The notes under the pieces: model-generated
What the model was told of the DNA's origin: nothing
Database searches by the model: none
What the model saw: the letters and a program-made list of their open reading frames with translations, nothing else
NCBI GenBank assembly: GCA_964437705.1
Contig: CAYTHX010000002.1
Location: 16,916-80,915, forward strand
Direction: 5' to 3'
Source: an uncultured Nitrososphaeria archaeon
Lineage (GTDB): Archaea > Thermoproteota > Nitrososphaeria > Geothermarchaeales > JDFR-13
Length of the DNA stretch: 64,000 bases
Translations under genes and position numbers: made by a program
Shown here: positions 1 to 64,000 of the stretch, one piece after another
Position numbering within the stretch: position 1 is the stretch's first letter
Layout of the letters: the number at the start of each line of letters is the position of its first letter

Positions 1-476
1 AATCTTTCAGCTACAAGGAAGAAACTTAAATACGAATGCTTTAAAATATCCCTTAATTTCAGCACTCTAAATCTATATGTATCATCTCGATACCTTGCTT
101 CAAAATATGAAATATCATTTCTTAAGCAATAAATTAAACACTTCATAAGTGCTGCATACTCACAATCTTTCTCAGGAATAGATTCAACAGAAACTCCGCC
201 TTTCTTAATTAGGTAAGTGAGCCTAGATAAGTATGATCTATATGTTTTGTTAATTTGGGGAATAAGAGGTAAATCGATATTTCCACCTAAAGATTCCATT
301 ATTTTGAAGTAGAGTTCTGGGATTGTAGTTTCACCTAGCTCCAAAGCTCTATTAAAGATATATTGAGTTAACTTTATTTTATGCCCACCAATTTGCACTG
401 TTTTTAACATAGTAAGGGACAACTGAATATCTGCATCTGGCTTTGGCCTTATAATTCTCATCAAAGTACACCTCAT
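1..476 (-). CDS. hypothetical protein, 5' part of a gene running off the window edge
   Basis: Open minus-strand frame from the window edge. Hand translation reads MRCTLMRIIRPKPDADIQLSL... from an ATG at 474-476 (alternative ATG at 450-452). No recognisable motif. Not in the ORF track because it is partial. Confidence 0.35.
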   Translation of the reverse strand, partial: MRCTLMRIIRPKPDADIQLSLTMLKTVQIGGHKIKLTQYIFNRALELGETTIPELYFKIMESLGGNIDLPLIPQINKTYRSYLSRLTYLIKKGGVSVESIPEKDCEYAALMKCLIYCLRNDISYFEARYRDDTYRFRVLKLRDILKHSYLSFFLVAER

Positions 477-583
477 GCATTCAGCACAACCCTCTACCGC
501 TAAATACTAAGGGTATTTAGCCACCCATATATAATATTAATGTCTTGGTATTCTATGAATTTTTAATGCCACTTTAAAGTATA

Positions 584-1408
584 TTATGGAAGCTCTTTTT
601 CAGCTCTTCTTTTAGCATCAATAACTTTATCCATAACTTTCTTTGGCAATTTTACATCTTCGATCCTAGCTTCTACAGGTTTCATAACCATTAATCCAAT
701 ATTTGGTAGGATTTTAACTTCATGCATTACTAGGCTATGATTAGTTTGTCTCATTTTCTCGATTATTATATACCTCCTCAGTATACCTCCACGTACACTT
801 CTCCTAAACCTAATAATACCATCAGCAACATGCTCAATTCCAAATCCAAATGCTTCAGAAGTCGTTATTGCGTATTGACTTGTAGCCATGATCGTGAAAT
901 CCCACTTACTAAATATTTTCTTAAAGTAATATGCATACCTACGTGCCATTGCCGGCCTATCCAGCCAAAAAGCTGATAAAGAATCGATAACTACGCGAGC
1001 TCTACCATAACCTAATACCTTCTTAGCTTTGACAACCGCTTCAACGAGTTCATCGGGTGTTAAATTTCTAAGAGACCACTCTCCTTCTCCACCCATTAAA
1101 GCATCAATCAGAATTAACCTCCTCTTTTTTATGGCAGACTCAAAGTCTATGTTAAATTGTGATGCTTGATTAATTATGCTCTCTTTACTCTCCTCCGTAG
1201 TTACGTAAATATTCAGATCTCCATCCTCTATTCCCTTAGCAATATAGTGTATACATAGGATGGTCTTTCCAGTACCGGGCTCGCCAACAACTGCTATAAA
1301 GAACCCTCTAGGTATACCACCTTCTATTAAAGCATCAAGTGTTGGTACTCCTGTGGATAAACGCTCAATAGCCATTCCATTAAATAAATAGCGATAACTT
1401 TTATACAA
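584..1408 (-). CDS. KaiC-like / RecA-superfamily ATPase (single domain)
   Basis: Walker A GEPGTGKT, then a KaiC/RadB-like core (LDALIEGGIPRG, DSLSAF). 274 aa. Confidence 0.7.
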   Translation of the reverse strand: MYKSYRYLFNGMAIERLSTGVPTLDALIEGGIPRGFFIAVVGEPGTGKTILCIHYIAKGIEDGDLNIYVTTEESKESIINQASQFNIDFESAIKKRRLILIDALMGGEGEWSLRNLTPDELVEAVVKAKKVLGYGRARVVIDSLSAFWLDRPAMARRYAYYFKKIFSKWDFTIMATSQYAITTSEAFGFGIEHVADGIIRFRRSVRGGILRRYIIIEKMRQTNHSLVMHEVKILPNIGLMVMKPVEARIEDVKLPKKVMDKVIDAKRRAEKELP

Positions 1409-1435
1409 TCTTTTACTCTATAGAAAAATTTAACA

Positions 1436-2221
1436 TTAATATGAGGATAGTATTCTTTGGACAAGTTGACTACATGTTATAAACTCAGCATTAACTGCAA
1501 TACCGAATTTGATTATTTCCTCAAGAGCACGTATATTTCTACCTCTTCCTATGAGCTGTGGATGCATGGTTACACATAAATATTTAGTAGTATCAACTGC
1601 ATATCTAATTTCTTCAATAATTCTCGTAGAGAAATCCTTTGGATCAAGCATCCTCTCCTTGAGTATTGGCCAATCATCTAATCTCCAGTCTATAGGCAAC
1701 TCAACTATCTTTTCTTCACTAACTTCTAAAACATACGGCTCATCATCATCCATCAAGCTACTATCATATCTATAGCCAAGATCTTTGATGTATTCTAATA
1801 CGTCTTTAGACATACGCCAATATGGCGCTCTAAAACCCTTGTAATCCTTAGGCATATAGTTAGACAATAGACTATCCATCTTATTAAGAATAGAATACTT
1901 GTCCTTTTCTAGGTCAAGTTTTTCATGTAAATATCCATGCGCACCAACTTCATGACCAGATTTAATGATGCTAGAAACCGCCTCTGGATAATTTTCGGCA
2001 ACCCATCCAGGTACAAAGAAAGTAGCTTTAACATCATACTCATTTAATACTTTAAGTACATTATATACTCCTTTTTTGGCCCCAAATTTGCCGTAACTTA
2101 ATTCAACAAACTCCGCCTTCTTATGTACCTCAGCACTTTCAGCGTCAAAATCAAATGTTAGCAATAAAAATAATGATTTACCTTCTTGAAGAAGATTCTT
2201 CATCATATTAACACTCACCAC
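1436..2221 (-). CDS. polysaccharide deacetylase (CE4 family)
   Basis: CE4-like motifs FFVPGW and GHEVGAHGYLH. 261 aa. Confidence 0.6.
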   Translation of the reverse strand: MVSVNMMKNLLQEGKSLFLLLTFDFDAESAEVHKKAEFVELSYGKFGAKKGVYNVLKVLNEYDVKATFFVPGWVAENYPEAVSSIIKSGHEVGAHGYLHEKLDLEKDKYSILNKMDSLLSNYMPKDYKGFRAPYWRMSKDVLEYIKDLGYRYDSSLMDDDEPYVLEVSEEKIVELPIDWRLDDWPILKERMLDPKDFSTRIIEEIRYAVDTTKYLCVTMHPQLIGRGRNIRALEEIIKFGIAVNAEFITCSQLVQRILSSY

Positions 2222-3513
2222 TAACTAAACCTATCAATTATATCGCTAATTAAACTTAATTTTGGTTCACCACTGCCAATCACTACAGCTCTATTAATCG
2301 GCCAGATTACATCAGCTACACGAGCAACTCTAAGCAGGAACTTAATACTATTTAGATCCTCCAGTTTTATTGAAGATGGTATTGGTATCGATATTGCATC
2401 TCCAATCCTTAACTTTTTTCCTGATAGATTAATTTCCTCATTATTAAAGTAAACCTTATCAACCAATAAGTTTCCAGATAAACACTTTAGTATTATCTTA
2501 TTATCTTCTAACGCTACTGAGATATACTTTGATAGATTAGGGCTCCATCCGTGAATATTCACTAAAACCTTATAGTTCATCGTACCTTTTTTAACATCAA
2601 ATATAGATTCAACAGGTATGATAAAGTCAACGTTATATATTGCTAGGTACTTTTGTGAGTATTCCCTAAGTATGCCGCTATAAAACCTCTTAGATCCATC
2701 TATATCATCTGCTAAAACTTTAACTAACTCACCTATACTAGCCTCCAATAATGCATTATAGGTAGCCCCGATATGTTTAATTGCTTCTTCTCCAACTTTA
2801 CTAACAGGCTTACCAACATCAACTGGACTAATACTGCTGACAGTTGCTGAAATATATCCTAAAGCTTCCTTTAATTTATCTTTTATAAGGCCTAGTAAGT
2901 TAGTTATACCTCTCACGAGTCTACGATAGATATTTGGATGATAGATTTTAGAGAGCTCTTTAGCTCTTTGAATTCTCAATATTTCAGGTAAATCGTCAAT
3001 AAACCTTACAATTGAAATTACATTTTTTAATGACTCTCTATAGACCTTCTTTGATGCTAACGGCTGATCATCAAATGGAGAATAATCCACATCTTCAAAA
3101 CTCTCCTTTTCAAACCCATATACTAGCTTATGTAATTTGGCTGCCCTCTCAAGATAAATTCTTTTTCCAGTCTCCCTATAAACCCTAACTAAATATCCAA
3201 TAATCTTATGCGGATTCTCAATATTACCCACCGGAAATAATATTTCGAACCCTCCAGAGGACCTAGTTGGAATAATCATTTTACCATAATAAGCTTCATT
3301 TACACCATCACCATCCTCATCAGTATGAAATAGTACAACCCAACTACCGCTAAATAACTTTATAACCCTATCCCTACTTATCCTATCGACAATCAGCAAA
3401 ATTATTACTACAATAATTAGTATAGTAAGGAGTACATAGACCAGTGGTAATATTTGATTTAATATTGAAGCATTTAGTAAATCTATGTTTTGTATAGTTG
3501 ACATTTTATTCAC
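2221..3513 (-). CDS. hypothetical protein with N-terminal membrane anchor
   Basis: Hydrophobic N-terminal segment (ILPLVYVLLTILIIVVIILLIV), then a soluble domain with no recognisable motif. Its stop overlaps the start of the downstream gene. Confidence 0.4.
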   Translation of the reverse strand: MNKMSTIQNIDLLNASILNQILPLVYVLLTILIIVVIILLIVDRISRDRVIKLFSGSWVVLFHTDEDGDGVNEAYYGKMIIPTRSSGGFEILFPVGNIENPHKIIGYLVRVYRETGKRIYLERAAKLHKLVYGFEKESFEDVDYSPFDDQPLASKKVYRESLKNVISIVRFIDDLPEILRIQRAKELSKIYHPNIYRRLVRGITNLLGLIKDKLKEALGYISATVSSISPVDVGKPVSKVGEEAIKHIGATYNALLEASIGELVKVLADDIDGSKRFYSGILREYSQKYLAIYNVDFIIPVESIFDVKKGTMNYKVLVNIHGWSPNLSKYISVALEDNKIILKCLSGNLLVDKVYFNNEEINLSGKKLRIGDAISIPIPSSIKLEDLNSIKFLLRVARVADVIWPINRAVVIGSGEPKLSLISDIIDRFS

Positions 3514-3642
3514 CTATTAATTATTTATCGCCTCTTAAAAAGGTATCTAAAGAAATCGTTTCAATTATACACTACATTTTAATAAAAATTAACACCACAT
3601 TTTTTATATTAGAATTTTATATTTATTATGTGGTGAATTAAT

Positions 3643-3984
3643 ATGGTTGAAGCAAGAACAGGACCGGTGAGATTTAGTGGATATGCACTAAAGCTGAGAA
3701 GAGTATTTAACGCCGCATTTAAGGACAAATATAAGTCAGGAGAACTCGATCCTAATATAATTAATCAAGATGTATCCGAATTAAATAGGAAGATCTATGA
3801 AGTTCTTGTAGAGAAATTTGAAATTCCTAAGGAAGCTATTGTAAATATTACAGTAAACTATGATATTACGCCAGATAAACATCTAAAGATAGAAGATATC
3901 AATATTGAAATCTTTGATAAAGATGATATACTAAGTAGGAATGCGACCAAGGAGGTTAAAAACAAGTTAGGCTTAGAGACATAA
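3643..3984 (+). CDS. hypothetical protein
   Basis: 113-aa ORF in an otherwise intergenic space. No motif. Confidence 0.3.
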   Translation: MVEARTGPVRFSGYALKLRRVFNAAFKDKYKSGELDPNIINQDVSELNRKIYEVLVEKFEIPKEAIVNITVNYDITPDKHLKIEDINIEIFDKDDILSRNATKEVKNKLGLET

Positions 3985-4114
3985 TATCATTAAAACAAGC
4001 TACAAGTTAAACCTAAGCATAGAATCTAGGGTATATATGGAAAAAGTAGTATGGATAGTTTATTTTATAAAAGTAGAGAAGTTTATGAAAAAGTATTGGA
4101 GTAATATAAGTGGG

Positions 4115-4582
4115 TTATAGCCAGAAGTAGTCGTCATATTCCATAATCTTCTTTAAGTATATTTTTATATCGCTCCACCTAAACTTATCTCCTACTTCAC
4201 TAATTATTTTGTATAGCTCATCCACGCTACTTAATGTTGCACTTTTAAATATTCTATATGTAACTCCACGATTAGGCTTTTTTTCAAGAATATAACCTTC
4301 AGCATATACTCTGCATTCTGCTATGCTCTCTTTGCTTTCATCTGGAATTGCTTTAACAATAAAGACATAGTGTTTCCTCAGTCCATCTTTAAATTCTATT
4401 ATTACTGAAGCTTGGAATGAGCCTAATGAGATATATAGCTTTCTCAAGATTTCTCTATACCTAAGTCCAGCTTTAGGTTCTGGGACTCTACTAATGGCTC
4501 TTAGTTGCTCTGGATCTGATAAATCATTAGTTAACTCACCAACCATACCCATAATGTCCTTTTCCTCATGTATAATTTCCAA
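4115..4582 (-). CDS. hypothetical protein
   Basis: 155-aa ORF co-directional with the downstream threonine dehydratase gene. Confidence 0.35.
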   Translation of the reverse strand: MEIIHEEKDIMGMVGELTNDLSDPEQLRAISRVPEPKAGLRYREILRKLYISLGSFQASVIIEFKDGLRKHYVFIVKAIPDESKESIAECRVYAEGYILEKKPNRGVTYRIFKSATLSSVDELYKIISEVGDKFRWSDIKIYLKKIMEYDDYFWL

Positions 4583-4593
4583 TTCTCTACCAC

Positions 4594-5805
4594 CTATGTA
4601 TATGATATTAAGTTATAGCCTTTCTTTTCAATCTCTCTCACTAATGCTTCTTTATCACTTTCCGAAAAGACTTCTACAAGCAGGATTACTTTTGAGTATC
4701 TTGGTGACATTATTTTTGCGGCATAATCTATTGTGATATTTATTATATTTGCTCTATGTTTCGTTAATAGGTCTAAGAATTTCTCTAATTCACCAGGTTT
4801 ATCTACAAGCGCTACCTCTAGTCGTAGCATTCTTCCAGTTTTACCCATTCCCTCTAGAATTACTTTTGATAATAGTGGAGCATCAATGTTACCACCACTC
4901 ACTATAGCTACAACATTCCCCCTAGCTTTAACTACACCATCTAATAAGGGAGCTATACTTATTGCTCCAGCGGGTTCGGCTACAGTTTTAACTCTCTCCA
5001 TTAGTATATAAAGCGCGTATGCAATAGCATCATCATCAACAACCACTATATCGTCAACAGCCTCACGAACAATGTTAAATGGTATTTCACCTGGTGATGG
5101 CATTGCAATACCTTCAGCAATAGTAGGCTTAGGAGATATCGACTTAATTTCACCAGCTTCTACAGAAAGTTTCATGGATGGTGAAGCTTCCGTCTGTACG
5201 CCTACAACTTTTATGCTTGGTTTCTCCTTCTTTATATAGGCTGCTATACCAGCTATTAGTGCACCACCACCAATAGGCACAAGGATCATATCAATATTCT
5301 CTAAATCGTGTAATAATTCATACGCGATAGTACCATTACCAGAAATAACATCAATATCATTATATGGATGTAGGAAATAGGCATTTTCTTTTTTAGCTAA
5401 CTCTTGAGCATACTTGATAGCTTCGTTATATGTCTTTCCATAGATCTCAACTTTAGCACCATAATCCATTGTAGCATTAATCTTTATATGAGAGGTGTAT
5501 TCTGGCATTACAACCAAGACTTTCTTTTTAAGTATTGTTGCAGATAAAGCTGCACCTTGTGCATGATTACCATCTGAAGCAGTAATGACATAATCATTCT
5601 TTATTTTCTTCATCGCATAATACGCTCCTCTTAATTTAAATGACCCTGTACGCTGCATATTTTCCAGCTTTAAATATATATTAGCTCCAGTCATTCTGCT
5701 TAAATTGTTTGAGATACTTAATGGTGTCCATCTAGCAACCTCATATACAACATATGAAGCGTCTTTTACCCTTTTATAAACAGAGTTGATTAAATCTCGA
5801 CTCAC
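4594..5805 (-). CDS. threonine dehydratase (PLP-dependent, with C-terminal regulatory domain)
   Basis: PLP-lysine motif TGSFKLRGA and glycine-rich loop GGGALIAG, typical of the threonine/serine dehydratase family. 403 aa. Confidence 0.75.
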   Translation of the reverse strand: MSRDLINSVYKRVKDASYVVYEVARWTPLSISNNLSRMTGANIYLKLENMQRTGSFKLRGAYYAMKKIKNDYVITASDGNHAQGAALSATILKKKVLVVMPEYTSHIKINATMDYGAKVEIYGKTYNEAIKYAQELAKKENAYFLHPYNDIDVISGNGTIAYELLHDLENIDMILVPIGGGALIAGIAAYIKKEKPSIKVVGVQTEASPSMKLSVEAGEIKSISPKPTIAEGIAMPSPGEIPFNIVREAVDDIVVVDDDAIAYALYILMERVKTVAEPAGAISIAPLLDGVVKARGNVVAIVSGGNIDAPLLSKVILEGMGKTGRMLRLEVALVDKPGELEKFLDLLTKHRANIINITIDYAAKIMSPRYSKVILLVEVFSESDKEALVREIEKKGYNLISYT

Positions 5806-5907
5806 ACTCTAACCTCCATAAATAACATTATTTACATAAATAATTATGAAGTAACAACGTAGCTATAAAATATACCCTATATACCTCCAAGGTAATTATA
5901 GATATTA

Positions 5908-6588
5908 TTGATGTACCTCTTAGATTTAGGTTTGAAGGATTACTTAGAAGTATACCATTTAATGAAGAAAATTGTTAATTTAAGAATTTATGGTAAAATA
6001 GGGGACTTGCTAATTTTTGTTGAGCATCCATCAGTTTATACTGTTGGTAGAGATGGAGGTTCATATCCAGAGAGAATAGATGATATTCCAGTATATTATG
6101 TAGAGAGAGGTGGAGATATTACATATCATGGTCCGGGGCAAATAGTTGGGTATCCAATAATTAAGTTAGATGAAAGATCACTTTCAATTAAGGATCTAAT
6201 ACTTCTAATTGAGGAAAGTATTATTAATACTATGGAACACTATGGATTACAAGGATATTGGATTAAGGGTCACGCGGGTGTATGGGTTAACGGGAGGAAA
6301 ATCGCATCAATCGGAATCGCTGTGAGAAAATGGGTTACATATCATGGATTCGCATTTAATGTAAATAATGATTTAAAACCGTTTTTAAATATTAATCCAT
6401 GTGGTTTACCCCCAGAAATAATGACAAGTTTATCTAAGGAAGTTAATAGGAATATCGATATTAATGAAGTTAAACGGATACTCTTAGCTGAATTTTCAAG
6501 ATTACTCGGTGAAAAGATCAGTATTCTACCAATAAATAGGGCTTTATCTCTTATTTCGCAAAGTGTCATGGAGTCGGTGGGCCTATGA
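5908..6588 (+). CDS. lipB: lipoyl(octanoyl) transferase LipB
   Basis: RGGDITYHGPGQ motif and a conserved lysine region (AVRKWVTYHGFA). Divergent partner of lipA. Confidence 0.8.
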   Translation: MMYLLDLGLKDYLEVYHLMKKIVNLRIYGKIGDLLIFVEHPSVYTVGRDGGSYPERIDDIPVYYVERGGDITYHGPGQIVGYPIIKLDERSLSIKDLILLIEESIINTMEHYGLQGYWIKGHAGVWVNGRKIASIGIAVRKWVTYHGFAFNVNNDLKPFLNINPCGLPPEIMTSLSKEVNRNIDINEVKRILLAEFSRLLGEKISILPINRALSLISQSVMESVGL

Positions 6589-6593
6589 AAATG

Positions 6594-7490
6594 TTAATGT
6601 ACAGAGCTAGGATCTCCCTTTAATTTCCTTATAAATTCATCATAGTATTTTGATGCTAGATATGAGCTTCTGACTAACGGACCACTTATTACAAGCTTAA
6701 AGCCTAGTTTATATCCAATTTCTTCATAATATTTGAAAGTTTTTGGTTCAACATATTCAGCTACTGGGAAATGTTTTGTCGTAGGCTGTAGATATTGACC
6801 AATAGTTACAATATCTACACCAACATTCCTAAGATCCTCTAACGCTTTAATAACTTCATAGGGTTTTTCTCCAAAACCAACTAAAATTGAAGACTTAGTT
6901 ATCATACTATCATCTATATCTTTCACTATCCTAAGCACTTTTAGTGACCGTTTATATGCCGCCCGTCTGTCTCTAATTACTGGTGTAAGTCTCTCGACAG
7001 TTTCAATATTATGTGCATAAACGTCAGGTTTTGCGTCAACAACAGTTTTTATCGAATTATATGATTCTTGAAAATCTGGCGTTAGAACCTCAATTACTAC
7101 ATTATCTATGTGTTCTCTTACAGCTTTTATAGTTTTTGCATATTGACAAGCGCCTCCATCAGGTAAATCATCTCTATCAACCGAAGTAATAACCACATAT
7201 TTTAAGCCAAGTTCTCTTGCCGCAAGTGCTACCCTACTTGGCTCATCCTCATCTATAACACCGCTAGGATTACCTTTCTTAACACTACAAAACCTACAAT
7301 TCCGCGTACATATATCACCGAGAATTAAGAAAGTAGCCGTCCCAGACCCCCAACATTCATAAATATTAGGACATAACGCCTCCTTACAAATAGTATGAAC
7401 ACGATATTTACTTAGAATACTATCTACCCTATAGAACTCTGGCGTAGTCTTCATTCGAACCCTTAACCAATCAGGTTTTCTAGTAATCAT
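6594..7490 (-). CDS. lipA: lipoyl synthase LipA (radical SAM)
   Basis: N-terminal cluster CKEALCPNIYECW, radical-SAM CTRNCRFCSV, and the RSSY C-terminal motif. Confidence 0.9.
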   Translation of the reverse strand: MITRKPDWLRVRMKTTPEFYRVDSILSKYRVHTICKEALCPNIYECWGSGTATFLILGDICTRNCRFCSVKKGNPSGVIDEDEPSRVALAARELGLKYVVITSVDRDDLPDGGACQYAKTIKAVREHIDNVVIEVLTPDFQESYNSIKTVVDAKPDVYAHNIETVERLTPVIRDRRAAYKRSLKVLRIVKDIDDSMITKSSILVGFGEKPYEVIKALEDLRNVGVDIVTIGQYLQPTTKHFPVAEYVEPKTFKYYEEIGYKLGFKLVISGPLVRSSYLASKYYDEFIRKLKGDPSSVH

Positions 7491-7814
7491 AAATCAATAA
7501 ATAAAATAGAAACTACCATAACAATAAAGAGTATCTATACAAATAGTCATATCAGAAAACTTTTAATTCCATATTTTTAGGATTCTTAGTATTACATATA
7601 CTAGTAACAAAATGTGTTTTAATTCCTTTCTTATGGTTTCCGTTTTTAATCGCTTGTTTCCAATACTTCATTTAGGGTTTATAATTTTGTCACATTTTTC
7701 TGGTAAATAACGTCATTATGTGATCTCTTCTTTAGAACAATAACTTTTTACGTTAGTTACCGTTACTGTTTCTATTAAAAGCCTAGTGAAAAATCTTTAT
7801 ATGTTATATAATTA

Positions 7815-7840
7815 ATTCTTTATTATTTAAAGAGACTACA
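7815..7840 (+). promoter_or_regulatory. putative archaeal TATA/BRE promoter for the ferredoxin gene
   Basis: ttattatttaaagag lies about 30-45 nt upstream of the ATG at 7865. Confidence 0.25.
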
Positions 7841-7858
7841 ATTTTTTAGTAGTGGTGA

Positions 7859-8182
<324 letters not shown>

Positions 8183-8240
8183 ATTTTTATAATTGTTCTT
8201 TCTTTTTTTACTTTCCTTTTTCTTAATTAAGCTTAAAGGG
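8183..8240 (+). terminator. T-rich tract, probable archaeal intrinsic terminator
   Basis: ttcttttctttttttactttcctttttctt immediately after the ferredoxin stop. Confidence 0.3.
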
Positions 8241-8249
8241 AGGTTTAGC

Positions 8250-9008
8250 TTAGTATATATATTTTGGTTTCTCTCTATCCTCTTCTTCTCTTCTCATTAA
8301 TAAGCTTTTAGTGGCTAATGCCATCTGCTTCTTAAACTTTTCTGCTTCTTCATTTAATTCCTTTAGATCTAGTTCAATTTTTAAGATTTTGGATAATGCT
8401 TTTAGTACGGCTATTGGCGCTATTTTATCTGCACCACTAATTAGATATGTTTCTCCAAGTAAGCATACTCCGTCTATTCCAAATTTCTTTGCATATCCAA
8501 GAAGTAATCCATTTATTCCAGAAATTGCACCCTCACCCATAAGTGGCTTGACACCATTAAGACGTAACATTTCAACTAAATCAGGAGTAGTTGCTACGCC
8601 ATAAACATCAACTTCCTCCTTAAAGTATGAAATTGGTGTAGCTGCTAATGTATAAATTATTTTTACTCCTAATTTTGATACAGCCTCTATAGCTTTAATA
8701 GCAACTATATGTTGCCATTCTGGCGTAGCTGGTTGAGACTGACCAGTAAATAGTATTACATCTCTATTGCCTATACTTGCAAGAAAGAAAGAATATATTT
8801 CCTCGGGAATCTCTTCAACAAGTCCATTATGTACAGAGACAGCTGGAACACCTAGATATGGACTTTTTATTGAACTAATTTTTGATGCATTTGAAATCTT
8901 TATTAAATAGTCTAGTGCCTGTTTTCCAGTTAGGCCCATACCAGGCAAGCCAGCTATCATAATTGGATTCTCTAACTTCCCTTTAATTGCTAATTCTATT
9001 TCAAACAC
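8250..9008 (-). CDS. PAC2-family (proteasome assembly chaperone-like) protein
   Basis: IAGLPGMGLTGKQALDYL resembles the N-terminal archaeal PAC2/PbaA motif. Size about 250 aa. Confidence 0.45.
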   Translation of the reverse strand: MFEIELAIKGKLENPIMIAGLPGMGLTGKQALDYLIKISNASKISSIKSPYLGVPAVSVHNGLVEEIPEEIYSFFLASIGNRDVILFTGQSQPATPEWQHIVAIKAIEAVSKLGVKIIYTLAATPISYFKEEVDVYGVATTPDLVEMLRLNGVKPLMGEGAISGINGLLLGYAKKFGIDGVCLLGETYLISGADKIAPIAVLKALSKILKIELDLKELNEEAEKFKKQMALATKSLLMRREEEDREKPKYIY

Positions 9009-9281
9009 CTTGTTCCCTCCTAATACTATTCAATAAGATAACCATATAATAAATTAACTACATACCTCTTGATTAAAAGTTTATGTTTACGTAATATGCT
9101 TGCTCCTCACTAGCCCATTAAGAAGACTCAAACCAGAAATTTAAGGGAATGCAGATTACTGATTTTTTAATCCATAATTAATTGCTATTGTTGATGCATT
9201 GATTGCTTTACTCGATAAGTTAACTATATAAATAGATATGATTGCTCTAGCTAATAATTATCTCCAGTTTTAAGCATTAAA

Positions 9282-10262
9282 GTGGCGACCACAATAAATA
9301 ATTATTGTATCAATATGAAAGTGGAGTTTAAAGCGTATTTAACTGGAATCTTACCTAGAGATGACTACTCAATTGACATTTTTAAGAAATTTGAATGGGG
9401 AATTATTGATGAGAAAACATATAGGGAAACTGTAAATAAGTTGGTTTGTAAGTGGGTCGATATTCAAGTTAGTAATAAACTAGATTTTATACATGATCCT
9501 CAAGTTGATTGGTTAGACTTATTCAGATTTTATTCCTTAATTGATGGCATTTCTGCTGGTCCTTTGACAAGGTATTTTGAGAATAACTACTTCTATAGAA
9601 AATTGATTATATCTGAGAAAGTTGATTATGAAGAAGGTGTGTTGAGCTTTTATACTCATCATGAGCTTTTACCCGACGATTTTCCCTGGAAAATTACATT
9701 ACCAGGGCCCTATACTATGTATAGGTTATCAGCAGTTAATTTAGACAAAGAAGAAGCTATCGATGTTATTGGGAAACTAGTCGCGGGTGCTGTGGAAGAG
9801 GCATTTAATTTAGGGTACTCATTAGTAGATTTACATGAACCTAGTCTTGCATATGATAACTACGTTGATGAGGATCTAGTTTTACAGTTATATAGATACA
9901 TAAAGAGACTTAAACTGCCGTTTCATATTCAGACGTTTTTTGGCTCTATATTTGATAAAATGCCATTAATGTTGAAGCTTAATGCTACATTTTCTATTGA
10001 TATTTTTGAAGGTGTAGATGATAGCGTAAAAATTCCTGTCGATAGAATAATTATTGGTGTTATAGATTCTAGGAATACATTGATGGAGAGGTTTCATTAT
10101 ATATCCAAATATGTCTCTCTAATAATTGATAACTCATTGGTAGATACTGTTTACCTAACTACAAATTGTGATCTCGACTTTCTACCCTATAAGTCTGCTA
10201 TTGAGAAAGTTCTATTACTAAATGAGTTTAAACGGAGGTTTACTCTGGAATGGGGAAGGTAA
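9282..10262 (+). CDS. methionine synthase MetE N-terminal-domain-like protein (split MetE, part 1)
   Basis: 326 aa of UroD/MetE-fold type with no Zn ligands. Overlaps the next ORF by 13 nt in another frame. Confidence 0.5.
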   Translation: MATTINNYCINMKVEFKAYLTGILPRDDYSIDIFKKFEWGIIDEKTYRETVNKLVCKWVDIQVSNKLDFIHDPQVDWLDLFRFYSLIDGISAGPLTRYFENNYFYRKLIISEKVDYEEGVLSFYTHHELLPDDFPWKITLPGPYTMYRLSAVNLDKEEAIDVIGKLVAGAVEEAFNLGYSLVDLHEPSLAYDNYVDEDLVLQLYRYIKRLKLPFHIQTFFGSIFDKMPLMLKLNATFSIDIFEGVDDSVKIPVDRIIIGVIDSRNTLMERFHYISKYVSLIIDNSLVDTVYLTTNCDLDFLPYKSAIEKVLLLNEFKRRFTLEWGR

Positions 10263-11317
10263 TTAGAACTCAAGAGATTGGTAGCTTAAGAAAACCACCA
10301 AAACTAATGGAAATGTGGAAATCCTATCTTAACAAAAAAATCACTTTTGATGAATTATTACCAGAAATTAGAAGAGTTTCAGTTGAGAATATTAAAAAAT
10401 TAGAGGAGATTGGTTTAACGTATGTGTATGATGGAGAGATGCATAGATGGGAGATGTATTATCACCCTGTGACTAATATCTATGGGTTTGAGTTAGTTGG
10501 TCAAGTAAGGGTTATGGAGAATAGATATTTTGTAAAGGCAGCTGTTCGAAAACCTATAAAGTTCCTTAAAAACTACTATTTAGACGAATTTCTATTTATA
10601 AAGAAAATCGCAAAAACTATCGTGAAGATTCCAGTTACAGGCCCCTATACAATTGCAGATTGGACTTTTAATGAGTACTACGTTGAAAAGTGGTTTAAAA
10701 CTTTAGATGATATGAAAATTATCAGGTTTAATGCAAAGAGAGATTTAGTATATGATTTGGCAGAGAAAGTTATCAATCCCATATTAAAAGAACTTGCCTC
10801 AAATGGTGCTGAAAGAATTCAAATAGATGAGCCGGCAGCAACTACACACCCATCGGAGATGGGGGTTTTTGTCGATGGATTTAACTTAGCTGTAGATGGG
10901 GTGGACGCGACCGTAACTGTCCATATATGCTACAGCGATTACTCAATACTTACCCCATATATACTCGAGATGAAGACAAAACATTTTGCACTAGAATTTG
11001 CAAATAGAGATTCTTGGAAACTAGGGACAAGTGATAAGGATAGGCCCGGCTATAGCTACTTAAGGGAACTATATATCGAGTATGGTTATGATGGTGAGAT
11101 TGGATTAGGTGTTATTGATGTACATACCGATGCAATTGAAAGTCCAGAATTAATTAGGGATAGAATACTATATGCTGCTAAATTTGTAGATCCAGAGAAA
11201 ATTGTTGTTAATCCTGATTGTGGCTTAAGAACTAGAAGAAGAGAAATTGCGTTTAAAAAATTGGAGAATATGGTTAAGGGTGTGGAACTAGCTGAGAAGG
11301 AACTCGGATTACTTTAA
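10250..11317 (+). CDS. metE: cobalamin-independent methionine synthase catalytic (C-terminal) domain
   Basis: IQIDEPA, HICYSD (His-x-Cys) and NPDCGL zinc-ligand motifs of MetE. Confidence 0.75.
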   Translation: MGKVIRTQEIGSLRKPPKLMEMWKSYLNKKITFDELLPEIRRVSVENIKKLEEIGLTYVYDGEMHRWEMYYHPVTNIYGFELVGQVRVMENRYFVKAAVRKPIKFLKNYYLDEFLFIKKIAKTIVKIPVTGPYTIADWTFNEYYVEKWFKTLDDMKIIRFNAKRDLVYDLAEKVINPILKELASNGAERIQIDEPAATTHPSEMGVFVDGFNLAVDGVDATVTVHICYSDYSILTPYILEMKTKHFALEFANRDSWKLGTSDKDRPGYSYLRELYIEYGYDGEIGLGVIDVHTDAIESPELIRDRILYAAKFVDPEKIVVNPDCGLRTRRREIAFKKLENMVKGVELAEKELGLL

Positions 11318-11392
11318 TTAAGTAGTGGAAAAGTTAATTTATCCCTAAAAGCTAAAGGACTATCCTGATTTTATGGAAAAATAAGGTTATTT

Positions 11393-12898
11393 TTAGATAA
11401 ACTGTAGGAATAGTTCAGCCGCCTTTATAGCTAAGTTGTAGAATGGCTGTGGATAGAATCCATATATCAACATTATCGCGATTAACAATATAAGTGATAT
11501 TTTAATCCATATAGATTCTTTTGCGCCTTTTTCAAGCACTACTTCAGTTGGTTCTGCAAAGAATACTCTCTGTAGCAGCCATAAATAGAAGATAACGGCG
11601 AGAACACTATTTAGGACACCTAGTACTGCTAGTCCCCATAAGCCAGCTTCTATAGATGAGTATATTAAGAACCATTTACTCCAGAATCCTGGTAATGGTG
11701 GCATACCAGCTAAGCCGAGCAATGCAATAATTAACGAAGCAGCAGTTAGAGGCATAACCTTACCTAATCCCTCAATATCACTTATTCTTCTGGTTTTAAG
11801 TGTATGGATTATTGCACCTACTGCTAAGAATGCCAATCCCTTACCTAACGCGTGACTAAATGTATGTAGGATTGCAGAGGATATTCCAGATATTTGACTA
11901 CCATAGATTGCAGCTGAAATCCCAATCAGTATGAACCCTATATTTGTTATACTGCTATATGCTAGTAGACGCTTTATATCCTCTTGCAGCAAGGCTAAGA
12001 GATTAGCTACAGTCATTGTTAATGCAGCAACTACCGCCATCGAGATACCTAAGCTATATGAGAGGTTACCTGCAGCTGGAACTACAAACCTAATGATACC
12101 TAATATGCCAGCTTTAATGACAATTCCAGACAAGACTGCACTTATAGGGCTTGGTGCTGCTGGGTGGGCATCTGGAAGCCAAGTCCAGAATGGGAAAAAT
12201 GCAGCTTTGATCCCGAAGCCTATCAGCAATAGGCTTAATACAAATACTAGAAGAGTTATTGGCGCTGTTGGCAACATTTTTATAATTAAGTGAATATTTA
12301 GACTACCGGTAATTCCATACACGAATGAGATGCCGTATAGCATAATTAGCGATCCTAATCCACTCATTAGTAGATATTTAACACCAGCTTCCACTGGTTC
12401 ATCTAGGTGGTACCTAAATGCTACTAGGACGTAGCTGCTAATTGCCATTAGTTCCCATAAGACAAAGAATGTAAAGAGATCAGCAGCATATGTTAATCCA
12501 ACTAATCCTGTAGTCATTAATTGCAATAGTAGATAGTAACTTGGTAAGTGCTTATCATGCTCCATATATGATACTGAGTGTATAGCTGCTGCTAAGGATA
12601 CAATTAAGAAGATTATTGTAAAGAACAAACCCATCAAGTCTATAACTAGTCTAGAATCTATCGGGGAGCCAATAACTGCAATCTCTATGGGACCATTATT
12701 TAACACGTAATCAATATTTAAGATTGAGAGTATTAATGATATTAAGAATGATATTGCTGCCCACACTCCAAGGTACTTAACCCTATCCTTTAATATAAAA
12801 TTGATTAAGGGAGTTAGTACAATAAATATGACTAATGATATTAGTGGGTATAGTCCCCTATCAATCTGGCCTAATAATCCACATAACATGCATGTCAT
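11393..12898 (-). CDS. nuoN: NADH-quinone oxidoreductase subunit N
   Basis: 14-TM antiporter-like subunit. Last gene of the nuo operon, overlapping nuoM. Confidence 0.8.
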   Translation of the reverse strand: MTCMLCGLLGQIDRGLYPLISLVIFIVLTPLINFILKDRVKYLGVWAAISFLISLILSILNIDYVLNNGPIEIAVIGSPIDSRLVIDLMGLFFTIIFLIVSLAAAIHSVSYMEHDKHLPSYYLLLQLMTTGLVGLTYAADLFTFFVLWELMAISSYVLVAFRYHLDEPVEAGVKYLLMSGLGSLIMLYGISFVYGITGSLNIHLIIKMLPTAPITLLVFVLSLLLIGFGIKAAFFPFWTWLPDAHPAAPSPISAVLSGIVIKAGILGIIRFVVPAAGNLSYSLGISMAVVAALTMTVANLLALLQEDIKRLLAYSSITNIGFILIGISAAIYGSQISGISSAILHTFSHALGKGLAFLAVGAIIHTLKTRRISDIEGLGKVMPLTAASLIIALLGLAGMPPLPGFWSKWFLIYSSIEAGLWGLAVLGVLNSVLAVIFYLWLLQRVFFAEPTEVVLEKGAKESIWIKISLILLIAIMLIYGFYPQPFYNLAIKAAELFLQFI

Positions 12899-14370
12899 GG
12901 ATTCAACACCTCCTTAACAAACTCCAAGCCGGGAATCACATACTTTAATAGTAGTGAGGGATATATTCCTAAGATTACTGCCGTAACTGCTAATATAAAC
13001 ATGGGTATTAGCATTGGTAGTGGTGGGTCCTTGGCATCCTTTAAGGCTTCATTTAAAGGTCCAAAGAAAACTCTTCGAATGAAGTATGTCATATATGCTG
13101 CTGAAATGCCTGTTGATAAAACAGCGAATGCAAGTAGTAAGTACTTATATGGAGACACGGATTCATACCCGCCTAGAAATATCAGGAATTCGCTGATAAA
13201 GCTTGATATTCCTGGTAGTCCAGCTATACCCATAGCACCAACTACAGCTAAGCTAGCTGTTATAGGCATTTTTGTAGCTAACCCACCTAGCTTTCTCATA
13301 TCTCTGATACCAACTTGGTGAATTAGTACTCCAGCGACCATGAATAGGAGACCCTTTAGTAGGCCGTGGTTAAAGATATGGAAAATACTACCTTCTATCC
13401 CTGTTTGTGTTGCTGCAGCTACTCCAAAGAACATGTAGCCCATCTGGCTTATACTACTATACGCGAGAAGCCTCTTGACATCATTCTGTGTTAATGCCAT
13501 TAATCCGCCATATAGCATGGATATAAGTGCTAATGTCATTAAAATTGTAGTTCCAGTACATGTATTCCATTTTGAAGATGTTATTGGTAAAACTATTCTT
13601 ATCAAGGCATATAGTCCTATCTCAATCATTACTCCACTCAATATTACACTTATAGGTGTTGGTGCTTCCGCGTGTGCTTCAGGTAACCAGCCATGTAATG
13701 GGACAATAGCCATTTTTACGCCAAAACCTGCGACAAAGGCTGTTAGTAGCAGTAAAAGCTCACGTGAACCGACATATGACCTTACTAGTACCAGATCCTT
13801 AAACTCGAAACTTCCAATTAGAGATCCAACATATAGAATTCCTAGTAGAATTAATATTGAACCTAGCTGTGTATATAGGAAGTATTTATATGCTACTCTT
13901 CTTCTATCACCATATCCCCATCCAGCAATTAGTAGGTAGCTTGGAACAAGCATTAATTCCCAAAAGAAGAAGAACTGTATCAAGTTTGTGCTTGCCACTG
14001 CTCCAAGCATGCCAGCAACATAGAGCATATAATATGCATAGTATGCTTCATGTCCCTCTTCATGCTCAAGGTATGTTACTGAATATATTGCTGCTAATGC
14101 TGTTACAAATAGTATTATTAATGCTATTGCATAACTAACGCCATCTAGTAGGAAGCCTAGCGAGACCCTTATATAATCTGTTTCTATCCACTTGAAATAC
14201 TCAAATACACTATGGTTCCTTAGTAACTCGCCTCCAAGAGATAGTAGGTATAATAATGTTATCCAAATAGGTATCGATGCTACGTAGCCACCTTTGGATT
14301 TGATATACTTACTTATCACATATACTATAGGGGAGAAAAGTATTATCATAGCTATACACGCTATAAGCAT
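12895..14370 (-). CDS. nuoM: NADH-quinone oxidoreductase subunit M
   Basis: Antiporter-like subunit with conserved WLPEAHAEAPTP and SSISQMGY motifs. Confidence 0.85.
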   Translation of the reverse strand: MLIACIAMIILFSPIVYVISKYIKSKGGYVASIPIWITLLYLLSLGGELLRNHSVFEYFKWIETDYIRVSLGFLLDGVSYAIALIILFVTALAAIYSVTYLEHEEGHEAYYAYYMLYVAGMLGAVASTNLIQFFFFWELMLVPSYLLIAGWGYGDRRRVAYKYFLYTQLGSILILLGILYVGSLIGSFEFKDLVLVRSYVGSRELLLLLTAFVAGFGVKMAIVPLHGWLPEAHAEAPTPISVILSGVMIEIGLYALIRIVLPITSSKWNTCTGTTILMTLALISMLYGGLMALTQNDVKRLLAYSSISQMGYMFFGVAAATQTGIEGSIFHIFNHGLLKGLLFMVAGVLIHQVGIRDMRKLGGLATKMPITASLAVVGAMGIAGLPGISSFISEFLIFLGGYESVSPYKYLLLAFAVLSTGISAAYMTYFIRRVFFGPLNEALKDAKDPPLPMLIPMFILAVTAVILGIYPSLLLKYVIPGLEFVKEVLNP

Positions 14371-16416
14371 TTAGCCACCACCTCCTATGATTAAGGTTAA
14401 GAGTACAAGCAGCAGTAGACCTAAGATTATGTATATTATATTTACTCGTAGGTAACCAGTTTGTATAGGTCTAAATGTATTTGATAATTTTGTGTATAAT
14501 CCCTTTATTAGGTCACCAGCGCCATTGCACTCAATAAATGCGAATATCCCTTCTGCTAATAGCATTAGTCCATCTACAAATATCTTGTAGTATATTGTAT
14601 TGATATACCACCTCTCGTATAAGAATCTCCATAATTTACTTAATGTATTTGATTTTGAAACTAGCTTTTTGTAGTCTACTGTTCTTTTGATATACATACT
14701 ATATGACGGGTATAGGCCTATTATAATAATTATTGCTGTTAATGCTATGAATGGAGAGGCGAATGTATGAATAATAAATGTCCCTATATCAACTGGATGA
14801 ACATGTATTCCTAAATATTTACTCATCGGATTTAAGAAGAATTCATGGAGACCGGATAAAAGAAATCCGCCTATTAGACTTCCAAACGCAAGTATATATA
14901 GTGGTATCATCATAAATGGTCCTGGATCATGTAAGTGGTTGTGATGATGCTCAGAGTGTTGATGCTCATGCGGATACTCCCCGAAGAAGGTAAGCCCTAA
15001 AAGCCTGAAGCTGTAGAATACTGTGAGTATAGCTGTTATTGTTAATAGTATAAATAGTCCTAACCTTCCCTCAGCATATAGTGCATGTAGGATACTATCT
15101 TTGCTGAAGAAGCCGTTGAATGGTGGAACTCCGGATAGTGCTAGTAATCCTACTAGCATAACAGCATAAGTCTTTGGTAGGTATTTCTTAAGACCACCTG
15201 CATCTTTTAGTAAGTAACTGCCTATTGCGTGGCCAATTGAACCAGCGCTTAAGAATAGAAGAGCTTTAAATACTGCATGGCTATAGAGATGTGAAATTCC
15301 AGCTAGATAGCTTTCTATAAATAGGTGTTCTTCCTCCATGCATAGTCCAGCAGCACCAATAATAGATATCATATATCCAAGCTGACTTATAGTTGAGTAT
15401 GCAAGTACCTTTTTAATTTGATCTGCAACCATACCCATGGTTGCTGCTAGAAATGCCGTGAATGCGCCTATCCAAGCTACCGTTAAGAAGAATATATGTA
15501 ATGAGGGGGCTATTAATTCTCCAACATGATGGTAAGCTAAGTAAAGTATCGGAGTTACTCTCGCAACTAGGTATACTCCAGCCTTAACCATCGTTGCTGC
15601 GTGTATTAATGCGCTAACAGTTGTTGGTCCAGCCATTGCTTCTGGAAGCCATACATGAAGTGGAAACTGTGCAGATTTGCCTATTGGGCCTAAGAACATA
15701 AGTATGAGTGTTATAGCTAGTAGGCCATCCCTCGCTAAGGATACTATCCATGTAAAGTTACTTGATAACTCCATAAAGTTCAGTGTTCCTGAATATAGGT
15801 AGATTACAATTATTGAGATTAGTAGACCGACATCTCCTATTCTTGTTACAACGAATGCCTTCATTCCAGCATGAGATGGGGGATATGGTCCGATCCAGTA
15901 TTTTTTCTCATCTTTATAGTAATATCCGATTAGTGCGTAACTTGCGAAGCCTACGCCCTCCCATCCAAAGAACATAGGTAGGAAGCTATCTGCTAATACC
16001 AGTAGCTCCATGGACCCTATGAATATATTCATGAGCATCCAATACCTTGTTATTGATTCGTCTCCATGCATGTATTCAATTGAGTATACCATTATTAGAA
16101 AGCCTATCCATGCAACAATATTTGCCATAAATACACTTAATGGATCAATTAATACACCTACTGATAGACCACCCCATGGTAGTGGTAACCAATTTTCGAA
16201 TGTCCAGTCATAGGGAATTGAGTGTTTAGCTCCATTTATAATTACTACGCCGTTAAATACATCTGGAATCATAGATGCAGACAAAATTGCAGATATGAAA
16301 ACGGCACCTACAGCAATTATATCCCTCAGTTTGTGGCTAATCTTTTCGGTTATTGGATGTGTAAATGCAGCTATAAATGGGATTATCCATATTAGCCATG
16401 GAGCATACGATATCAT
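14371..16416 (-). CDS. nuoL: NADH-quinone oxidoreductase subunit L (long form)
   Basis: WLPEAMAGPTTVSALIHAATMV motif. 681 aa with a C-terminal extension. Confidence 0.85.
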   Translation of the reverse strand: MISYAPWLIWIIPFIAAFTHPITEKISHKLRDIIAVGAVFISAILSASMIPDVFNGVVIINGAKHSIPYDWTFENWLPLPWGGLSVGVLIDPLSVFMANIVAWIGFLIMVYSIEYMHGDESITRYWMLMNIFIGSMELLVLADSFLPMFFGWEGVGFASYALIGYYYKDEKKYWIGPYPPSHAGMKAFVVTRIGDVGLLISIIVIYLYSGTLNFMELSSNFTWIVSLARDGLLAITLILMFLGPIGKSAQFPLHVWLPEAMAGPTTVSALIHAATMVKAGVYLVARVTPILYLAYHHVGELIAPSLHIFFLTVAWIGAFTAFLAATMGMVADQIKKVLAYSTISQLGYMISIIGAAGLCMEEEHLFIESYLAGISHLYSHAVFKALLFLSAGSIGHAIGSYLLKDAGGLKKYLPKTYAVMLVGLLALSGVPPFNGFFSKDSILHALYAEGRLGLFILLTITAILTVFYSFRLLGLTFFGEYPHEHQHSEHHHNHLHDPGPFMMIPLYILAFGSLIGGFLLSGLHEFFLNPMSKYLGIHVHPVDIGTFIIHTFASPFIALTAIIIIIGLYPSYSMYIKRTVDYKKLVSKSNTLSKLWRFLYERWYINTIYYKIFVDGLMLLAEGIFAFIECNGAGDLIKGLYTKLSNTFRPIQTGYLRVNIIYIILGLLLLVLLTLIIGGGG

Positions 16417-16419
16417 TAC

Positions 16420-16737
16420 CTACCACCTCAACCTCCTTAAAATATCTACATCTAAACTTCGATACTTCCTATATACAACTAATGTTAATGCTAATCCGAC
16501 GCCAACCAAGGCACCATCTAATAAGATTGAAGTGATTACAATTGCATGTGGAAGTGGATCTAGAAAACCTGGAAACTTAATTAGCGACAAAGTGATAAAG
16601 TTAATATTCACTCCTGTAGCTATGATTTCTAAGCCAATTAGCATTCTTAGTAAATTCCTCTTGGCAACCATAATATATATTCCTAATATAACTAGTATGA
16701 AAGCCGTAAATATTAGTGACATTTCAGGCTTTATCAT
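16420..16737 (-). CDS. nuoK: NADH-quinone oxidoreductase subunit K
   Basis: About 100 aa, three TM helices (LIGLEIIATGVNINF). Position in the operon fits. Confidence 0.75.
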   Translation of the reverse strand: MIKPEMSLIFTAFILVILGIYIMVAKRNLLRMLIGLEIIATGVNINFITLSLIKFPGFLDPLPHAIVITSILLDGALVGVGLALTLVVYRKYRSLDVDILRRLRW

Positions 16738-17006
16738 CTTTTCCTCACCTCAACAACATAAATTAATACTCCAGCTAGAGCGGCAAACAGAACTAATGAC
16801 TGGAATATTGTATCGTAAAGTCTTTCACGCCATAAATATATAGACTCAAGCATTGATGCATTCTCAAATGATATTTTAATAGATGCAGGTGTTGATGTTG
16901 AAAGTATATTTATAGGGATGCTTGCTAAGATGTATCCCCCTATAATTAACAATACTACTACCACTACTGAACCAGCTATAGATATTTTATTCATCACTTC
17001 TACCAC
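16734..17006 (-). CDS. nuoJ: NADH-quinone oxidoreductase subunit J, C-terminal part (split or frameshifted)
   Basis: 90-aa TM protein between nuoK and the other nuoJ piece. It overlaps that piece by 20 nt in a different frame. Confidence 0.55.
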   Translation of the reverse strand: MVEVMNKISIAGSVVVVVLLIIGGYILASIPINILSTSTPASIKISFENASMLESIYLWRERLYDTIFQSLVLFAALAGVLIYVVEVRKR

Positions 17007-17235
17007 CTCTCGTCATTATAAATACCATTATAAAGAAAACCATTATTGCACCAGAAAATACAGCAAATTGTACTATTGCAACATATATAGCTCCTAACAT
17101 GTAAAATAAGATTCCAGTAATAACGGTGATTATGAATAGTGACAATACAGCATAACCTAAGTTTTTATGTTCGCATGCTATTATTGCTAGAATAATCAGT
17201 AGTATATCAATTATATATATAGCGAGATCCATCAT
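16987..17235 (-). CDS. nuoJ: NADH-quinone oxidoreductase subunit J, N-terminal part
   Basis: 82-aa TM protein directly downstream of nuoI. It gives a full-length NuoJ only when combined with 16734..17006. Confidence 0.55.
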   Translation of the reverse strand: MMDLAIYIIDILLIILAIIACEHKNLGYAVLSLFIITVITGILFYMLGAIYVAIVQFAVFSGAIMVFFIMVFIMTRGGRSDE

Positions 17236-17732
17236 GTGACTCTCCTCCTTATATATCGAATACCATATTTAGCATCTATTACAGGTTCTAATTCATATTT
17301 TAACTCGGGAAGAATCTCCTTGATATTAGGTTTAACTGATAACTTTTTAGGGTCATATATTAAGTCATCTCTCGATTCACTAGTAACTTCAACTATGGGT
17401 GTATGTACTAATGCTCTTCTTGGACAATACTCAACGCATAGTCCACAATAGCAACATCTTCCATAGTCTATTCGAGGATGGGTATATTTACTACCTTCAA
17501 CCTCAACCATTTTTATCGCATTAACAGGACATATCCATGCACATACTCCACATCCAATACATTTATCAATATAAAGAACATGCCTACCTCTAGTTCTTTC
17601 AAAACCTTTCTGTCTTTCAAATGGATACTTATGAGTCATCGGAGGCTTAATATTATGTTTTGCAACTTCTACTACAGGTACTACAATCCTACTTAAGAGA
17701 GATTTACTTTTACCCAAGCCTAACCACCCCAT
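17232..17732 (-). CDS. nuoI: NADH-quinone oxidoreductase subunit I (2x[4Fe-4S])
   Basis: CIGCGVCAWICP and CCYCGLCVEYCP. Confidence 0.85.
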   Translation of the reverse strand: MGWLGLGKSKSLLSRIVVPVVEVAKHNIKPPMTHKYPFERQKGFERTRGRHVLYIDKCIGCGVCAWICPVNAIKMVEVEGSKYTHPRIDYGRCCYCGLCVEYCPRRALVHTPIVEVTSESRDDLIYDPKKLSVKPNIKEILPELKYELEPVIDAKYGIRYIRRRVT

Positions 17733-18751
17733 AGACCTGGGAAATAATACTTAAGGAGGATCGTAATTACTAAATTGATAAATGATAGAGGAATCAATAC
17801 ACGCCATCCTAATCTAACTGCTTGATCCACTCTTAGCCTTGCATAACTGATTTTAACTGTTAGTATAACTACCATTACTATGAATAGCTTAATTAATGTC
17901 CAGAATATTCCAGAAATAGTTTCATTCCCAAATATATTAGGTCCATTATATCCTCCAAGGTATAGTACGACTAATAATAGTGACCAAGCTAACCAATTTA
18001 TGTAGTCTGCTTCCATCATTAATAGGTATAGTGGACCCGTATACTCAGTTTTGACCCCAAATACGAGCTCGACCTCTGCGACAGGGAAGTCCATAGGTAT
18101 TCTTTCTGTCATCCCAAGATAACCGATTAAGAATACAATAAAGCCTAGTATTTGGGGAATTATAAACCAGATTTTTCTCTGAGCTTCAACTATACTTACT
18201 AGATCATATGTACCAGCAAGTATTACGACTCCTAAGACTGAGAGCACTATAGGAATTTCTGCAGCTACATCCATATATATTGTTCTTAACGCACCAATAA
18301 TCGTGAACTTATTATTTGAAACCCATCCAATTAGCATTGATAGAACTGGGTATATAGTTGCTAGTGCTAGGAATAGTATTAAGCCATTTCCACCTGCATC
18401 GTAGAGAATATAATCTTTAGCATATGGTATTAGTACTACTAGTATTGCTGGAATTACTGGTAATATTATCGGTAGAAGGAAGAATAATAGTCTTAGTGAG
18501 AATCTAGGCACAATAAACTCTTTAGTTATTAGCTTAATTGCATCTGCAATTAACTGAAGCCAACCTAAAACTTTACCACAGTGAACAGGACCCATTCTAA
18601 CCATTAATCTAGCTAAGTATTTTCGCTCGAACCATACAGCGAAAATTAAAAATCCAAAGATGAATGCTAATCCTGGGAAAACTGTAATCATGAAGAGAGT
18701 TTTAAAGTTAGCTTCTACAAATTTTAATATACTCTCTATCATGTTAATCAC
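17720..18751 (-). CDS. nuoH: NADH-quinone oxidoreductase subunit H
   Basis: Multi-TM protein with the ND1 signatures MQLRxGP (here RMGPVHCG) and RLRVDQ. Confidence 0.85.
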   Translation of the reverse strand: MINMIESILKFVEANFKTLFMITVFPGLAFIFGFLIFAVWFERKYLARLMVRMGPVHCGKVLGWLQLIADAIKLITKEFIVPRFSLRLLFFLLPIILPVIPAILVVLIPYAKDYILYDAGGNGLILFLALATIYPVLSMLIGWVSNNKFTIIGALRTIYMDVAAEIPIVLSVLGVVILAGTYDLVSIVEAQRKIWFIIPQILGFIVFLIGYLGMTERIPMDFPVAEVELVFGVKTEYTGPLYLLMMEADYINWLAWSLLLVVLYLGGYNGPNIFGNETISGIFWTLIKLFIVMVVILTVKISYARLRVDQAVRLGWRVLIPLSFINLVITILLKYYFPGLWGG

Positions 18752-19875
18752 CTATCAGCATCTAAAAACCAAGGATCTAGAGAGTAAAATATTGGTGGGA
18801 TATCAGCAAATCTTATTTCCTCAATCTTTGGTAGCATTTCAATTAGGAATATATTTCTAAAACTCGGTGCACTTATTTTAACTCTATATGGCTTATCCCT
18901 ACCATCTGACACTACATAAACGCCTAATTCGCCTCTTGCACTTTCAACTCTAGCATAAACTTCACCTCTAGGTACATTTTGTGGAACAGTTTTCTTGACT
19001 GGTCCTTCAGGCATGTTATCAAGGGCTTGTTCGATGATATCTAAGCTTACATACATCTCCTTAACTCTAACAGCACCTCTCGCATAAGAATCGCAATCTT
19101 TCTCAGTTACTATCTTAAAGTCTAACTCTTCATAAGCAGCATATGGCTCATTTTTCCTAGTATCATACGCTACGCCAGAAGCTCTTAATGAGGGGCCTGC
19201 CGCTCCCCACTCAATAGCTTTATCTCTAGGAATAACACCAACTTTTCTGGTTCTAATCTCAAATAAAAAGTTATCTATCCACGCATCCATGTATGTATCT
19301 AGCCTATCTCTAAAGAATTTTATCGCCTCCTTAGCTTTCTCCCTAAATCCATGTGGTAAATCTGCTCTTACACCTCCAGGAACGATAAAGCTGTAACTCC
19401 ACCTAGCGCCGGTTAACATTTCCATAAGATCTAAGAAGGGCTCTCTATCAGCCGTTGTCCATAAGAAAACAGCTGGATTCCATGCAGTAGACTCTGCTAG
19501 GAGACCTAAAGCATATGTGTGGCTTATAATCCTATTCATCTCTAGGACTATAGTTCTAATGTATTGTGCTCTTGGTGGTGCTTCTATTCCTAATAACTCC
19601 TCGATGGCCCTGACATATGCCATAGCTACGTGGGACGTATCAAGCATTACCATTCTTTCCATTGGTATAATTCCTTGTAGCCACCTGCGGTTTTCAAGTA
19701 TCTTCTCAATACCCCTATGACTATATCCAATATCAACTTCAACATCATATACTATTTCCCCATCAGTAGTTACTACTATTGTTCCTTGGCCACTTATTGG
19801 GTGCTGCGGACCTATTCTTACCCGCATTAATCCTCCTTCTAACTCCTTAACTTCTTCAATTGTCATTATACCCAT
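18748..19875 (-). CDS. nuoD: NADH-quinone oxidoreductase subunit D (49 kDa)
   Basis: RVRIGPQHP and ERxxGH motifs with a NiFe-hydrogenase large-subunit-like fold. Confidence 0.9.
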   Translation of the reverse strand: MGIMTIEEVKELEGGLMRVRIGPQHPISGQGTIVVTTDGEIVYDVEVDIGYSHRGIEKILENRRWLQGIIPMERMVMLDTSHVAMAYVRAIEELLGIEAPPRAQYIRTIVLEMNRIISHTYALGLLAESTAWNPAVFLWTTADREPFLDLMEMLTGARWSYSFIVPGGVRADLPHGFREKAKEAIKFFRDRLDTYMDAWIDNFLFEIRTRKVGVIPRDKAIEWGAAGPSLRASGVAYDTRKNEPYAAYEELDFKIVTEKDCDSYARGAVRVKEMYVSLDIIEQALDNMPEGPVKKTVPQNVPRGEVYARVESARGELGVYVVSDGRDKPYRVKISAPSFRNIFLIEMLPKIEEIRFADIPPIFYSLDPWFLDADR

Positions 19876-19885
19876 ATTTCATCAC

Positions 19886-20362
19886 CTACTTCTCAACTGT
19901 ATAAGGCTTTAATGAGAAATCTTTTCTCAGTGGATAACCTTCTTTCTCATAATCCCAATCCTCTGGAAGTAGAAGTCTCTTTAACTTTGGATGCCCCTTA
20001 AAGTCTATGCCAAACATCTCCCACGTTTCTCTCTCAAATTTCTGTACACCCCTCCATACCTCAACTAAGCTTTGAATAGTAGGGTTCTCTCTACTTATAT
20101 CAGTCTTCAATATTAGTACTATATTTTTATCTGACGACCATATAATCCAAAAGACCTCAAATACATTATTCTTCATGTAGTCAACAGCGCCTGCAGATAT
20201 AGGCATATCAAAACCTTCGTTCTTAAGGTAATAAGCTACATCTACAATCCTATCTGGACTAACTTTAACTACTATCCTATTATCTTTAGGTATCTTAAAT
20301 TCTAATATAGCGTCCCCAAACTCACTTTTTAATTTCTCTTCTAACGAGACCAACTTTCTCAC
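19886..20362 (-). CDS. nuoC: NADH-quinone oxidoreductase subunit C (30 kDa)
   Basis: ERExWEMFGI motif. Confidence 0.8.
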   Translation of the reverse strand: MRKLVSLEEKLKSEFGDAILEFKIPKDNRIVVKVSPDRIVDVAYYLKNEGFDMPISAGAVDYMKNNVFEVFWIIWSSDKNIVLILKTDISRENPTIQSLVEVWRGVQKFERETWEMFGIDFKGHPKLKRLLLPEDWDYEKEGYPLRKDFSLKPYTVEK

Positions 20363-20840
20363 CTAAAATCTTCTTTCTAAGAGTTAATGCTCCATGTAAT
20401 ATTGCCTCAGGTTTAGGTGGACAACCAGAAATATATACATCAACTGGTAGGTAATCCTCAACTTTAACAACTGAATAGCTATCATAAAACGGTCCTTTAC
20501 TAATTGTACATACACCAATATTAACTACATATCTTGGTTCTGGCATTTGCTCATAAAGACGAATGGCACGTATCATCATTTTTCTAGTAACATTACCAAC
20601 AAAGAAAATTGCATCCGACTGCCTAGTTGAGGCCATAGGTAAGATTCCCCATCTCTCCATATCATACCTAGGCCCACATACCTGCATAAACTCTGGGCTA
20701 CAGCATCCTGTTACATAGTGTATTGGCCAAATGCTAAACGACCTACCCCAATTGAATATCTTTCTTATAGGTTTAGGTAACTTTCTATATAGCCCTTCAA
20801 ATTTTTCGAGGTATTTACTCAATTTTTCTCGCCTCCTCAA
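20322..20840 (-). CDS. nuoB: NADH-quinone oxidoreductase subunit B (20 kDa, N2 cluster)
   Basis: GCCSPEFMQ, GxCxxxxGPF and SGCPP cluster ligands. Confidence 0.9.
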   Translation of the reverse strand: MRRREKLSKYLEKFEGLYRKLPKPIRKIFNWGRSFSIWPIHYVTGCCSPEFMQVCGPRYDMERWGILPMASTRQSDAIFFVGNVTRKMMIRAIRLYEQMPEPRYVVNIGVCTISKGPFYDSYSVVKVEDYLPVDVYISGCPPKPEAILHGALTLRKKILGEKVGLVRREIKK

Positions 20841-21186
20841 GCCCTTTTACGAAGAAGTATATTCCGACAGCAATAATCACTATATAAATTATAACTGGTA
20901 GTGGATTCAGAGCTTCAATAAAAATTCCAAGACTGGCCATCAGTATCCAGCTTAGAGCATCAAGTACAAAAAATGCTACTGCATACCCGAAATATCTCAT
21001 AGCTCCTAAAATCCTAACGTCTGCAGGTCGAAAATCAATTTCTTGTCCACATTCAAAAGTGTCCTCCTTTACTTTACCTCCAATCTTACCAACAAGAATA
21101 TATGCAATAACTGGGACAACAAGCCCAGATACAAAAAATGCTACTATAAATACCCATAACCAGATATGTGAGGTAAACTCTATCAA
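20815..21186 (-). CDS. nuoA: NADH-quinone oxidoreductase subunit A
   Basis: 123-aa, 3-TM protein with ECGQEI, at the head of the membrane-arm genes. Confidence 0.7.
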   Translation of the reverse strand: MIEFTSHIWLWVFIVAFFVSGLVVPVIAYILVGKIGGKVKEDTFECGQEIDFRPADVRILGAMRYFGYAVAFFVLDALSWILMASLGIFIEALNPLPVIIYIVIIAVGIYFFVKGLEEARKIE

Positions 21187-21204
21187 GTGTATCCCCCCTA
21201 TAAC

Positions 21205-22263
21205 TTAAACTTCTTCAACTGGTTCTATCAATACGTATTTAGACTCATAAAGCTCTCTTACGATCTTTTCTGCTCTTACACTTCTAGCAATTAAGTAAGT
21301 ATTTCCGCCTATTTTACCTATACTTATATCCGCGAAATATCCATACTTATCGTCTACACTTGAAATAGCACTATGTAGTTCAGCATTTAAATCTTTAAGT
21401 AAAATATCTGTTTCTCCATTATTTAGGTAGAACTTAACTCCTTCCTCCGATGCTTCATAACTTTTTACTAGATTTATGTTAACTCCCTTCTCTTCTAAAG
21501 CTTTCCTTAAACTACTTAGTGCATAGTATTTCGTTCCAAATACTGTAAGTGTGAGGTATACTGTTTCCTCGATTCTGGTACTCCCTCCCCATCCAAGTCT
21601 CATTCTCCATATAGCCCTTATATGGGTTGGTGGAGCAAAATAACATATTTTAGGAGTATATGCAGCATGGAAGAAAGAGGCATAAAGTTCATCAGCAGCT
21701 GCGCGAAGAGCTAATCCCGTAGGTACAGTAGTTATCCAAAAACACACGCTATCTAATTCGTCTTTATTTTTAATTACGATAGGTTTCGGTATTATATGTG
21801 ATAATACCATTAACTTTTCTGTAAATCCATTTTTAAAGCCTACTGTAGCTATTGCATCAACATAGTCTTTCTCCAGTAAAAACTTCATTATTTCTTTAGC
21901 TAGGCTAATTGGACTTATATTCTCTGTAGACTTGTATATAGCTCTAAAAATACCTAATTCTCCCTTTCTATAGTTCTCACCAAATATTACTGATAGTTTA
22001 TCCTCAGATAGATTATTAAAGCCTTTAAATTCGTCATCAGTAGTCATCGGACACGCATTATAACAGTATCCGCATCTTATACATACAGCCACTAATCTAG
22101 GAGATTCATCCATCATCTGCAAAGCATTCGCTGGACATACCGCAACACACGTTCCACAACCTATACATTTACCAGCACGTAAAACATCTTTTAATAAATT
22201 CGCAAAGATTGGCCTTGGAGTTATTGGTCCATACTGAGTAGGCCATAGTGCTCTTTTACTCAA
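21205..22263 (-). CDS. FpoF/FrhB-like protein (2x[4Fe-4S] ferredoxin domain fused to an F420 hydrogenase/dehydrogenase beta-subunit-like domain), first gene of the nuo cluster
   Basis: N-terminal CIGCGTCVAVCP and CIRCGYCYNACP. The remaining ~280 aa match the FrhB-type N-domain pattern (GIFRAIY...ATVGF). The size (352 aa) and domain order are those of FpoF. Confidence 0.5.
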   Translation of the reverse strand: MSKRALWPTQYGPITPRPIFANLLKDVLRAGKCIGCGTCVAVCPANALQMMDESPRLVAVCIRCGYCYNACPMTTDDEFKGFNNLSEDKLSVIFGENYRKGELGIFRAIYKSTENISPISLAKEIMKFLLEKDYVDAIATVGFKNGFTEKLMVLSHIIPKPIVIKNKDELDSVCFWITTVPTGLALRAAADELYASFFHAAYTPKICYFAPPTHIRAIWRMRLGWGGSTRIEETVYLTLTVFGTKYYALSSLRKALEEKGVNINLVKSYEASEEGVKFYLNNGETDILLKDLNAELHSAISSVDDKYGYFADISIGKIGGNTYLIARSVRAEKIVRELYESKYVLIEPVEEV

Positions 22264-22412
22264 TACTCTACACCATCCTGCACTCTATAGTACTATATTA
22301 TATAGATTAATAGCAAAGCGATTTATTTTTGTTATATGTATAGATTTATACAGTAATTTTTTGTTTAAGATTATTATTTTCTATTTATACCTATTACAAA
22401 TATTACAAAATA

Positions 22413-23009
22413 ATGATCGTGATCGAGCATTTAATGGAAAAATTATGGAGGTGGCTTTATCTAGAGTATAAGAATGCATTGGGATTTTCTAGTGATATTA
22501 TCATTGCAAACTTGCCTAGGCGATATCATCACTTATTTCCTCGCAATAGAATCTTTGAAAAAAGCGTTCTGGACATGTATCCTAGCGATCGAATCATAAT
22601 ACTTGATCCAAAAGCAAGGGAGACTTTGTCACATGATAAAATTAATACTAATGATGTTATTGTTGTTGGTGGAATTCTAGGTTTTGATCCACCTTTAGGT
22701 AGAACTTATAAACTTCTTACTTCAAGAATAAAGGATGCTAGGTCATATAATATTGGGGAGAAGCAATTATCTATTGATGGAGCAGTTTATGTTGCACTTA
22801 GAATTTTACATGGAGAAAATTTTTGTGAGATTAAATTTATTGATGATTACTATATACTGACTAATGTTGGAAGTATTGTTAAGCTACCATATAGATATCC
22901 TCTTATAAATGAAAAACCAGTCATTTCAAAGGAGCTCCTTAGGTTAATCTATATATATGGTTTACCATTTGGGGGTTATGGTGAGTCTATTTGGGGAGAG
23001 GTAAGGTAA
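22413..23009 (+). CDS. hypothetical protein (possible SPOUT-like fold)
   Basis: Glycine-rich VIVVGGILGF segment and no other recognisable motif. Overlaps the start of the next gene. Confidence 0.35.
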   Translation: MIVIEHLMEKLWRWLYLEYKNALGFSSDIIIANLPRRYHHLFPRNRIFEKSVLDMYPSDRIIILDPKARETLSHDKINTNDVIVVGGILGFDPPLGRTYKLLTSRIKDARSYNIGEKQLSIDGAVYVALRILHGENFCEIKFIDDYYILTNVGSIVKLPYRYPLINEKPVISKELLRLIYIYGLPFGGYGESIWGEVR

Positions 23010-23491
23010 TACAAGTTGTAATATATGATTGTGATAATACAATATGGACTCACTATGACGTTAGTATATTGAAAAGGCCGTTTAAAAAAATTGATGACAT
23101 GGTGATCGACTCGGTAAATGAAGTTGTGAAGTTAAACCCAGGTTTAGTAGAGACTTTAAAGATACTTAGGGAGAAGAATATCAAGATTGGGGTAGCTAGC
23201 TTTAATATACCAGAAGCAGCTATTGATATCCTGAAACTATTTAGTATCTATGATTTAATAGATTATCCTGTAATTGAATATCATCCATACAAGGATAGGA
23301 TGATTAAAAAGATTATTAAAATGGCATCTAGAGACTTAGGCAAGGTTATCAAGCTTAATAATGTGATATTTATTGATGATGATGAGTGGACTATTAAATA
23401 TGTATCTAGACGGCTTCCAAAATTAATAATATTAAGATATGGATATGATATAAAGAATCATGCTGAGGTCCTAAATTATATTGACCCTTAA
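22991..23491 (+). CDS. HAD-superfamily magnesium-dependent phosphatase-1 (MDP-1)-like
   Basis: HAD motif I DCDNTIW near the N-terminus and a C-terminal IDDD motif. Confidence 0.6.
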   Translation: MGRGKVIQVVIYDCDNTIWTHYDVSILKRPFKKIDDMVIDSVNEVVKLNPGLVETLKILREKNIKIGVASFNIPEAAIDILKLFSIYDLIDYPVIEYHPYKDRMIKKIIKMASRDLGKVIKLNNVIFIDDDEWTIKYVSRRLPKLIILRYGYDIKNHAEVLNYIDP

Positions 23492-23565
23492 TTTACTTAT
23501 CAGTAAAAAAACTATTTATATTTATAAGGACTAAATATTTCTGTTTTGGAGGTGTATATTAATAT

Positions 23566-23832
23566 ATGATTAGATTAGGCGCACCTGAGATTTTAGTTAT
23601 ACTTATCCTTATTGTTCTGTTAATTTGGGGACCTAAGCAAATACCAAAATTAGCTAGATCATTAGGTTTAGCTAAGAAAGAGTTTGAGAAGGCGGCTAAA
23701 GGTGAGGTTGAGGAAGAAGAAGAAACTACTGATGAATTGATAAAGTTAGCTAAAGAATTGGGTATAGATACTGAGGGTAAAAGCAGAGAAGAAATTAAAA
23801 AGGAAATCTTAAAAAAAACTAAGAAGGATTAA
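23566..23832 (+). CDS. tatA: twin-arginine translocase subunit TatA/E-like
   Basis: N-terminal TM helix followed by an amphipathic helix (GAPEILVILILIVLLIWGPKQIPKLARSLGLAKKEF) and an acidic tail. Confidence 0.7.
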   Translation: MIRLGAPEILVILILIVLLIWGPKQIPKLARSLGLAKKEFEKAAKGEVEEEEETTDELIKLAKELGIDTEGKSREEIKKEILKKTKKD

Positions 23833-23837
23833 TATTT

Positions 23838-25517
23838 TTACTCAAATTCAGATTCTGGTTCAGGTCCTCCGCCTCTCTCCTTGCCTTTCTCTTCCTTTAG
23901 CTTAGAGGCTGCTATCAGGTCGTCAATTCTTAGTATCATTGCTGCTGCTTCTGTAGCTGACTTAATTATTTGTTCCTTGACAAGCAATGGTTCTAAAACT
24001 TCGTTCTTCATCATATCTTCGACTTTTCCTGTATATACGTTTACACCTGCCCATACTTCGTCATTAGCATGTCTGGCCTTTAGCTCGACTTCAATGTCAA
24101 TTGTGTCTAGTCCAGCATTCTCAGCTAGTGTTAGTGGTATGGCTTCTAGAGCTTCTGCGAATTTCTCAGCTGCTAGTTGTTCTCTTCCAGAGAGGGATGA
24201 CGCCCACTTTCTGATTACTCTAGCGGCTTCTGCTTCTGGAGCACCACCACCTGCTACAATAGCTGGCTTAATTAGTACGTCTCTGACTACACATAGAGCA
24301 TCATGGAGACTTCTCTCAGCTTCGTCAACTACTCTCTCGCTACCACCCCTTATTAGTATCGTGACTGATCTTGGATTCTTACATCCTTCAACAAATATCA
24401 TTTTATCTTCTTCAACTTTTCTCTCTTCAACTAATTCTGCCTCTCCTAGGTCAGCTTCAGATAAGTCTTCTAAGTTTGTAATTATTCTTGCTCCGGTAGC
24501 TTTTGCGAGCTTCTCCATATCTGACTGCTTAATTCTTCTAGCAGCTAGTATTCTTGCTTTGGCTAGGTAATGCTGAGCTATATCATCGATTCCCTTTTGA
24601 CAGAAAACTACATTTGCACCTACAGACTTAATTTTATCAACCATCTCTTTAAGCATCTTGTTCTCTTCTTCTAGGAATAATCTCATTTGTTCTGGTGATG
24701 TAATGTTGATTCTAGCGTCAAACTCTGTTTTCTCAATTTCAAGTGGTGCATTGATAAGAGCAATCTTTGCTTTTTCAATTCTCTTTGGCATTCCACTATG
24801 TACCACTTCCTTATCTAACACGATACCTCTAATTAACTGAGTATCTCTTATACTTCCACCAGGCTTCTTTTCGATTTTAACGTCATCAACATCAACTTTG
24901 ACTCTACCATCAACTTCCTCCTTAACTGTTAGTATAGCTTCAACGGCTAATTCAGCTAAGTACTCCTTATCAGTTGCAACTAGCTTTGAACCCATTGCTG
25001 TTGAAGCAATTTTCTTAAGTAGCTCTTTATCATTAGGATCGACCTTCTTAGCAATTTTATTTAGTGTTTCTAATGCCTTTTCTGCAGCTTTCTTATATCC
25101 ATCAATTATTATAGTTGGGTGGACATCTTTGTCAATTAGCTCGTCTGCTTTGTCAAGTAGTGCACCTGCCAGTACTACTACTGAAGTTGTTCCATCACCA
25201 ACTTCTGCGTCTTGAGCTTTAGCTAGCTCTACCATGATCTTAGCTGCTGGATGTTCAACTTCCATCTCTTTAAGCATCGTAGCACCGTCATTTGTAATTA
25301 CGACGTCTCCAAGACTATCAACTAACATTTTATCCATTCCTTTAGGACCTAAGGATGACTTTACAATATCAGCTACAATTTTGGCCGCTAATATAAGTCT
25401 TTTCTGAGCTTCTCTACCTTTACTTCTTGTGGTACCCTCTTTTAGTATTAGTATAGGTTGACCTGAAGCAGTAACTGCTGGGATTGCTGTGGCGGATGCG
25501 GTAGACATAGAAATCAC
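23838..25517 (-). CDS. ths: thermosome subunit (group II chaperonin)
   Basis: [25 protein letters not shown] and the GGGAPE motif. 559 aa. Confidence 0.95.
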
Positions 25518-25759
25518 CTCTTCGCTAATCTCAACTTATTTTCCATATATAAATTCGGAATTCTATTTATATGTTTTACTTTATACTACATCTAAAATAT
25601 ATAATTGATATTTATATCACGCTTATGCTAAAATAACTTGCTAGTAACTTATAAATACTTATAAATTGTCCTTTACGTCTAATAAATGATAAGTTGGGGT
25701 GAATAAATATATTAGATGTAAACAAGTTTATACAGAGTCTAATTGGGCAAAAAATCATC

Positions 25760-25981
25760 GTGAAGCTAAGAGGGGGAGTTATAAGCGGAATACTACTAGA
25801 CTCCACACCAACAGGTGGATTGCTTCTAGAAAATGTTGAAATATTAGAGGATAAACGTGGTAGGTTATCAATTAGTCGTGGATTTGAGTATTTTAAAGAT
25901 AAGGTTTTTATTAGAGGAGATAATATAATAGCGATTATGCTTAAGCCTGGTGAAGAAAGTGATATAGTCCATCAAGAATAA
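25760..25981 (+). CDS. Sm-like (LSm/SmAP) protein; true start uncertain
   Basis: Sm1-like VKLRGG and Sm2-like IRGDNII segments. The in-frame upstream codons encode an N-terminal helix (LDVNKFIQSLIGQKIIV), but there is no canonical start codon between the TGA at 25700 and the GTG at 25760. Confidence 0.5.
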   Translation: MKLRGGVISGILLDSTPTGGLLLENVEILEDKRGRLSISRGFEYFKDKVFIRGDNIIAIMLKPGEESDIVHQE

Positions 25982-26573
25982 AGTATGCTGAGAAGTATAG
26001 CATTAGTAACCCAAGTGCATACCTAAATATCTTAAACGGTTTGCCAGTTAACTTCCTTAAGGCGGAATATCCTAAAAAGGCAAGTAGTGCTAACCAGAAG
26101 TAGTCCATCCAAACATGAAATACGTAGAATACAGGCATCAATCCTATACCAACAGTACTTACAATATCAAGTATTAATTTAGCTCCTACGGTTAACCACC
26201 AAATTATGAAGTATGGATTTAACCCCGTTAGAGTAATTCCTGTTAATAGTGCACTTTTTCCTCCGAATACATCTATATCCTCAGAAATCTCCTTTGATTT
26301 GAAAATTGAAATTGTAAAGTATAGGAGAGCTAAGCCACCTAAAATTGATAGTGTCCACTGTATGCCACTCATTAGCGAGATGTTAATTAAACCATATCCA
26401 ATTAGTAAGTATAGAGGGAATTCGAATATTGTATGTCCAATCGCTACTCCTAATCCACCCCTCCAGCCGCTTCTATTACCTATTGCAATAGTCGAAATCG
26501 AGAGAGGGCCTGGTGCTAGCGCTCCCGAAGCAGTTATTAACTGAATTTCAATGATTAGTGCTATTATATTCAT
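25941..26573 (-). CDS. LysE/RhtB-family amino-acid exporter
   Basis: Six-TM protein with N-terminal GALAPGP(L) and a LysE-type translocator pattern. Confidence 0.65.
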   Translation of the reverse strand: MNIIALIIEIQLITASGALAPGPLSISTIAIGNRSGWRGGLGVAIGHTIFEFPLYLLIGYGLINISLMSGIQWTLSILGGLALLYFTISIFKSKEISEDIDVFGGKSALLTGITLTGLNPYFIIWWLTVGAKLILDIVSTVGIGLMPVFYVFHVWMDYFWLALLAFLGYSALRKLTGKPFKIFRYALGLLMLYFSAYFILDGLYHFLHQA

Positions 26574-26625
26574 AATAAGAATAGTTAGTACTTACATAAT
26601 TTTTAAGGTTACTTAATCTAATTTA

Positions 26626-27579
26626 GTGAGAAAAATGAAAATTAATACTCTAATTTTAATGGGTGGCTTTGCTAAGAGAATGTGGCCGGTTACTAAGAAG
26701 TATCCTAAAGGACTTTTATTTCTTGGAAGACGAAAAATTTTAGAGATAATTATTAGTAAAATCCTAAATCTACAAAATATGTTAAAGGGAGAAATTTACA
26801 TTTCAACAAACCAGTGTTTTGCTGAGCAGATAAGTAAATGGTTAGAAAGTATGGGCTTAAATGTAAAAATTATTGTAGAAGAGGCCCGTTCTGAAGATGA
26901 AAAATTAGGTGCAGTAGCTGGTTTACATTATGATCTTAGGCATATGTCAAGTGCTGATGGATATCTTGTTATCGCAGGAGACAACTATTTTGAGGACAGC
27001 TTAATAGACCTTGTATCTAAGTACCTAAAAGTTAAAAAGCATATTATAGCACTTTACAAGCTAGATGATATTCAGCTGGCAACTAAGTATGGCGTTGCAA
27101 CTATAAGTGACGACCTAATAGTTAATGTAATTGAAAAGCCTAAAAAACCTATTGGAGACTTAGTCTGTACAGCAATTTATATATTTACAAAAAAATTACC
27201 AATGCTACTAGGAAGTTATCTAAGTGAAAGCACTCTTAGAGATAGACTTGGGGATTTTATTTCTTGGCTTGTTAAGAAAGAACAAGTGTATTGGTATATG
27301 CTTAGGGGAAAATGGATCGATATTGGCGGTGTACATGAATATTTATCCCTCTTAAGAGAAAAGTTTTGCGGCATACATGTAGCGTGTGGAGCTAAGATCT
27401 TGAATTCCTCATTTCATGATACGGTAATCTTAGATAAAGGAGTTAGCGTTATTAACTCTAAGGTTAGGAATAGCGTTATATTGGCAAACACTGAAATTAA
27501 GGATTCAGTTATTTGTAATTCCTTAATTGGAGTACGTAGAAGAATTGTGGGTAAAAACGTGAATAACGCTATTCTGTAG
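26626..27579 (+). CDS. sugar-phosphate nucleotidyltransferase with C-terminal left-handed beta-helix
   Basis: LILMGGFAKRMWP (GxGxR NTP-transferase motif). The C-terminus has hexapeptide-like repeats (VINSKVRNSVILANTEIKDSVI). Confidence 0.6.
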   Translation: MRKMKINTLILMGGFAKRMWPVTKKYPKGLLFLGRRKILEIIISKILNLQNMLKGEIYISTNQCFAEQISKWLESMGLNVKIIVEEARSEDEKLGAVAGLHYDLRHMSSADGYLVIAGDNYFEDSLIDLVSKYLKVKKHIIALYKLDDIQLATKYGVATISDDLIVNVIEKPKKPIGDLVCTAIYIFTKKLPMLLGSYLSESTLRDRLGDFISWLVKKEQVYWYMLRGKWIDIGGVHEYLSLLREKFCGIHVACGAKILNSSFHDTVILDKGVSVINSKVRNSVILANTEIKDSVICNSLIGVRRRIVGKNVNNAIL

Positions 27580-28069
27580 AGTTTAGTTTTAAAGACATCT
27601 CATATGCGTCTTCTCCATCTTTATAATATCCACGCTTTATTTGTGACACGGAAAATCCAAGTTTTCTATACAAGTTTATAGCTTCACTATTTGATATTCT
27701 TACCTCTAGGAAAACATCTACACAGTGATAGACATCCCTTAAAGCTTTAATAGCTTCTTTAAGTAGCTGTGTACCTATACCTTTACGTCTATACTCTGGA
27801 AGTACAGCAAATGAGACTATATGTCCTCTTTTAATTCTATGGATTGGGAAGGATAATATAATCGCATCTTCAACTCTACACATTATATAGCCAATAACTT
27901 TATTATCAAGTTTTGCTACTAAGAAACTTTCTGGGTATCTCTCAAGTAAATATTCGAAGAAAAAGCGTGGATAGTTTTCAGGTAAGGTTCTTAGATTTAT
28001 GTTTATAACCTGATCTAAATCTTCCTTCGTGGCACGTTCAATTCTATATTCCAACTCAGGTTTAGCCAC
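27569..28069 (-). CDS. GNAT N-acetyltransferase (Ard1/NatA-like N-alpha-acetyltransferase)
   Basis: Acetyl-CoA-binding motif RRKGIGTQLL. The size (166 aa) matches archaeal Ard1. Confidence 0.7.
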   Translation of the reverse strand: MAKPELEYRIERATKEDLDQVININLRTLPENYPRFFFEYLLERYPESFLVAKLDNKVIGYIMCRVEDAIILSFPIHRIKRGHIVSFAVLPEYRRKGIGTQLLKEAIKALRDVYHCVDVFLEVRISNSEAINLYRKLGFSVSQIKRGYYKDGEDAYEMSLKLNSTE

Positions 28070-28177
28070 GAAAATTCCCCTACCCAGATTCCAATCAAGA
28101 TATTTTTATTCAGGGTATTATTAAACCTAATGGTAAAGAGGAGGAAATTTATAATATTTATGGGAGGGTAGTATAAA

Positions 28178-29287
28178 GTGTATATTGAAGGTAGCGAGGA
28201 TGTATTAGCAAAATTAGATGAAGTAATTAGTATAGCTAGTAAATATTTCACGGTCATTGATTATTACATTTCAGATAATACTGTAACGATAAGAGTTATA
28301 TGTGAAGATATTAAGAGAAGATTTTTGGATTTCTATAATGAGATTAAGAGGTTGGAGATAGTACCATTTTTAGATAAGGTTGATGATTACTTTGAAATTA
28401 AAATTGCAAAGTATATTCCTCGAGAGAAAAGCGACGTAAAGAAGCCTATTGCTTTACTTTTAGCTACAATTGGCACGGTTACTATGGATGGATGGATGCG
28501 AAGTGTGAATCCATATCTATATTATGCAGTACCAGGTTATAATCCAGTCTTTATGACGATTCTATTTACAGTTGCTCTTCTTGGGATAATTGGTATACAC
28601 GAATTAGGGCATAAACTTGCATTACATATTTATGGTATTAAGGCTAGCTGGCCATACTTTATACCCGGAATTCCTGGTGTATTTCCAACATTTGGAGCAG
28701 TAATTACTCAGGAGGAAATACCTCCAAATAGGGATAGGTTATTTGATATGGGAGTATCTGGACCAATTGCAGGATTTATCACAACAGTTATTGTATCAGC
28801 TTACGCTGTATTAACGGCTCCTGTTGTATCTATAGATACACTCAAACAGTGGCATGCAAAAATAGGTGGTGAAATAATGCCATTCCCTGTGCCTATATTA
28901 TATTCATTGCTCCAGGATATTTTGAGACCATTAAAGGAGGGGTATGTAGTACTTGTAGATCCAATAACATGGGCAGCGGTTGTTGGGATGCTTATTACAG
29001 CCTTAAATATCTTTCCAGCATGGCAGTTAGATGGTGGACATCTAGCTAGAGCAGTTTTAGGACCAAAGTACCATAAATACTCAACATTGATCTCAATATT
29101 TATACTATTTTTAGTTGGGTATTACTTTATGGCTTTATTTATATGGTTTATGTACATTATGAGTAGAGGAGTCACAATTAGACCATTAGATGATGTTTCA
29201 TCAGTATCACTTAGCAGAAAAATAATTTTTATAATTTCATGGATACTTGCATTTCTATGTTTACCACTACCTAGCTTCTCACTATAA
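28178..29287 (+). CDS. site-2 protease family (M50) intramembrane metalloprotease
   Basis: HELGHKLALH (HExxH) within a TM helix, a distal LDGG motif (QLDGGHL), and multiple TM segments. Confidence 0.7.
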   Translation: MYIEGSEDVLAKLDEVISIASKYFTVIDYYISDNTVTIRVICEDIKRRFLDFYNEIKRLEIVPFLDKVDDYFEIKIAKYIPREKSDVKKPIALLLATIGTVTMDGWMRSVNPYLYYAVPGYNPVFMTILFTVALLGIIGIHELGHKLALHIYGIKASWPYFIPGIPGVFPTFGAVITQEEIPPNRDRLFDMGVSGPIAGFITTVIVSAYAVLTAPVVSIDTLKQWHAKIGGEIMPFPVPILYSLLQDILRPLKEGYVVLVDPITWAAVVGMLITALNIFPAWQLDGGHLARAVLGPKYHKYSTLISIFILFLVGYYFMALFIWFMYIMSRGVTIRPLDDVSSVSLSRKIIFIISWILAFLCLPLPSFSL

Positions 29288-29310
29288 ATCAGCTTAGCCA
29301 GCTTAGAATA

Positions 29311-30279
29311 CTACTTCATATTTACGTTTAGCACATCCTCAATAACTGTTACCATCCTCTTTTTCCTTGATGGAATTCTTTTTATAACACTATTTAAATC
29401 ACTAATCACCTTCAATCCTAAGTACTTTAAGAGACTTTTTGGATATCCAGATAGTAGATAATGTGTAAATGGAAAATCACTAGCTAAGTTTTTAAATAAA
29501 TATATTATGAGATCAGCATACGTAGATACATCTTCCTTTTTGATTCTAGCGATTTTTGTCGGGTCTATACTTAAATCTCTTGATGCATCTCCAATCATTA
29601 GTAAATATTCAATTTCATTTCCATATATCCAAAAGACTTTGATAAATGATATTAAGATATTTATGATGTTTGCGTCATATGGATATCCTCCTACACTACC
29701 TATTGTTAGAGGTGAAATACCTACCTTCATATCCCACTTCTCCTTATATTTTTCAATACCTCTTAGCCATGCTTTAACTCCTAAGCCACATTCTACATCT
29801 ATTGGTGAATCACCGCTAAAAATAAAATCAATTGTATAGATATCATTTGGAAATACTTTCACGGCTCTATCTACAAGCTTTTCTACTTCAGTTTTAACAT
29901 TATTAGCACTTAAAATAACTTCCTTAATTGTATTCCATTCTACATTTAGGTAATGTGCTGTTACCGATCCTCTATAGCTAAGAAGTGGATCTTGGCGAAT
30001 TATAGAGACTACAGTATTGTAGTTCTCACTGTTCTCTTTATATTCGATCCCAGTTTCGTTAAGAGCAGATTTAATGACCTTCTTCTCCTCCCTTGTTAAT
30101 GTAGGGTCAATACATATAACTGGCTCGTGAATCTCACTTAAAAAATTAGTAATTTTTTGTATAACTGTATTTCTTGATCCTCTTGATGGATGAATTCGTG
30201 GAGATATTCTAAGGTCTATAGGATCTGGTAAATCAACTGGGCACTCCGTATCATCATAGGGAAGCCATATTTCCACCAA
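29311..30279 (-). CDS. hypothetical protein
   Basis: 322-aa ORF with no recognisable motif. Confidence 0.4.
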   Translation of the reverse strand: MVEIWLPYDDTECPVDLPDPIDLRISPRIHPSRGSRNTVIQKITNFLSEIHEPVICIDPTLTREEKKVIKSALNETGIEYKENSENYNTVVSIIRQDPLLSYRGSVTAHYLNVEWNTIKEVILSANNVKTEVEKLVDRAVKVFPNDIYTIDFIFSGDSPIDVECGLGVKAWLRGIEKYKEKWDMKVGISPLTIGSVGGYPYDANIINILISFIKVFWIYGNEIEYLLMIGDASRDLSIDPTKIARIKKEDVSTYADLIIYLFKNLASDFPFTHYLLSGYPKSLLKYLGLKVISDLNSVIKRIPSRKKRMVTVIEDVLNVNMK

Positions 30280-30326
30280 AATTACACCACCAATTAAATT
30301 TCCGTATTAAATAATAATTATATTGT

Positions 30327-30932
30327 ATGCTGTGGAGGAAAAAGGGTATAAGAATGCTTGGTATCGCTGAAAGCTTTTATAAAGGTGGGAAAAAGAGCAT
30401 TTTAGTTGGTATAGTGCAGAGGGCAGATTTAATTATTGATGGATTCTCAATTGCATTTCCAACTCTAGGTGGTTTAGACGCCACAGATAAAGTATTGGAA
30501 ATATATGATAGCTTACATAGGGAGGATATTAACGTTATAGGTCTTTCAGGTACGGTTATTAGCTGGTTTAACGTTATTGACTTAATAAGGATTCATAGAG
30601 AAACTAGATTACCAGTTATATCAATTACATATGAAGAATCAGAAGGTCTACTTATGTATTTTAGAAAGTATTTTCCTAATGACTGGCAGAAAAGATGGGA
30701 GATACATTGCAGGAATGGGGAGAGATTAAAAGTTAAGTTAAAAACAGGTTATGAGATTTTTATACGTCCTATTGGCGTAAGTATAGATGAGGCAGTATTT
30801 ATTTTAAATAGATTTTTGGTTGAGGGAAAACATCCTGAACCAATTAGAATTGCTCAGTTAATTGCACATAAACTTTCAAGAGAAATATTACCGATCATCA
30901 ATAAGTATTATTCAGAACATACTCATAGCTGA
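30327..30932 (+). CDS. UPF0215/DUF99-family protein
   Basis: N-terminal LGIAESF...GIVQRADLIIDGF pattern typical of archaeal DUF99 proteins. Confidence 0.5.
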   Translation: MLWRKKGIRMLGIAESFYKGGKKSILVGIVQRADLIIDGFSIAFPTLGGLDATDKVLEIYDSLHREDINVIGLSGTVISWFNVIDLIRIHRETRLPVISITYEESEGLLMYFRKYFPNDWQKRWEIHCRNGERLKVKLKTGYEIFIRPIGVSIDEAVFILNRFLVEGKHPEPIRIAQLIAHKLSREILPIINKYYSEHTHS

Positions 30933-30997
30933 TAACTTCTAGTTAGATTTTTAAGGCTATAAAATGAACTATATAGATATTATATTATAGGGGTTAG

Positions 30998-31321
30998 TTG
31001 GTGGGAAATGTGAAAATTATCGATCCATATAAGGATAAAACAGATCAATATTGTACGGCTTTTTGTAAGTTTTTTAGGTGTCAGCGAAGAGCTTTGATAA
31101 TTAAACGAGATCGTAGGATATGTAGACTTACAGGTGACGACTGTAATCCACGTAACTGCGTATATGCTAGCTGTGTAATAAATAGATATATACCGAACCA
31201 AGGTTTGTGCGGCTTAATGATTAAGCGTAAAACGAGAGACTTGACACCAGAAAAGCTTGTAGAGCTACCAGAGGATAGATTTAAGGGTAAGATTAGGGGA
31301 GATAAGGATTTACTATATTAA
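30998..31321 (+). CDS. small cysteine-rich basic protein (putative metal-binding)
   Basis: 107 aa with 9 Cys (CTAFCKFFRC, CRLTGDDCNPRNCVYASC). No family recognised. Confidence 0.3.
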   Translation: MVGNVKIIDPYKDKTDQYCTAFCKFFRCQRRALIIKRDRRICRLTGDDCNPRNCVYASCVINRYIPNQGLCGLMIKRKTRDLTPEKLVELPEDRFKGKIRGDKDLLY

Positions 31322-31364
31322 ATTAAGGATAAATAAGCATCATTCTACATGTCAGTAAGACGTT

Positions 31365-33125
31365 CTACTTTGGCGCAACAATCTTATTTTCAAGACAAAG
31401 TTTTTTTACTGTAACTTCAAATGACTCAGTCGTGAATAATGTACTTAAGAAAACATCAACTTCGTACTTGCTTATTCTATATTGCTTCCATGTATCCCTA
31501 TCCCTAACTGTGACTGTATCGTTTTCCAATGTTTCTTTATCAATAGTTATTGCTACGGGAATCCCTATTTCGTCAACTCTAGCATATCTTCTCCCAATGC
31601 TATCTTTATCATCATAAAGAATCATGAACCCCTTAGACTCTAGTCTATGCTTAATGTCAATAGCTTCTTTAATTAATTTCTCCTCACTAACTAGTGGAAA
31701 TACTGCACAATCATATACCCTTACTGGAATAGGCAGTGATAGTACAATACGTCCATTCACTTCCCGGTAACTATACTCCAATACAGCATACGCTATTCTA
31801 TCAAGTCCAAAACTTGGTTCTACAACATGCGGTACTAACTTTTCAACATATACGTCTTTAACACTCTCCTTAATATCGAAGAAATTCTTTCCTAATTTAA
31901 CCCCAGCAATTTCTGTATACCCTTTTTCAAGGAGCTCATTTTTCCATGTATCATCCCTATGTAAGGCTTTCATTATATCCCTAATTTTTTCTCCAAATTT
32001 CCTCTTAATCTCATCCGCTTTTGGTACTATGCTTACCTCCTTAACTTTTTTAGGAACTTTAAGCTTTTTGTCGACATATAAATCCATTCCACTATGCTTT
32101 ATATGTGCCTGTAGGTCATAATCACCACGATATGCATGCCCCGAGACCTCAACCCAACCCCACCTACTTAAATATACCTCTTGGTCGAAAGTTTGTGTTG
32201 CATAATGTGCACGCTCTCCCTCAAGCTTTTCCCTAAATCTCTGCTTCTCAGCAGGTATACCTAATTTCTCCATAAACTTCTTAGCTAACACCATGAAATA
32301 AGCCATCCACTCATTAACTATAATTTTCTTATCAAGAGCTTCTTGAACAGACATCGTCTCGTAACCCTCCGTCTTTCCAACTCTAATCAATGCTTCATGT
32401 AATAGATTCAATTTTTCCTCCCTATACTGGTCTATATACGGACATACTGGGTCACTCGGGTCGATGAACATTTCTAGCTCCATCATATCAAATTCCCTAA
32501 GCCTAATAGGACCTTGCCTAGGAGAAATTTCATTCCTAAATCCTCTACCAATCTGAGCAATTCCTATTGGAAAACGCCTTCTCATAGCTTCATATACTCT
32601 CTTAAACTCTGTAAACATCCCCTGTGCAGTTTCAGGTCTCAAAAAACCTTTTGCCTCAGTATATGGCCCTATAGTAGTCTGGAACATCGTCATGAAGTAC
32701 GTAGCTTCACCAAGCTCACCTCCACACTGTGGACACCTAACATTATTATCCTGAATTATCTTTTCAATCTCACTTGGTTTTAATGCTTCACTGATCTCAA
32801 TGCCATGTTCGCTAAGTAACGTATCAGCTCTATACTTATTACCACAACTTAAGCAGGAAACCATGATGTCTTTGAAGCTATCAACATGTCCAGAAGCTTT
32901 AAACACGATATATGGTGCAATATTTGGCGAATCTATTTCTACAAACCCATGTTTGTACACAAAGTACCTTCGCCATAAATCCTTGATCTTATTCTTTAAT
33001 ATTACTCCGAGCGGCCCCCATGTTAGTAAACCTGCTACACCGCCATATATTTCATATGCTGGCCAAAAAAATCCTCTCCTCATACATAATCTTTGTACTT
33101 TTTCGGCTTTGTCAGGCTGACTCAA
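31365..33125 (-). CDS. glyS: glycine--tRNA ligase (archaeal/eukaryotic type, class II)
   Basis: N-terminal RRGFFWPAYEIYGGVAGL, class II motifs (FRNEISPR; GLDR), and a C-terminal anticodon-binding domain. Confidence 0.9.
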   Translation of the reverse strand: MSQPDKAEKVQRLCMRRGFFWPAYEIYGGVAGLLTWGPLGVILKNKIKDLWRRYFVYKHGFVEIDSPNIAPYIVFKASGHVDSFKDIMVSCLSCGNKYRADTLLSEHGIEISEALKPSEIEKIIQDNNVRCPQCGGELGEATYFMTMFQTTIGPYTEAKGFLRPETAQGMFTEFKRVYEAMRRRFPIGIAQIGRGFRNEISPRQGPIRLREFDMMELEMFIDPSDPVCPYIDQYREEKLNLLHEALIRVGKTEGYETMSVQEALDKKIIVNEWMAYFMVLAKKFMEKLGIPAEKQRFREKLEGERAHYATQTFDQEVYLSRWGWVEVSGHAYRGDYDLQAHIKHSGMDLYVDKKLKVPKKVKEVSIVPKADEIKRKFGEKIRDIMKALHRDDTWKNELLEKGYTEIAGVKLGKNFFDIKESVKDVYVEKLVPHVVEPSFGLDRIAYAVLEYSYREVNGRIVLSLPIPVRVYDCAVFPLVSEEKLIKEAIDIKHRLESKGFMILYDDKDSIGRRYARVDEIGIPVAITIDKETLENDTVTVRDRDTWKQYRISKYEVDVFLSTLFTTESFEVTVKKLCLENKIVAPK

Positions 33126-33181
33126 GAAGCACCACCTAACCTATAATAAAAATATTGCCCAAAAAATATTTGGATATATGA

Positions 33182-33517
33182 ATGAGAGAGTATAGGAAAG
33201 GTTATAGATTTGAGAGAAGAGTACGAAAATACCTAGAGAAACTTGGATATATCGTATTTAGAGCTGCAGGCTCAAAGCCCATTGACTTAATTGTTATCAC
33301 ACGGAGAAAAGGATTTATTATAGAGTGTAAGGTGAGTAGGAAATATTTACGTAAAAATGATATTAGTAGGTTAATGTATATTCATGAAAAAACTGGTCTT
33401 ATACCAGTTTTTGCCTATCGCGAAAATAATGAAATAAAGTTTCTGAATTTGCTTGATAATAAGATTTTCAATTTTCCACATGCAGAGTCACTTGACAAAT
33501 TTATAGGCACATTTTAA
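33182..33517 (+). CDS. Hjc-like PD-(D/E)xK nuclease (Holliday junction resolvase family)
   Basis: Conserved acidic and lysine residues in Hjc-like spacing (YRFERR; AAGSKPIDLIVI; IIECKVS). At 111 aa it is shorter than canonical Hjc. Confidence 0.5.
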   Translation: MREYRKGYRFERRVRKYLEKLGYIVFRAAGSKPIDLIVITRRKGFIIECKVSRKYLRKNDISRLMYIHEKTGLIPVFAYRENNEIKFLNLLDNKIFNFPHAESLDKFIGTF

Positions 33518-33570
33518 CAATTAATAGTTTTAATTTAAGTATATATCCTAGGATAATTCACGACGACTTT

Positions 33571-34089
33571 TTGGTATTAATTGGTGAGATTAAGGTGAAG
33601 ATTGGTGTAATTTCTGATACTCATGATAATAGGGATTGTATTCTTAAGGCTATAGAGATATTTAATACAGAAAAGGTAGATTTAGTACTACATTGTGGAG
33701 ATCACATTGCCCCATTTACACTTGAATGGTATAAAGGTTTAAATGCTAAAATGATTGGTGTAAAAGGGAACTTAGATGCTGAATACCAACTGCTTAAGGA
33801 GAAATATGAAAGCCTAGGATGGGAGTTTCATAGATTCTCCGCTGTAATTACATTAGAGAGAAAGAAAATTATATTATTACATGGTGTTGATGAAAATGTA
33901 ATTAAGGGATTAATTCATAGTGACGAGTATGACATTATTGTGAGAGGACATTTACATAAGATAATTAATGAATGGCATAAGGATACATTACACTTCTCTC
34001 CCGGAGAGGCTTGTGGATACCTAACACAAAAAAGAACTATAGGTATTATTGAGCTGCCAGAGATTTCAGCTGAAATTATCGAGATTTAG
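33571..34089 (+). CDS. metallophosphoesterase (YfcE/MJ0936 family)
   Basis: GVISDTHDN, GDHIAP, GNLD and GHLH motifs. Confidence 0.7.
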   Translation: MVLIGEIKVKIGVISDTHDNRDCILKAIEIFNTEKVDLVLHCGDHIAPFTLEWYKGLNAKMIGVKGNLDAEYQLLKEKYESLGWEFHRFSAVITLERKKIILLHGVDENVIKGLIHSDEYDIIVRGHLHKIINEWHKDTLHFSPGEACGYLTQKRTIGIIELPEISAEIIEI

Positions 34090-35260
34090 TTTGAAATCTT
34101 AGCTTAAACAATTTATATAATATTTCAATTTCTTTGGGAATTTTTACTCTAATAATATCCCCTAAGAATTTTTCACCTAATACTTTTAACGCTAAGTCCA
34201 TTAACAGGTCACTCTTTAATACTGGGTCCATCATTACTCTTATTTTATACCCATTTTCTAAGGGGGAGAGTATTTCTTGCCTCCAAAGCTCATCATATTT
34301 ATATATATCATTTGGATGATTACTGATCACTTCTCCACATATTGATCCAGCTACTACGGCTGTAGGTACACCGGCACCTATAGATGCTACAGTCATGTTT
34401 GCAGAATCACCAACAAGCAAAACATTACCGTACACAGCTGACTTTAATGGTGGTCCTACAGGTACTAATCCGCCAATATATGATAAGGGAGTTCCAGATT
34501 TAATCATGCTCTTAGCTACAGGATGCTCTGATCTTAAATTTTTAATATATATATCTAAATCTGGTTTGGGATTATATGGCTTTCTTACGCCTAGCCCTAC
34601 ATTAGCGATAGAACTTCCTCTTGGTATTATCCAAGCATATGCTCCCGGTGCGTACTTTAAACCTGAAAACATATATATGGTATCTTCATCTATAGAAGCG
34701 TTTCCCATAACAACTTGATAAACACGACTAATATTATATTCAGAATTTTTTGGCTTAATAGGAATATAATTGTCCAAGTTGGAAATAGCGCCTGCAGCGT
34801 AAACCAAGTATTCATAATATATCCAGCCATCAAAATACTTACCAGTAACATATACCCTGCTCTTTTCTAGATCGATAGATAATGCCTTTGTAGATAGAGC
34901 AATTTTAGCGTTATTCTCTCCAGCGAGCACTGCTATCCACTTATCAAACCTCTCTCTATCAACAACACAACCATCAAATCTGAGATCATATCTATCTCCA
35001 GAGGGGGAAAACATCGAAATTTTCCTAATACTTGTCAGAATTATCTCTTTAGGTATACTCTTTAGCAACTTAATATGTTTAGCATTAGGCAAAATGTTAT
35101 TATATTCACTCCTCGCTGGAAGAAATTCTCCACACTGAATAGGAACACCAATTTCTCTTCTTTTCTCAATAACTAACACGTCAATCCCATGTTTAGCTGC
35201 AGAATATGCAGTTGATAATCCAGCAGGACCACCACCAATTATTAATAACTCAACTTTCAT
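34076..35260 (-). CDS. geranylgeranyl reductase family FAD-dependent oxidoreductase
   Basis: FAD-binding IIGGGPAGLSTA and a conserved C-terminal GDSA motif (LLVGDSANMTVASIGAG). Confidence 0.75.
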   Translation of the reverse strand: MKVELLIIGGGPAGLSTAYSAAKHGIDVLVIEKRREIGVPIQCGEFLPARSEYNNILPNAKHIKLLKSIPKEIILTSIRKISMFSPSGDRYDLRFDGCVVDRERFDKWIAVLAGENNAKIALSTKALSIDLEKSRVYVTGKYFDGWIYYEYLVYAAGAISNLDNYIPIKPKNSEYNISRVYQVVMGNASIDEDTIYMFSGLKYAPGAYAWIIPRGSSIANVGLGVRKPYNPKPDLDIYIKNLRSEHPVAKSMIKSGTPLSYIGGLVPVGPPLKSAVYGNVLLVGDSANMTVASIGAGVPTAVVAGSICGEVISNHPNDIYKYDELWRQEILSPLENGYKIRVMMDPVLKSDLLMDLALKVLGEKFLGDIIRVKIPKEIEILYKLFKLRFQTKSR

Positions 35261-35468
35261 GTTATCTAACCTAAACTAATTATGACGATTCTATACCTAA
35301 TTATCCACAATATATGTATAAATAACTAGAAAGTATTAGAAATCATAAGCATCTATATTAAACTAGGAATTAGTGTTTTAATTAATTTATCTCTTCTAAT
35401 GTATTTAGGAATACTTAATTAAATTAATGCTTAGATATTTTTAGTTGTAAAACGGGTTATCATTTACG

Positions 35469-36587
35469 ATGACAAGTATAGATAAAGCTGTAGAGAATCT
35501 GAGAAGAAGATTTGAGAGAAAAATTGATAGTTATATAAAGAAGGATAAGTTGGTATTGAGAGACCTGTTTTATATACTAAATTACCTGATTTTTAAGAAG
35601 AATAAGGAAAGAGTTTTTAATATACTTGAATTGATTTCACACTATCAAATTTTAAAGCCAACATATATGAGATTTATGTATGGGTTAGGAGATCCGAGAA
35701 GTAGATTTAATTGGACACAGTTAAGTAATATAACTCATGACTATCTTGGTGGATTTCCAACATATGTGAAGGGTAATAATGCATTTATATATGGGAGGTA
35801 TCCAGATATAGATTCTACAGCTTTATCGGTAGCTATATTAGCTAAGGGTATTACTTTACTAGGAGATGAAAAGATATACTCTAAATACCGTAATAATATT
35901 GTATATGGAATTAAGTATTTAGAGTCGAGAGATGCAAATAATAATGGACTTTTAGAGCAATTAGAGAATGAGGATTGGATGCATTCGATGTTAAGATGTG
36001 GTTCAATTACCTATAGTAATGCTACCGCTCTACTAGCGTTAGATTGGATTATAAGTGCTGCAATAAGTGTTGGTGATAACGAAATTTTGCGGGATGCTAA
36101 GCTTTTTAGAGGTAAGCTACTAAATGCTATATCTGAATTACTATATCTAGACGAGTACTTTATTGAAGGTATAAGTTGCTATGGCTGCCTAATATTAAGA
36201 TACTCAATTGATACTGTTTTATTAGGCTTAACTTCTGTATCTAAATACTTGCAAAATAAAATTGCTAGTCATTTACAAGTGATTGGAGAACGGCTTTTAC
36301 ATAATGGTTTACTAAAGAATATTGATACTACACAGAAGAATACAAGACCAGAAACAGTTAATCCAGGTAGATTATTTAATGGCGGTATATGGACACTTTA
36401 TAACTTACTTTATTTATATTCATGTTTAAGGCATAAAGTTGAACCAGTTATAGATGTAAAGTTACTCTATAATAATGCTAGTTTTATGTGGTTAGATCAT
36501 AAGCTAAAGGGTTATAATGATAATTATCTTCCATCAATAGCTGTTGCATTATATATCTATGAACTTTTTGGTGAAAAATTAAGATAA
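35469..36587 (+). CDS. hypothetical protein (possible alpha/alpha-toroid glycosidase-like fold)
   Basis: 372 aa with a weak resemblance to the six-hairpin glycosidase / GDE C-terminal region (NNGLLEQLENEDWMHS). Low certainty. Confidence 0.3.
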   Translation: MTSIDKAVENLRRRFERKIDSYIKKDKLVLRDLFYILNYLIFKKNKERVFNILELISHYQILKPTYMRFMYGLGDPRSRFNWTQLSNITHDYLGGFPTYVKGNNAFIYGRYPDIDSTALSVAILAKGITLLGDEKIYSKYRNNIVYGIKYLESRDANNNGLLEQLENEDWMHSMLRCGSITYSNATALLALDWIISAAISVGDNEILRDAKLFRGKLLNAISELLYLDEYFIEGISCYGCLILRYSIDTVLLGLTSVSKYLQNKIASHLQVIGERLLHNGLLKNIDTTQKNTRPETVNPGRLFNGGIWTLYNLLYLYSCLRHKVEPVIDVKLLYNNASFMWLDHKLKGYNDNYLPSIAVALYIYELFGEKLR

Positions 36588-38162
36588 CTCCCTCCTCATC
36601 ATATCACGTAGGTATATTTCCTTCAACTCATTAATAGTAGTTACATCTTTGGGATCTTTATCCAGCCTAAACCTAGTTACTCTTGCAAATCTAAGGGCAT
36701 AGCCACTTTTATACTTTGGGCTTTTTTGAACTTCATTAAAGGCTACTTCAACTACAATTTCTGGTTTGACCCATATTCTATATCCTTCATCGGCAATTTT
36801 TAGTTCTAGTAGTTTTCTAGTCATCCACTCAAATTCCTCGTCAGTTAAACCTTTGAATGTTTTTCCTACAATCAAAAATTCACTATTTTCTGGATCATAA
36901 ACTGCTAGGTAGTAATCGCTCAGCCAATTCCTTCTTCTCCCATGTCCCCACTCAGCACCAACAACGACGACATCGATAGTCTCTACTTCTTTAACTTTAA
37001 TCCAATTTGCGCCTCTTACACCCATAACATATGGTGCATCAAGCTTTTTCACCATCACACCTTCATGTCCAGCCCTGATAGCTCTCTCATAGAAATCTTT
37101 AGCAACACTTATATCGTCTGTAACTATTCTCTCAGCTAATAAACTGCTAGGAACTATAGATGTTAGGTATTCATAACGCTTATAATATGGTTCATTTACC
37201 AGCAACTTACCATTTAAATATAAGATGTCAAATAAGTAAAGCTTAATAGGGATTTTTTTAACTATAATTTCGAAGTCCTTAATTCTTTTAAATCTTTTCA
37301 TAAGCTCTTGGAAAGGCCGTGGATTTCCTTTTTCATCAATAGCGATAACCTCGCCTTCTAAGATTACATCACGTACCTTAAGAGTTTTCTTTATGACATC
37401 AGTAACCTCAGGCAAGTTTTCGGTTACATCTGTAAGCCTCCTTGAAAACACCTTAACTTCTCCACTCGCATAATGTATCTGTACCCTAACTCCATCATAT
37501 TTAACTTCTACCGCAGCTCTACCTCCAGCTAACTGCATAGCTTCTTCTATCGTATCTGCTGAAGTTGCAAGCATAGGTCTAATCGGATTAAAAAGCTTAG
37601 GTTTTACATTATCCAGATTAAGCTCTTTTTTACTTAACTTTTCAGCTAACTCACCTATATCACCTATTAGCAAATACGCTTTCCTCAATTTTTCAATATC
37701 TACCTTAGCTACGTCGGCTAACGCCTGTAGAACCAAGCCGACTTCCGCTCCTATCCTCATCTCTCCTGATAGTGATCTAATTAAAAATTCCCTCTCTATG
37801 TCGCTCATTCTACTTAAGAGTGAGGACAGTATATCGACTCTTTTCCTTTGAACATCAGCGCCACTAATTGACGCTACTCTATTAAGTTCTCTGTAAACTT
37901 CTTTTATGGTTGGAGGACCAAGTGGAATTAATGTTTGTATTTTACTTGATATAGCCTTTTTAATTGTAGAGTATCCTATATATAGTGCTTTATTTTCTGA
38001 TTCTGGCAGTACTTTACCTGTTAGTAGAAGAACGAATGGCTTCCACTCATCTGGATTAATCTTTCTAAGAAAATTTGATATTATTCTTCTTTTTTCAAGT
38101 GTAGATGACGTTTCTTCTAGAGACCTACATAACTTAGCAAACTCTAGAAAACTAGTCTCCAA
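36579..38162 (-). CDS. lig: ATP-dependent DNA ligase
   Basis: Adenylation motif KYDGVRVQIH and motifs III-VI (EGEVIA; LYLFDILY; EGVMVK). 527 aa. Confidence 0.9.
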   Translation of the reverse strand: METSFLEFAKLCRSLEETSSTLEKRRIISNFLRKINPDEWKPFVLLLTGKVLPESENKALYIGYSTIKKAISSKIQTLIPLGPPTIKEVYRELNRVASISGADVQRKRVDILSSLLSRMSDIEREFLIRSLSGEMRIGAEVGLVLQALADVAKVDIEKLRKAYLLIGDIGELAEKLSKKELNLDNVKPKLFNPIRPMLATSADTIEEAMQLAGGRAAVEVKYDGVRVQIHYASGEVKVFSRRLTDVTENLPEVTDVIKKTLKVRDVILEGEVIAIDEKGNPRPFQELMKRFKRIKDFEIIVKKIPIKLYLFDILYLNGKLLVNEPYYKRYEYLTSIVPSSLLAERIVTDDISVAKDFYERAIRAGHEGVMVKKLDAPYVMGVRGANWIKVKEVETIDVVVVGAEWGHGRRRNWLSDYYLAVYDPENSEFLIVGKTFKGLTDEEFEWMTRKLLELKIADEGYRIWVKPEIVVEVAFNEVQKSPKYKSGYALRFARVTRFRLDKDPKDVTTINELKEIYLRDMMRRELS

Positions 38163-39351
38163 GTTGATACACCTCAGATGCTAACTCATTAAACATTTTT
38201 ATAAAACTGTCTTCTGAGCTTGATGGTATCGTTGCAGCACCTAAAGTTTGATATCCGTATCCTAAGCCTCCAACTTGATATGCTACCGCCTCAGCTAAAG
38301 CTACGACTGACTGGGCATTATTGGAAAGGATGAGAGTTTCTAGGTATCTAGGTACACGAATTGCAACATTTGTCCATGTTTCACGTAAATTGCCTAAACC
38401 AGGTATTTTTTTCTGTCGCCTCATTAGCCCAAGAATGTACTTATTTTTAAATACTAACCTACCTTGAAATCTCACATAACTTGTAAAGCTATCAAAAACC
38501 CTGGTTCCCATAGAATTAAATATACCTGTATCCATAAACCATTGAACTCTTTTTAATTGGAATAATCCCTCTTTTTCTAGGGCCTCAATCCCTCTCTTAT
38601 ATGCATCTTGTCTTACTATCTTATACCTACTTGCGTCCTCTTTAATCATTCTAAAATCTTTAAATATTAAGGCTTCAACAACTCTTAAAGGACCATCTGC
38701 GTAATAGCCTACTGAGGATGCGAGAGTTATATCCTTATATAGACTTGTAATTTCCCTACTATACCCTTTAACATGTATATGAAATGACATCTTATCCCCT
38801 CGAATTGCTCTTCTCGCTACACCAAGCAACTCTGCCTCAGCAAAGGCACGCCAGTTAAGACCTTTAAATTCCCCCTTGACCTCTCCAATACCAATTAGTG
38901 ATATCCAAGCTACATCTTTATCTTTGCCGAATCGATGCTTATAAATAAAATAAAGAATTGTTGATGTTGTTGCGTAATCTCCACTTAGCTTAAACTTTGT
39001 CGGATTTATATAAGGGATATTATGTGGGACTTCAATTACCTCCTCATGATGATCAATTATATATACACGTCTTCTCATTTTCTCCGGAATCATCACATGT
39101 ATGGGGCCGCCAAGATCCAGAAACATGTACTGATTGTAGTCCTCTCTAAATATCATCTCTAAGGCTTCAGGAAAAACTTTATCAAGACAAACGAGAGTAT
39201 ATTCATTATTTAATTTCTCAGCTAGATATGAAGCTATAGCTGCTGCGGCTACTCCATCAGCATCATCACTAAAAATTATCATTAGTGATGAATCTTTTTC
39301 GAGCTTTTCAGATACTGTATTAATTGCTGTAGTGAGTGATGATTCAGACAC
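38152..39351 (-). CDS. DHH-family phosphoesterase (RecJ/Cdc45-like)
   Basis: DHH motifs (DDADGVAAA; IDHHEE). The gene overlaps the ligase start and follows polB3 on the same strand. Confidence 0.6.
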   Translation of the reverse strand: MSESSLTTAINTVSEKLEKDSSLMIIFSDDADGVAAAAIASYLAEKLNNEYTLVCLDKVFPEALEMIFREDYNQYMFLDLGGPIHVMIPEKMRRRVYIIDHHEEVIEVPHNIPYINPTKFKLSGDYATTSTILYFIYKHRFGKDKDVAWISLIGIGEVKGEFKGLNWRAFAEAELLGVARRAIRGDKMSFHIHVKGYSREITSLYKDITLASSVGYYADGPLRVVEALIFKDFRMIKEDASRYKIVRQDAYKRGIEALEKEGLFQLKRVQWFMDTGIFNSMGTRVFDSFTSYVRFQGRLVFKNKYILGLMRRQKKIPGLGNLRETWTNVAIRVPRYLETLILSNNAQSVVALAEAVAYQVGGLGYGYQTLGAATIPSSSEDSFIKMFNELASEVYQLGD

Positions 39352-39374
39352 AACTATCCCCTGAAATCTTTAGC

Positions 39375-41687
39375 TTAAAAGAGAAATCTATCCATGCTGA
39401 AGTGAAGACCAGAGGCGATTGACTCTAAGTCACTTTTTGATATCCCCATCGGTTCTAATACCCTAGCAGATACTGGAATTACCTGCCTATATATGTAGTA
39501 ATCCCAGTCTATATCCTCTTTCTTCGCCATTGTATAATGTATTGCTCTCTTGTATAGTGGTCCAGAACCCTTTAAGATTACATATCCTATGAACATTCCC
39601 TTCTTGATCTTCCAGCCTTTTAATGCCAACTCTTCAGCTACCGCTAGGTGAGGAGACATAGCTTTATACTCATCTAGACGCTTAGTTATCTGCTCCCATA
39701 TTACAAGCTCATCAATAGGAACTTCACCACGATCTAGCTTCCTAACTCTTTCCCTAAAGTAATCTAAAATCTTATCCTTAGATGCTCCTGTTAAAACCAG
39801 TTTAATCAGATTATACTGAGTTTCCTTAGCATAATTACACCAATCTCTTCTAACATACTCTAAACCAACTACATCTATCTTATCGTCTATAGTTAAGCCT
39901 GCATATCTTTTTTTGGCCTCTGTAAACAATAGAACTTTATATATTTTGTCGATTTTAGCTTCTAAACCTAATTCTTTACTTATCCATGTAAGTAAGGCTT
40001 CAACCTTCTCCTTATCATAGTTTACAAATAGGCTATCGGTATCACCGTAAAGAATATGAAGACCTAATTCCTCAGCTTTTCTCTTACTACTACTTATTGT
40101 TTCTCTCCCTAGGTATGTAACTAACTGAGCTCCCTCCCAGCTGTAGTATCGTGCATTAATCCACCCCATATAACCATACATTGCATTAGCAAGAATCTTT
40201 AACACTCTTTGATGAGCATCTAAAATTCTATATGGAGCAGAGCCCTCTGGAAACTCCTTCATTTTACTTCTGACTTTGTTCCTCTCATCGACTAATCTCT
40301 TTATAATTTCCGGAAATAATCCTTTAATGCTCTGCTTTACTCCGACACCAATTTCCTCAAAGTATTTTACATCATCTTTTTTCTCATATACTATAGTATC
40401 TGGTGAGATGTTATACTTCATTATTAGTGTTGGATACATTGACTTGAAGTCTATAACACATACATTTCTATGAATACCGACTTTAGGCGGTAGTACAAGG
40501 CCTCCTAAGTATGTTCCCTTACCTTTACCCTTAACCTTAATTATAAGCTCTCCCCTCTTAACAGCATTTTTCATAATATAGTTTTCTACTTGAAAACCTG
40601 CAGATGATGATAGTACATAGTCAGCAGGCATTCCAGTAATTGCGGATAAACTAAATATTTCTTCCTTTAATAGCATAAATGCGTCATATATGGTTTTAGC
40701 TCTCCATAGACTATACTTTAGTAGCTCATCCCTGTTATTTTTCCACGCATCATAATATAGTAGTCTATCAAATACTCTACCTGGTTGTGATATACCAAGG
40801 AAATATGCTAGTTCTTCTAGCGTCTTTCTCTGCAGAGAGGGGTTGTTATTGACATAATCCTTTAGGTCAATATTTAATCTTCCAGGGATCGAGAAGTGTC
40901 CATAAAGACTTTGATGTGGTTCGTCACCTCTATATCCGATTTTGAGCGGAATATTCAACACTTTTGACCTCTCAAGTAGGTATGGCCACACAATACTATT
41001 GCCTTCAAATGAAACAATTACATGAGGTGAGTAACTTTGGACATCATTAACTAAAGATTTTAAAATCTCTTTATCATCATTCCTCAGAACATATTGCTTA
41101 TAACCATTAGCAGTATATAAAGTTACTGCTAAAATCGGATCACTCTCTGGATCTGCTTCTCCAATTGGAGAAGCAGTAACTAGGTCGATTGATAAAATTT
41201 TTAATGGTGGATACTCTACTTCTTCAGATAATAATTGAATATCCCGCAGAATATTTATATTACTCTCCACATCATACGTAACTTTGTACCAGCTTGAGGG
41301 AGAAACATCTCTTATTAATAAATACTTATTTGAAAATCTTATATCATCTTCATAAAAAGTTACATCTCGGTAATTAGCTTCAATTATGCGAACAACGTTT
41401 TCTAAATCCTTTGGGGGACCACGAATTAGTAATACTTCTTTATCTCTGCCAACAAGTTTTCTCTTAACTATATCCGCGGTTAAACCTGCAGATTCCCTAA
41501 GTTTAACAAGATCATAGATTTTTCTAAGTGTATTTATATCTGCATCTACATATACCCAATCTCTATGGCCAGGATCATATATATTAATGACAATGCCATT
41601 CTCATCTACCATCCATAAGCAAATTACATCCTTACCGCCTAATTCCTCCGTAGTTAAGTCTAAAAACCATAACTTTTTAGACAACAT
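39375..41687 (-). CDS. dpo3: family-B DNA polymerase (PolB3/Dpo3-like)
   Basis: Exo motifs and pol motifs A-C, including YGDTDS. The size (770 aa) matches Sulfolobus Dpo3. Confidence 0.85.
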   Translation of the reverse strand: MLSKKLWFLDLTTEELGGKDVICLWMVDENGIVINIYDPGHRDWVYVDADINTLRKIYDLVKLRESAGLTADIVKRKLVGRDKEVLLIRGPPKDLENVVRIIEANYRDVTFYEDDIRFSNKYLLIRDVSPSSWYKVTYDVESNINILRDIQLLSEEVEYPPLKILSIDLVTASPIGEADPESDPILAVTLYTANGYKQYVLRNDDKEILKSLVNDVQSYSPHVIVSFEGNSIVWPYLLERSKVLNIPLKIGYRGDEPHQSLYGHFSIPGRLNIDLKDYVNNNPSLQRKTLEELAYFLGISQPGRVFDRLLYYDAWKNNRDELLKYSLWRAKTIYDAFMLLKEEIFSLSAITGMPADYVLSSSAGFQVENYIMKNAVKRGELIIKVKGKGKGTYLGGLVLPPKVGIHRNVCVIDFKSMYPTLIMKYNISPDTIVYEKKDDVKYFEEIGVGVKQSIKGLFPEIIKRLVDERNKVRSKMKEFPEGSAPYRILDAHQRVLKILANAMYGYMGWINARYYSWEGAQLVTYLGRETISSSKRKAEELGLHILYGDTDSLFVNYDKEKVEALLTWISKELGLEAKIDKIYKVLLFTEAKKRYAGLTIDDKIDVVGLEYVRRDWCNYAKETQYNLIKLVLTGASKDKILDYFRERVRKLDRGEVPIDELVIWEQITKRLDEYKAMSPHLAVAEELALKGWKIKKGMFIGYVILKGSGPLYKRAIHYTMAKKEDIDWDYYIYRQVIPVSARVLEPMGISKSDLESIASGLHFSMDRFLF

Positions 41688-42179
41688 AATTCTCCAATAA
41701 ATATATTTTATTTATTGCTTTTTTGGTAATTAGGTATTTGTATCTTAGCTTAAATTCATATTGAGACATTATGATTTTCAAAATCATGGATCACTACAAC
41801 TATTCTTCCCTATATCCTAAGATTCTTAATTAGGATTATTTTTCACTCCTATATTCTACTCAAAACTATACACAGGAAATATCTATGGATTAAGATTGTA
41901 GACTTCTATGTTTTCACTATATACAGTCTATTATAGCACTACAATATTCATTACTAATTATCAGCTAATAAGTTCTATTTCCTAGGATTACCCTCATAAT
42001 TGATATCCTATATTGTAGTTACCTTTCTGTTTTTATCTATTCACTTAAACACTATATTTAAGAGAATGAGAAATCAAGTCTGAATATAATTGTTATTCTA
42101 AAATTATTGACTATATTCCTGAGATCTCGTACTTCAATATGAACTATATCAAGCTTTTATAAGTATTCTAGATTTAAAG

Positions 42180-42932
42180 TTGAACGCTACACAAAACCTC
42201 GAAAAATATATTTATATCGTTTTATTATTCACTAATCGCTATATAGAATATTTTGACTGTATAATGACGCAGCTTATACCAGAGAAAGATAAAGAGATTA
42301 TTAAAAGTGAGTATTGGAGTAAGTTAACGAATAGAGTTAGGTTAATATACTTTGATACTAGACGCGAAGACTGCCAGTATTGCAGTACCATTAGGAATTT
42401 ATATAGAGAGCTTACAGACATGAGTGACTTACTAGACTTAGATATTGTTTACTTCGAGGATAATCCTGAGCTTGCTAAGAAGTATGAAGTATCTGCAGCG
42501 CCTACTGTCGTATTAAAAGGTGCTAATAAAGGACTACTAAAATTTTACGGTTTACCAGCAGGTTCTGAATTCCCTAATTTTATAGATATTATTGTTAAGG
42601 TATCGAATGGGGCTACAGATCTGAATAGGGAAATCATCAATAAAATTCATAAGATTATTCGAGATAAAGTTAAAATTAAAGTTTTTATTACACCAACTTG
42701 TCCATATTGCCCAAGAATGGTTAGTTTAGTATTTCAGTTTGCTATAGTAAGTGAATATGTTGATGCCGAAGCGTGGGAAGCTGTAGAATTTCCTGAGGAA
42801 TCTAGACGGTATGATGTTAAAGCAGTTCCTAAAACAATTATTAATGAAGACTTATCATTTGAGGGTCTAGTATCTCCTGAATACCTACTACACTATATTT
42901 ATCATGCATTATATGGTGCGGAAAGTAAATAA
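42180..42932 (+). CDS. protein disulfide oxidoreductase (two thioredoxin-fold units)
   Basis: Two CxxC active sites (CQYC and CPYC) in tandem thioredoxin-like halves. Confidence 0.7.
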   Translation: MNATQNLEKYIYIVLLFTNRYIEYFDCIMTQLIPEKDKEIIKSEYWSKLTNRVRLIYFDTRREDCQYCSTIRNLYRELTDMSDLLDLDIVYFEDNPELAKKYEVSAAPTVVLKGANKGLLKFYGLPAGSEFPNFIDIIVKVSNGATDLNREIINKIHKIIRDKVKIKVFITPTCPYCPRMVSLVFQFAIVSEYVDAEAWEAVEFPEESRRYDVKAVPKTIINEDLSFEGLVSPEYLLHYIYHALYGAESK

Positions 42933-42934
42933 TC

Positions 42935-43786
42935 ATGTCCAGAGGGAGTTTAATTAGAAAAGCTGCTGAGGAGATTTATGGACCTGATAAAGCAAAACTA
43001 GCTATTCGAAGTTATGATATTATTGGAGATATAGCCGTTATTAAGGTTCCTGACGAATTGATGGATAAGAGATTTGAATTTGGAGAAAAAATTATTGAGT
43101 ATATTAAGGGCATTAATACTGTATTTAGACAAAAAAGCCCAGTTAAAGGCAGTTATAGGCTAAGAGATTTAGAGTTTTTAGCTGGACAATATAAAACTTT
43201 AACATTACATAAGGAATATGGATGTAAATTTTACGTTGATGTTTTGAGAACCTATTACACACCTAGACTCTCGACTGAAAGATGGAGAATAACTAATCTT
43301 GTAGGTAGCGATGAAGTTATTGTTAACATGTTTGCTGGTGTTGGTCCATACTCGATACTTATAGCTAGGTATAAGCCAGTTAAGGAGATTTATAGTATCG
43401 ATATAAATTATGAAGCATATAAATTGCATGGAATTAACGTTAGAATAAATAAGGTTAGTGATAAGGTTATGGTTATGCTTGGAGACGCAGGTGAAGTGAT
43501 TAAAACTAATTTAGTCGGAGTTGCAGATAGAGTTTTAATGCCTCTACCAGAATTAGCTTTGGAGTATCTTAGTTATGCAATATTATCTTTAAAACATGTT
43601 GGATGGATCCATATTTATCTACATATTTCATATCAGAAGAGAGAAGAGGATGCCTTAAAAAGAGCTGCTGAAATCGTAAGAAATGCACTTAAAGGATATG
43701 AGTTACTTGATCTATACGTGCATAGAGTTAGGGAGGTTGGAACTAGACTACTTCAAGTTTGTGTTGATGCTAAAATCCAAAAATAA
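42935..43786 (+). CDS. tRNA (guanine37-N1)-methyltransferase Trm5/Taw2-family (class I SAM MTase)
   Basis: Met-10+-like domain with SAM motif NMFAGVGPYS and an NPPY-like D/N-rich region. Confidence 0.7.
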   Translation: MSRGSLIRKAAEEIYGPDKAKLAIRSYDIIGDIAVIKVPDELMDKRFEFGEKIIEYIKGINTVFRQKSPVKGSYRLRDLEFLAGQYKTLTLHKEYGCKFYVDVLRTYYTPRLSTERWRITNLVGSDEVIVNMFAGVGPYSILIARYKPVKEIYSIDINYEAYKLHGINVRINKVSDKVMVMLGDAGEVIKTNLVGVADRVLMPLPELALEYLSYAILSLKHVGWIHIYLHISYQKREEDALKRAAEIVRNALKGYELLDLYVHRVREVGTRLLQVCVDAKIQK

Positions 43787-43885
43787 GAAATAGTTTTAAT
43801 TTTTTAAGGAGGAAATAATTTCTACTCAGCAGAGTATCGTAAATATATAAATATATTTTGATACCTAAAGTATATTTGAATAATC

Positions 43886-44221
43886 GTGAATACGAGGTGG
43901 TGGTTTAATATAAGTTCGGATATATGCCCAATATGTGGGCTACCTAAGGACCTTTGTATCTGCGGTACTTTGAAGTTGGAGGAAACAAGAATAAAGGTGA
44001 GGAAGGAGATTCGAAGGTTTAACAAGCCAGTTACAATTATAGAGGGAATAAACGAGAAAGATCATGATCTAGAAAAAATTGCTAAGAAATTAAAATCTTG
44101 GTTAGCATGTGGTGGTACAGTTAAAGATGGAAAAATTATCTTAATGGGTGATCATAAGGATAGAATTGTTGAATACTTAGAGAAACTTGGTTTTAGTAGA
44201 GAAAGAATTGAGGTTATATAG
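43886..44221 (+). CDS. sui1: translation initiation factor SUI1 (aSUI1/eIF1)
   Basis: Zn-ribbon-like N-terminus (CPICGLPKDLCIC) and a SUI1 core (RRFNKPVTIIEGI...GGTVKDGKIILMGDH). Confidence 0.8.
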   Translation: MNTRWWFNISSDICPICGLPKDLCICGTLKLEETRIKVRKEIRRFNKPVTIIEGINEKDHDLEKIAKKLKSWLACGGTVKDGKIILMGDHKDRIVEYLEKLGFSRERIEVI

Positions 44222-44410
44222 TTGAAAAAACGTAAGCGGCGAATTAAAGTTTGTCCAGTATGTCATAGCCCAGAGATAAAGTTATCTAGTGCTTTCAACG
44301 GATGGCTCACACCAGAGATATACGTATGTATGAAATGTGGTTACAGAGGGCCAATAGTCTTAGAGCTAGAGGTTTTAGGCGATGTGGAAAACGCTGATTC
44401 AAGCAGTTAG
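44222..44410 (+). CDS. small C4 zinc-ribbon protein
   Basis: CPVCHS...CMKCGY. Starts at the stop codon of sui1. Confidence 0.4.
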   Translation: MKKRKRRIKVCPVCHSPEIKLSSAFNGWLTPEIYVCMKCGYRGPIVLELEVLGDVENADSSS

Positions 44411-45398
44411 AAAAATCATAGCAGTATTATCACTGATTCTACTACCAATATATTTTCTAAGTATTTTCTTGACTGTAGATGGTTATGTTCTTGCATTTAA
44501 AAGCAGTCCTCCTGAAAGTATCTTTTATAGGGTATTTTATTTCCCCATGTATATCGGCCCTATACCATTTTATATTCCAATTTATATGGTATACACACCA
44601 AGACTATCAGAGCTCATGTTACTCCTGCTAACTATATATACTATATGTTTGACATCAACTATATTTAAGGAGTGCAATATTCTTAGAGCATTAAAGTGGG
44701 GTGTCAATCCTTTTAAGAATGCGTTTATATCAACTACAGCATTAACTAACGCAAGCATACTTCTCATCCTGTTAATTCAATTTATACAGGAAAAAGCAGG
44801 TATAGAAACTGGTGAAATAAAAGCTGAAAATGAACTATTAAAATACATCTCTATTGCTCTTGCACCACTAATAGAAGAAATCGGCTTTAGGATATTTCTT
44901 ATCGGAATTATTTCTCTTATAATTACCATTGTGATACTTGGTATTCATAACCTTAGGATAAAGGAAATTATAGAATTCTTATTGTTCCCTAGATCAGCAC
45001 GAAAAAGGGTTTATATGGAAACCGGTAAGGATTCATTAAGGATACCGCTAATTTTACTGGTAATTATTACCTCTATAATATTTGGTGTTATACACTACCT
45101 ATATGGAGGCGGATGGGAAATCGGTAAAATATCTACAGCTACAATAGCCGGTTTACTACTTGGATATCTTTACGTAGTATTTGGGATAGATGCATCAATA
45201 TTATCTCATTATACATTTAATCACTTCCTTATGACATACTACTATATTAGTAGAGTGAATAAACTTGTTGGCCTTATAGATTTCATAATCTTAGTTCAAG
45301 GATTCATAGCTATTATATACGGCATAATAATTATTATTGTAAGAGGATGGGAAAATGAAGTATCGATTAATGGACCTTCTAGCGTGTCCGAAGTGTAA
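44382..45398 (+). CDS. CPBP-family (CAAX protease-like) intramembrane metalloprotease
   Basis: EExxxR motif (EEIGFRIFL), FxxxH (FGVIHY) and a distal His (HYTFNH), with multiple TM helices. Confidence 0.65.
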   Translation: MWKTLIQAVRKIIAVLSLILLPIYFLSIFLTVDGYVLAFKSSPPESIFYRVFYFPMYIGPIPFYIPIYMVYTPRLSELMLLLLTIYTICLTSTIFKECNILRALKWGVNPFKNAFISTTALTNASILLILLIQFIQEKAGIETGEIKAENELLKYISIALAPLIEEIGFRIFLIGIISLIITIVILGIHNLRIKEIIEFLLFPRSARKRVYMETGKDSLRIPLILLVIITSIIFGVIHYLYGGGWEIGKISTATIAGLLLGYLYVVFGIDASILSHYTFNHFLMTYYYISRVNKLVGLIDFIILVQGFIAIIYGIIIIIVRGWENEVSINGPSSVSEV

Positions 45399-45723
45399 AA
45401 ACTTTCCATTAAAGTTGACTATATATGAAATTAAGGAATATCCAGATAGGAAATTTAAAATTTCAAAGTGTGAATTGTATTGTAGCTATTTAGATAAGTG
45501 GATTAATAAAGAGAAGATAGATACACCCTGTGATGAATGCATAAAAAAAGAGATTGTTGGCGGATTACTACAGTGTGAAAAATGTGGTGAGTGGTATCCA
45601 ATTTATGATGAAATCCCTATGATGCTATTTGGAGAGTTGAGGGATAAGAAGCTAGAAGCTATGTTTATATCAAAGTATAAGGATAAGCTTCCAAAGGAAA
45701 TTTTAGAACAGCTAAAGCAATGA
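45355..45723 (+). CDS. Trm112-like zinc-ribbon protein
   Basis: LLACPKCKNFPL ... LQCEKCGEWYPIYDEIPMM, the Trm112 signature. Confidence 0.5.
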   Translation: MKYRLMDLLACPKCKNFPLKLTIYEIKEYPDRKFKISKCELYCSYLDKWINKEKIDTPCDECIKKEIVGGLLQCEKCGEWYPIYDEIPMMLFGELRDKKLEAMFISKYKDKLPKEILEQLKQ

Positions 45724-46515
45724 CCTAAGCTTATCTACAGATGACAATAACATGTGGGTTCTTTCTATAGATATAGGTTTACTGATGTTTCCATCTTCAT
45801 GTAGGTATGTACCTACAATACCACCATCAGCAATTAGTAAGTAAGTATATATATTGATAGGATTTAGACCGCTACCGATGAATACTGGTACATTAACGGC
45901 ACACTTAACTTTAAATACATCAGTTATTTCGGGTGGTACTCCAGTTTTAATGCCAGTTATTATTAAAGCATCAGCGCCTCCTCTATTAACTGTCTCATCT
46001 GCACATAATATTATATCATTTGGATATATTTGTATTCCATGCTTCGTATTTATATCAGCCATAATGTAAATATACTTTACGTCACGATAAACCTCTCTAA
46101 TTCTAAAAAGCTCGTGTGCAACCGCTTCAATAAAACCTTCAGCAGTTGCTGCTACGCCAATTAAGTAATTAACTCTTATAAAATCAGCATCGGTAGCTAT
46201 AGCAATATCCATCGCAGAAAGAGCATCATTTCTCAAAATATTGATACCTAGCGGCTTAGTAAATATGGAACGAACCTCGCTAATTACTTCAATTAACAGT
46301 TCCTTTTTCCACGACTCAATATTCCCTTTTGAGAAGGGTTTGTCTCCAAAATTCTCAATTATAATACCATCTATTTCAGTATCCATAAGTTTATCAATAG
46401 CATCAACTGCATAACTAACTATATTTTTACTAGCACTTGCTTTTAACCTAGGTAGATGTATAACACCAATAATGGGCTTCTTCTTTTCAAAAAGCTTCAG
46501 AAAACTTTCACTCAT
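45712..46515 (-). CDS. BtpA/SgcQ-family TIM-barrel protein
   Basis: N-terminal KPIIGVIHLPRL resembles the BtpA motif. 267 aa. Confidence 0.55.
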   Translation of the reverse strand: MSESFLKLFEKKKPIIGVIHLPRLKASASKNIVSYAVDAIDKLMDTEIDGIIIENFGDKPFSKGNIESWKKELLIEVISEVRSIFTKPLGINILRNDALSAMDIAIATDADFIRVNYLIGVAATAEGFIEAVAHELFRIREVYRDVKYIYIMADINTKHGIQIYPNDIILCADETVNRGGADALIITGIKTGVPPEITDVFKVKCAVNVPVFIGSGLNPINIYTYLLIADGGIVGTYLHEDGNISKPISIERTHMLLSSVDKLRSLL

Positions 46516-46622
46516 GACTCATATAAAATATCGTTTTATGATTAATTAATTTAGATTACTCATTTTTAGTCTTAAGATTAAGTCTAAAATTTTGATGCTA
46601 CTTTATTATTGTAGGTGGTTAC

Positions 46623-47270
46623 TTGAGAGTTATAGTAGATATTCATGAACCTAAAGAGATTATAGAGAAATTAGAGAGACTCCTAGTGCCAACTATGGTT
46701 AAAAGTATCACACCAGGCGACTATATCATTGGAGACGTCGGAATTGAAAGGAAAAGCATATATGATTTCCATCAGTCAATTATTAAACGTAGAATTTTTG
46801 AACAGATCGCGAGACTTAATGAGGCGTATGGTAGAAGCATACTCATTATCGAGGGAGACTTAAATCAACTCTACAAGGAGAGAGATTATAGACCGTATAT
46901 TGGAGCTATCGTAGCAATTACTGTCGATTTAAAAACACCAATTATATTCACTAGAAATAAAGATGAGACAGCTTATGCATTGAGAAGTATATGGAGTAGA
47001 ATGGTAAAGAAAGGGGAAATTACAACCATTAGGTATAAACCTAAAATTCTTGATGAGAATGAGAGAAAGCTATTTATTTTGCAGGGTTTTCCTGATGTAG
47101 GGCCGAAATTAGCTGAGAGAATATTACTAAGATTTAGAACACTTAAAAACTTTTTCAACGCCTCAATTGATCAGTTAATGAATGTAGAAGGAATTGGAGA
47201 GAAGAAAGCAGAGGAAATCTACAAATTAATTAACTCACCTTATAAGCCTAAAGGAATAAAATTACTTTAA
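46623..47270 (+). CDS. xpf: short archaeal XPF (ERCC4 nuclease + HhH2)
   Basis: ERCC4 motif GDYIIGDVGIERKSIYD and a C-terminal tandem helix-hairpin-helix (GFPDVGPKLAERIL...VEGIGEKKAEEI). Confidence 0.75.
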   Translation: MRVIVDIHEPKEIIEKLERLLVPTMVKSITPGDYIIGDVGIERKSIYDFHQSIIKRRIFEQIARLNEAYGRSILIIEGDLNQLYKERDYRPYIGAIVAITVDLKTPIIFTRNKDETAYALRSIWSRMVKKGEITTIRYKPKILDENERKLFILQGFPDVGPKLAERILLRFRTLKNFFNASIDQLMNVEGIGEKKAEEIYKLINSPYKPKGIKLL

Positions 47271-47391
47271 TCAAAAATTAGAAGCTACCTAAGCTTAAAG
47301 TAACTATTATATAAAGTATTAAAATATCTTGAGGGAAATTTATGGTTTCTCTTTAATTAAAAGATATAAGAAATGATTGAGATAATCAAGG

Positions 47392-48063
47392 TTAAGTTAT
47401 TAGTGGCAAGATTTCCTTGTATATAAATTGAATAAACTGCTCTTCATCGATATTTGAGAACATGGCTAATACACAATTTCTAGTTATACCAACAATATAT
47501 CCATATTTTGTAAATTCGAATACTACGTACCAGATTTTTCCGTGCTCAAGGTACATTGTATAGAGACTAGTATTTGTTAATGCATCACCATATAAGCTTA
47601 ACTTCTTGATATTAGGGATATCTACGTTATCAAAGAATATTACTTTGGAAGCCTCAGGATTAGTTTCATGCAATGCCTTTAAAACTTCATGTGTAATTTG
47701 CGCTTCTACAACCTCTCCAATTTTAATGAATAACGCTTCGCTAACTTTATTGGCAATGTAATTTGCTAATAACTTCTTCTCCAAGATAATTAAGTAAATA
47801 ATATCCTTGTATCTTTTGAAAAATAATTTTGACTCCCTAGTAACTGGTACTTTCTTTTCTTCGCCCCTATAATTAACTACAATAACTTTGTCCATATAGA
47901 ATTTACATCTTAATTCATCACCCATAAACTTGAAGTCTCCAAAATTTGACTTTAACGTTAAATCATCAGCTTCTTCTTCCTCTTCAAAATTTTTTAATTT
48001 CTCAGCTATCAGATCAAAATCCATGTCTTGTTTAAGTTTAAAAATCTTTGCTGCTAGTACCAA
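47392..48063 (-). CDS. hypothetical protein
   Basis: 223 aa with an acidic stretch (EEEEEADD). No motif. Confidence 0.35.
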   Translation of the reverse strand: MVLAAKIFKLKQDMDFDLIAEKLKNFEEEEEADDLTLKSNFGDFKFMGDELRCKFYMDKVIVVNYRGEEKKVPVTRESKLFFKRYKDIIYLIILEKKLLANYIANKVSEALFIKIGEVVEAQITHEVLKALHETNPEASKVIFFDNVDIPNIKKLSLYGDALTNTSLYTMYLEHGKIWYVVFEFTKYGYIVGITRNCVLAMFSNIDEEQFIQFIYKEILPLIT

Positions 48064-48108
48064 ATTTAATTCACCATAAAATATTTTTGAAAAACTCTAT
48101 ATTTTGCA

Positions 48109-48831
48109 TTATATCTCCTCGGCACTTAGCCATAGAGACTCGAAATAGTGTCTAGCTAAATATATTAATTCCATGTGATTTGACCATATCGCAATTATAT
48201 CCTTTCCGGCTCCAAGGATTATCACGGCCTCCCTCGTATCTGAAATAGCACCTCCACCAAACATGCTATCTCTAACACGTACACATTCCTTAATAAGCTT
48301 AAATGAGTGAACAAGAGATTTAACAGTCAATACCCTAACTTTTATCCCTCTTTTCTTAAGAGCCTCAATTATTGGAATTATACCCTCCAACCTTATGTGA
48401 AGTGCTAGTAAAAGTTCTTCATTAGTATATCTGATCATATCAATCAATTTTTCACGGACATTATTTTCCCCATAGATTAACCATATATCTGGCTTTTCCG
48501 CGCTTAATCGACTTTCAAAAATAGGTTGTAAATTGGTAATAATTGTATCTGCATTACTATCTAGTTCTAAGATAATTTTATGTTTAGCTTCCATAATAGC
48601 CTCCCTAGGAGGCTTAGGCTTGAATACTATGGTGCTACCCTCCTGCAGTTTGTACACCCAGCCTTTCTGAACTAAGCCATTTAAGATAGAATATACCTTG
48701 GAGAAGGGGATGTTTGCTAGTAATGAAACCTTTTTAGCACTTAGAGAACCATGCATAACTAACGTTAAGTAAGCCTTAGCTTCATTTGGTGATAAACCAA
48801 ATTTACATAGAGATTTTAGAAGATCACTCAT
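48109..48831 (-). CDS. TrmB-family transcriptional regulator
   Basis: N-terminal HTH (LSPNEAKAYLTLVMHGSLSAKKVSLLANIPFSKVYSILNGLVQKGWV) plus a C-terminal sensor-like domain. Confidence 0.6.
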   Translation of the reverse strand: MSDLLKSLCKFGLSPNEAKAYLTLVMHGSLSAKKVSLLANIPFSKVYSILNGLVQKGWVYKLQEGSTIVFKPKPPREAIMEAKHKIILELDSNADTIITNLQPIFESRLSAEKPDIWLIYGENNVREKLIDMIRYTNEELLLALHIRLEGIIPIIEALKKRGIKVRVLTVKSLVHSFKLIKECVRVRDSMFGGGAISDTREAVIILGAGKDIIAIWSNHMELIYLARHYFESLWLSAEEI

Positions 48832-48987
48832 TACTTAATCATAATAATGAATGCTTTTCTAGCTACTTTAGTATTTTAGAGAATAAAACTAAAAATTATT
48901 AACATTTCAGTATATTGATATCAATATTTGGCGTTGCTAATTTTACTACTTACCTTAAATAAGAAGTAATACAATTATTGATAGAGA

Positions 48988-49671
48988 ATGGATATTGGAA
49001 CTATAGCTCTAAGAAGATTAGAAATAATATCAAAAGAGTTACGTAGTAAATTTCCATTTGTTATTGGTCTAAAACTCTCTGGATCATTAGCAGAAGGCCA
49101 TTATTTTTATCTGCAATTTGGAGACGAGTATATATCATCAGATTATGATGTTGTTGTACTAGTGAATAAATATCCAAGCGAAAGGGAAATTGAAGAAATT
49201 CATCATATAATTTCTAAGCCTATACTTGGCGTTCCAGAGGAAAAACTGATACTACGAGATTTAGATATAAAGATATTAACAACTGAATATCCATATAAGG
49301 GTGTTGGGGTTAAGGTAGCTTCTATATATGATTCAGATATTAATGTACAGAGACATTTAGTGAGTGGAAAAATAGTTTTTGGTAAAGAAGTATTTGAGGA
49401 AGTGAAACCTAAATCTGATTGGATACTTAGACAATTAGCTCATAGAATTACTAAGAGGAAACGTATAATAGACTCTTTTATTGAACTAGGATATTTGGAT
49501 AGGGTAGCTACAATATATGGTATAAAAGAAGTTTCTGAAAAAATAAAGAAAACTATAAGAAAATTTAAGAATTATCATATAATGTCAGATAGTGATATTG
49601 AAAAATTAGTTTTAGAAGTTGATAATATTAAAAAAAGTTTATGTGAGAGGATAGATTATACAATCATGTAA
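48988..49671 (+). CDS. minimal nucleotidyltransferase-fold protein
   Basis: GS...DxD pattern (LSGSLAEGHYFY...SDYDVVVLV). Confidence 0.45.
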   Translation: MDIGTIALRRLEIISKELRSKFPFVIGLKLSGSLAEGHYFYLQFGDEYISSDYDVVVLVNKYPSEREIEEIHHIISKPILGVPEEKLILRDLDIKILTTEYPYKGVGVKVASIYDSDINVQRHLVSGKIVFGKEVFEEVKPKSDWILRQLAHRITKRKRIIDSFIELGYLDRVATIYGIKEVSEKIKKTIRKFKNYHIMSDSDIEKLVLEVDNIKKSLCERIDYTIM

Positions 49672-49683
49672 TATTTTAGTTAA

Positions 49684-50952
49684 CTACTTTTTAACCCAGC
49701 CTCTGTCTAACATCGCTCTATATACTCTTTGTACCGCAACTACGTATGCAGCATCCCTCATATGAATCTTCTTTTCCTTACTTACTTCATACACATCGTA
49801 GAATGCTTTAGTCATTTTCTGATCTAATTTTCTATGTACTTCCTCAAGAGACCAGTAATCTCCAGTAATATTCTGTACCCACTCAAAATATGATACTGTT
49901 ACACCACCAGCATTACAGAGAAAGTCTGGTATTTGTAGAACACCCTTCTCATATAGTATTTCATCTGCTTCAGGCGTTACTGGACCATTAGCAACCTCTG
50001 CTACAATCTTAGCCTTAACATTATCAGCATTATCCTTAGTGATTACATTTTCAATAGCTGCTGGGGCTAGTACATCCACCTCAAGCTCTAATAATTCTTT
50101 ATTTGTTATATTTGTAGCACCTGGGAAGTCTACTACACTACCATGTTCTCTCTTCCATTTTAAAACCTCATCGGCATTAAGGCCGTCAGCATTATATATT
50201 CCACCCTTTGAGTCGCTGACAGCGACAACTTTCATACCGAATTCCTCACTCATAATCTTAGCCATATAGTAACCAGCATTTCCATATCCTTGCACAGCGA
50301 TTGTTGATCCTTTCAATTCTAAGCCAGAAATTTTTGCTGCTTCCCTAGTTGTATATGCAGCACCCCTAGCTGTAGCATCTATTCTACCTAGGCTACCTCC
50401 TACACTTAGTGGTTTACCAGTGATTATTCCGAAAGCAGGATCTCTTCTTCGTGCAATCGTCTCATATTCATCCATCATCCAAGCCATAATTTGAGGATCT
50501 GTATATACGTCTGGAGCAGGAATATCTGAATATGGACTTATAATATCATAAATTGCTCTAATATAGCCTCTAGATAGTAATTCTTTTTCACGATCGCTCA
50601 TTTCTTTAGGATTACAAATTACTCCTCCCTTACCACCACCATATGGCAGATTTACAACAGCAGTTTTCCAAGTCATCCATGCTGCCAGAGCTTTAACTGT
50701 GCTTAATGTTTCTTCGGGATGATACCTAATACCACCTTTAGTTGGTCCTCTAGCCCAGTTATATTGAACTCTAAATCCTGTAAATACTTTAACTGAACCA
50801 TCATCCATTAATACCGGAATAGTAACGATTAAAACTCTTTGAGGCTGCTTTAAAAACGCCAGTGCTTCATCACTAATCTCCATATACTGTGCTGCTCTCT
50901 CAAGCTGCTTAACAGCAATCTCAAAAGGATCCAGACTCAAAAAGCAACACAC
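49684..50952 (-). CDS. gdhA: glutamate dehydrogenase
   Basis: Catalytic lysine box (GGGKGG), a Rossmann motif GYGNAGY, and [11 protein letters not shown]. Confidence 0.9.
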
Positions 50953-51290
50953 CTCCTCAAAAAGAATAATCGCTAGGGGGCATATATCCTTACGTATGAA
51001 AAGTCTATACAGTTTTATTTAGTAAAATAAATTTACCTTTAATAACTATGTTACTGCAAGAAAAAAGTTACATTTATATAAAAATATTTCTAAAATGCTT
51101 ATGCTATTTAAAAATAAAGTTAACATTTATATGCATGGATATTTGTTTAAAATTTTTCATAAATTTTTTAAATATACTAATTATTAAATAAGTTACGAGG
51201 TTTTTAACGCTTCCTAATATATAGCTTTCTTAATGTGATTATCTTGGTAACAATATTTTTATTAGATTGTGTTAATATGGATTTGAAGAA

Positions 51291-51893
51291 GTGTTGATAG
51301 ACTGGATAAGGAAATTGCGGGAATACTTACGCATAACTGGTGGAGATAGAATTTCAAGACGATACTTTGTTATGAATTCCTTTGATGGTGTAGTCACTAT
51401 TTTAGGCGTGTTAGTGGGGGCATTAACTACAGGAGTCACTAAACCAGAGATTATAATTGGTATTAGTGTTGGTACTACGATAGGAATGATGATATCAGGA
51501 TTCTCTGGAACGTTTATTGCTGAAAAGGCAGAAAGAGAAATAGATTTGGCAAATTTGAAACATGCTTTATTAGTTAAGGATTTAAAGGGTACTATATATG
51601 AAAGAGCTATTAAAGCAACTGTCTGGTGGGTATCATTTGTCGACGCAATTTCACCACTTATTTCTGGGATAATAGCATTGATACCTGAAATTCTGGCTTT
51701 ATATAGCTTTTTAGACGAATATACCGCAATCTTTGCCTCAATATCAGTAATTCTTATATTCCTCTTTGTATTAGGTGTATATCTATCAAAAATTACAAAT
51801 AAAAACTTACTTAAGGGAGGGCTTACATTATTACTAGTTGGTATAGGAACAACGTTAGTAATAATCTTTTTATTAGGAGGTATTAAATTATAG
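51291..51893 (+). CDS. VIT1/CCC1-like integral membrane protein
   Basis: Several TM helices and an N-terminal NSFDGVVTILGVLVG resembling the VIT-family motif. Confidence 0.4.
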   Translation: MLIDWIRKLREYLRITGGDRISRRYFVMNSFDGVVTILGVLVGALTTGVTKPEIIIGISVGTTIGMMISGFSGTFIAEKAEREIDLANLKHALLVKDLKGTIYERAIKATVWWVSFVDAISPLISGIIALIPEILALYSFLDEYTAIFASISVILIFLFVLGVYLSKITNKNLLKGGLTLLLVGIGTTLVIIFLLGGIKL

Positions 51894-51909
51894 ATTTTAT
51901 TGGAGCTAA

Positions 51910-52209
51910 ATGGTGATTGGTAGGGTGGGATTTAGAGAGGGAGATAATGTAAGGATAAGACATTTAATCCTTGACGTGTTAAAACCACATTATCCGGGTA
52001 TTGTTGAGTTGAGCAAAGCGTTAGCAGGCGTAGATGGTGTAGATAGAGTAACCATAGATATTGTTGAGATGGATCAAGATACTGAGAGCGTTAAAATCGA
52101 AATTGAGGGTAATAATATTAATGTTGAGAAACTCATAAAAAGAATTAAGGAAATGGGAGCTTCTGTCCATAGTATTGACTCAGTTACAACCGAAATATCA
52201 AAGGTTTAA
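51910..52209 (+). CDS. small conserved archaeal hypothetical protein (DUF211-like)
   Basis: 99 aa. Its stop overlaps the Lhr start (ATGA). Confidence 0.35.
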   Translation: MVIGRVGFREGDNVRIRHLILDVLKPHYPGIVELSKALAGVDGVDRVTIDIVEMDQDTESVKIEIEGNNINVEKLIKRIKEMGASVHSIDSVTTEISKV

Positions 52210-55052
52210 TGATGACAACAAGTGCCGGGGGTACTCTACATCCCTATATTAAGAAACTTATAGATGAAATTGGATTTAAAACCCTTACTGAGCCTCAAAA
52301 ACGTGCAATTCCTTTGATACTCTCTGGAAAAAATGTACTAATAATTGCGCCTACTGGTAGCGGAAAGACCGAGGCAGCTTTAATACCTATTTTTAGTCAG
52401 TTGATAAGTGGTAATTATAAACCGATTGCTGTGGTCTACATTACACCTCTAAGAGCATTGAATCGAGATTTAATTGACCGTATAAATTGGTGGGCTTCTA
52501 GACTAGATATTGAAGTAGCAGTAAGACATGGAGATACAGTTAAAAAGGAAAGAAGAAGACATGCACTTAAACCGCCCGAAATTATGATCACTACCCCAGA
52601 GACATTCGCCATGCTACTTAATACGAAAATTATGAGTAAGCATCTATCTAATGTAAAGTGGGTTATAGTTGATGAGGTACATGAGTTAGTGGATAGTAAG
52701 AGAGGAGCTCAGTTATCGATTGCTTTAGAAAAGCTTAGGGAGATGACTAATGATTTTCAGATAATTGGCCTGTCAGCAACTGTAGGTTCTCCGGAAATTG
52801 TAGGCAAGTTTCTAGTTGGTGCTAATAGAGAAATGGAAATTATAAATATTGATGTTACAAAGAGAATGAGATTTCAAATATTGTACCCTACTCCAACTGA
52901 TGAGGATTATAGGTTAGCTGATGAACTATATACATATCCAGCTGTCGCTGCTAGAATACGAGCAATTATAAATCTAGTTAATAAACATAGAGCAACATTG
53001 ATATTTACAAATACTAGACCCATGGCTGAGATACTATCAAGTAGAATTTTACTGTTAGATGAGAATTTTCCTGTAAGTATTCATCATGGTAGCTTATCAG
53101 CAAATGTTCGAATGAGAATAGAGCGTATGCTTAAGGATAGTAGAATTAAGGGGGTTGTATGTACATCATCACTAGAATTAGGGATCGACATTGGAAATAT
53201 AGATCTAGTTATTCAATACAACTCCCCTAGACAAGTAACTAGACTCATTCAGAGAGCTGGTAGAAGTGGCCACTGGATAGAAAGAGAGTCTAAGGGCGTA
53301 ATTATCGTTCAAGATTCAGATGATGCTCTTGAGTCAATTGCTATAGTTGAGTATGCTAAAAGAAATATTCTGGAAAAACCGATAGTTCCGAGTAAACCTT
53401 TAGATGTACTGTCGCATGAAATTGCTGGATATCTTATAGCTAACAGAGTAGTAAGTGCCAAGAAAATTTATGATGTAATACAGAGGAGCTATGTTTATAG
53501 AGACCTCACTTATGATGAGTATAAGAGACTACTCGATTTTCTAAGTAATTTGGTCGACCGATATATAATTTATGATGAGTCTTCTGATCTGATATATCGT
53601 GGGAGAATAAGGAGATTATTTGAGTATTATTTTGAAAACTTGTCGATGATTCCTGAGATTAAGCAATATTTAGTAGTTAATGAAGAGGATGGATCACCTA
53701 TAGGGATACTTGATGGAGAGTTTGTAGCGGAGTACGGTGAACCAGGATTTAAATTTATTATGACTGGTAGACCATGGCGTATTGTACATGTTTATCGTGA
53801 TAGAGTTTATGTAAAGCCAGATGATGATCCGATAGGGGCGATTCCTTACTGGGTCGGGGAAGAAATTCCGGTGCCTTATCACATTGCACAAAGAGTTGGT
53901 GAGATAAAGCGTAAACTAGAAGAGTTAGTAAGGAATAGCGTGGATAATCCTGTCCGGGTACTTTCTAGCGAGTTAAATGTTACTCAAGATCTACTGCGTA
54001 AAGCGTTAGAACCTTACGTAGAGCAGCTAAATGCTTCTCTACCGATTCCAACAGATCGCCGGATAGTTATGGAGAAGTTTCAGGATAAGCTGATTATTCA
54101 TGTTCATGGTGGTACATTAATAAATAGAGCACTGGCCATCCTTATATCACAGTTAATTTTTGAGGAGTTTGGTGAATCAGTGTATTCTTCAAGCGATCCT
54201 TATAAGATTATAATATCTACTCAGACTGTTCAGCCTAATGACGTTGAAAGAATGCTTCTAGAGGTTACTTTGGATAATGCTGAGAAGCTCATAAGAGCTG
54301 GGATTGAAAATACGCCCTACTTTAGATGGAGATTAATACATGTTGCTCGTAAAATGGGGCTAATATCTAAGGACGTGACTTTAGATCCCACAAAAACTGA
54401 GCAACTAGTATTATCATTAAGGGGTACCCCAGCATATGATGAAGCATATAAGGAGAGTATAGAGAGAGATAGGGATATTAGGGGAGCATTAAATATTCTA
54501 AGGAGAATAATTAACGGTGAGCTTACTATCGAGGTTATACCGAATAAACTTAGCCCAACACCTCTTATGGAGCACTTCCTAAAGTATTCTAGTATAAAGT
54601 TAGAGCCAACTAGAGTTGATAAGTTAAAGATGCTAAAGATACTGAGTATACGAGTAAGGCTCTTAAATGAAGTTGTTACCCTAGCATGTTTATCATGCCT
54701 GAATTATATTGATGAAATGAGAGTTAGGGATCTTCCTGATGATATATTATGTCCTAATTGTGGATCGAGAAAAATTGGCGTCTCAAAGGAGCTTTTGGAT
54801 GATGTAATGAGAGTTATATCAATAGCTAAAGTAGGTGGAAGGAATGTAGAGGGAGATAGTATATGGAAGGAGCTCAATCAAACTTCAAAATTAATTGAAA
54901 AGTATGGTAAAGCGGCTGCTATAGTTATTTCTTCGGGATTACCAATAAATAAGGCTAAGGATATACTATCTAGGGAGGGCAGAGTTTCTGGTAGATTATT
55001 TAGGCTTATTCTTGAGGCCGAGAAGAAAAGTCTTCTCGAGAAGTACCAATAA
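52209..55052 (+). CDS. lhr: Lhr-like large ATP-dependent helicase (SF2, DEVH box)
   Basis: APTGSGKTEAAL, ITPLRALNRD, DEVHEL and QRAGRSGH motifs. The C-terminal region has a 4-Cys zinc site (CLSC...CPNC). 947 aa. Confidence 0.8.
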   Translation: MMTTSAGGTLHPYIKKLIDEIGFKTLTEPQKRAIPLILSGKNVLIIAPTGSGKTEAALIPIFSQLISGNYKPIAVVYITPLRALNRDLIDRINWWASRLDIEVAVRHGDTVKKERRRHALKPPEIMITTPETFAMLLNTKIMSKHLSNVKWVIVDEVHELVDSKRGAQLSIALEKLREMTNDFQIIGLSATVGSPEIVGKFLVGANREMEIINIDVTKRMRFQILYPTPTDEDYRLADELYTYPAVAARIRAIINLVNKHRATLIFTNTRPMAEILSSRILLLDENFPVSIHHGSLSANVRMRIERMLKDSRIKGVVCTSSLELGIDIGNIDLVIQYNSPRQVTRLIQRAGRSGHWIERESKGVIIVQDSDDALESIAIVEYAKRNILEKPIVPSKPLDVLSHEIAGYLIANRVVSAKKIYDVIQRSYVYRDLTYDEYKRLLDFLSNLVDRYIIYDESSDLIYRGRIRRLFEYYFENLSMIPEIKQYLVVNEEDGSPIGILDGEFVAEYGEPGFKFIMTGRPWRIVHVYRDRVYVKPDDDPIGAIPYWVGEEIPVPYHIAQRVGEIKRKLEELVRNSVDNPVRVLSSELNVTQDLLRKALEPYVEQLNASLPIPTDRRIVMEKFQDKLIIHVHGGTLINRALAILISQLIFEEFGESVYSSSDPYKIIISTQTVQPNDVERMLLEVTLDNAEKLIRAGIENTPYFRWRLIHVARKMGLISKDVTLDPTKTEQLVLSLRGTPAYDEAYKESIERDRDIRGALNILRRIINGELTIEVIPNKLSPTPLMEHFLKYSSIKLEPTRVDKLKMLKILSIRVRLLNEVVTLACLSCLNYIDEMRVRDLPDDILCPNCGSRKIGVSKELLDDVMRVISIAKVGGRNVEGDSIWKELNQTSKLIEKYGKAAAIVISSGLPINKAKDILSREGRVSGRLFRLILEAEKKSLLEKYQ

Positions 55053-55551
55053 CTCTCTCTGCTCCAATAAATAGCCTAACAAGCCTCTCTAAATTAAATT
55101 CAATCTTACTTCTTAAGCCGATTTTTAGTGAATCATCTTCCCTCTCAAGATAACCTAGTCTAATAAATTTCTCTATAGCTCTCTCAACTCTCCATCTAGC
55201 AATTTTATTAGAAATTATATCAATAAGATCTTTCTCTGCAGCTTTCCCACCTCTTGAGAGAATATAGCTTAGTGATACAGCTAAAACCGCCATCTCATCT
55301 ATACGCCATCCATAAGTTTTAATTTCACGTGTTAACTTTTCATCCTTAACTACAACAGCGTAATGCTTTGTATCACCTTCCTCAATACATTTAATTTGTA
55401 AACCTAGTGGCTCAAGATCCTCCTCTAAAACCTTAAGTATCTCCTCATAATGCTCACCCAAATATTTTCTCAGCTCCCACTCCTTAGCCCCAGGATATTT
55501 ATGTCTCTTAAAGAGAAGTAATGCTGCAGCCTTCTTTAGCTTATCCTTCAA
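55006..55551 (-). CDS. ScpB-like (kite) winged-helix protein
   Basis: N-terminal AALLLF, like the ScpB EALLF motif. Two predicted winged-helix halves. Overlaps the scpA-like stop. Confidence 0.5.
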   Translation of the reverse strand: MKDKLKKAAALLLFKRHKYPGAKEWELRKYLGEHYEEILKVLEEDLEPLGLQIKCIEEGDTKHYAVVVKDEKLTREIKTYGWRIDEMAVLAVSLSYILSRGGKAAEKDLIDIISNKIARWRVERAIEKFIRLGYLEREDDSLKIGLRSKIEFNLERLVRLFIGAERVIGTSREDFSSRPQE

Positions 55552-56278
55552 CTTTACTCCTCCTCACCCAAGTAGCTACTGATTGTAAGTTCTCGACCAC
55601 AATATTTTCAACAGGCTTTACATAAATTTTATCCTCAAAACGCCTATACATCATTACAACCCTTCCCTCAGTTATTAAAAAACTAAGCAGATACGCTCTT
55701 TCAACTGGGTTACCCTTACTATTAATAAAGTTGTAGTAATCAACCCACTTACCCTTAGAGGTAAAAATCAATTCCTGATATAACTCATCGAGTTTCTCAT
55801 GAATATTTAATGGAATAATGAAATCTCTTGTTAACTCAGCCTTAGGTAGTTCATAAACTATATGTTTAATTTTTCTTTCATCAATTGGTTTAAGCTTGTT
55901 AAAATAATCTAGAGCATACTCTATCAAAATATTATCAGATACCTCTATCTCGACGACTGGAGTCCAAACTGACCTCAGAATTTCGGCGATTGCTTCGATC
56001 GATAACTGTTGAGTTCTTAGCTCAACTAATATTGGCTCTATATACAACCCTAGGCCTCTTGATTTTAATAACTCATATTGGCAAGATAAGATTATCGTTA
56101 AGCCGTATAAAGCTCTTATATCTTTAATTATGTCGTCTAAACTCTTTAGCTTCTTAAATAAGCTACTTATCGAATCTAAATACTTACTTATATCCACATC
56201 TAAAGGGTCAACTTTACCTTCCAATACCTTAATAGATAAATCGATTAACCTCTCATAAAGCTGATTATTCTTCAACAT
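55541..56278 (-). CDS. ScpA-like kleisin
   Basis: N-terminal VDPLDVDISKYL, like the ScpA PLDLLL...IDI motif, with a C-terminal winged-helix-like end. Overlaps the SMC-like stop. Confidence 0.55.
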   Translation of the reverse strand: MLKNNQLYERLIDLSIKVLEGKVDPLDVDISKYLDSISSLFKKLKSLDDIIKDIRALYGLTIILSCQYELLKSRGLGLYIEPILVELRTQQLSIEAIAEILRSVWTPVVEIEVSDNILIEYALDYFNKLKPIDERKIKHIVYELPKAELTRDFIIPLNIHEKLDELYQELIFTSKGKWVDYYNFINSKGNPVERAYLLSFLITEGRVVMMYRRFEDKIYVKPVENIVVENLQSVATWVRRSKVEG

Positions 56279-58079
56279 CCACAGCCTCCTCTAGTCTATA
56301 AGCCGTTGAGTACTCCCCAGTTTTTTGAACGACTATAATATTAACATCCTCGACATTTCCAGATATGTATCCAGGCGTTATTACTATATATTGTTCATCT
56401 CTATCCTTCATTATGTTAATTAGGTAATTCATAATTACTTCTCTATTTCTTGGGTCCATATGGACATCGAATTCATCGACGGCTCTTAATGGTGATTTTA
56501 TGAAACTTTGTAGGGCTATTAGAAAGAGCATTATCGCTGTTGTTCTTTCTCCACCACTTTGAGTGTATGCATCCAAGACTTTTTCTTCGCCGCCTCTGAA
56601 ACCAACCACTAACTCTAAGCCAGCATTATCTATGTCGTCTATGTTTATTATCCGGGCATATCCCCTAGCTCCAATTCCAGTTAGCAATTTTGAGTATTCT
56701 TCTGAAACCTTTGATATAATGGATATTATGTTTTTACGCCATATTTCTATTCTTTTCTCTAGTTCCCTCTCAGCCTTAATTCTATTTGCTTTAGCTTCTT
56801 CAACCTTTCTTTTTAGGTCTGTATATAAGCCACGGTAGTACTTATACGTCTCCTCAATGCTATCATCAACATCCTTATAAACCTTAAGTAAAGCATCTAC
56901 TTCCCTAATTTCAGATATAATTTCAGTAGGCTTCCTCTTAGTTTGTATTTCCGCCCCAGATGCCTTCGCGTCTGCCAAAGATTTCGTAAGCTCTCTATCT
57001 AATCGTTTTAGCTCAATCTCTAATCTCCTAATTTCAGCTTCTAACTGTGTAGATTTATAGTTTAAGACACCTTCACTAATCTTACACTGAACATACTCCT
57101 TATATTTACCCTTAAGGACATCAATTGTTTTTTCAAGAGACCTTCTAGTTCTTACCAGGTGAGACTCATCTAGAACCTCCCTACCCAATTCATATGCTAA
57201 ATGCGTAGCCTCCTCCAATAAGCTGCGCATTCTGATATATAAGTTATTTATTTCCTCCTCAATATTCCTAGCTTTAACTTTATAACTATCACGCTCTCTA
57301 ATAACATCCTCAAGCTCCTCTTTTAATGAATATAGTTGACTATTTAATTTATCATACTCATCCTTTAACCTAAAATATTTACTCCAATATAGTTCCCTTA
57401 CTAAGTACTCCCTTCTAGCAATTAATTCTCTTTTTCTCAATAATCTCTCATACTCTCTCTTATATTTAGATAACATGCCCTCAGTTTCATCAAGTAACTT
57501 GCTAATCTCCTCTTCGTCCTTTAGCGCTTTCTTCAACTGTTCCCTAGACTTAATAATTTTCTCTCTATACTCTTTTAATCCTACAGCCTCCTCAAACATT
57601 TCCAGTTTTAACTTAGGGTCAACTAAACCAAATGCTTCAACCATATTTTGATGCATTATAATTAGTGGATTATCAGGATTAAGCCCAACATTTCGGAGCA
57701 TAACTTGAACTTCAGCTTTTGTTATACTTTTATGATTAATTTGGAAAATATACTGACCGTCCCTACGCAAAATTCTAGTTAAAACTATTTCATCTTTATT
57801 TATATATGGAATAGGCCTTTTCCCATCCCTAATCGAATTATCAATTCTAATTGTAACCCTACCGTACTCTTCACCCCATCTTATTAATTCACCTAACTTT
57901 CTAGATCTCTCAGTATATGTTTGGCCAAGAGCCACTGATAATGCAAGTAATATACTCGATTTTCCAGCGCCATTAGGTCCAATTATTAAGTTTAGACCTG
58001 GCGAAAATGGTATCCTAGCATATTTATACGACATAAAATTTTCGATTATTAACTCCTTTATGAAACACTTCTTAGTCAT
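56265..58079 (-). CDS. SMC-like ABC ATPase without hinge (short coiled coil)
   Basis: Walker A GPNGAGKSS, about 350 aa of heptad-rich coiled coil, signature QSGGERT, Walker B AVDEFDVHMD, and an H-loop. There is no CxxC zinc hook. Confidence 0.7.
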   Translation of the reverse strand: MTKKCFIKELIIENFMSYKYARIPFSPGLNLIIGPNGAGKSSILLALSVALGQTYTERSRKLGELIRWGEEYGRVTIRIDNSIRDGKRPIPYINKDEIVLTRILRRDGQYIFQINHKSITKAEVQVMLRNVGLNPDNPLIIMHQNMVEAFGLVDPKLKLEMFEEAVGLKEYREKIIKSREQLKKALKDEEEISKLLDETEGMLSKYKREYERLLRKRELIARREYLVRELYWSKYFRLKDEYDKLNSQLYSLKEELEDVIRERDSYKVKARNIEEEINNLYIRMRSLLEEATHLAYELGREVLDESHLVRTRRSLEKTIDVLKGKYKEYVQCKISEGVLNYKSTQLEAEIRRLEIELKRLDRELTKSLADAKASGAEIQTKRKPTEIISEIREVDALLKVYKDVDDSIEETYKYYRGLYTDLKRKVEEAKANRIKAERELEKRIEIWRKNIISIISKVSEEYSKLLTGIGARGYARIINIDDIDNAGLELVVGFRGGEEKVLDAYTQSGGERTTAIMLFLIALQSFIKSPLRAVDEFDVHMDPRNREVIMNYLINIMKDRDEQYIVITPGYISGNVEDVNIIVVQKTGEYSTAYRLEEAVDVEE

Positions 58080-58175
58080 TTTACTACCAAGTTCTCTAGA
58101 TACTATAATTATTATTTAAGTTATTTGTATTCGGTTCATAATCTAGTAGTCTACAACTCAGTTAATTATTATCAG

Positions 58176-59069
58176 TTACGTAGTTAGTTCAGGCAAATTG
58201 CTCGCTTCACTTTCATATAACTCTTTTCTATGTGCTTCCAATAGAAGAGGGCTTAATCCCATAAATTCTGCTGCAGTACCAACCCAAATCCTCCTTACCT
58301 TAGCAGCTTCATACACATCGATAACCCAACTTAACCAATTTGCATCGCGAAGTAAATGATGGTCAATTATAAAAACCCTTAGGTTTGTTAAATCATTTAA
58401 TGATGTCAAGTGTGCAAGAGATTTATTTAACTCTTCCTCGGGATACCTGCTTCCCAGTAGATAGGTCATAGGTCCATCTATATATATTACATTAGGATTC
58501 ATCTCATACATAAACTCGACTTGTTCTTTTAAAGGTGGACCTTCAACATCACTTGTAAACAAGAAAGAATGTTTACCATCGTAAACATATACTTCTAAAA
58601 CATATCCTAATTTTGTATTAATCCCGTGTGGGACAGGCTTAGAGAACTTTATAACAGTATCTTCAAATTTAAACTCTTTACTATCTGCGATCTCAATTCT
58701 ATCTGCATAATTCTCTATTTGTTTGATAAAGTATAATCCCCTTCTACTCTGATTATAATTTATATTTTCCATTGGATCTTTCAATAACACAACTTTGTCT
58801 TTATATATAACGTCGGTATACCGCTTAGGATTATGATGATCATAATGATAATGAGTAACAATAATAACATCACTTCTCTCCGCGTAGTATACAATACGTT
58901 TCCAGTCCTCCTCCAACTTCTCTAGCTCTACTGGGTGGGGAGGTAAACCAAATCTTCTAGGTGCTAATGCCACACCTGGATCAATAAGGATATTAACATC
59001 TTTAGTTTCTACGTAGGTAGCCATACTACGCGTTCCAAATGATTCTCCAGTAATAAAGGTTAGCCTCAA
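58176..59069 (-). CDS. metallo-beta-lactamase-fold hydrolase
   Basis: HYHYDHH (HxHxDH) motif. The gene lies 96 nt upstream of, and co-directional with, the SMC-like gene. Confidence 0.7.
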   Translation of the reverse strand: MRLTFITGESFGTRSMATYVETKDVNILIDPGVALAPRRFGLPPHPVELEKLEEDWKRIVYYAERSDVIIVTHYHYDHHNPKRYTDVIYKDKVVLLKDPMENINYNQSRRGLYFIKQIENYADRIEIADSKEFKFEDTVIKFSKPVPHGINTKLGYVLEVYVYDGKHSFLFTSDVEGPPLKEQVEFMYEMNPNVIYIDGPMTYLLGSRYPEEELNKSLAHLTSLNDLTNLRVFIIDHHLLRDANWLSWVIDVYEAAKVRRIWVGTAAEFMGLSPLLLEAHRKELYESEASNLPELTT

Positions 59070-59134
59070 TACTAATAATACAAATTACTAACTGAAGAAA
59101 TATTTATTTGTTCCTGCCAATTCACACCCACTGA

Positions 59135-59689
59135 TCATGGGATCTCATACTTCCTTAAGCTATTTTTATCTATTGTAATAAAATGACCCTCCGAGATATA
59201 GAGAATAGGCCTATAGTTTTCAACTTCCCAATGTGTAGTATACAGATTATCATCTTTAACATAAGCATCTACGACATCACCTATAAATAAGTCATGATCA
59301 CCAGTTTTAACCACATTTATAACTTTACACTCAACTACACCCAGCGCTTCCTTAACAACTACTATATTTAATTTTCTAGCCCTAGTTGGAGTTAACTTAA
59401 CAACTTTAAATTTATCATCATAATCCTTTCCAGATAAAGTACCAGCTAAATATACATTTTCAACGTACTTAAAGTCCATTATATTTATAGCAAACTCTCT
59501 ACTAGACTTTACAATACTATACGTAAACCTCTCTGGAGAAATAGCTACAGCGACCCTTGAAGGTACATACGATACAGGCATCACCCAAGCAGCAGTCATA
59601 ACAGCATTCTTACCATTAAAACTAGATGTTACTAAAACAGTTAATCCTGGCTGTATAAGTCTAATCTGATCAATCGTTATTGACTTCAT
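59135..59689 (-). CDS. flavin-reductase-like FMN-binding split-barrel protein
   Basis: 184 aa with a weak resemblance to the flavin reductase-like domain. Confidence 0.35.
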   Translation of the reverse strand: MKSITIDQIRLIQPGLTVLVTSSFNGKNAVMTAAWVMPVSYVPSRVAVAISPERFTYSIVKSSREFAINIMDFKYVENVYLAGTLSGKDYDDKFKVVKLTPTRARKLNIVVVKEALGVVECKVINVVKTGDHDLFIGDVVDAYVKDDNLYTTHWEVENYRPILYISEGHFITIDKNSLRKYEIP

Positions 59690-59867
59690 AGCTTACTCAA
59701 AACCAAATAAATACTGATGACAAAAAAAATAAAGATTACTTAATGGAAATTCGGATAATTCAAAGCAACATATCAATCCACCCCAATAAACTTGCTATAC
59801 TATAACAACCTCTCTTTATGTAACTTTTCCCTCTTTATCACTACTTTTACTTAATAATTCCTTTTTG

Positions 59868-59940
59868 TGGGTTTTTATAAAGGATTTAGGGACGCAAAGT
59901 TTATGTCTGAGGGACGCTGTCCAGAGGGTTTATAAAGCTA
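59868..59940 (+). promoter_or_regulatory. two TTTATAAA TATA-box-like elements
   Basis: tttttataaagg (59871-59882) and gtttataaagc (59927-59937), each preceded by G-rich BRE-like sequence, upstream of the GC-rich structured island. Confidence 0.3.
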
Positions 59941-60027
59941 ATATTTTATGGATGAGTCTGCCTAACCTCTGCTGGGCGTGGCGAGGAAATCGCGTAGTCA
60001 CGCTCAGTATGTTAGGTAGATGATTTT

Positions 60028-60223
60028 GCCCCTCATGTTGATCAGGTGGTCACGTGAGGGGAACTCACCCAGCCCCTCATAATCAGGTGGTTATGAGAGG
60101 TTTGGGTGGGGGGTTGGTTGGGGGATATAGCCCTTTGGGATGAAGCCTACATCAATCAGGCGGTTGATGTAGGTAGACTCACCCTACGCCCCTACAATCA
60201 GGTGGTTGCAGAGGCGTAGGGCG
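60028..60223 (+). repeat. four tandem imperfect hairpin repeats sharing the loop AATCAGG(T/C)GGTT
   Basis: Hairpins at 60028-60061, 60073-60100, 60146-60173 (perfect 10-bp stem CCTACATCAA/TTGATGTAGG) and 60187-60223. The linkers ACTCACCC (60063, 60177) and GGGTGGGG (60104) could pair with each other. Confidence 0.6.
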
Positions 60224-60375
60224 GGAGTCAACATACAGAGTACAAGGAGCAGAGTGTTAAAGTACAGAGTGTAGGAGTATGTGTCCCCCTCTCCAGACTA
60301 GATTTTGGGGGTAAAACCCCACCCTCCCAAAACTACGAGGGAGTGGGAGGGTAATTTCGGTCTGAGGGGAGAGGT

Positions 60376-60954
60376 ATGAGAAAAGCTCGAACAATTGAGG
60401 AATATCAGAAAGCACTAGAACTCCTCTATAAGTATAAATATAGTATACGGAAAGTGGCAAGAGAATTAAATATCCCGAGAACAACAATTCAACGTTGGCT
60501 CAAAGGTTCCAAACCAATACTATCATGGACACCAAAGCCAACACCAGAATTAGCATATGTAATTGGTGTATTGATGGGAGATGGACATTTACATCTACGT
60601 AAGAAAAACCACTATAGTATTGAACTAGAAGTTAAAGATTTAGCGTTTGCCTGTGAATTTAGTAGAACATTAGCAAAAGTACTCAATAAGCCATTTAGAA
60701 AACCATATTGGAGAAAAGATAGACATAGATGGACAGTATACTACTACTCGAAAGCATTCTACATATGGTTTAAGGAGCAAACCCTGAAAACATTAAAGAA
60801 GTATATAGAGCACGATAAAGAAACTGTTGGAGCATTCCTAAGAGGAATCTATGACTCAGAAGGAAGTAACTGGAGATGCAAAAGGATATCGGTATACAAT
60901 ACTAGTTTAATGCTTCTAAGGTATATCCAGTACCTATTAAATAAGGTATTTTAA
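60376..60954 (+). CDS. HTH + LAGLIDADG homing-endonuclease-like protein (I-DmoI-like), apparently truncated by a frameshift
   Basis: N-terminal HTH (RKVARELNIPRTTIQRWLKG), a first LAGLIDADG motif (LAYVIGVLMGDGHL) and a second (FLRGIYDSEGS). Confidence 0.65.
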   Translation: MRKARTIEEYQKALELLYKYKYSIRKVARELNIPRTTIQRWLKGSKPILSWTPKPTPELAYVIGVLMGDGHLHLRKKNHYSIELEVKDLAFACEFSRTLAKVLNKPFRKPYWRKDRHRWTVYYYSKAFYIWFKEQTLKTLKKYIEHDKETVGAFLRGIYDSEGSNWRCKRISVYNTSLMLLRYIQYLLNKVF

Positions 60955-61156
60955 TATTATTGCAAGAGGCCCATATGTGACAACTAGAGCAGGACAAAAA
61001 CGTATATGGAAAAACACGGTGTTTACAACGAGAAAAAACTGCTATACAATAGTAATCCGCAGAGGATTCTTCGTATACAAATTCCTAAAGGAAATAGGAT
61101 TCAGTATACCAAGAAAACAGCTAGGACTAAAGAAAATTAGAGACCTCTTGGGATAA
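60941..61156 (+). pseudogene. displaced C-terminal segment of the LAGLIDADG gene in the +1 frame
   Basis: In the other frame the reading continues IRYFNIIARGPYVTT...YTIVIRRGFFVYKFLKEIGFSIPRKQLGLKKIRDLLG to the TAA at 61154-61156. The segment is collinear with the I-DmoI C-terminal subdomain. Confidence 0.45.
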
Positions 61157-61207
61157 CCCCCCACCAACCCCCTTTTTCTCACACAGAAACAAAAAAATTT
61201 TTAACCC

Positions 61208-61224
61208 CCCCATATATAAGTAAT
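61208..61224 (+). promoter_or_regulatory. tRNA promoter TATA box
   Basis: catatataagtaat is centred about 25 nt upstream of the tRNA 5' end. Confidence 0.4.
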
Positions 61225-61236
61225 ATATACGGGTAG

Positions 61237-61337
61237 AGCCGGGTCGTCTAGCGGCCAAGGATCCCAGGCTCTGGATCGCCCCGTAAGGGGCTAGGGGAGC
61301 CCTGGGGACCCAGGTTCGAATCCTGGCCCGGCTACCA
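61237..61337 (+). tRNA. tRNA-Gln (anticodon CUG) with a ~25-nt intron after position 37 and encoded CCA
   Basis: Hand-folded cloverleaf. Acceptor AGCCGGG/CCCGGCU (A1-U72), discriminator A, CCA at 61335-61337. D-arm GUCU/GGAU. Anticodon stem CCAGG/CCUGG with loop CUCUGG and CTG at 61271-61273. Intron about 61275-61299, containing a CCCC-GUAA-GGGG hairpin. T-arm CCAGG-UUCGAAU-CCUGG. Confidence 0.75.
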
Positions 61338-61442
61338 ATCACTTCTCTTTATTTGAATGGAAGGATATAATACCTATTTGCTCAGGTAAGCTATTTTTAA
61401 AATAATTCCTTAAGGTAAATGATAGCTTATTATTTGGTTATA

Positions 61443-62363
61443 CTATATTTCTCTACTTTTTAGGGATATAAGTAGGTATTTTAATATATTCTTTGCTTCG
61501 TTATTGAGTGGTAATTGCTCTAGAATCTTTATTGCATTATCTATTTTCTGGGAAATCATTTGATTAGCGATTTTTAATGCTTCATCTATATTGATGTTGT
61601 TTTCTTTACATAAGATTCTAACTAGATTTGGTTTGTTTACATCATGGTTAACTGGTTTTCCTAGTATAGACTTATCACCAATTATATCTAATACATCATC
61701 TCTAAATTGGAAGGCATAGCCGAGTTCTTTACCGAACTCTCCAAAGATTTGTAGGGATTTTCTGTCTATACCTGCTAGCATTGCACTAACTCTGGCGATA
61801 TGTTCAAAGTATGATGCTGTTTTAAAATAGACGATATCTAGGTAATCATCAATATTTATCGACTGATTTTCCAGTTCTAGTGATTCCCCCATACACATCT
61901 TTATCCCTGCATGTAAAATCTCTCTTATAATTTCACCACTTAATTCGCTAGCTATATAATTCGACATTAATATTAGTGCGTCTCCAGCTAAAATAGCCAA
62001 CTCCTCACCATATTGCTTATGTACAGACACGGTACCTCTGCGAAAATCTGACCTATCAATAATGTCATCATGAATTAGAGAAGCTGTATGTCCAAATTCT
62101 ATCGCTACAGCAAGTCTTAATGACCTTTCATTTTCGACACCTAATCCCCTACTTATTAATAAGCTTAGTAACGGTCTAATAAGTTTCCCTTTACCAATTA
62201 AGTGAGATACAGCTGATTTTAGGATACCATCTAACGGAAATTTATTTAAATGGAAGTTTAGTGCTGATAATATCTCGAGAATATAATTGATGATCGTATT
62301 TCTATATTTATCGCTAATATTTTCAAGGTTAAGTAAACGTCTAAATGGCTCTGGTATTTGCAT
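61443..62363 (-). CDS. polyprenyl diphosphate synthase (geranylgeranyl diphosphate synthase-like)
   Basis: First and second aspartate-rich motifs (LIHDDIIDRSDFRRG and FQFRDDVLD). Confidence 0.85.
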   Translation of the reverse strand: MQIPEPFRRLLNLENISDKYRNTIINYILEILSALNFHLNKFPLDGILKSAVSHLIGKGKLIRPLLSLLISRGLGVENERSLRLAVAIEFGHTASLIHDDIIDRSDFRRGTVSVHKQYGEELAILAGDALILMSNYIASELSGEIIREILHAGIKMCMGESLELENQSINIDDYLDIVYFKTASYFEHIARVSAMLAGIDRKSLQIFGEFGKELGYAFQFRDDVLDIIGDKSILGKPVNHDVNKPNLVRILCKENNINIDEALKIANQMISQKIDNAIKILEQLPLNNEAKNILKYLLISLKSREI

Positions 62364-62598
62364 AACCGATTATCACCATAAATACCTTAGCTTATAATAT
62401 ATTTGCATTTCTCATTAATATTTAAGGTGCATTATTTTTTCTAACTGTAACTTTATAAAGTATTAAAACTTTTTGATTATCTTCTTTTCTTTATTTTTAT
62501 TGTTATTGAAGATGTCTAGGGAGAGATAAGAACGTAATATGGCAGATTAGGGATAACTATTACACAGATGAAAGATAATATATCCATAGTATGGCTGT

Positions 62599-63318
62599 AT
62601 GTTAGATTTTTATTGTCTAAAATCCTTCTGTTTTTTGATGTTAGAAATAACTGCCTTACATTTAATTACTCCGCTTTTCAGAGCTACGTTTATGGCGATT
62701 CTAATCATAATTCTATTTTATATTGTTAAGTTCTTTATTGATGGCTATAGGTATGTACACTCAAAGTCCTTGCTAATCCTGATACTATCGTTTTTAATGT
62801 TTATTTTGGGTGCATTATCCAACTTAGTAATGAGTAGCTATGGATATGTATTAATACACTTTTATAACTTGAAATATGAGGGTTTTTTATATCATCATGT
62901 AGGTAATATTATATATACGATATTTGAGATAGCAGGTTTCTTTATACTTATATTATTTAATTTTCTTGCTAAGAAAACTGGTAGCGAAGCGGTATTAATG
63001 ATATTGCCAGCATTTTTTGCAGATATACTTTATAATATTGAAGTAGCAATTAATGTAATTGTACTAGCGGAGCTAATTATATTCTTAGTGAATGTTGTTG
63101 TGTCGCTTCCTACAAAGGTATATGTGGGTAAATTTATGGTTATTACTGGTTTATCATTATTAATACTAAGTAGACTTTTAATGCTGTTTCCATTCTTCCC
63201 AACTACTGATATGTTTTCAAGTATGATAGAGGTAGCGGGATTCTCCGGATTAGTAATACTAAGACAAGACGTAAGTCTATTCGTTAAAACGACTACAATT
63301 AAAGGGGAGGAGGTTTGA
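62599..63318 (+). CDS. hypothetical polytopic membrane protein
   Basis: 239 aa, predicted to be almost entirely TM helices. Confidence 0.4.
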   Translation: MLDFYCLKSFCFLMLEITALHLITPLFRATFMAILIIILFYIVKFFIDGYRYVHSKSLLILILSFLMFILGALSNLVMSSYGYVLIHFYNLKYEGFLYHHVGNIIYTIFEIAGFFILILFNFLAKKTGSEAVLMILPAFFADILYNIEVAINVIVLAELIIFLVNVVVSLPTKVYVGKFMVITGLSLLILSRLLMLFPFFPTTDMFSSMIEVAGFSGLVILRQDVSLFVKTTTIKGEEV

Positions 63319-63599
63319 AATATAGGCCGGACATACTTATCATCAGAGATATATTAAATGCTATAGATGAAGATGGAACTACGATTTCGACAATTGTTTA
63401 TAGAGCAAATATTCCGCATGATAGATTAAAGAACCGATTAAAACAAATGATAGATTCAGGTTTAGTTTATGAAGTTGATGAAGGAGATAGGAAGAAATAT
63501 TATTTAACTAAGAAGGGATGGGAAGCTAGGATAAAGATTAATGAGATGGTCATTTTTTTACAGGAGCTTGGGTTAATAGATTATAGAGGCTCCCGATAA
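63315..63599 (+). CDS. winged-helix DNA-binding protein
   Basis: 94 aa with a wHTH-like core (ILNAIDEDGTTISTIVYRANIPHDRLKNRLKQMIDSGLV). Overlaps the stop of the upstream membrane-protein gene. Confidence 0.45.
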   Translation: MKYRPDILIIRDILNAIDEDGTTISTIVYRANIPHDRLKNRLKQMIDSGLVYEVDEGDRKKYYLTKKGWEARIKINEMVIFLQELGLIDYRGSR

Positions 63600-64000
63600 T
63601 TTCGGCATACTTCTTATCGTTTATAGTTATAATAAAGGCATTAATTTCATCGAGGTTATCGCTAATTTCTATATGATTAGAAATAAGTTTTGCTGGATAA
63701 ATACCTTCTTGCAGATTTATATTGATAGGTAAGATTGGATAAGTTTTTACTAAAAAGTTAAATAATGATAAGTATAGTGGTCTAGCTGCATATAATGCCG
63801 CGATTAATCCCCTTACATAGTTAAGATCGCAGGTAATATACAAGTAGTTTTTCTTAATCCTGATATGTATATTTTCTAAGCCATTATTTACAGCATTTAA
63901 CTCTTCTTCAAAAATGAAATTTGTTTTTTCAAGTAACTCGTTATATCCTAGTACAAGAAGAAAATCACATAATTTTTCTACTTCATTTATATCCTTAATA
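63550..64000 (-). CDS. hypothetical protein running off the window edge
   Basis: The ORF-track start at 63843 is a TTG. The same frame stays open upstream to the window edge (...FIFEEELNAVNNGLENIHIRIKKNY-LYITCD...). Confidence 0.35.
   Translation of the reverse strand, partial: IKDINEVEKLCDFLLVLGYNELLEKTNFIFEEELNAVNNGLENIHIRIKKNYLYITCDLNYVRGLIAALYAARPLYLSLFNFLVKTYPILPININLQEGIYPAKLISNHIEISDNLDEINAFIITINDKKYAEIIGSLYNLLTQAPVKK

Follow-up and report, generated by a model that had tools for sequence, protein, structure and literature searches.

How electrons are delivered to the 11-subunit form of complex I that lacks NuoEFG, the form present in most archaea and many bacteria, has been a question for decades. 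In a systematic search (PMC3144371), no protein emerged as a designated partner, and FpoF was confined to Euryarchaeota. The stretch of DNA analysed here, 64,000 nt in length and hereafter called the window, bears directly on this question, as it holds an operon of this type headed by a gene for an FpoF/FqoF-like protein of 352 aa (21205..22263, (-) strand). The locus asks whether this protein is an electron-input subunit and, if so, whether it still performs F420 chemistry.

The gene and its nuo operon

The genes nuoA, B, C, D, H, I, J, K, L, M and N occupy 21186 to 11393 on the (-) strand, where neighbouring genes overlap or abut. Pfam profiles identified nuoA (20815..21186; PF00507), nuoB (20322..20840; PF01058), nuoC (19886..20362; PF00329), nuoD (18748..19875; PF00346), nuoH (17720..18751; PF00146), nuoI (17232..17732; Fer4 families) and nuoK (16420..16737; PF00420), and NCBIfam profiles (TIGR01974, TIGR01972 and TIGR01770) identified nuoL (14371..16416), nuoM (12895..14370) and nuoN (11393..12898). 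The remaining gene, nuoJ (16734..17235), is split into two ORFs (16987..17235 and 16734..17006), only the first of which is matched by PF00499; the same split occurs in all relatives. No NuoE, NuoF or NuoG was found in the operon or among the 58 window ORFs scanned.

The cluster chain encoded downstream of the FpoF-like gene is intact. NuoB has the N2 ligands (the tandem C46-C47, C111 and C140), and NuoI has the eight canonical cysteines of its two [4Fe-4S] clusters. NuoD is of the complex-I type and lacks NiFe motifs. With all subunits in one cluster, the N2 and N6a/b ligands in place and no NiFe site, the operon encodes an 11-subunit complex-I-like Nuo enzyme. The best PDB match of NuoD is Thermus Nqo4 (261 bits), yet NuoD lacks equivalents of the quinone-headgroup ligands His38 and Tyr87 of Nqo4 (the window protein and those of all relatives read PQHPIS-GQG and ERMVMLDT), so that the acceptor side of the enzyme is atypical. 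Neither a ferredoxin gene nor a gene for a 2-oxoacid:ferredoxin oxidoreductase (OFOR) lies within the window, and neither the window nor six related loci yielded any rRNA or other Rfam genes. Elsewhere in the window, a ThermoDBP-related gene hints at Thermoproteota, and the thermosome shows about the same distance to the chaperonins of Thermococcus, Acidianus and Sulfolobus, a comparison that indicates only that the organism is not close to Sulfolobales.

The FpoF-like gene begins with a TTG codon at 22263 and ends with a TAA codon at 21205-21207. The start codon is validated by the conserved N-terminus MSxRxLWPxxYGxI, which is common to all relatives. A Shine-Dalgarno-like sequence, GGATGGTG (22271..22278, (-)), lies 7 nt upstream of the start, and each of the seven distinct loci has a GGTG or GGAGG motif in this position. 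Further upstream, inside a 149-nt divergent intergenic region, a TATA-like box, CTATATAATATA (22294..22305, (-)), ends 30 nt before the start codon. Most relatives' loci have a similar AT-rich TATA-like element at a comparable distance (clear in L085, L088 and L089), and the sequence and coordinates of the box suggest that it may act as the promoter.

At its other end, the gene is separated from nuoA by an 18-nt spacer, GTTATAGGGGGGATACAC (21187..21204, (-)), which contains a Shine-Dalgarno-like G-run and no T-run terminator. The junction in relatives is a 4-nt ATGA overlap (L084, L085, L086 and L088), 0 nt (L089) or 38 nt (L082), with a Shine-Dalgarno motif within the last codons and no T-runs. 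The gene adjoins nuoA, immediately upstream of it, at L001, L082-L090, L095 and L122, and is apparently a conserved first cistron that is co-transcribed with the nuo genes. This arrangement also bears on whether its product belongs to complex I at all. A soluble ferredoxin-like carrier or regulator could merely share the nuo transcript; the fpoF gene of Methanosarcina lies outside the fpo operon and its product is partly soluble, and a soluble role has been proposed for the FqoF of Archaeoglobus fulgidus. However, the adjacency to nuoA is strict across two clades and down to 34% identity, the overlaps are of the kind seen in translational coupling, and no copy of the gene was found in any context other than upstream of nuoA. 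A role outside complex I is accordingly rated as highly improbable.

A ferredoxin domain joined to a degenerate FrhB fold

The protein starts with a family-specific N-terminal extension (residues 1-18, MSKRALWPTQYGPITPRP; 22210..22263, (-)), which is conserved in all members and absent from the canonical relatives, whose start corresponds to the helix that follows it. The extension is a probable docking peptide, and residues 1-20 are of low confidence (pLDDT 50-68) in an AF2 model built from 56 sequences. This model replaced a poor first one made from 8 sequences (pLDDT 66.5), in which the ferredoxin domain was unmodelled. The 2x[4Fe-4S] ferredoxin domain (residues 31-75; 22039..22173, (-)) gives multiple Fer4 Pfam matches and contains two CxxCxxCxxxCP motifs, whose eight cysteines (C33, C36, C39, C43, C61, C64, C67 and C71) are invariant both in the nuo-linked family and in the canonical relatives. 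The remainder is a degenerate FrhB-fold domain (residues 85-352; 21208..22011, (-)), with the three-dimensional fold of FrhB across the whole domain and without its cluster, FAD and F420 motifs. The length of 352 aa fits the NCBIfam FpoF models, which have 337 and 341 positions. A preliminary description of this DNA had reported 11 nuo genes on one strand without NuoEFG, preceded by a 352-aa first cistron with two ferredoxin motifs, an FrhB-like domain and the size and domain order of FpoF, and all of this is confirmed.

In these respects the protein resembles FqoF of A. fulgidus and FpoF of Methanosarcina (NF040616, PRK09326), which have about 340-350 aa, a 2x[4Fe-4S] domain followed by an FrhB fold, and an 11-subunit complex-I core without NuoEFG as their partner. 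In A. fulgidus, fqoF is located inside the fqo operon and is counted among its 12 fqo genes. The likeness weakens at the level of profiles. The C-terminal domain PF04432 is matched at 45.2 bits, above the gathering score of 23.3, but the family as a whole reaches only 43-51 bits, against 133-158 bits for canonical relatives. The N-terminal domain PF04422 scores 63-86 bits in canonical relatives, whereas it gave no match in the window protein at E<=0.01 or in P0016 and P0017 at E<=0.001, and none is recorded for P0001-P0008. The preliminary description had proposed a check with both Pfam profiles, and only the C-terminal one gave a match. The window protein reaches 34 bits with NF006807, for which the cut-off is 269; NF040616 (cut-off 475) and PRK09326 (cut-off 444) are not among the best 25 of its 62 matching families, and P0017 matches no NCBIfam family at E<=1e-15. 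Canonical relatives themselves reach 165-191 bits with the NCBIfam FpoF/FrhB models.

The cofactor sites were compared in a MAFFT alignment of 12 family members with 30 canonical proteins, the FrhB numbering being anchored through P0020, the closest canonical relative, aligned to 3zfs_C, and through Mills et al. 2013. The four ligands of the FrhB-type [4Fe-4S] cluster, C104, C134, C192 and C195, are replaced by T213, G243, I300 and V303. These cysteines are invariant in the canonical relatives, while all 12 family members lack all four, and no alternative ligand set is conserved among them. In independent HMMER alignments to 7np8 and 8rja, the CX2C of Fsr and FwdI is matched by the I and V. 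The FAD helix cap Q24DGG..T30 is deleted or replaced (Q-D deleted, G-G changed to I119-S120 and T30 to K123), and the FAD loop K75-Y76 has become W176-I177, with W-I or another hydrophobic residue across the family. These FAD contacts are assigned from Mills et al. 2013 and from invariance among canonical relatives. The basic F420 turn 163-IGKGK is replaced by 271-ASEEG, every member having an acidic or neutral turn here, and the F420-pocket loop S209-V210 by K317-I318. The nearest canonical relatives retain the FrhB cluster ligands, the FAD motifs and the F420 turn. One motif beside the FrhB F420/FAD pocket is retained in the family, D305...A311-D312-I313-S314-x-G316...R327, in which all 56 sequences compared share D312, G316 and R327, so some ligand might still bind there.

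The losses also set the protein apart from structurally solved relatives. The N-terminal half of Fsr (7np8) and the FrhB of Frh (4omf/3zfs) have the FrhB-type cluster motif, PCX40CX54CX2C (Fsr paper), the FAD loop and IGKGK intact, all of which are absent from the window protein. ACDS zeta (8riu) and FwdI (8rja) of Ca. Ethanoperedens thermophilum, which are 21-22% identical to the window protein, are F420-reducing subunits with FAD and a third [4Fe-4S] cluster; the window protein lacks those sites, and the two are partnered with a CODH or Fwd enzyme rather than with complex I.

These observations bear most heavily on the possibility of a working FpoF/FqoF, in which F420H2 or another hydride donor would reduce a flavin and electrons would pass through the clusters to NuoI, as in an Fqo-type F420H2:quinone oxidoreductase. 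Such a function would suit the size, domain order and fold of FpoF-type modules, the operon location shared with fqoF of the 12-gene A. fulgidus set, the ADISxG...R segment retained by the F420 site, and the location of the gene for P0020 near a nuo cluster. However, the FrhB-cluster ligands, the FAD motifs and the basic F420 turn have been lost, and the PF04422 and NCBIfam results also speak against it. In Fsr, electrons from FAD reach the ferredoxin-domain clusters via the FrhB-type cluster 1 (Fsr paper); without cluster 1, these clusters would probably be beyond electron-transfer reach of a flavin bound at the canonical site. We consider a working F420H2 dehydrogenase very unlikely, and the F420H2-oxidising function suggested in the preliminary description is not upheld. 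Its wider proposal of an input subunit for F420H2, ferredoxin or another donor loses F420H2 with the cofactor motifs and stands for ferredoxin or another donor: because a protein of FpoF size and domain order is the conserved first cistron of a nuo operon lacking NuoEFG, it is a concrete candidate for a peripheral electron-input subunit.

Distribution and selection

The family is rare and comes entirely from uncultured thermophiles: 1.84 billion representatives include about four of its clusters at 50% identity. Carriers include the MAG GCA_027078545.1 (contig JALWXN010000004.1) and the 1.68-Mb contig Ga0209426_1000002. Only three of the 56 stretches retrieved by a metagenome pattern scan were true family members. 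FqoF and FpoF occur in Halobacteriota, whereas the window family belongs to uncultured thermophiles probably of the Thermoproteota type. No homologs were found outside metagenome-derived sequences, and the family is thus absent from cultured Sulfolobales, so the extension to crenarchaeal complex I, and to Sulfolobales in particular, that the preliminary description had envisaged has to be abandoned. A possible precedent, the 'fpoF homologs' of Ca. Martarchaeaceae described in a 2025 report, was rejected: Table S8 of that report places them by 2-oxoacid:ferredoxin oxidoreductase genes rather than nuoA and also lists them as NuoI.

All copies of the gene are intact, and the protein is under purifying selection along its whole length, the degenerate domain included. 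The FrhB-like part has a pN of 0.32 versus a pS of 0.69, and dN/dS in the degenerate domain is about 0.2, a value from the one pair that is usable because dS is saturated in most pairs. Between L089 and L090, the only differences are 8 synonymous changes. The ferredoxin domain has a mean pairwise identity of 66%, and the ferredoxin domain plus helix 66-81%, against 40-43% in the body, and the best-conserved parts of the protein are the ferredoxin domain and the family-specific N-terminal peptide. The gene is also the fastest-evolving of the operon (56% identity versus 59-89% for the Nuo subunits and 93% for the thermosome), which also fits a relic of diminishing importance.

As a structural or assembly relic, the protein would bind or chaperone the peripheral arm with its clusters off the electron path, and the donor would react directly with NuoI. 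Direct reaction with NuoI has been proposed for the FpoF-less Fpo and for other 11-subunit enzymes, the catalytic sites of the protein are lost, and most archaea with 11-subunit complexes manage without such a protein (PMC3144371). However, a structural role has no obvious need for two intact clusters, and the eight ferredoxin cysteines are invariant in a domain that is among the best conserved. Together with the purifying selection along the whole length, this makes a relic unlikely.

A candidate ferredoxin-type input module

The reading that we favour, and to which we give about as much credence as doubt, is that an FpoF/FqoF-derived pseudo-enzyme serves as a twelfth, peripheral Nuo subunit for ferredoxin-type electron entry and not as an F420H2 dehydrogenase. 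Since the two wire clusters are kept while the residues for flavin, F420 and its own cluster are lost, the protein is probably an electron-entry adaptor, with ferredoxin as its likeliest donor. The ferredoxin domain and the N-terminal peptide would dock on the NuoI side of the peripheral arm, much as the ferredoxin domain anchors the module to its partner in the solved ACDS-zeta and FwdI complexes (PMC11493965). Once docked, the ferredoxin domain would lengthen the N6a/N6b-N2 chain by two clusters on its outer side, and the cofactor-less FrhB-fold body would be a scaffold or docking platform. It would follow from such an arrangement that F420H2 does not supply a hydride; instead, electrons enter singly from a ferredoxin-type donor, either reduced ferredoxin or, directly, a ferredoxin-dependent enzyme such as 2-oxoacid:ferredoxin oxidoreductase. 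The resulting enzyme would be a ferredoxin:quinone oxidoreductase, in which electron flow could be either input or pmf-driven output to ferredoxin.

Cyanobacterial NDH-1 (NdhS/V/O), the FpoF-less Fpo of Methanothrix and the fqo/oor of T. tenax offer functional analogies only. The cores of NDH-1 and of Methanothrix Fpo lack NuoEFG and are thought to accept single ferredoxin electrons at the NuoI end, sometimes via accessory subunits. The same is thought of the NuoEFG-less core of T. tenax, whose fqo/oor genes illustrate that crenarchaeal complex-I gene clusters can include alternative input genes. NdhS/V/O and the Oor proteins have no homology to the window protein; the putative adaptor here is a degenerate F420 dehydrogenase.

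Judged from its gene and protein sequences, a lineage of uncultured thermophiles has a conserved, translationally coupled twelfth gene that derives from FpoF/FqoF and has apparently lost F420 chemistry. The reach of this finding is limited by the rarity of the family, and the complex I of Sulfolobales or other cultured Thermoproteota is not explained by it. It does provide a concrete protein for the question of ferredoxin-dependent input, and a natural case in which an oxidoreductase subunit has persisted as a putative pseudo-enzyme adaptor. It is also a warning for annotation pipelines, because a PF04432 match or an 'FrhB/FpoF' label on genes of this kind would probably mispredict F420-dependent respiration. 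More tentatively, the former F420H2 dehydrogenase subunit, now a cofactor-less docking platform with a two-cluster domain, may have become a new dedicated input module that recruits soluble ferredoxin, or an entire ferredoxin-dependent enzyme such as OFOR, to the NuoI end. If so, archaeal 11-subunit complex I would gain its first defined partner protein beyond the F420-dependent Fpo/Fqo enzymes, and the module would record an Fqo-like, F420-dependent ancestry of the respiratory chain of this lineage.

Gene, operon and distribution

The gene at 21205..22263 (-) is an intact ORF encoding 352 amino acids from a TTG start. This start is credible because the N-terminus, MSKRALWPTQYGPI..., is kept in every aligned relative and, in P0007, the one relative with a later called start, is also encoded upstream of that start. 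The protein carries two CxxCxxCxxxCP motifs (C33/36/39/43 and C61/64/67/71), matched by many Fer4 families in Pfam. The preliminary description had named both FrhB domains as a check: PF04432 (FrhB_FdhB_C) matches residues 205-351 (E=1.1e-11, 45 bits), and PF04422 (FrhB_FdhB_N) has no match in the protein. Downstream, the nuo genes extend along the same strand as far as 11393 in the order nuoA, B, C, D, H, I, J (in two ORFs), K, L, M and N, their junctions overlapping or abutting. A scan of 58 window ORFs turned up no gene for NuoE/F/G, ferredoxin or OFOR and none related to F420. Except for the absent PF04422 match, ORF, Pfam and gene order thus agree with the original account of a Fer4 plus FrhB-like protein directly upstream of nuoA in a nuo operon without NuoEFG.

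Other features of the operon and its flank deserve mention. The nuoJ split at 16734..17235 (-), into ORFs of 82 and 90 aa of which PF00499 matches the first only, recurs in all related loci. NuoD (18748..19875 (-)) is of the complex-I type with Thermus Nqo4 as best PDB match. In the window and at L082, L084, L085, L086, L089 and L095 it lacks counterparts of two residues that ligate the quinone headgroup, His38 (PQHPIS-GQG vs PQHPSTHGV) and Tyr87 (ERMVMLDT vs PRMDYLHS), and on these residues the acceptor site of the lineage may be atypical. Directly downstream of nuoN, on the opposite strand, lie two consecutive overlapping ORFs of 326 and 355 aa (9282..11317 (+)), the second of which is annotated in relatives as Meth_synt_2 (similar to cobalamin-independent methionine synthase); together they resemble a MetE divided over two genes.

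The exact window protein is present on public metagenome contigs. A word-indexed search of 5.8 billion proteins gave a close family of eight 90%-identity clusters (42-100% identity). When 1.84 billion representatives clustered at 50% identity were searched exhaustively with a profile, only P0001 and P0006 from this family, the sister pair P0016/P0017 (~1e-96) and two fragments were recovered; beyond them, canonical Fer4 plus FrhB proteins form a broad continuum from ~1e-43. No homologs of the family turned up outside metagenome-derived sequences. The preliminary description had suggested checking synteny in other Sulfolobales; with the family seen in metagenome-derived sequences only, the finding does not account for electron input into Sulfolobales complex I.

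In every locus recovered, the gene immediately precedes nuoA and the complete nuo set comes after it (core loci L001 and L082-L087, sister-clade loci L088-L090 and L095, and L122 on a 1.68-Mb contig). The divergent upstream neighbours, encoding an SFM1-like methyltransferase, a HAD phosphatase, TatA and the thermosome, are also conserved. Sample labels suggest that the sister-clade members come from marine hydrothermal sources. The window has a GC content of ~34% and ordinary archaeal housekeeping genes, and its thermosome is about equidistant from Thermococcus, Acidianus and Sulfolobus chaperonins. Among the few taxonomically suggestive genes, one for a ThermoDBP-related protein (3643..3984 (+), PF10015, E=1.6e-27) hints at Thermoproteota. 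The local GC maximum (0.388 at 60001-62000) contains a 192-aa ORF (60376..60954 (+)) whose product combines an HTH domain with a LAGLIDADG_3 homing-endonuclease-like domain.

Co-transcription with nuoA and translational coupling are well supported by the sequence, given the junctions, the upstream elements and the conserved locus order. At seven distinct loci, the gene and nuoA share a 4-nt ATGA overlap (four loci), abut at 0 nt (one) or are separated by spacers of 18 and 38 nt (two). An SD-like GGGGG/GGAGG stands within the last codons or the spacer before nuoA in all seven, and none has a T-run of at least five there. A TATA-like box lies upstream of the gene in most loci (22294-22305 in the window), and a GGTG/GGAGG-type motif precedes the start in all (22271-22278). 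The conserved C-terminal 'LRGLY' tail of P0003-P0008 is missing in the window protein (21205..21240 (-)) and its closest relative, P0002, and is replaced by LYGG or LYE in P0016-P0019. The tail codons in those other genes hold the nuoA SD motif and overlap the nuoA start; the SD role falls in the window to a separate 18-nt spacer, which contains GGGGGG.

Fold and cofactor sites

An AlphaFold2 model built from a 56-sequence alignment (pLDDT 92.1, pTM 0.91) was closest in fold comparison to the F420-reductase zeta subunit of ACDS (8riu; score 31.4, 301 residues aligned), followed by FwdI (8rja; 27.7), Fsr (7np8; 26.2), HCAR (5dqr; 20.5) and FrhB (9r51_B; 19.6). With an earlier, poorer model, the top 21 Foldseek hits were all FrhB-family proteins. 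The protein truly belongs to the 'ferredoxin domain + FrhB fold' class, along with FpoF and FqoF.

The profiles tell a different story for the cofactors. On PF04432 the nuo-linked family, P0016/P0017 among its members, reaches 43-51 bits, and on PF04422 it has no score; for the next, canonical relatives the figures are 133-158 and 63-86 bits. These canonical relatives reach 258-295 bits on the NCBIfam FrhB subfamily model (cut-off 269), where the window protein reaches 34 bits, and 165-191 bits on the FpoF models; P0017 has no NCBIfam match at E<=1e-15.

Cofactor positions were read from an alignment of 12 family members and 30 canonical proteins, with M. marburgensis FrhB numbering anchored by aligning P0020, the closest canonical relative, with 3zfs_C. 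The cysteines C104, C134, C192 and C195, precisely the residues that Mills et al. 2013 give as [4Fe-4S] ligands of FrhB, are T213, G243, I300 and V303 in the window protein. They correspond to the Fsr cluster 1 motif PCX40CX54CX2C, and separate HMMER alignments to Fsr and FwdI again place I/V opposite CX2C. None of the 12 family members keeps any of the four, nor do they share an alternative ligand set at these positions. Further, in the FAD pyrophosphate helix cap (Q24-D25-G26-G27..T30) Q-D is deleted, leaving I119-S120..K123; the FAD loop K75-Y76 is W176-I177; the F420 phosphate turn 163-IGKGK is 271-ASEEG, acidic or neutral in all family members; and the F420 loop S209-V210 is K317-I318. 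Retained are D305...A311-D312-I313-S314-x-G316 and R327 (FrhB D197, A203-D204-V205-S206, G208 and R222). Of these, D312, G316 and R327 are invariant in all 56 aligned proteins and could have a structural role.

In Fsr and Frh, the FrhB cluster relays electrons from FAD to the clusters of the ferredoxin domain. Because the flavin site and the FrhB cluster are both gone, it is very unlikely, judging from these residues, that the window protein oxidises F420H2 by hydride transfer and converts it to single electrons. The evidence here parts from the F420H2-oxidising input that led the preliminary description. A still functional F420H2 or flavin input would fit the shared fold and the retained residues, and is improbable in view of the lost sites.

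Selection and a possible adaptor role

Purifying selection maintains the protein. All 11 gene copies examined are intact. For the FrhB-like part, the window and L082 give pN 0.32 and pS 0.69 (dN/dS ~0.2, with dS near saturation), and the eight differences between L089 and L090 are synonymous only. Between the window and L082 this is the fastest-evolving operon member, at 56% identity against 59-89% for the Nuo subunits; the thermosome is at 93%. Within the protein, conservation is 66% in the ferredoxin domain, 81% in the preceding helix and 40-43% in the FrhB-like body. An N-terminal peptide of ~18 residues, conserved in the family and absent from canonical relatives, is modelled with low confidence, as is typical of a segment that would become ordered only on a partner.

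The gene stands as a real candidate for an input or adaptor subunit, as its operon, architecture and clusters indicate; the preliminary proposal is thus supported in part, F420H2 oxidation being very unlikely. The composite reading that we favour, at about even confidence, is a complex-I adaptor subunit that has lost F420 chemistry and serves a ferredoxin-type one-electron donor. Architecture, two retained clusters, catalytic-site loss, operon membership and purifying selection are its observed part. In ACDS-zeta and FwdI, the ferredoxin domain at the N-terminus both fastens the module to its partner and connects the two electrically (PMC11493965). By analogy, that of the window protein might dock on the peripheral arm at its NuoI end. 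As the N6a/b and N2 ligands are intact in the arm (NuoI, NuoB), the docked domain would extend the electron chain by two clusters, with the FrhB-like body as a putative scaffold or docking surface.

Ferredoxin and ferredoxin-dependent oxidoreductases are the usual low-potential electron source in thermophilic archaea. The donor would be a one-electron carrier, most plausibly reduced ferredoxin or a ferredoxin-dependent oxidoreductase, which would make the enzyme a ferredoxin:quinone oxidoreductase. A relic with a structural or assembly role, off the electron path, would suit the fast evolution of the gene and sits poorly with the two retained clusters; it seems rather unlikely. A carrier that is co-transcribed with nuo and unattached to the complex is improbable.

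Relation to known systems

By function the nearest relatives are FqoF and FpoF; by structure they are 8riu zeta and 8rja FwdI. fqoF is one of 12 fqo genes in the published Archaeoglobus fulgidus set. A 2011 survey placed FpoF-containing complex I in Euryarchaeota, not Crenarchaeota, and found no partner protein for the 11-subunit enzymes (PMC3144371); in T. tenax, according to its genome paper, an Fqo-like gene set has no fqoF and contains embedded oor genes. The 'fpoF homologs' reported in 2025 for Ca. Martarchaeaceae (PMC12542729) were considered as a precedent and rejected: the Table S8 accessions adjoin OFOR alpha/beta and are also listed as NuoI, and hence represent a different gene. The F420H2-dependent respiration inferred there may rest on a small ferredoxin-type protein. 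P0020, with all cofactor motifs intact, is encoded in a cluster at L091 5453..9023 (GCA_037917675.1, JAVCBW010000036.1) together with a NuoB/NuoI-like fusion of 165 aa, a NuoCD fusion of 532 aa and an ORF of 112 aa; a divergent nuoABCDH set lies ~5 kb away. This cluster may specify a separate F420-linked complex resembling a Q-module, of a soluble or alternative kind.

In the literature searched, no nuo-linked FrhB-fold protein devoid of cofactors was described. The window protein belongs to the FrhB superfamily at the level of fold; its descent is from the FpoF/FqoF type, whose defining cofactor features it does not have. Although its narrow distribution limits the reach of the finding, it offers a testable pseudo-enzyme case that bears on the long-standing question of complex I input.

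What the first reader, a model, noticed from the sequence alone, without database searches (positions are those of the whole stretch)
36579..41687. Co-directional PolB3 - DHH phosphoesterase - ATP-dependent DNA ligase cluster with overlapping junctions
The three genes run on the minus strand. polB3 (YGDTDS present) ends at 39375. The DHH gene (DDADG and IDHHEE motifs intact) spans 39351..38152. The ligase gene starts at 38162, overlapping the DHH stop. A polymerase, a DHH nuclease/phosphoesterase and a ligase together look like a gap-filling, flap or end-processing and sealing module. The DHH protein retains catalytic motifs, unlike the inactive RecJdbh/Cdc45 of Sulfolobus, so it may be an active exonuclease partner of Dpo3.
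Basis: partly seen in the sequence, partly recalled or inferred. Interest (0 to 1): 0.5.

Follow-up and report, generated by a model that had tools for sequence, protein, structure and literature searches.

The report
Proofreading-dead PolB3, RecJ/Cdc45 paralog, ligase operon
An uncultured hot-spring/subsurface archaeon (Geothermarchaeales) keeps three DNA-handling genes in one tight operon: a family-B DNA polymerase that has lost its own proofreading site, an extra copy of the RecJ/Cdc45 replication nuclease, and a DNA ligase. The polymerase–RecJ pairing recurs across several archaeal phyla and is even fused into one protein in some, so the two very probably work as a unit.

Summary
The three minus-strand ORFs exist exactly as described (polB 39375-41687, DHH 38152-39351, ligase 36579-38162). 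Only the DHH/ligase junction overlaps (11 nt); polB and DHH are 23 nt apart.

The organism is not a Sulfolobus-type crenarchaeon. It is a Geothermarchaeales (Nitrososphaeria) MAG lineage.

- **Polymerase:** B3-type with an intact polymerase site. Three of its four 3'-5' exonuclease carboxylates are replaced, as in every operon-linked ortholog.
- **DHH protein:** by sequence and predicted fold it belongs with archaeal RecJ/Cdc45 (GAN, PfuRecJ, MthRecJ), not with nanoRNases or pAp phosphatases. It is a lineage-specific second paralog. Its metal-binding DHH motifs are kept, but the DHHA1 substrate motifs are remodelled (Ser to Ala; GDGH to GYGY).
- **Operon conservation:** polB-DHH-lig is conserved in about 17 related loci.
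- **PolB3-DHH adjacency beyond the order:** it recurs in Caldarchaeales, other Nitrososphaeria, Nezhaarchaeota and Baldrarchaeia. It is a true gene fusion in two protein clusters.
- **Caveat:** one close relative keeps the operon with a catalytically dead DHH, so a non-catalytic partner role must exist.

Best reading: a dedicated PolB3 accessory subunit, probably still a nuclease here, plus a ligase. Together they would do gap filling, end trimming and sealing. This is a new variant of known components, of moderate-to-good interest.

The parts
39375..41687 (-). polB: family-B DNA polymerase of the B3 type, 770 aa. The polymerase site is intact and the 3'-5' exonuclease site is inactivated.
   Evidence: Pfam DNA_pol_B 1.5e-69. 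Best PDB match 5MDN at 1.8e-148. Motif A IDFKSMYPT (40428-40454), motif B KILANAMYGY (40170-40199), motif C YGDTDS (40032-40049) and KKRYAG (39897-39914) are intact.
41175..41192 (-). Degenerate Exo I motif: SIDLVT in place of FDIE (Glu replaced by Val).
   Evidence: Residue-level alignment to Pyrobaculum PolB 5MDN. The same loss is seen in all operon-linked orthologs.
40977..41003 (-). Degenerate Exo II motif: GNSIVWPYL in place of NxxFDWPYL (Asp replaced by Val).
40698..40718 (-). Degenerate Exo III motif: KYSLWRA in place of YxxxD (Asp replaced by Arg).
39378..39404 (-). PolB C-terminal tail HFSMDRFLF, a conserved G(L/M)DxF-type tail. It is a possible degenerate PCNA-binding (PIP-like) motif.
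   Evidence: Exo-intact relatives end in the canonical Q[AV]SLF[DE]F motif, whereas this clade ends in GLDxF. PCNA binding is inferred only.
39352..39374 (-). 23-nt polB-DHH spacer with a GGGG Shine-Dalgarno-like element 7 nt before the GTG start.
   Evidence: Sequence read directly.
38152..39351 (-). DHH/DHHA1 protein, 399 aa: a PolB3-linked paralog of archaeal RecJ/Cdc45 (GAN family).
   Evidence: PDB by sequence: GAN 5GHR 2e-15 and PfuRecJ 8e-13. AF2 model pLDDT 93.8. Foldseek best matches are MthRecJ-Cdc45, PfuRecJ, GAN and MjRecJ2. Motif I SDDADG 39253-39270; II FLDLGG 39106-39123; III IDHHEE 39040-39057; IV GIGEVKG 38872-38892. Motif VI AIRVPRY 38344-38364 has Ser replaced by Ala with the Arg kept. 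Motif VII GGLGYGYQ 38248-38271 has GDGH replaced by GYGY.
38152..38162 (-). 11-nt overlap between the DHH stop codon (TAG) and the ligase TTG start.
   Evidence: Sequence read directly. L043 has a 20-nt overlap at the same junction.
36579..38162 (-). Three-domain ATP-dependent DNA ligase (Lig1 type), 527 aa.
   Evidence: Pfam DNA_ligase_A_N, _M and _C. TIGR00574 scores 410.9 bits against a 217.8 cut-off. Best PDB match is Pfu ligase 2CFM at 6.6e-118. Adenylation motif I KYDGVR lies at 37485-37502.
41688..42179 (.). A/T-rich 492-bp divergent intergenic region upstream of polB. It is the presumed promoter region for the operon and for the divergent thioredoxin-like gene.
   Evidence: It is the only sizeable non-coding stretch upstream of the three genes. 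An AATAAATAAAATATATTT stretch and a GGAG lie just before the polB ATG. A perfect 13-nt inverted repeat lies at 41697-41709 and 42203-42215. Promoter function is inferred, not shown.

Best explanation
This is a conserved operon of Geothermarchaeales archaea. It encodes three proteins:
1. A PolB3 polymerase that can still synthesise DNA but has lost its built-in 3'-5' proofreading site.
2. A lineage-specific second copy of the archaeal RecJ/Cdc45 (GAN-family) DHH protein, acting as a dedicated partner or accessory subunit of that polymerase.
3. A standard ATP-dependent DNA ligase.

**Proposed mechanism.** PolB3 fills a gap, either between Okazaki fragments or in a repair patch. The RecJ-like partner is held on the polymerase and trims the single-stranded end the polymerase cannot handle itself: a displaced 5' RNA/DNA end, or a mismatched or blocked 3' end. 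The ligase then seals the nick.

**Shown here**
- Gene identities and the operon layout.
- Loss of the exonuclease residues.
- Retention of the DHH metal-binding residues.
- Paralogy of the DHH protein.
- PolB3-DHH linkage across phyla, and a real gene fusion.

**Inferred**
- Physical association of the proteins.
- Nuclease activity of this copy, and its polarity.
- The pathway (lagging-strand maturation versus patch repair).
For: **1. Tight operon.**
- The spacer is 23 nt and the overlap 11 nt.

**2. Same order and strand in related loci.**
- L001-L012, L020, L023, L035, L036, L042 and L043 keep the arrangement. DHH identity to the window falls as low as about 33%.

**3. PolB3-DHH adjacency outside that order, in different arrangements.** This argues against frozen synteny.
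- dnaG>DHH><polB in L015 and L034; polB>DHH in Baldrarchaeum L018; polB><DHH in L038; one gene in between in Caldarchaeales L037.
- A ligase>x>x>DHH cluster occurs in L028.

**4. Rosetta-stone fusion.** PolB3-DHH single proteins exist in two 90% clusters.
- P0023 has 3 members from ENA, JGI and an NCBI MAG. P0305 is 1202 aa, 80% identical, with 4 members.
- In the 90%-identical P0303 the junction is in frame and lacks an internal Met.

**5. Exonuclease site dead, polymerase site intact.**
- Exo I, II and III carboxylates are replaced in the window PolB and in all operon-linked orthologs, and in the fused proteins. Motifs A, B, C and KKRY are intact.

**6. The DHH protein is a RecJ/Cdc45 relative** by sequence and fold.
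- D29, D30, D32, D79, D100, H101, H102 and E157 are invariant across 13 sequences that share only 28-68% identity with the window protein.

**7. It is a distinct paralog clade.**
- Bootstrap support is 99%. The second Geothermarchaeales paralog clade also has 99%.

**8. Precedent in the literature.**
- GAN is proposed to work with Fen1 in primer removal (PMC11193018, citing Burkhart 2017).
- B3-type PolB performs Okazaki-fragment maturation in T. kodakarensis (PMC13136892).
Against: - In L043 the operon is intact but its DHH protein is catalytically dead: the motif II Asp is lost, the DHH motif is deleted and the motif VI Arg is lost. The PolB there is 64% identical to the window's. Nuclease chemistry is therefore dispensable in at least one close lineage.
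- L011 and L012 have DDH in place of DHH.
- In the window clade two DHHA1 substrate-contact positions are changed. These are the Ser equivalent to MjRecJ2 Ser371 / PfuRecJ Ser408, and the His of GGGH equivalent to PfuRecJ His440. Activity could be weak or altered (PMC11193018).
- Within Geothermarchaeales the whole 12-kb neighbourhood is syntenic (SUI1, Trm5, thioredoxin-like, GGR, Hjc, GlyRS), so conservation inside that order alone says little.
- Exo-dead PolB3 genes also occur with no adjacent DHH gene (L039, L040).
- Exo-intact PolB3 genes also sit next to DHH genes (L015, L018, L034). The two traits are therefore not strictly coupled.
- There are no transcript, interaction or activity data.
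- I could not check whether these genomes carry another ligase, Fen1, PolB1 or PolD.
Confidence: 0.5

Rival explanations
1. Non-catalytic scaffold. The DHH paralog acts like eukaryotic Cdc45 or Sulfolobus RecJdbh, as a structural adaptor. It tethers the exo-dead PolB3 (and perhaps the ligase) to GINS/MCM or another replisome hub. Any residual nuclease activity would be incidental.
For: - The operon persists with a dead DHH protein in L043, and a dead copy persists at the same Trm5/SUI1 locus with no PolB in the marine contig L041.
- Repeated inactivation with retention is the documented pattern of archaeal RecJ/Cdc45 evolution (PMC3307487).
- The DHHA1 substrate motifs are already remodelled in the window clade.
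- Eukaryotic Cdc45 chains are significant structural matches.
Against: - The eight invariant acidic and His positions of DHH motifs I-IV, which include the metal ligands, are invariant in the window protein and its 12 aligned relatives despite 28-68% identity. That is hard to explain without selection for catalysis.
- The same genomes already carry another RecJ/Cdc45 paralog with full motifs that could serve CMG.
- The insert at the position of the GINS-binding CID is about half the euryarchaeal length (versus PMC11193018).
Confidence: 0.25
2. Outsourced proofreading. The DHH protein is a 3'-5' exonuclease that replaces the lost intrinsic proofreading of PolB3. This would make a two-subunit polymerase analogous to Pol III alpha plus epsilon, or to PolD DP2 plus DP1.
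For: - The exo site is dead in every PolB3 that is operon-linked or fused to a DHH domain with intact motifs.
- Archaeal RecJ homologs with 3'-5' polarity exist (MjRecJ2; PfuRecJ on RNA primers; PMC11193018, PMC3675489).
Against: - In L043 both the PolB exo site and the DHH protein are dead.
- Exo-dead PolB3 genes without a neighbouring DHH gene are common in Bathyarchaeia and Methanomethylicota.
- PolB3-DHH adjacency also occurs with exo-proficient PolB3 (L015, L018, L034), so the link predates and is independent of exo loss.
- Polarity cannot be read from sequence.
Confidence: 0.13
3. Inherited gene order with no functional coupling. Three housekeeping DNA-metabolism genes happen to lie together in one lineage.
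For: The whole surrounding block is syntenic within Geothermarchaeales. Makarova et al. 2014 found no conserved PolB3 neighbourhood other than the convergent dnaG (PMC4104785).
Against: - Adjacency recurs in at least five lineages beyond Geothermarchaeales with different orientations and neighbours, and as a fusion.
- The junctions are 23 nt and -11 nt.
Confidence: 0.08
4. The DHH protein is a nanoRNase or pAp phosphatase (NrnA-like) with no link to DNA replication or repair.
For: It has the generic DHH/DHHA1 architecture. A pAp phosphatase (8A8K) appears among the structural hits.
Against: - That hit is about 11 orders of magnitude weaker than the archaeal RecJ/Cdc45 hits and has TM 0.48.
- The sequence hits in the PDB are exclusively archaeal RecJ/GAN.
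- NCBIfam hits are only RecJ models.
- The GGGH His that the RecJ/NrnA-type DHHA1 domain uses in substrate binding is absent.
Confidence: 0.03

Closest known systems
GAN / archaeal RecJ-Cdc45 (T. kodakarensis GAN 5GHR, P. furiosus RecJ 5X4H, M. thermautotrophicus RecJ-Cdc45 7BIH; arCOG00427)
   Same: - It shares the DHH plus DHHA1 two-lobe fold with an insert at the CID position.
- These are the best sequence and structure matches.
- DHH motifs I-IV are conserved.
- A link to replication genes is shared.
   Different: - It is about 60-80 aa shorter, with a reduced insert.
- Motif IV has Glu where euryarchaeal RecJs have Asp. This is shared with all TACK-type relatives.
- Motif VI Ser is Ala and motif VII GGGH/GDGH is GYGY.
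- It fails the NCBIfam RecJ_archaeal and GAN cut-offs (83 against 360 bits; 52 against 850 bits).
- It is encoded between polB3 and a ligase, not next to rpS15/rpS3Ae/pcc1.
- It is a second paralog.
Sulfolobus RecJdbh / eukaryotic Cdc45 (inactivated CMG subunits)
   Same: They are homologous proteins. Relatives of the window protein (P0045, P0054, P0072) have likewise lost catalytic residues while being retained.
   Different: The window protein keeps all DHH metal-binding residues and a DHHA1 domain. Nothing here shows association with GINS or MCM.
Archaeal PolB3 (Pyrobaculum calidifontis PolB 5MDN; Sulfolobus Dpo3; Thermococcales PolB)
   Same: Full-length collinear alignment at 1.8e-148. 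The polymerase motifs are the same.
   Different: Exo I Glu, Exo II Asp and Exo III Asp are all replaced. The canonical C-terminal QxxLxxFF PIP box is replaced by G(L/M)DxF.
PCNA toolbelt for Okazaki maturation (PolB / Fen1 / Lig1 on PCNA) and bacterial Pol I (polymerase plus 5' nuclease) with ligase
   Same: It follows the same fill, trim, seal logic: a polymerase, a nuclease and a ligase acting at a nick or gap.
   Different: The nuclease is a DHH/RecJ-family enzyme rather than a FEN/XPG nuclease. The three genes are encoded together as one operon. PCNA involvement is untested.
Bacterial LigD (polymerase + 3'-phosphoesterase + ligase) and split-proofreading replicases (Pol III alpha/epsilon; PolD DP2/DP1)
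   Same: The combination is analogous: a polymerase that lacks its own nuclease, together with a separate phosphoesterase, and in LigD also a ligase.
   Different: The protein families are unrelated (primase-polymerase and LigD-PE; DnaQ; Mre11-like DP1). This is an analogy of design only, not homology.

Membership tests
Archaeal family-B DNA polymerase, B3 group | Closer to B3 reference enzymes than to B1 enzymes. | tested here: met
   5MDN 1.8e-148 and Thermococcales PolB about 1e-93, against Sso Dpo1 1S5J 3.5e-41. No formal PolB phylogeny was built.
Archaeal family-B DNA polymerase, B3 group | Polymerase motifs A (DxxSLYPS), B (KxxxNxxYG) and C (YGDTDS), plus KKRY. | tested here: met
   IDFKSMYPT, KILANAMYGY, YGDTDS and KKRYAG are present.
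Archaeal family-B DNA polymerase, B3 group | Active 3'-5' exonuclease: Exo I DxE, Exo II NxxxFD, Exo III YxxxD. | tested here: not met
   IDLV, NSIVW and YSLWR: only the first Asp is kept. The protein is a member by descent, but an exonuclease-inactivated variant.
Archaeal family-B DNA polymerase, B3 group | C-terminal PCNA-interacting (PIP) box. | tested here: inconclusive
   The canonical Q[AV]SLF[DE]F motif is present in exo-intact relatives. The window clade has a conserved G(L/M)DxF. Binding was not tested.
Archaeal RecJ/Cdc45 (GAN family, arCOG00427-like) | DHH-domain motifs I-IV (DxD, D, DHH, D/E). | tested here: met
   D30/D32, D79, D100-H101-H102 and E157 are invariant in the 13-sequence alignment.
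Archaeal RecJ/Cdc45 (GAN family, arCOG00427-like) | DHHA1 motifs VI (S-x-R) and VII (GGGH / GDGH). | tested here: not met
   AIRVP: Arg is kept and Ser is replaced by Ala. GYGY: the His is lost. The less derived operon-linked relatives L035 and P0017 keep S-x-R and GDGH.
Archaeal RecJ/Cdc45 (GAN family, arCOG00427-like) | Overall fold, including an insert at the CID position. | tested here: met
   AF2 pLDDT 93.8. Foldseek: 7BIH 2.4e-23 and 5X4H TM 0.77. The insert (about residues 176-232) is shorter than the 90-100 aa euryarchaeal CID.
Archaeal RecJ/Cdc45 (GAN family, arCOG00427-like) | Curated HMM thresholds (NCBIfam RecJ_archaeal and GAN_nuclease; Pfam DHH and DHHA1). | tested here: not met
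   83.3 against 360 bits; 52.2 against 850 bits; Pfam DHH 26.4 against 28.1 bits; no DHHA1 hit.
Archaeal RecJ/Cdc45 (GAN family, arCOG00427-like) | Conserved neighbourhood with rpS15, rpS3Ae and pcc1 (Makarova 2012). | tested here: not met
   The window gene lies between polB3 and the ligase. The other paralog in Ca. Scotarchaeum (L016) directly follows rpS3Ae, but this was seen in that one locus only.
Archaeal RecJ/Cdc45 (GAN family, arCOG00427-like) | Binding to GINS (Gins51 C-terminal domain) and MCM. | not testable with these tools
   No interaction prediction or experimental data are available.
ATP-dependent DNA ligase (Lig1 type, TIGR00574) | DNA-binding, adenylation and OB domains; motif I KxDGxR; passes the curated cut-off. 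| tested here: met
   Pfam A_N, A_M and A_C. TIGR00574 410.9 against 217.8 bits. KYDGVR is present. Pfu ligase 2CFM 6.6e-118.
NrnA / pAp phosphatase / nanoRNase DHH enzymes | Closest sequence and structure relatives are NrnA-type enzymes, with an intact GGGH motif. | tested here: not met
   There are no NrnA-type sequence hits. The pAp phosphatase 8A8K scores only 6e-12 with TM 0.48. The GGGH His is absent.

The most novel reading that the evidence does not exclude
Nitrososphaeria-type archaea may use a previously unrecognised two-subunit (sometimes single-chain) family-B polymerase. Its dead intrinsic exonuclease would be functionally replaced by a dedicated RecJ/Cdc45-family DHH nuclease. 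That would make a PolB3-RecJ holoenzyme analogous to Pol III alpha-epsilon or PolD DP2-DP1. In Geothermarchaeales it is co-expressed with the ligase as a self-contained gap-filling and sealing machine. This would also give the first concrete biochemical job for the long-unexplained nuclease activity of archaeal Cdc45/RecJ. It would also provide an archaeal precedent for a direct Cdc45-family to B-family polymerase contact.
Probability: 0.2. Interest if true: 0.8.

Novelty: new variant of a known kind. Interest (0 to 1): 0.6.

Why it matters
Two questions in archaeal replication are still open. What is the nuclease activity of RecJ/Cdc45 for? What does PolB3 do in organisms that have other replicases?

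This locus gives a genomically defined and testable pairing. It contains a PolB3 that has discarded its own proofreading site. That polymerase is encoded with, and in some lineages fused to, a RecJ/Cdc45-family protein, and here also with the ligase.

The papers I read on RecJ and PolB neighbourhoods (PMC3307487, PMC4104785, PMC7544198, PMC3914693, PMC12680538) do not describe this linkage. They also do not describe the fusion or a clade-wide exonuclease loss in PolB3.

If the pair forms a complex, it is a new polymerase architecture. It could also shed light on how a Cdc45-like protein came to sit beside B-family polymerases in the eukaryotic replisome. The proteins are small and come from thermophilic habitats, which should favour expression, so the idea can be tested directly in vitro.

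Tried and rejected
- **Sulfolobus / Dpo3 frame:** rejected. The nearest genomes are Geothermarchaeales MAGs.
- **NanoRNase / pAp phosphatase identity:** rejected on sequence and fold.
- **Fusion as a one-off assembly error:** rejected. It is seen in ENA, JGI and NCBI assemblies at 80-100% identity with a diverged in-frame linker.
- **P0100 (1810 aa) as a PolB-DHH-ligase triple fusion:** rejected. It is a HAD hydrolase + DHH + FAD oxidoreductase protein.
- **Strict coupling of 'exo-dead PolB3' with 'adjacent DHH':** rejected (L039, L040, L015, L018, L034).
- **The second paralog always lying in the rpS3Ae neighbourhood:** not upheld. Only L016 shows it.
- **Bacterial-type promoter and terminator scan:** uninformative, 25 sites found against 26 expected.
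- **tRNA and Rfam scans of the window:** nothing found.
- **Repeat search in the upstream intergenic region:** only one 13-nt A/T inverted repeat.
- **Foldseek against AFDB50:** unavailable.
- **Biopython bootstrap:** timed out and was replaced by my own NJ bootstrap.
- **AF2 model of the natural fusion:** not attempted, because the tool returns neither PAE nor coordinates, so domain docking could not have been judged.

Full report
**Observation**

ORF listing confirms three co-directional minus-strand genes at the stated coordinates:
- polB, 39375-41687, 770 aa, ATG start.
- A DHH protein, 38152-39351, 399 aa, GTG start.
- A ligase, 36579-38162, 527 aa, TTG start.

Identical-length gene products are on record in public collections, and the window comes from a 150.7-kb contig.

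The ligase start overlaps the DHH stop by 11 nt. polB and DHH do not overlap: they are 23 nt apart, and the spacer carries a GGGG Shine-Dalgarno-like element. The only substantial non-coding DNA upstream is the 492-bp A/T-rich divergent region at 41688-42179. Downstream, the ligase ends tail-to-tail against a convergent gene. The layout is that of a single operon. That is an inference, because no transcript data exist and the bacterial promoter/terminator scan was uninformative.

**Who it belongs to**

The DHH protein has only 14 relatives in the word-indexed 5.8-billion-protein search. The genome scan places the nearest loci in MAGs named Ca. Scotarchaeum otlingeri JdFR-13, Ca. Geothermarchaeum rappei JdFR-14, Geothermarchaeota and 'Nitrososphaeria archaeon'. 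A PolB relative is labelled Candidatus Geothermarchaeales. 'Dpo3' and the RecJdbh comparison are therefore the wrong frame.

**The polymerase**

The protein is a full-length family-B polymerase (Pfam 1.5e-69). Its best solved relative is Pyrobaculum calidifontis PolB 5MDN (1.8e-148), which Kazlauskas et al. call PolB3 (PMC7544198). Thermococcales PolB follows at about 1e-93. Sulfolobus Dpo1 (B1) reaches only 3.5e-41.

Polymerase motifs A, B, C and KKRY are intact. The residue-level alignment shows a different picture for the exonuclease site:
- Exo I FDIE reads IDLV.
- Exo II NxxFDWPYL reads NSIVWPYL.
- Exo III YxxxD reads YSLWR.

Three of the four carboxylates are gone. These are the positions mutated to make exo-minus laboratory polymerases (D141/E143/D215/D315 in Pfu numbering, from my own knowledge). 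The same losses occur in all 13 operon-linked orthologs I extracted. PolB3 genes from Nezhaarchaeota-like and Baldrarchaeum loci keep FDIE / FDWPY / YxxxD.

A wider survey of 107 homologs shows that exo-degenerate PolB3 is common in Geothermarchaeales, Caldarchaeales, other Nitrososphaeria, Bathyarchaeia, Methanomethylicota and a Brockarchaeota-labelled entry. A shared Arg at the Exo III Asp position in the Nitrososphaeria-type sequences suggests one old loss there. This is an inference, as no tree was built. The C-terminus also differs: exo-intact relatives end in a canonical Q[AV]SLF[DE]F PIP box, whereas this clade ends in G(L/M)DxF.

**The DHH protein**

Pfam DHH scores just below its threshold, and NCBIfam hits only archaeal RecJ models, all on the N-terminal 170 residues and all far below cut-off. 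Against solved structures, the only sequence hits are GAN (2e-15), PfuRecJ, MthRecJ-Cdc45 and MjRecJ2.

An AF2 model built on 13 sequences is confident (pLDDT 93.8, pTM 0.92). Foldseek ranks the matches as follows:
- First: MthRecJ-Cdc45 (2.4e-23), PfuRecJ (TM 0.77), GAN and MjRecJ2.
- Then: bacterial RecJ (about 1e-12).
- Then: a pAp phosphatase (6e-12, TM 0.48) and eukaryotic Cdc45.

D29, D30, D32, D79, D100, H101, H102 and E157 are invariant across 13 sequences that share only 28-68% identity with the window protein. The published metal ligands are Asp35, His106 and Asp165 in MjRecJ2 and PfuRecJ (PMC11193018). I equate these by motif position with D32, H101 and E157.

The DHHA1 lobe is remodelled in the window clade:
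- The motif VI Ser, which anchors the scissile phosphate in MjRecJ2 and PfuRecJ, is Ala. The Arg is kept.
- The family's GDGH (the GGGH equivalent; His440 of PfuRecJ contacts the ribose) is GYGY in every member.
- Less derived operon-linked relatives (L035, P0017) still have S-x-R and GDGH.

**It is an extra paralog**

Two MAGs each carry two copies: JdFR-13 has L004 and L016, and CAZHBK01 has L005 and L019. In my NJ bootstrap, all sequences found at the polB/ligase or Trm5-SUI1 locus form one clade with 99% support. That clade holds the window type plus L035, P0017, P0045, P0054 and P0072. The other Geothermarchaeales copies (L013, L014, L016, L019) form a separate 99% clade inside an unresolved TACK/Asgard radiation.

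The L016 copy directly follows rpS3Ae. That is the neighbourhood Makarova et al. (PMC3307487) describe for the replicative RecJ/Cdc45. I saw it only in that one locus, so calling that copy 'the CMG one' is tentative.

**Linkage**

Within Geothermarchaeales, polB>DHH>lig is found wherever the contig is long enough. The loci are L001-L012, L020, L023, L035 and L036, L042 and L043. The whole block from SUI1 to GlyRS is syntenic there too, so this alone is weak evidence.

The informative cases lie outside that order:
- dnaG>DHH><polB3 in L034 and Nezhaarchaeota L015. This matches and extends the convergent dnaG/polB3 neighbourhood noted by Makarova et al. 2014 (PMC4104785).
- polB3>DHH in Baldrarchaeum L018.
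- polB3><DHH in a Nitrososphaeria MAG, L038.
- polB3, one unrelated gene, then DHH in Caldarchaeales L037.
- lig>x>x>DHH in L028.

The strongest evidence is a natural PolB3-DHH fusion protein:
- P0023 is 1187 aa, with Pfam DNA_pol_B_exo1, DNA_pol_B and DHH.
- Its 90% cluster has members from ENA, JGI and an NCBI MAG. The NCBI member is MFB0569444.1, 90% identical. Its linker is diverged but in frame, and it has no internal Met.
- A second cluster, P0305 (1202 aa, 80% identical, four members), has the same architecture.
- The fused polymerases are also exo-degenerate (FHALY; FCxER). Their DHH domains keep all motifs, including GDGH.

The counter-examples are PolB3 genes with no DHH neighbour in a Bathyarchaeia MAG and a Methanomethylicota contig.

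**The complication**

L043 carries a PolB 64% identical to the window's, also exo-dead. It has the same operon with an overlapping DHH/ligase junction. Its DHH protein (P0045) has lost the motif II Asp, has the DHH motif deleted, and has Ser in place of the motif VI Arg.

A marine Tara contig (L041) has a likewise dead member of the same paralog clade. It sits directly beside Trm5 and SUI1 with no polB. That fits the reported absence of PolB3 from Thaumarchaeota (PMC4104785). L011 and L012 read DDH instead of DHH.

Catalysis is therefore dispensable in some lineages, yet the protein is retained. This is the same pattern as Cdc45, RecJdbh and the haloarchaeal RecJ homologs (PMC3307487).

**Synthesis**

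The best-supported statement is that this DHH paralog is a dedicated partner of PolB3. Support comes from adjacency in at least five lineages outside Geothermarchaeales and from the stable fusion.

In the window's own version the strictly conserved metal site argues that it still cuts nucleic acid. The remodelled DHHA1 pocket means its substrate or efficiency may differ from GAN.

Together with a polymerase that cannot edit its own 3' ends and a ligase translated from an overlapping start, the simplest mechanism is fill, trim, seal at gaps. Two published results give precedent. GAN is proposed to cooperate with Fen1 in primer removal in T. kodakarensis (PMC11193018, citing Burkhart 2017). B3-type PolB is the Okazaki-maturation polymerase there (PMC13136892).

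I cannot decide between 5' processing and 3' proofreading. The L043 case and the imperfect correlation with exo loss argue against obligatory trans-proofreading.

My confidence estimates:

| Explanation | Confidence |
|---|---|
| Composite explanation (partner subunit, probably a nuclease, plus ligase) | 0.5 |
| Purely structural Cdc45-like adaptor | 0.25 |
| Trans-proofreading as the specific role | 0.13 |
| Uncoupled synteny | 0.08 |
| NanoRNase / pAp phosphatase | 0.03 |

**Novelty**

All three proteins belong to known families. What I did not find in the papers I searched and read is:
- A conserved PolB3-RecJ/Cdc45 linkage.
- Its fusion form.
- The polB3-recJ-lig operon.
- Clade-wide inactivation of the PolB3 exonuclease.

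The papers read were. Makarova 2014 states that PolB3 genes generally lack conserved neighbourhoods apart from the convergent dnaG. I therefore rate this as a new variant of a known kind, with interest 0.6.

Noticed in passing
L033 3886-7449; proteins P0023, P0303, P0304, P0305: Natural single-chain PolB3-RecJ/Cdc45 fusion proteins (1187-1202 aa) occur in Nitrososphaeria-labelled MAGs and metagenomes, in two 90% clusters. The exonuclease motifs are degenerate and the DHH motifs are intact. In L033 the next gene is a Metallophos_2 phosphoesterase homologous to window 33571-34089.
   Followed up: partly
Proteins P0193-P0232 and P0306-P0309; L039, L040: Exonuclease-degenerate but polymerase-intact PolB3 homologs are widespread in Caldarchaeales, Bathyarchaeia, Methanomethylicota and other TACK MAGs. 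Many have no DHH neighbour. In L040 the polB overlaps a convergent 3-methyladenine DNA glycosylase gene.
   Followed up: partly
L043 6001-7146 (P0045); L041 2068-3297 (P0054); P0072: These are catalytically dead members of the same DHH paralog clade. One is still inside a polB-DHH-lig operon. Another sits in a marine Tara Oceans contig at the Trm5/SUI1 locus with no polB at all, as if the polymerase had been lost and the dead partner retained.
   Followed up: partly
L028 4823-8935: A co-directional cluster with overlapping junctions: ligase (570 aa), a 136-aa ORF, a 275-aa ORF and a RecJ/Cdc45-type DHH (385 aa). The two middle ORFs have no Pfam match.
   Followed up: no
L034 6833-11630 and L015 6731-11537: The arrangement is dnaG (Toprim) > RecJ/Cdc45-like DHH > < polB3 (exo-intact). 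This places a RecJ/Cdc45 gene inside the convergent dnaG/polB3 neighbourhood previously described for crenarchaea.
   Followed up: partly
window 33182-33517 and 33571-34089: An Hjc Holliday-junction resolvase homolog (Pfam 5e-13) lies next to a small Metallophos_2 phosphoesterase, 2.5-3.4 kb from the operon. Both are part of the conserved Geothermarchaeales block.
   Followed up: partly
window 52209-55052 and 55006-58079: An Lhr-type large helicase (DEAD, DEAD_assoc, WH_Lhr) is present. Nearby is a 604-aa SMC_N/AAA_23 Rad50-like ATPase, followed by two ORFs (245 and 181 aa) with no Pfam match. This may be a second DNA-repair cluster.
   Followed up: no
window 41697-41709 and 42203-42215: A perfect 13-nt A/T inverted repeat (ATAAATATATTTT / AAAATATATTTAT) brackets the divergent polB / thioredoxin-like intergenic region. 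It may represent paired TATA-like promoter elements.
   Followed up: no
window 42180-42932: The listed TTG start of the double-thioredoxin-fold gene is probably too far upstream. Homologs align only from about residues 12-32, and an in-frame Met lies at residue 29.
   Followed up: no
window 35469-36587: A conserved 372-aa ORF convergent with the ligase (9-nt overlap) has no Pfam or NCBIfam match. Its L035 homolog carries only a weak Glyco_hydro_94 hit. It is syntenic in most Geothermarchaeales loci but absent from L043.
   Followed up: no
Proteins P0100 (1810 aa) and P0141 (835 aa): RecJ/Cdc45-like DHH domains are fused to HAD-family hydrolase domains, and in P0100 also to an FAD-dependent glycerol-3-phosphate-oxidase-like domain. 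These unusual architectures are of unknown origin.
   Followed up: no
window 1-64000: No tRNA genes and no Rfam family at gathering threshold were found in the whole 64-kb window.
   Followed up: yes

What the first reader, a model, noticed from the sequence alone, without database searches (positions are those of the whole stretch)
55006..59069. Compact hinge-less SMC-like ATPase + ScpA-like kleisin + ScpB-like kite operon, preceded by an MBL-fold hydrolase
The sequence shows three overlapping minus-strand genes. The first is a 604-aa SMC-head ABC ATPase with Walker A GPNGAGKSS, signature SGGERT, Walker B DEFDVHMD, about 350 aa of coiled coil, and neither a hinge nor a zinc hook. It is followed by a 245-aa protein with a ScpA-type N-terminal motif (VDPLDVDISKYL) and a 181-aa tandem winged-helix protein with a ScpB-like AALLLF start. 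An MBL-fold hydrolase gene (HYHYDHH) sits 96 nt upstream on the same strand. Sulfolobales lack canonical SMC, so a miniature SMC-kleisin-kite module is notable. Its architecture resembles MukBEF/MksBEF or Wadjet (JetABC), with the MBL hydrolase as a possible nuclease partner. It could be either a chromosome-organisation complex or a plasmid/virus-restriction system.
Basis: partly seen in the sequence, partly recalled or inferred. Interest (0 to 1): 0.75.

Follow-up and report, generated by a model that had tools for sequence, protein, structure and literature searches.

The report
Hinge-less archaeal SMC5/6-like gene trio
Three overlapping genes encode a short, hinge-less SMC ATPase with a kleisin and a kite partner, and they belong to the already described archaeal relatives of the eukaryotic SMC5/6 DNA-repair complex; it is a real and tidy example of a known but untested family, not a Sulfolobus novelty or a defence system.

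Summary
Three overlapping minus-strand genes encode a 604-aa SMC-type ATPase, a 245-aa kleisin and a 181-aa tandem winged-helix kite, with an MBL-fold gene 96 nt upstream.

The ATPase has intact motifs and about 300 aa of coiled coil. Its apex is a 6-residue turn, with no hinge and no CxxC hook.

It is not ScpAB-, MukBEF- or Wadjet-like. The ATPase scores 212 bits against published "SMC5/6-related archaeal SMC" sequences, 56 against canonical archaeal SMC and 34 against ClsN/ASRP. Its best solved relatives are Smc5 and Smc6. The kleisin matches Nse4. The kite matches Nse3/MAGE and Nse1.

The SMC-kleisin-kite order is kept in 19 of 19 loci from Bathyarchaeia, Hadarchaeota, Methanomethylicia, Thermofilales and others. 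The MBL gene is linked only in the window's own clade (4 of 19).

The closest named genome is Geothermarchaeales JdFR-13, not Sulfolobales, and that genome is reported to carry a separate canonical SMC set as well.

This kind of operon is already described (Yoshinaga & Inagaki 2021; van Hooff et al. preprint). I did not find three things described in the papers I searched: the family-wide loss of the hinge, a recurrent convergent Lhr helicase, and a recurrent unknown 225-aa neighbour.

Verdict: new member of a known kind, moderate interest.

The parts
56265..58079 (-). 604-aa hinge-less SMC ATPase of the archaeal 'SMC5/6-related' group. Head: 1-166 and 469-600. Antiparallel coiled coil: 169-468. 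Apex turn: 300-305. Joint-like breaks: 375-383 and 401-406.
   Evidence: Pfam SMC_N 7.9e-34. Profile against solved structures: Smc5 2.2e-59, Smc6 2.4e-53, Pyrococcus Smc 8e-47, Rad50 1e-11. 212 bits against published '56rooted' sequences, 56 against canonical and 34 against ASRP. AF2 model with pLDDT 86 and no hinge. No CxxC.
55541..56278 (-). 245-aa kleisin, Nse4-like. It has an N-terminal kleisin motif (VDPLDVDISKYL) and a C-terminal winged helix.
   Evidence: Profile A2 against solved structures: Nse4 0.0044, EID3 0.011, ScpA C-domain 0.045. Pfam Nse4_C in 12 of 19 family members (best 3.4e-7), SMC_ScpA in none. Precomputed Nse4_C on the orthologs in L035 and L039. It always follows the SMC gene directly.
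55006..55551 (-). 181-aa kite (tandem winged helix), Nse1/Nse3 (MAGE)-like, with no RING finger.
58080..58175 (-). 96-nt AT-rich spacer between the MBL and SMC genes, with a TATA-like stretch (TTAAATAATAATTATA) about 27-42 nt before the SMC ATG. It is a possible promoter of the trio.
   Evidence: Read directly from the sequence. This is inference only; no transcript data.
58176..59069 (-). MBL-fold hydrolase of the PRK04286 family. It is a clade-specific upstream neighbour, not part of the conserved module.
   Evidence: NCBIfam NF003287 scores 311 bits against a cut-off of 286. Pfam Lactamase_B. Linked to the trio in 4 of 4 loci of the window's clade (gaps -8 to +96 nt) and in 0 of 15 more distant loci. 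No related solved structure by sequence.
59135..59689 (-). Flavin-reductase-like protein, which travels with the MBL gene in the window's clade only.
   Evidence: Pfam Flavin_Reduct 4.1e-30. Synteny.
52209..55052 (+). Lhr-type DNA helicase (947 aa), convergent with the kite gene. The two 3' ends overlap by 47 nt. It is a recurrent neighbour of the trio.
   Evidence: Pfam DEAD, Helicase_C, WH_Lhr and DEAD_assoc. The same tail-to-tail arrangement occurs in the window's clade (4 of 4) and in L009, L011 and L035. In L039 the helicase lies 3.3 kb downstream.
47392..48063 (-). 223-aa conserved protein of unknown function ('U225'), a recurrent neighbour of the trio and a candidate associated factor.
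   Evidence: No Pfam, NCBIfam or solved-structure match. 41-52% identical across phyla. Found near the trio in 12 of 19 loci; in 6 of these it is immediately upstream and divergent. Small family of 124 representatives.

Best explanation
The three genes encode an archaeal SMC5/6-related complex.

Shown: the composition. There is a short SMC ATPase, an Nse4-like kleisin and an Nse1/Nse3-like kite, encoded by one translationally coupled operon in the core chromosome.

Inferred: the assembly. By analogy with solved SMC-kleisin-kite complexes, two ATPase subunits would engage head to head on two ATP molecules. One kleisin would bridge the neck of one subunit and the cap of the other. A kite dimer would sit on the middle of the kleisin. 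Together they would form a head-proximal compartment that clamps DNA in an ATP-dependent way.

Shown: the arms are only about 20 nm long and end in a simple turn instead of a hinge.

Inferred: the complex therefore cannot form the large hinge-closed ring of canonical SMCs. Most likely it works as a compact DNA clamp or bridge in replication-associated repair, like the clamping state of Smc5/6, rather than as a long-range chromosome folder. The repeated linkage to an Lhr repair helicase fits this reading.

The MBL hydrolase is a lineage-specific neighbour, not a core component.
For: - Family placement: 212 bits against published SMC5/6-related archaeal SMCs, 56 against canonical and 34 against ASRP.
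- The family profile hits Smc5 and Smc6 best.
- The kleisin matches Nse4.
- The kite matches Nse3/MAGE and Nse1 by sequence and by fold.
- Gene order SMC-kleisin-kite is kept in 19 of 19 loci across several phyla. This is the same order as the published examples.
- Gene overlaps and internal Shine-Dalgarno-like motifs are present.
- All ATPase motifs are invariant in the family.
- The AF2 model shows head, neck, joint, a short coiled coil and a 6-residue apex.
- Smc5 residues ~446-650, which include the hinge, have no counterpart.
- The context is core chromosome: PolB, ligase, thermosome and Nuo genes.
- An Lhr helicase abuts the kite gene in 7 loci from at least 4 lineages.
- No match on plasmids, and only weak partial matches in phages.
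Against: - The kleisin and kite assignments rest on weak individual E-values (0.004-0.02). Their strength comes from being consistent with each other.
- The kite model has only moderate confidence (pLDDT 67), and winged-helix folds are common.
- No multimer model, transcript data or biochemistry exists for any member. Stoichiometry, DNA clamping and a repair role are therefore inferred.
- How a hinge-less SMC dimerises is unknown.
- The Lhr linkage is seen in only 8 of 19 loci.
- Foldseek ranks a Pyrococcus Smc head above the Smc5/6 heads, so the ATPase fold alone does not separate the two SMC branches.
Confidence: 0.7

Rival explanations
1. It is a miniature version of the canonical prokaryotic condensin, Smc-ScpA-ScpB, and acts as the organism's main chromosome organiser.
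For: - The kleisin N-terminus carries a ScpA-type motif.
- TIGR02169 SMC_prok_A is the best NCBIfam hit, at 3.5e-43.
- The best Foldseek hit is the Pyrococcus Smc head with joint.
- ScpA C-domains appear among the weak hits of the kleisin profile.
Against: - The TIGR02169 score is 148 bits against a cut-off of 729.
- The score against canonical archaeal SMC heads is 56 bits, against 212 for the SMC5/6-related set.
- Pfam SMC_ScpA and SMC_ScpB match none of the 19 kleisins or 12 kites.
- There is no hinge.
- The related genome JdFR-13 is listed with a separate SMC, kleisin and ScpB-like kite set.
Confidence: 0.08
2. It is an SMC-based defence system (Wadjet/JetABCD-like or Lamassu-like). The upstream MBL-fold hydrolase would be the nuclease effector that destroys plasmids or viral DNA.
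For: - The ATPase is short and hinge-less, as in Lamassu LmuB.
- PADLOC gives LmuB at 3.6e-20 for the ATPase and a faint LmuA hit (5.7e-4) for the MBL protein.
- The MBL gene is tightly packed with the trio in the window's clade, and overlaps the SMC gene by 8 nt in L036.
Against: - The PADLOC hits are generic ABC-ATPase matches (71 bits for LmuB against 205 bits for Smc5).
- There is no JetA, JetB, JetC, JetD or LmuC match for any protein.
- The MBL gene is absent from 15 of 15 more distant loci.
- The MBL protein belongs to the NCBIfam PRK04286 family, for which no nuclease function is annotated.
- The locus lies in a conserved housekeeping block that stays collinear at 47-59% protein identity, unlike a defence island.
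- The trio is not found on plasmids or phages.
Confidence: 0.05
3. It is a Rad50/SbcC/RecN-type or ClsN (coalescin)/ASRP-type SMC-like protein, and the two small genes are unrelated passengers.
For: - Its length of about 600 aa is similar to RecN and the ASRPs.
- There are weak NCBIfam hits to ASRP (1.7e-19), Rad50 and RecN.
Against: - All of these hits are far below their cut-offs (ASRP 70 bits against 300).
- The ASRP head HMM gives 34 bits against 212 for the SMC5/6-related set.
- Rad50 scores 1e-11 against 2e-59 for Smc5.
- There is no CxxC zinc hook anywhere in the family.
- No Mre11 gene is nearby.
- The two small genes are strictly co-inherited with the ATPase in 19 of 19 loci.
Confidence: 0.02

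Closest known systems
Archaeal 'SMC5/6-related' SMC complexes (Yoshinaga & Inagaki 2021, doi 10.1093/gbe/evab256; van Hooff et al. preprint, doi 10.1101/2024.01.07.573240)
   Same: - The ATPase head sequences belong to the same group.
- The partners are the same: an Nse4-related kleisin and an Nse1/3-related kite.
- The gene order SMC-kleisin-kite is the same.
- The TACK-centred distribution is the same.
   Different: Nothing essential; this locus is a member. The searched texts of those papers do not mention that the ATPase is about 600 aa and lacks a hinge, nor the Lhr and U225 neighbours. For the related genome JdFR-13 their table lists the kleisin-kite pair but no SMC5/6-related SMC. The authors attribute such gaps to downsampling.
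Eukaryotic Smc5/6 core (Smc5-Smc6-Nse4-Nse1-Nse3)
   Same: - These are the best solved relatives of all three proteins.
- The architecture is SMC-kleisin-kite.
- The conserved histidine of the H-loop is replaced by proline ('ITP'), as in yeast Smc5.
   Different: - There is one SMC gene and one kite gene here, so homodimers are expected instead of heterodimers.
- There is no hinge, and the arms are about 20 nm instead of about 35 nm (the latter figure is from my own knowledge).
- The kite has no RING domain.
- No Nse2, Nse5 or Nse6 was recognised.
Prokaryotic Smc-ScpAB
   Same: The subunit logic is the same (SMC homodimer, one kleisin, kite dimer), as are the operon organisation and the kleisin N-terminal motif.
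   Different: The ATPase has no hinge and is half the length. The head sequences are clearly separate (56 bits against 212). The ScpA and ScpB family models do not match.
ClsN (coalescin) and other archaea-specific SMC-related proteins (ASRP; Yoshinaga et al. 2022, PMC9389158)
   Same: Both are short archaeal SMC-superfamily ATPases without a canonical hinge.
   Different: The ASRPs carry a zinc hook and have no conserved neighbours. This protein has no CxxC, scores 34 bits against ASRP heads, and always comes with a kleisin and a kite.
Lamassu LmuB and Wadjet JetABCD defence systems
   Same: They also use short or atypical SMC-like ATPases with accessory subunits.
   Different: Only generic ATPase similarity is found. 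No Jet or LmuC partner and no conserved effector is present. The locus is a stable core-chromosome one.

Membership tests
Archaeal SMC5/6-related SMC (Yoshinaga & Inagaki) | Head-domain sequence groups with the published SMC5/6-related archaeal set, not with canonical archaeal SMC or ASRP | tested here: met
   HMMs were built from the published trimmed alignment. The window protein scores 212.1 bits against the '56rooted' set, 55.9 against canonical and 33.7 against ASRP. All nine '56rooted' sequences score above all eight canonical ones.
Archaeal SMC5/6-related SMC (Yoshinaga & Inagaki) | Closer to eukaryotic SMC5/SMC6 than to SMC1-4 | tested here: met
   Family profile against solved structures: Smc5 205 bits, Smc6 185, Smc2 139, Smc3 116-117, Smc4 110, Smc1 100. 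No tree was built here.
Archaeal SMC5/6-related complex (van Hooff et al.) | Adjacent Nse4-related kleisin | tested here: met
   Nse4 and EID3 are the top solved matches (0.0044, 0.011). Pfam Nse4_C matches 12 of 19 members, best 3.4e-7. Each hit is weak on its own, but they agree.
Archaeal SMC5/6-related complex (van Hooff et al.) | Adjacent Nse1/Nse3-related kite | tested here: met
Archaeal SMC5/6-related complex (van Hooff et al.) | Genes co-localised in the order SMC, kleisin, kite on one strand | tested here: met
   19 of 19 non-redundant loci, in the same order as the published examples.
Eukaryotic-type Smc5/6 holocomplex | Hinge domain that mediates SMC dimerisation | tested here: not met
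   The AF2 model has a 6-residue apex turn. Smc5 residues ~446-650 have no counterpart.
Eukaryotic-type Smc5/6 holocomplex | Nse1 RING finger, Nse2 SUMO ligase and Nse5/6 subunits | tested here: not met
   The kite is 181 aa with a single Cys, so it has no RING. No Nse2-, Nse5- or Nse6-like family was found among the neighbours scanned. Distant homologs cannot be excluded.
Canonical Smc-ScpAB | Full-length SMC with hinge, scoring above the TIGR02169 or TIGR02168 cut-off | tested here: not met
   147.6 bits against a cut-off of 729.4, and 120.2 against 567. No hinge.
Canonical Smc-ScpAB | Partners match the ScpA (PF02616) and ScpB (PF04079) families | tested here: not met
   0 of 19 kleisins and 0 of 12 kites match at E <= 1.
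ClsN / ASRP | Zinc-hook CxxC at the coiled-coil apex and a score above the NF045487 cut-off | tested here: not met
   No CxxC in 26 family members. 69.9 bits against a cut-off of 300.
Rad50/SbcC/RecN | Head sequence of the Rad50 or RecN type; zinc hook; Mre11/SbcD partner | tested here: not met
   Rad50 1e-11 against Smc5 2e-59. RecN 43 bits against a cut-off of 408. No hook. No Mre11-like neighbour.
Wadjet (JetABCD) / MukBEF | JetA/MukF-type kleisin, JetB/MukE-type kite and JetD Toprim nuclease | tested here: not met
Lamassu | LmuB with a LmuC partner and a LmuA effector that is conserved with it | tested here: not met
   LmuB scores 71 bits, which is generic ABC-ATPase similarity. There is no LmuC. 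The MBL protein hits LmuA at only 17 bits and is absent from 15 of 15 more distant loci.

The most novel reading that the evidence does not exclude
The archaeal sister group of eukaryotic SMC5/6 is, as a whole family, a hinge-less mini-SMC with arms of about 20 nm. It would work as a compact DNA clamp together with two partners that I did not find described in the papers I searched: the convergently encoded Lhr helicase and the conserved 225-aa protein U225, which is divergently transcribed from the SMC gene in six lineages. That would define a four- or five-component replication-repair module. It would also mean either that the hinge was lost in this archaeal branch, or that the eukaryotic SMC5/6 hinge was acquired secondarily.
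Probability: 0.25. Interest if true: 0.7.

Novelty: new member of a known kind. Interest (0 to 1): 0.5.

Why it matters
SMC5/6 is the least understood eukaryotic SMC complex. Its archaeal relatives are so far known only from phylogenies.

This locus is a clean, compact example: three overlapping genes, all ATPase motifs intact, and thermophile-type proteins. The ATPase of the whole family lacks the hinge, which is thought to be essential for SMC dimerisation and ring formation.

That makes the family a natural minimal system. It could be used to ask which SMC5/6 activities (DNA clamping, ATPase control by the kleisin and kite) need only the heads and proximal arms. It also bears on how SMC5/6 arose.

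The recurrent Lhr helicase and the unknown 225-aa neighbour give testable leads to its cellular role.

It does not change the picture for Sulfolobales, and it is not a new defence system.

Tried and rejected
It returned only 15 true relatives and none from the window's own species. Taxon assignment therefore rests on protein look-ups and two papers.
- Rfam found nothing in the window, so there was no rRNA or tRNA for taxonomy.
- The supplement of Yoshinaga & Inagaki 2021 is not held. My accession numbers were not in the 2022 supplement. I used that paper's labelled alignment instead.
- A single-sequence search for the kleisin found only 8 homologs. The kleisin alignment was therefore built from the genes downstream of the SMC gene in related loci.
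- The MBL protein has no solved relative by sequence.
- U225 has no Pfam, NCBIfam or solved-structure match.
- Literature searches for a hinge-less archaeal SMC5/6-like protein, or for an Lhr-SMC linkage, found nothing specific. The 'hinge-less SMC' of PMC12153180 is a marine actinobacterial group.
- ClsN was considered first because of the Sulfolobales premise. It was rejected because there is no zinc hook and the scores are low.
- Wadjet and Lamassu were considered and rejected.

Full report
OBSERVATION

The ORF table confirms four co-directional minus-strand genes at the stated coordinates:
- MBL-fold protein, 58176-59069 (297 aa)
- SMC-like ATPase, 56265-58079 (604 aa)
- 245-aa protein, 55541-56278
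- 181-aa protein, 55006-55551

The last three overlap by 14 and 11 nt. GGAGG motifs lie 6-7 nt before the two internal start codons, which is the usual signature of a translationally coupled archaeal operon. The MBL-to-SMC spacer is 96 nt and AT-rich, with a TATA-like stretch about 27-42 nt before the ATG. Reading that as a promoter is inference only.

THE ATPASE

Pfam gives SMC_N at 7.9e-34. NCBIfam hits to canonical SMC, ASRP, Rad50 and RecN are all far below their cut-offs.

An alignment of 26 homologs shows an invariant Walker A, Q-loop (MHQN), signature motif (QSGGER) and Walker B/D-loop (DEFDVHMDP). It also shows 'ITP' at the position where SMCs usually carry the H-loop histidine. The same substitution is visible in yeast Smc5 in the alignment. 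That it is typical of SMC5/6 in general rests on my own memory.

The AlphaFold2 model (mean pLDDT 86) has these elements:
- a bipartite head
- one uninterrupted helix, residues 169-299 (about 19-20 nm)
- a 6-residue turn, residues 300-305
- a return arm with two short breaks (375-383 and 401-406) that resemble the SMC 'joint'

The best Foldseek match is the Pyrococcus Smc head with joint. There is no hinge domain, and none of the 26 family members has a CxxC. The family profile aligns to Smc5 residues 44-445 and 650-1056 and skips the hinge region.

More than 2,000 database proteins match. The 120 best are all 556-672 aa long. The short, hinge-less form is therefore a property of the family, not a truncation.

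WHICH SMC BRANCH

The family profile scores as follows against solved structures:

| Target | E-value |
|---|---|
| Smc5 | 2.2e-59 |
| Smc6 | 2.4e-53 |
| Pyrococcus Smc head | 8e-47 |
| Smc2 | 1e-39 |
| Rad50 | 1e-11 |

For a direct membership test I took the labelled, trimmed head alignment published with Yoshinaga et al. 2022. I built HMMs from three of its groups: 8 canonical archaeal SMCs, 9 'SMC5/6-related' ('56rooted') sequences and 6 ASRP/ClsN-type sequences. The window protein scores 212.1, 55.9 and 33.7 bits against the '56rooted', canonical and ASRP groups respectively. Six other family members give the same ranking. The ATPase is thus a member of the 'SMC5/6-related archaeal SMC' group defined by Yoshinaga & Inagaki 2021. 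It is not ClsN, which carries a zinc hook.

THE TWO SMALL PROTEINS

On its own, the 245-aa protein hits only Pfam Nse4_C weakly (E = 0.15), and the 181-aa protein only MAGE (E = 0.0087).

I collected the genes immediately downstream of the ATPase gene in related loci and aligned them.

Kleisin profile:
- Its best solved matches are yeast Nse4 (0.0044) and human EID3 (0.011), followed by Pyrococcus ScpA C-domains (0.045-0.06).
- Pfam Nse4_C matches 12 of 19 members (best 3.4e-7). SMC_ScpA matches none.
- The precomputed annotation of two orthologs also lists Nse4_C.

Kite profile:
- Its best match is a Xenopus Nse3/MAGE chain (0.023), with Nse1 further down.
- Pfam gives MAGE in 2 members, SMC_Nse1 in 1 and SMC_ScpB in none.
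- The AF2 model (pLDDT 67) has two winged-helix units.

Each hit is weak by itself. Taken together, though, all three proteins independently point to the same eukaryotic complex.

CONSERVATION AND NEIGHBOURS

Nineteen non-redundant loci were compared: the window, JdFR-13 and two further members of the same clade, five from Bathyarchaeia, two from Methanomethylicia/Methanomethylicota, one from Thermofilales, two from Hadarchaeota, a 'Thaumarchaeota' MAG and four of unnamed or unclassified lineage.

- Trio: the order SMC-kleisin-kite on one strand is kept in all 19, usually with overlapping or abutting genes.
- MBL and flavin-reductase genes: upstream only in the four loci of the window's clade. 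The MBL-SMC gap there ranges from +96 to -8 nt. They are absent from the other fifteen loci.
- Lhr-type helicase: convergent, overlapping or abutting the kite 3' end in the window's clade and in three distant loci (L009, L011, L035). In L039 it lies 3.3 kb downstream.
- U225 (window 47392-48063): an unannotated, well-conserved protein of about 225 aa. It lies near the trio in 12 of 19 loci, and in six of them it is immediately upstream and divergent. It has no family or structure match and belongs to a small family of 124 representatives.

ORGANISM AND CONTEXT

The identical ATPase is found only on metagenome contigs. The nearest named genome is MTMA02000006.1 (GCA_002011075). Two papers call it Geothermarchaeota JdFR-13, and GTDB places it in Thermoproteota, Nitrososphaeria, Geothermarchaeales.

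The window and JdFR-13 are collinear over the whole block. They share 58-62% identity for the ATPase, MBL and Lhr proteins, and nearly the same G+C content (0.346 and 0.351).

In van Hooff et al.'s table, no Sulfolobales representative has an Nse4- or Nse1/3-related gene. JdFR-13 has such a pair and, in addition, a separate SMC next to a kleisin and a ScpB-like kite. Their SMC set was downsampled, which explains why no SMC5/6-related SMC is listed for JdFR-13.

The Sulfolobales premise is therefore unsupported, and this lineage probably has two SMC complexes.

The window itself is core chromosome, carrying family-B DNA polymerase, DNA ligase, thermosome, complex I subunits, XPF and glutamate dehydrogenase.

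DEFENCE-SYSTEM RIVAL

PADLOC models give only generic ABC-ATPase matches for the ATPase (mad3, AriA, and LmuB at 71 bits). There is nothing for the kite, only a marginal hit to a candidate model (PDC-M11A, E 0.0048) for the kleisin, no Jet component, and a 17-bit LmuA hit for the MBL protein.

The kite has no match in 72,556 plasmids. The ATPase has only weak partial matches in phages.

Together with the fixed housekeeping context and the clade-restricted MBL linkage, this makes a Wadjet- or Lamassu-like role unlikely.

MECHANISM

Shown:
- the composition of the module
- the integrity of the ATPase motifs
- the short hairpin arm without a hinge
- the operon structure
- the conservation across lineages

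Inferred from solved SMC-kleisin-kite complexes:
- an SMC homodimer engaged through two ATP molecules
- one kleisin bridging the neck of one subunit and the cap of the other
- a kite dimer on the kleisin
- DNA held in the head-proximal compartment

Without a hinge, the complex cannot close a large ring. It should act as a compact clamp or bridge. The repeated Lhr linkage, and an EndoIII gene directly downstream in L039, suggest replication-associated repair, which parallels Smc5/6. How the two arms relate to each other is open. A conserved (S/A)Y-x-x-G-x-G apex motif in the closest relatives hints that the tip is functional.

KNOWN OR NEW

The kind is known. SMC5/6-related archaeal SMCs were defined in 2021. 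Operons of SMC, Nse4-like kleisin and Nse1/3-like kite in TACK, Asgard and some Euryarchaeota are described in the 2024-25 preprint. No member has been studied experimentally in any paper I found.

I did not find three things described: the family-wide absence of the hinge, the Lhr linkage and the U225 linkage. The 'hinge-less SMC' reported in 2025 is an unrelated marine actinobacterial group.

VERDICT

This is a new member of a known kind. Interest is moderate (0.5), mainly because the locus exposes a natural minimal, hinge-less SMC5/6-type complex and two candidate partners.

Noticed in passing
window 47392-48063 (-); homologs in L007 5233-5907, L015 5155-5844, L032 6228-6932, L034 6135-6842, L037 2385-3065, L038 5139-5843 (all divergent and adjacent to the SMC gene): A conserved protein of about 225 aa with unknown function and no Pfam, NCBIfam or solved-structure match. 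It is 41-52% identical across phyla and carries the motifs FFDNVDIPN, YLEHGKIWY and GYIVGITRN. It lies near the SMC5/6-like trio in 12 of 19 loci, so it may be an unrecognised partner.
   Followed up: partly
window 52209-55052 (+), overlapping the kite gene 3' end at 55006-55052: An Lhr-type helicase is convergent with the trio, and the 3' ends overlap by 47 nt. The same tail-to-tail arrangement (a 9-nt gap to a 56-nt overlap) recurs in Thermofilales (L011), 'archaeon 13_2' (L009, which has two Lhr copies) and L035. I found no literature on this linkage.
   Followed up: partly
window 56265-58079, protein residues 567-569; alignment A1: The usual H-loop histidine of SMC and ABC ATPases is replaced by proline ('VITPG'). 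This is invariant in 26 family members and shared with yeast Smc5 in the alignment. It may be a synapomorphy of the SMC5/6 branch.
   Followed up: partly
protein residues 295-301 of the ATPase; alignment A1, columns ~305-313: The closest relatives (P0001-P0006) share an apex motif, (S/A)Y-x-x-G-x-G, at the coiled-coil tip. More distant members instead have 30-70 extra, poorly conserved residues there. The tip may be a contact site that replaces the hinge.
   Followed up: no
window 60376-60954 (+); L001 6928-7707; L029 282-1073: A free-standing HTH plus LAGLIDADG homing-endonuclease-like ORF sits just beyond the flavin-reductase gene. A LAGLIDADG ORF occupies a similar position in a relative at 47% identity (L029). 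No rRNA or tRNA gene is nearby (Rfam found nothing in the window).
   Followed up: no
window 58176-59689 (-); L026 6520-7952: The flavin-reductase-like and MBL-fold genes form a tight pair, overlapping by 4 nt in JdFR-13. This suggests that the two work together, perhaps as a redox pair, rather than the MBL protein being a nuclease for the SMC complex.
   Followed up: no
L039 9127-9795: In a Methanomethylicota relative, an endonuclease III (HhH-GPD) gene follows the kite gene directly on the same strand, and Lhr lies 3.3 kb further on. This is another DNA-repair neighbour of the trio.
   Followed up: no
window 36579-41687 and 46623-47270: Family-B DNA polymerase, ATP-dependent DNA ligase and a short crenarchaeal-type XPF (ERCC4 plus HhH2) lie within 8-18 kb of the trio. 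The region is rich in replication and repair genes.
   Followed up: no
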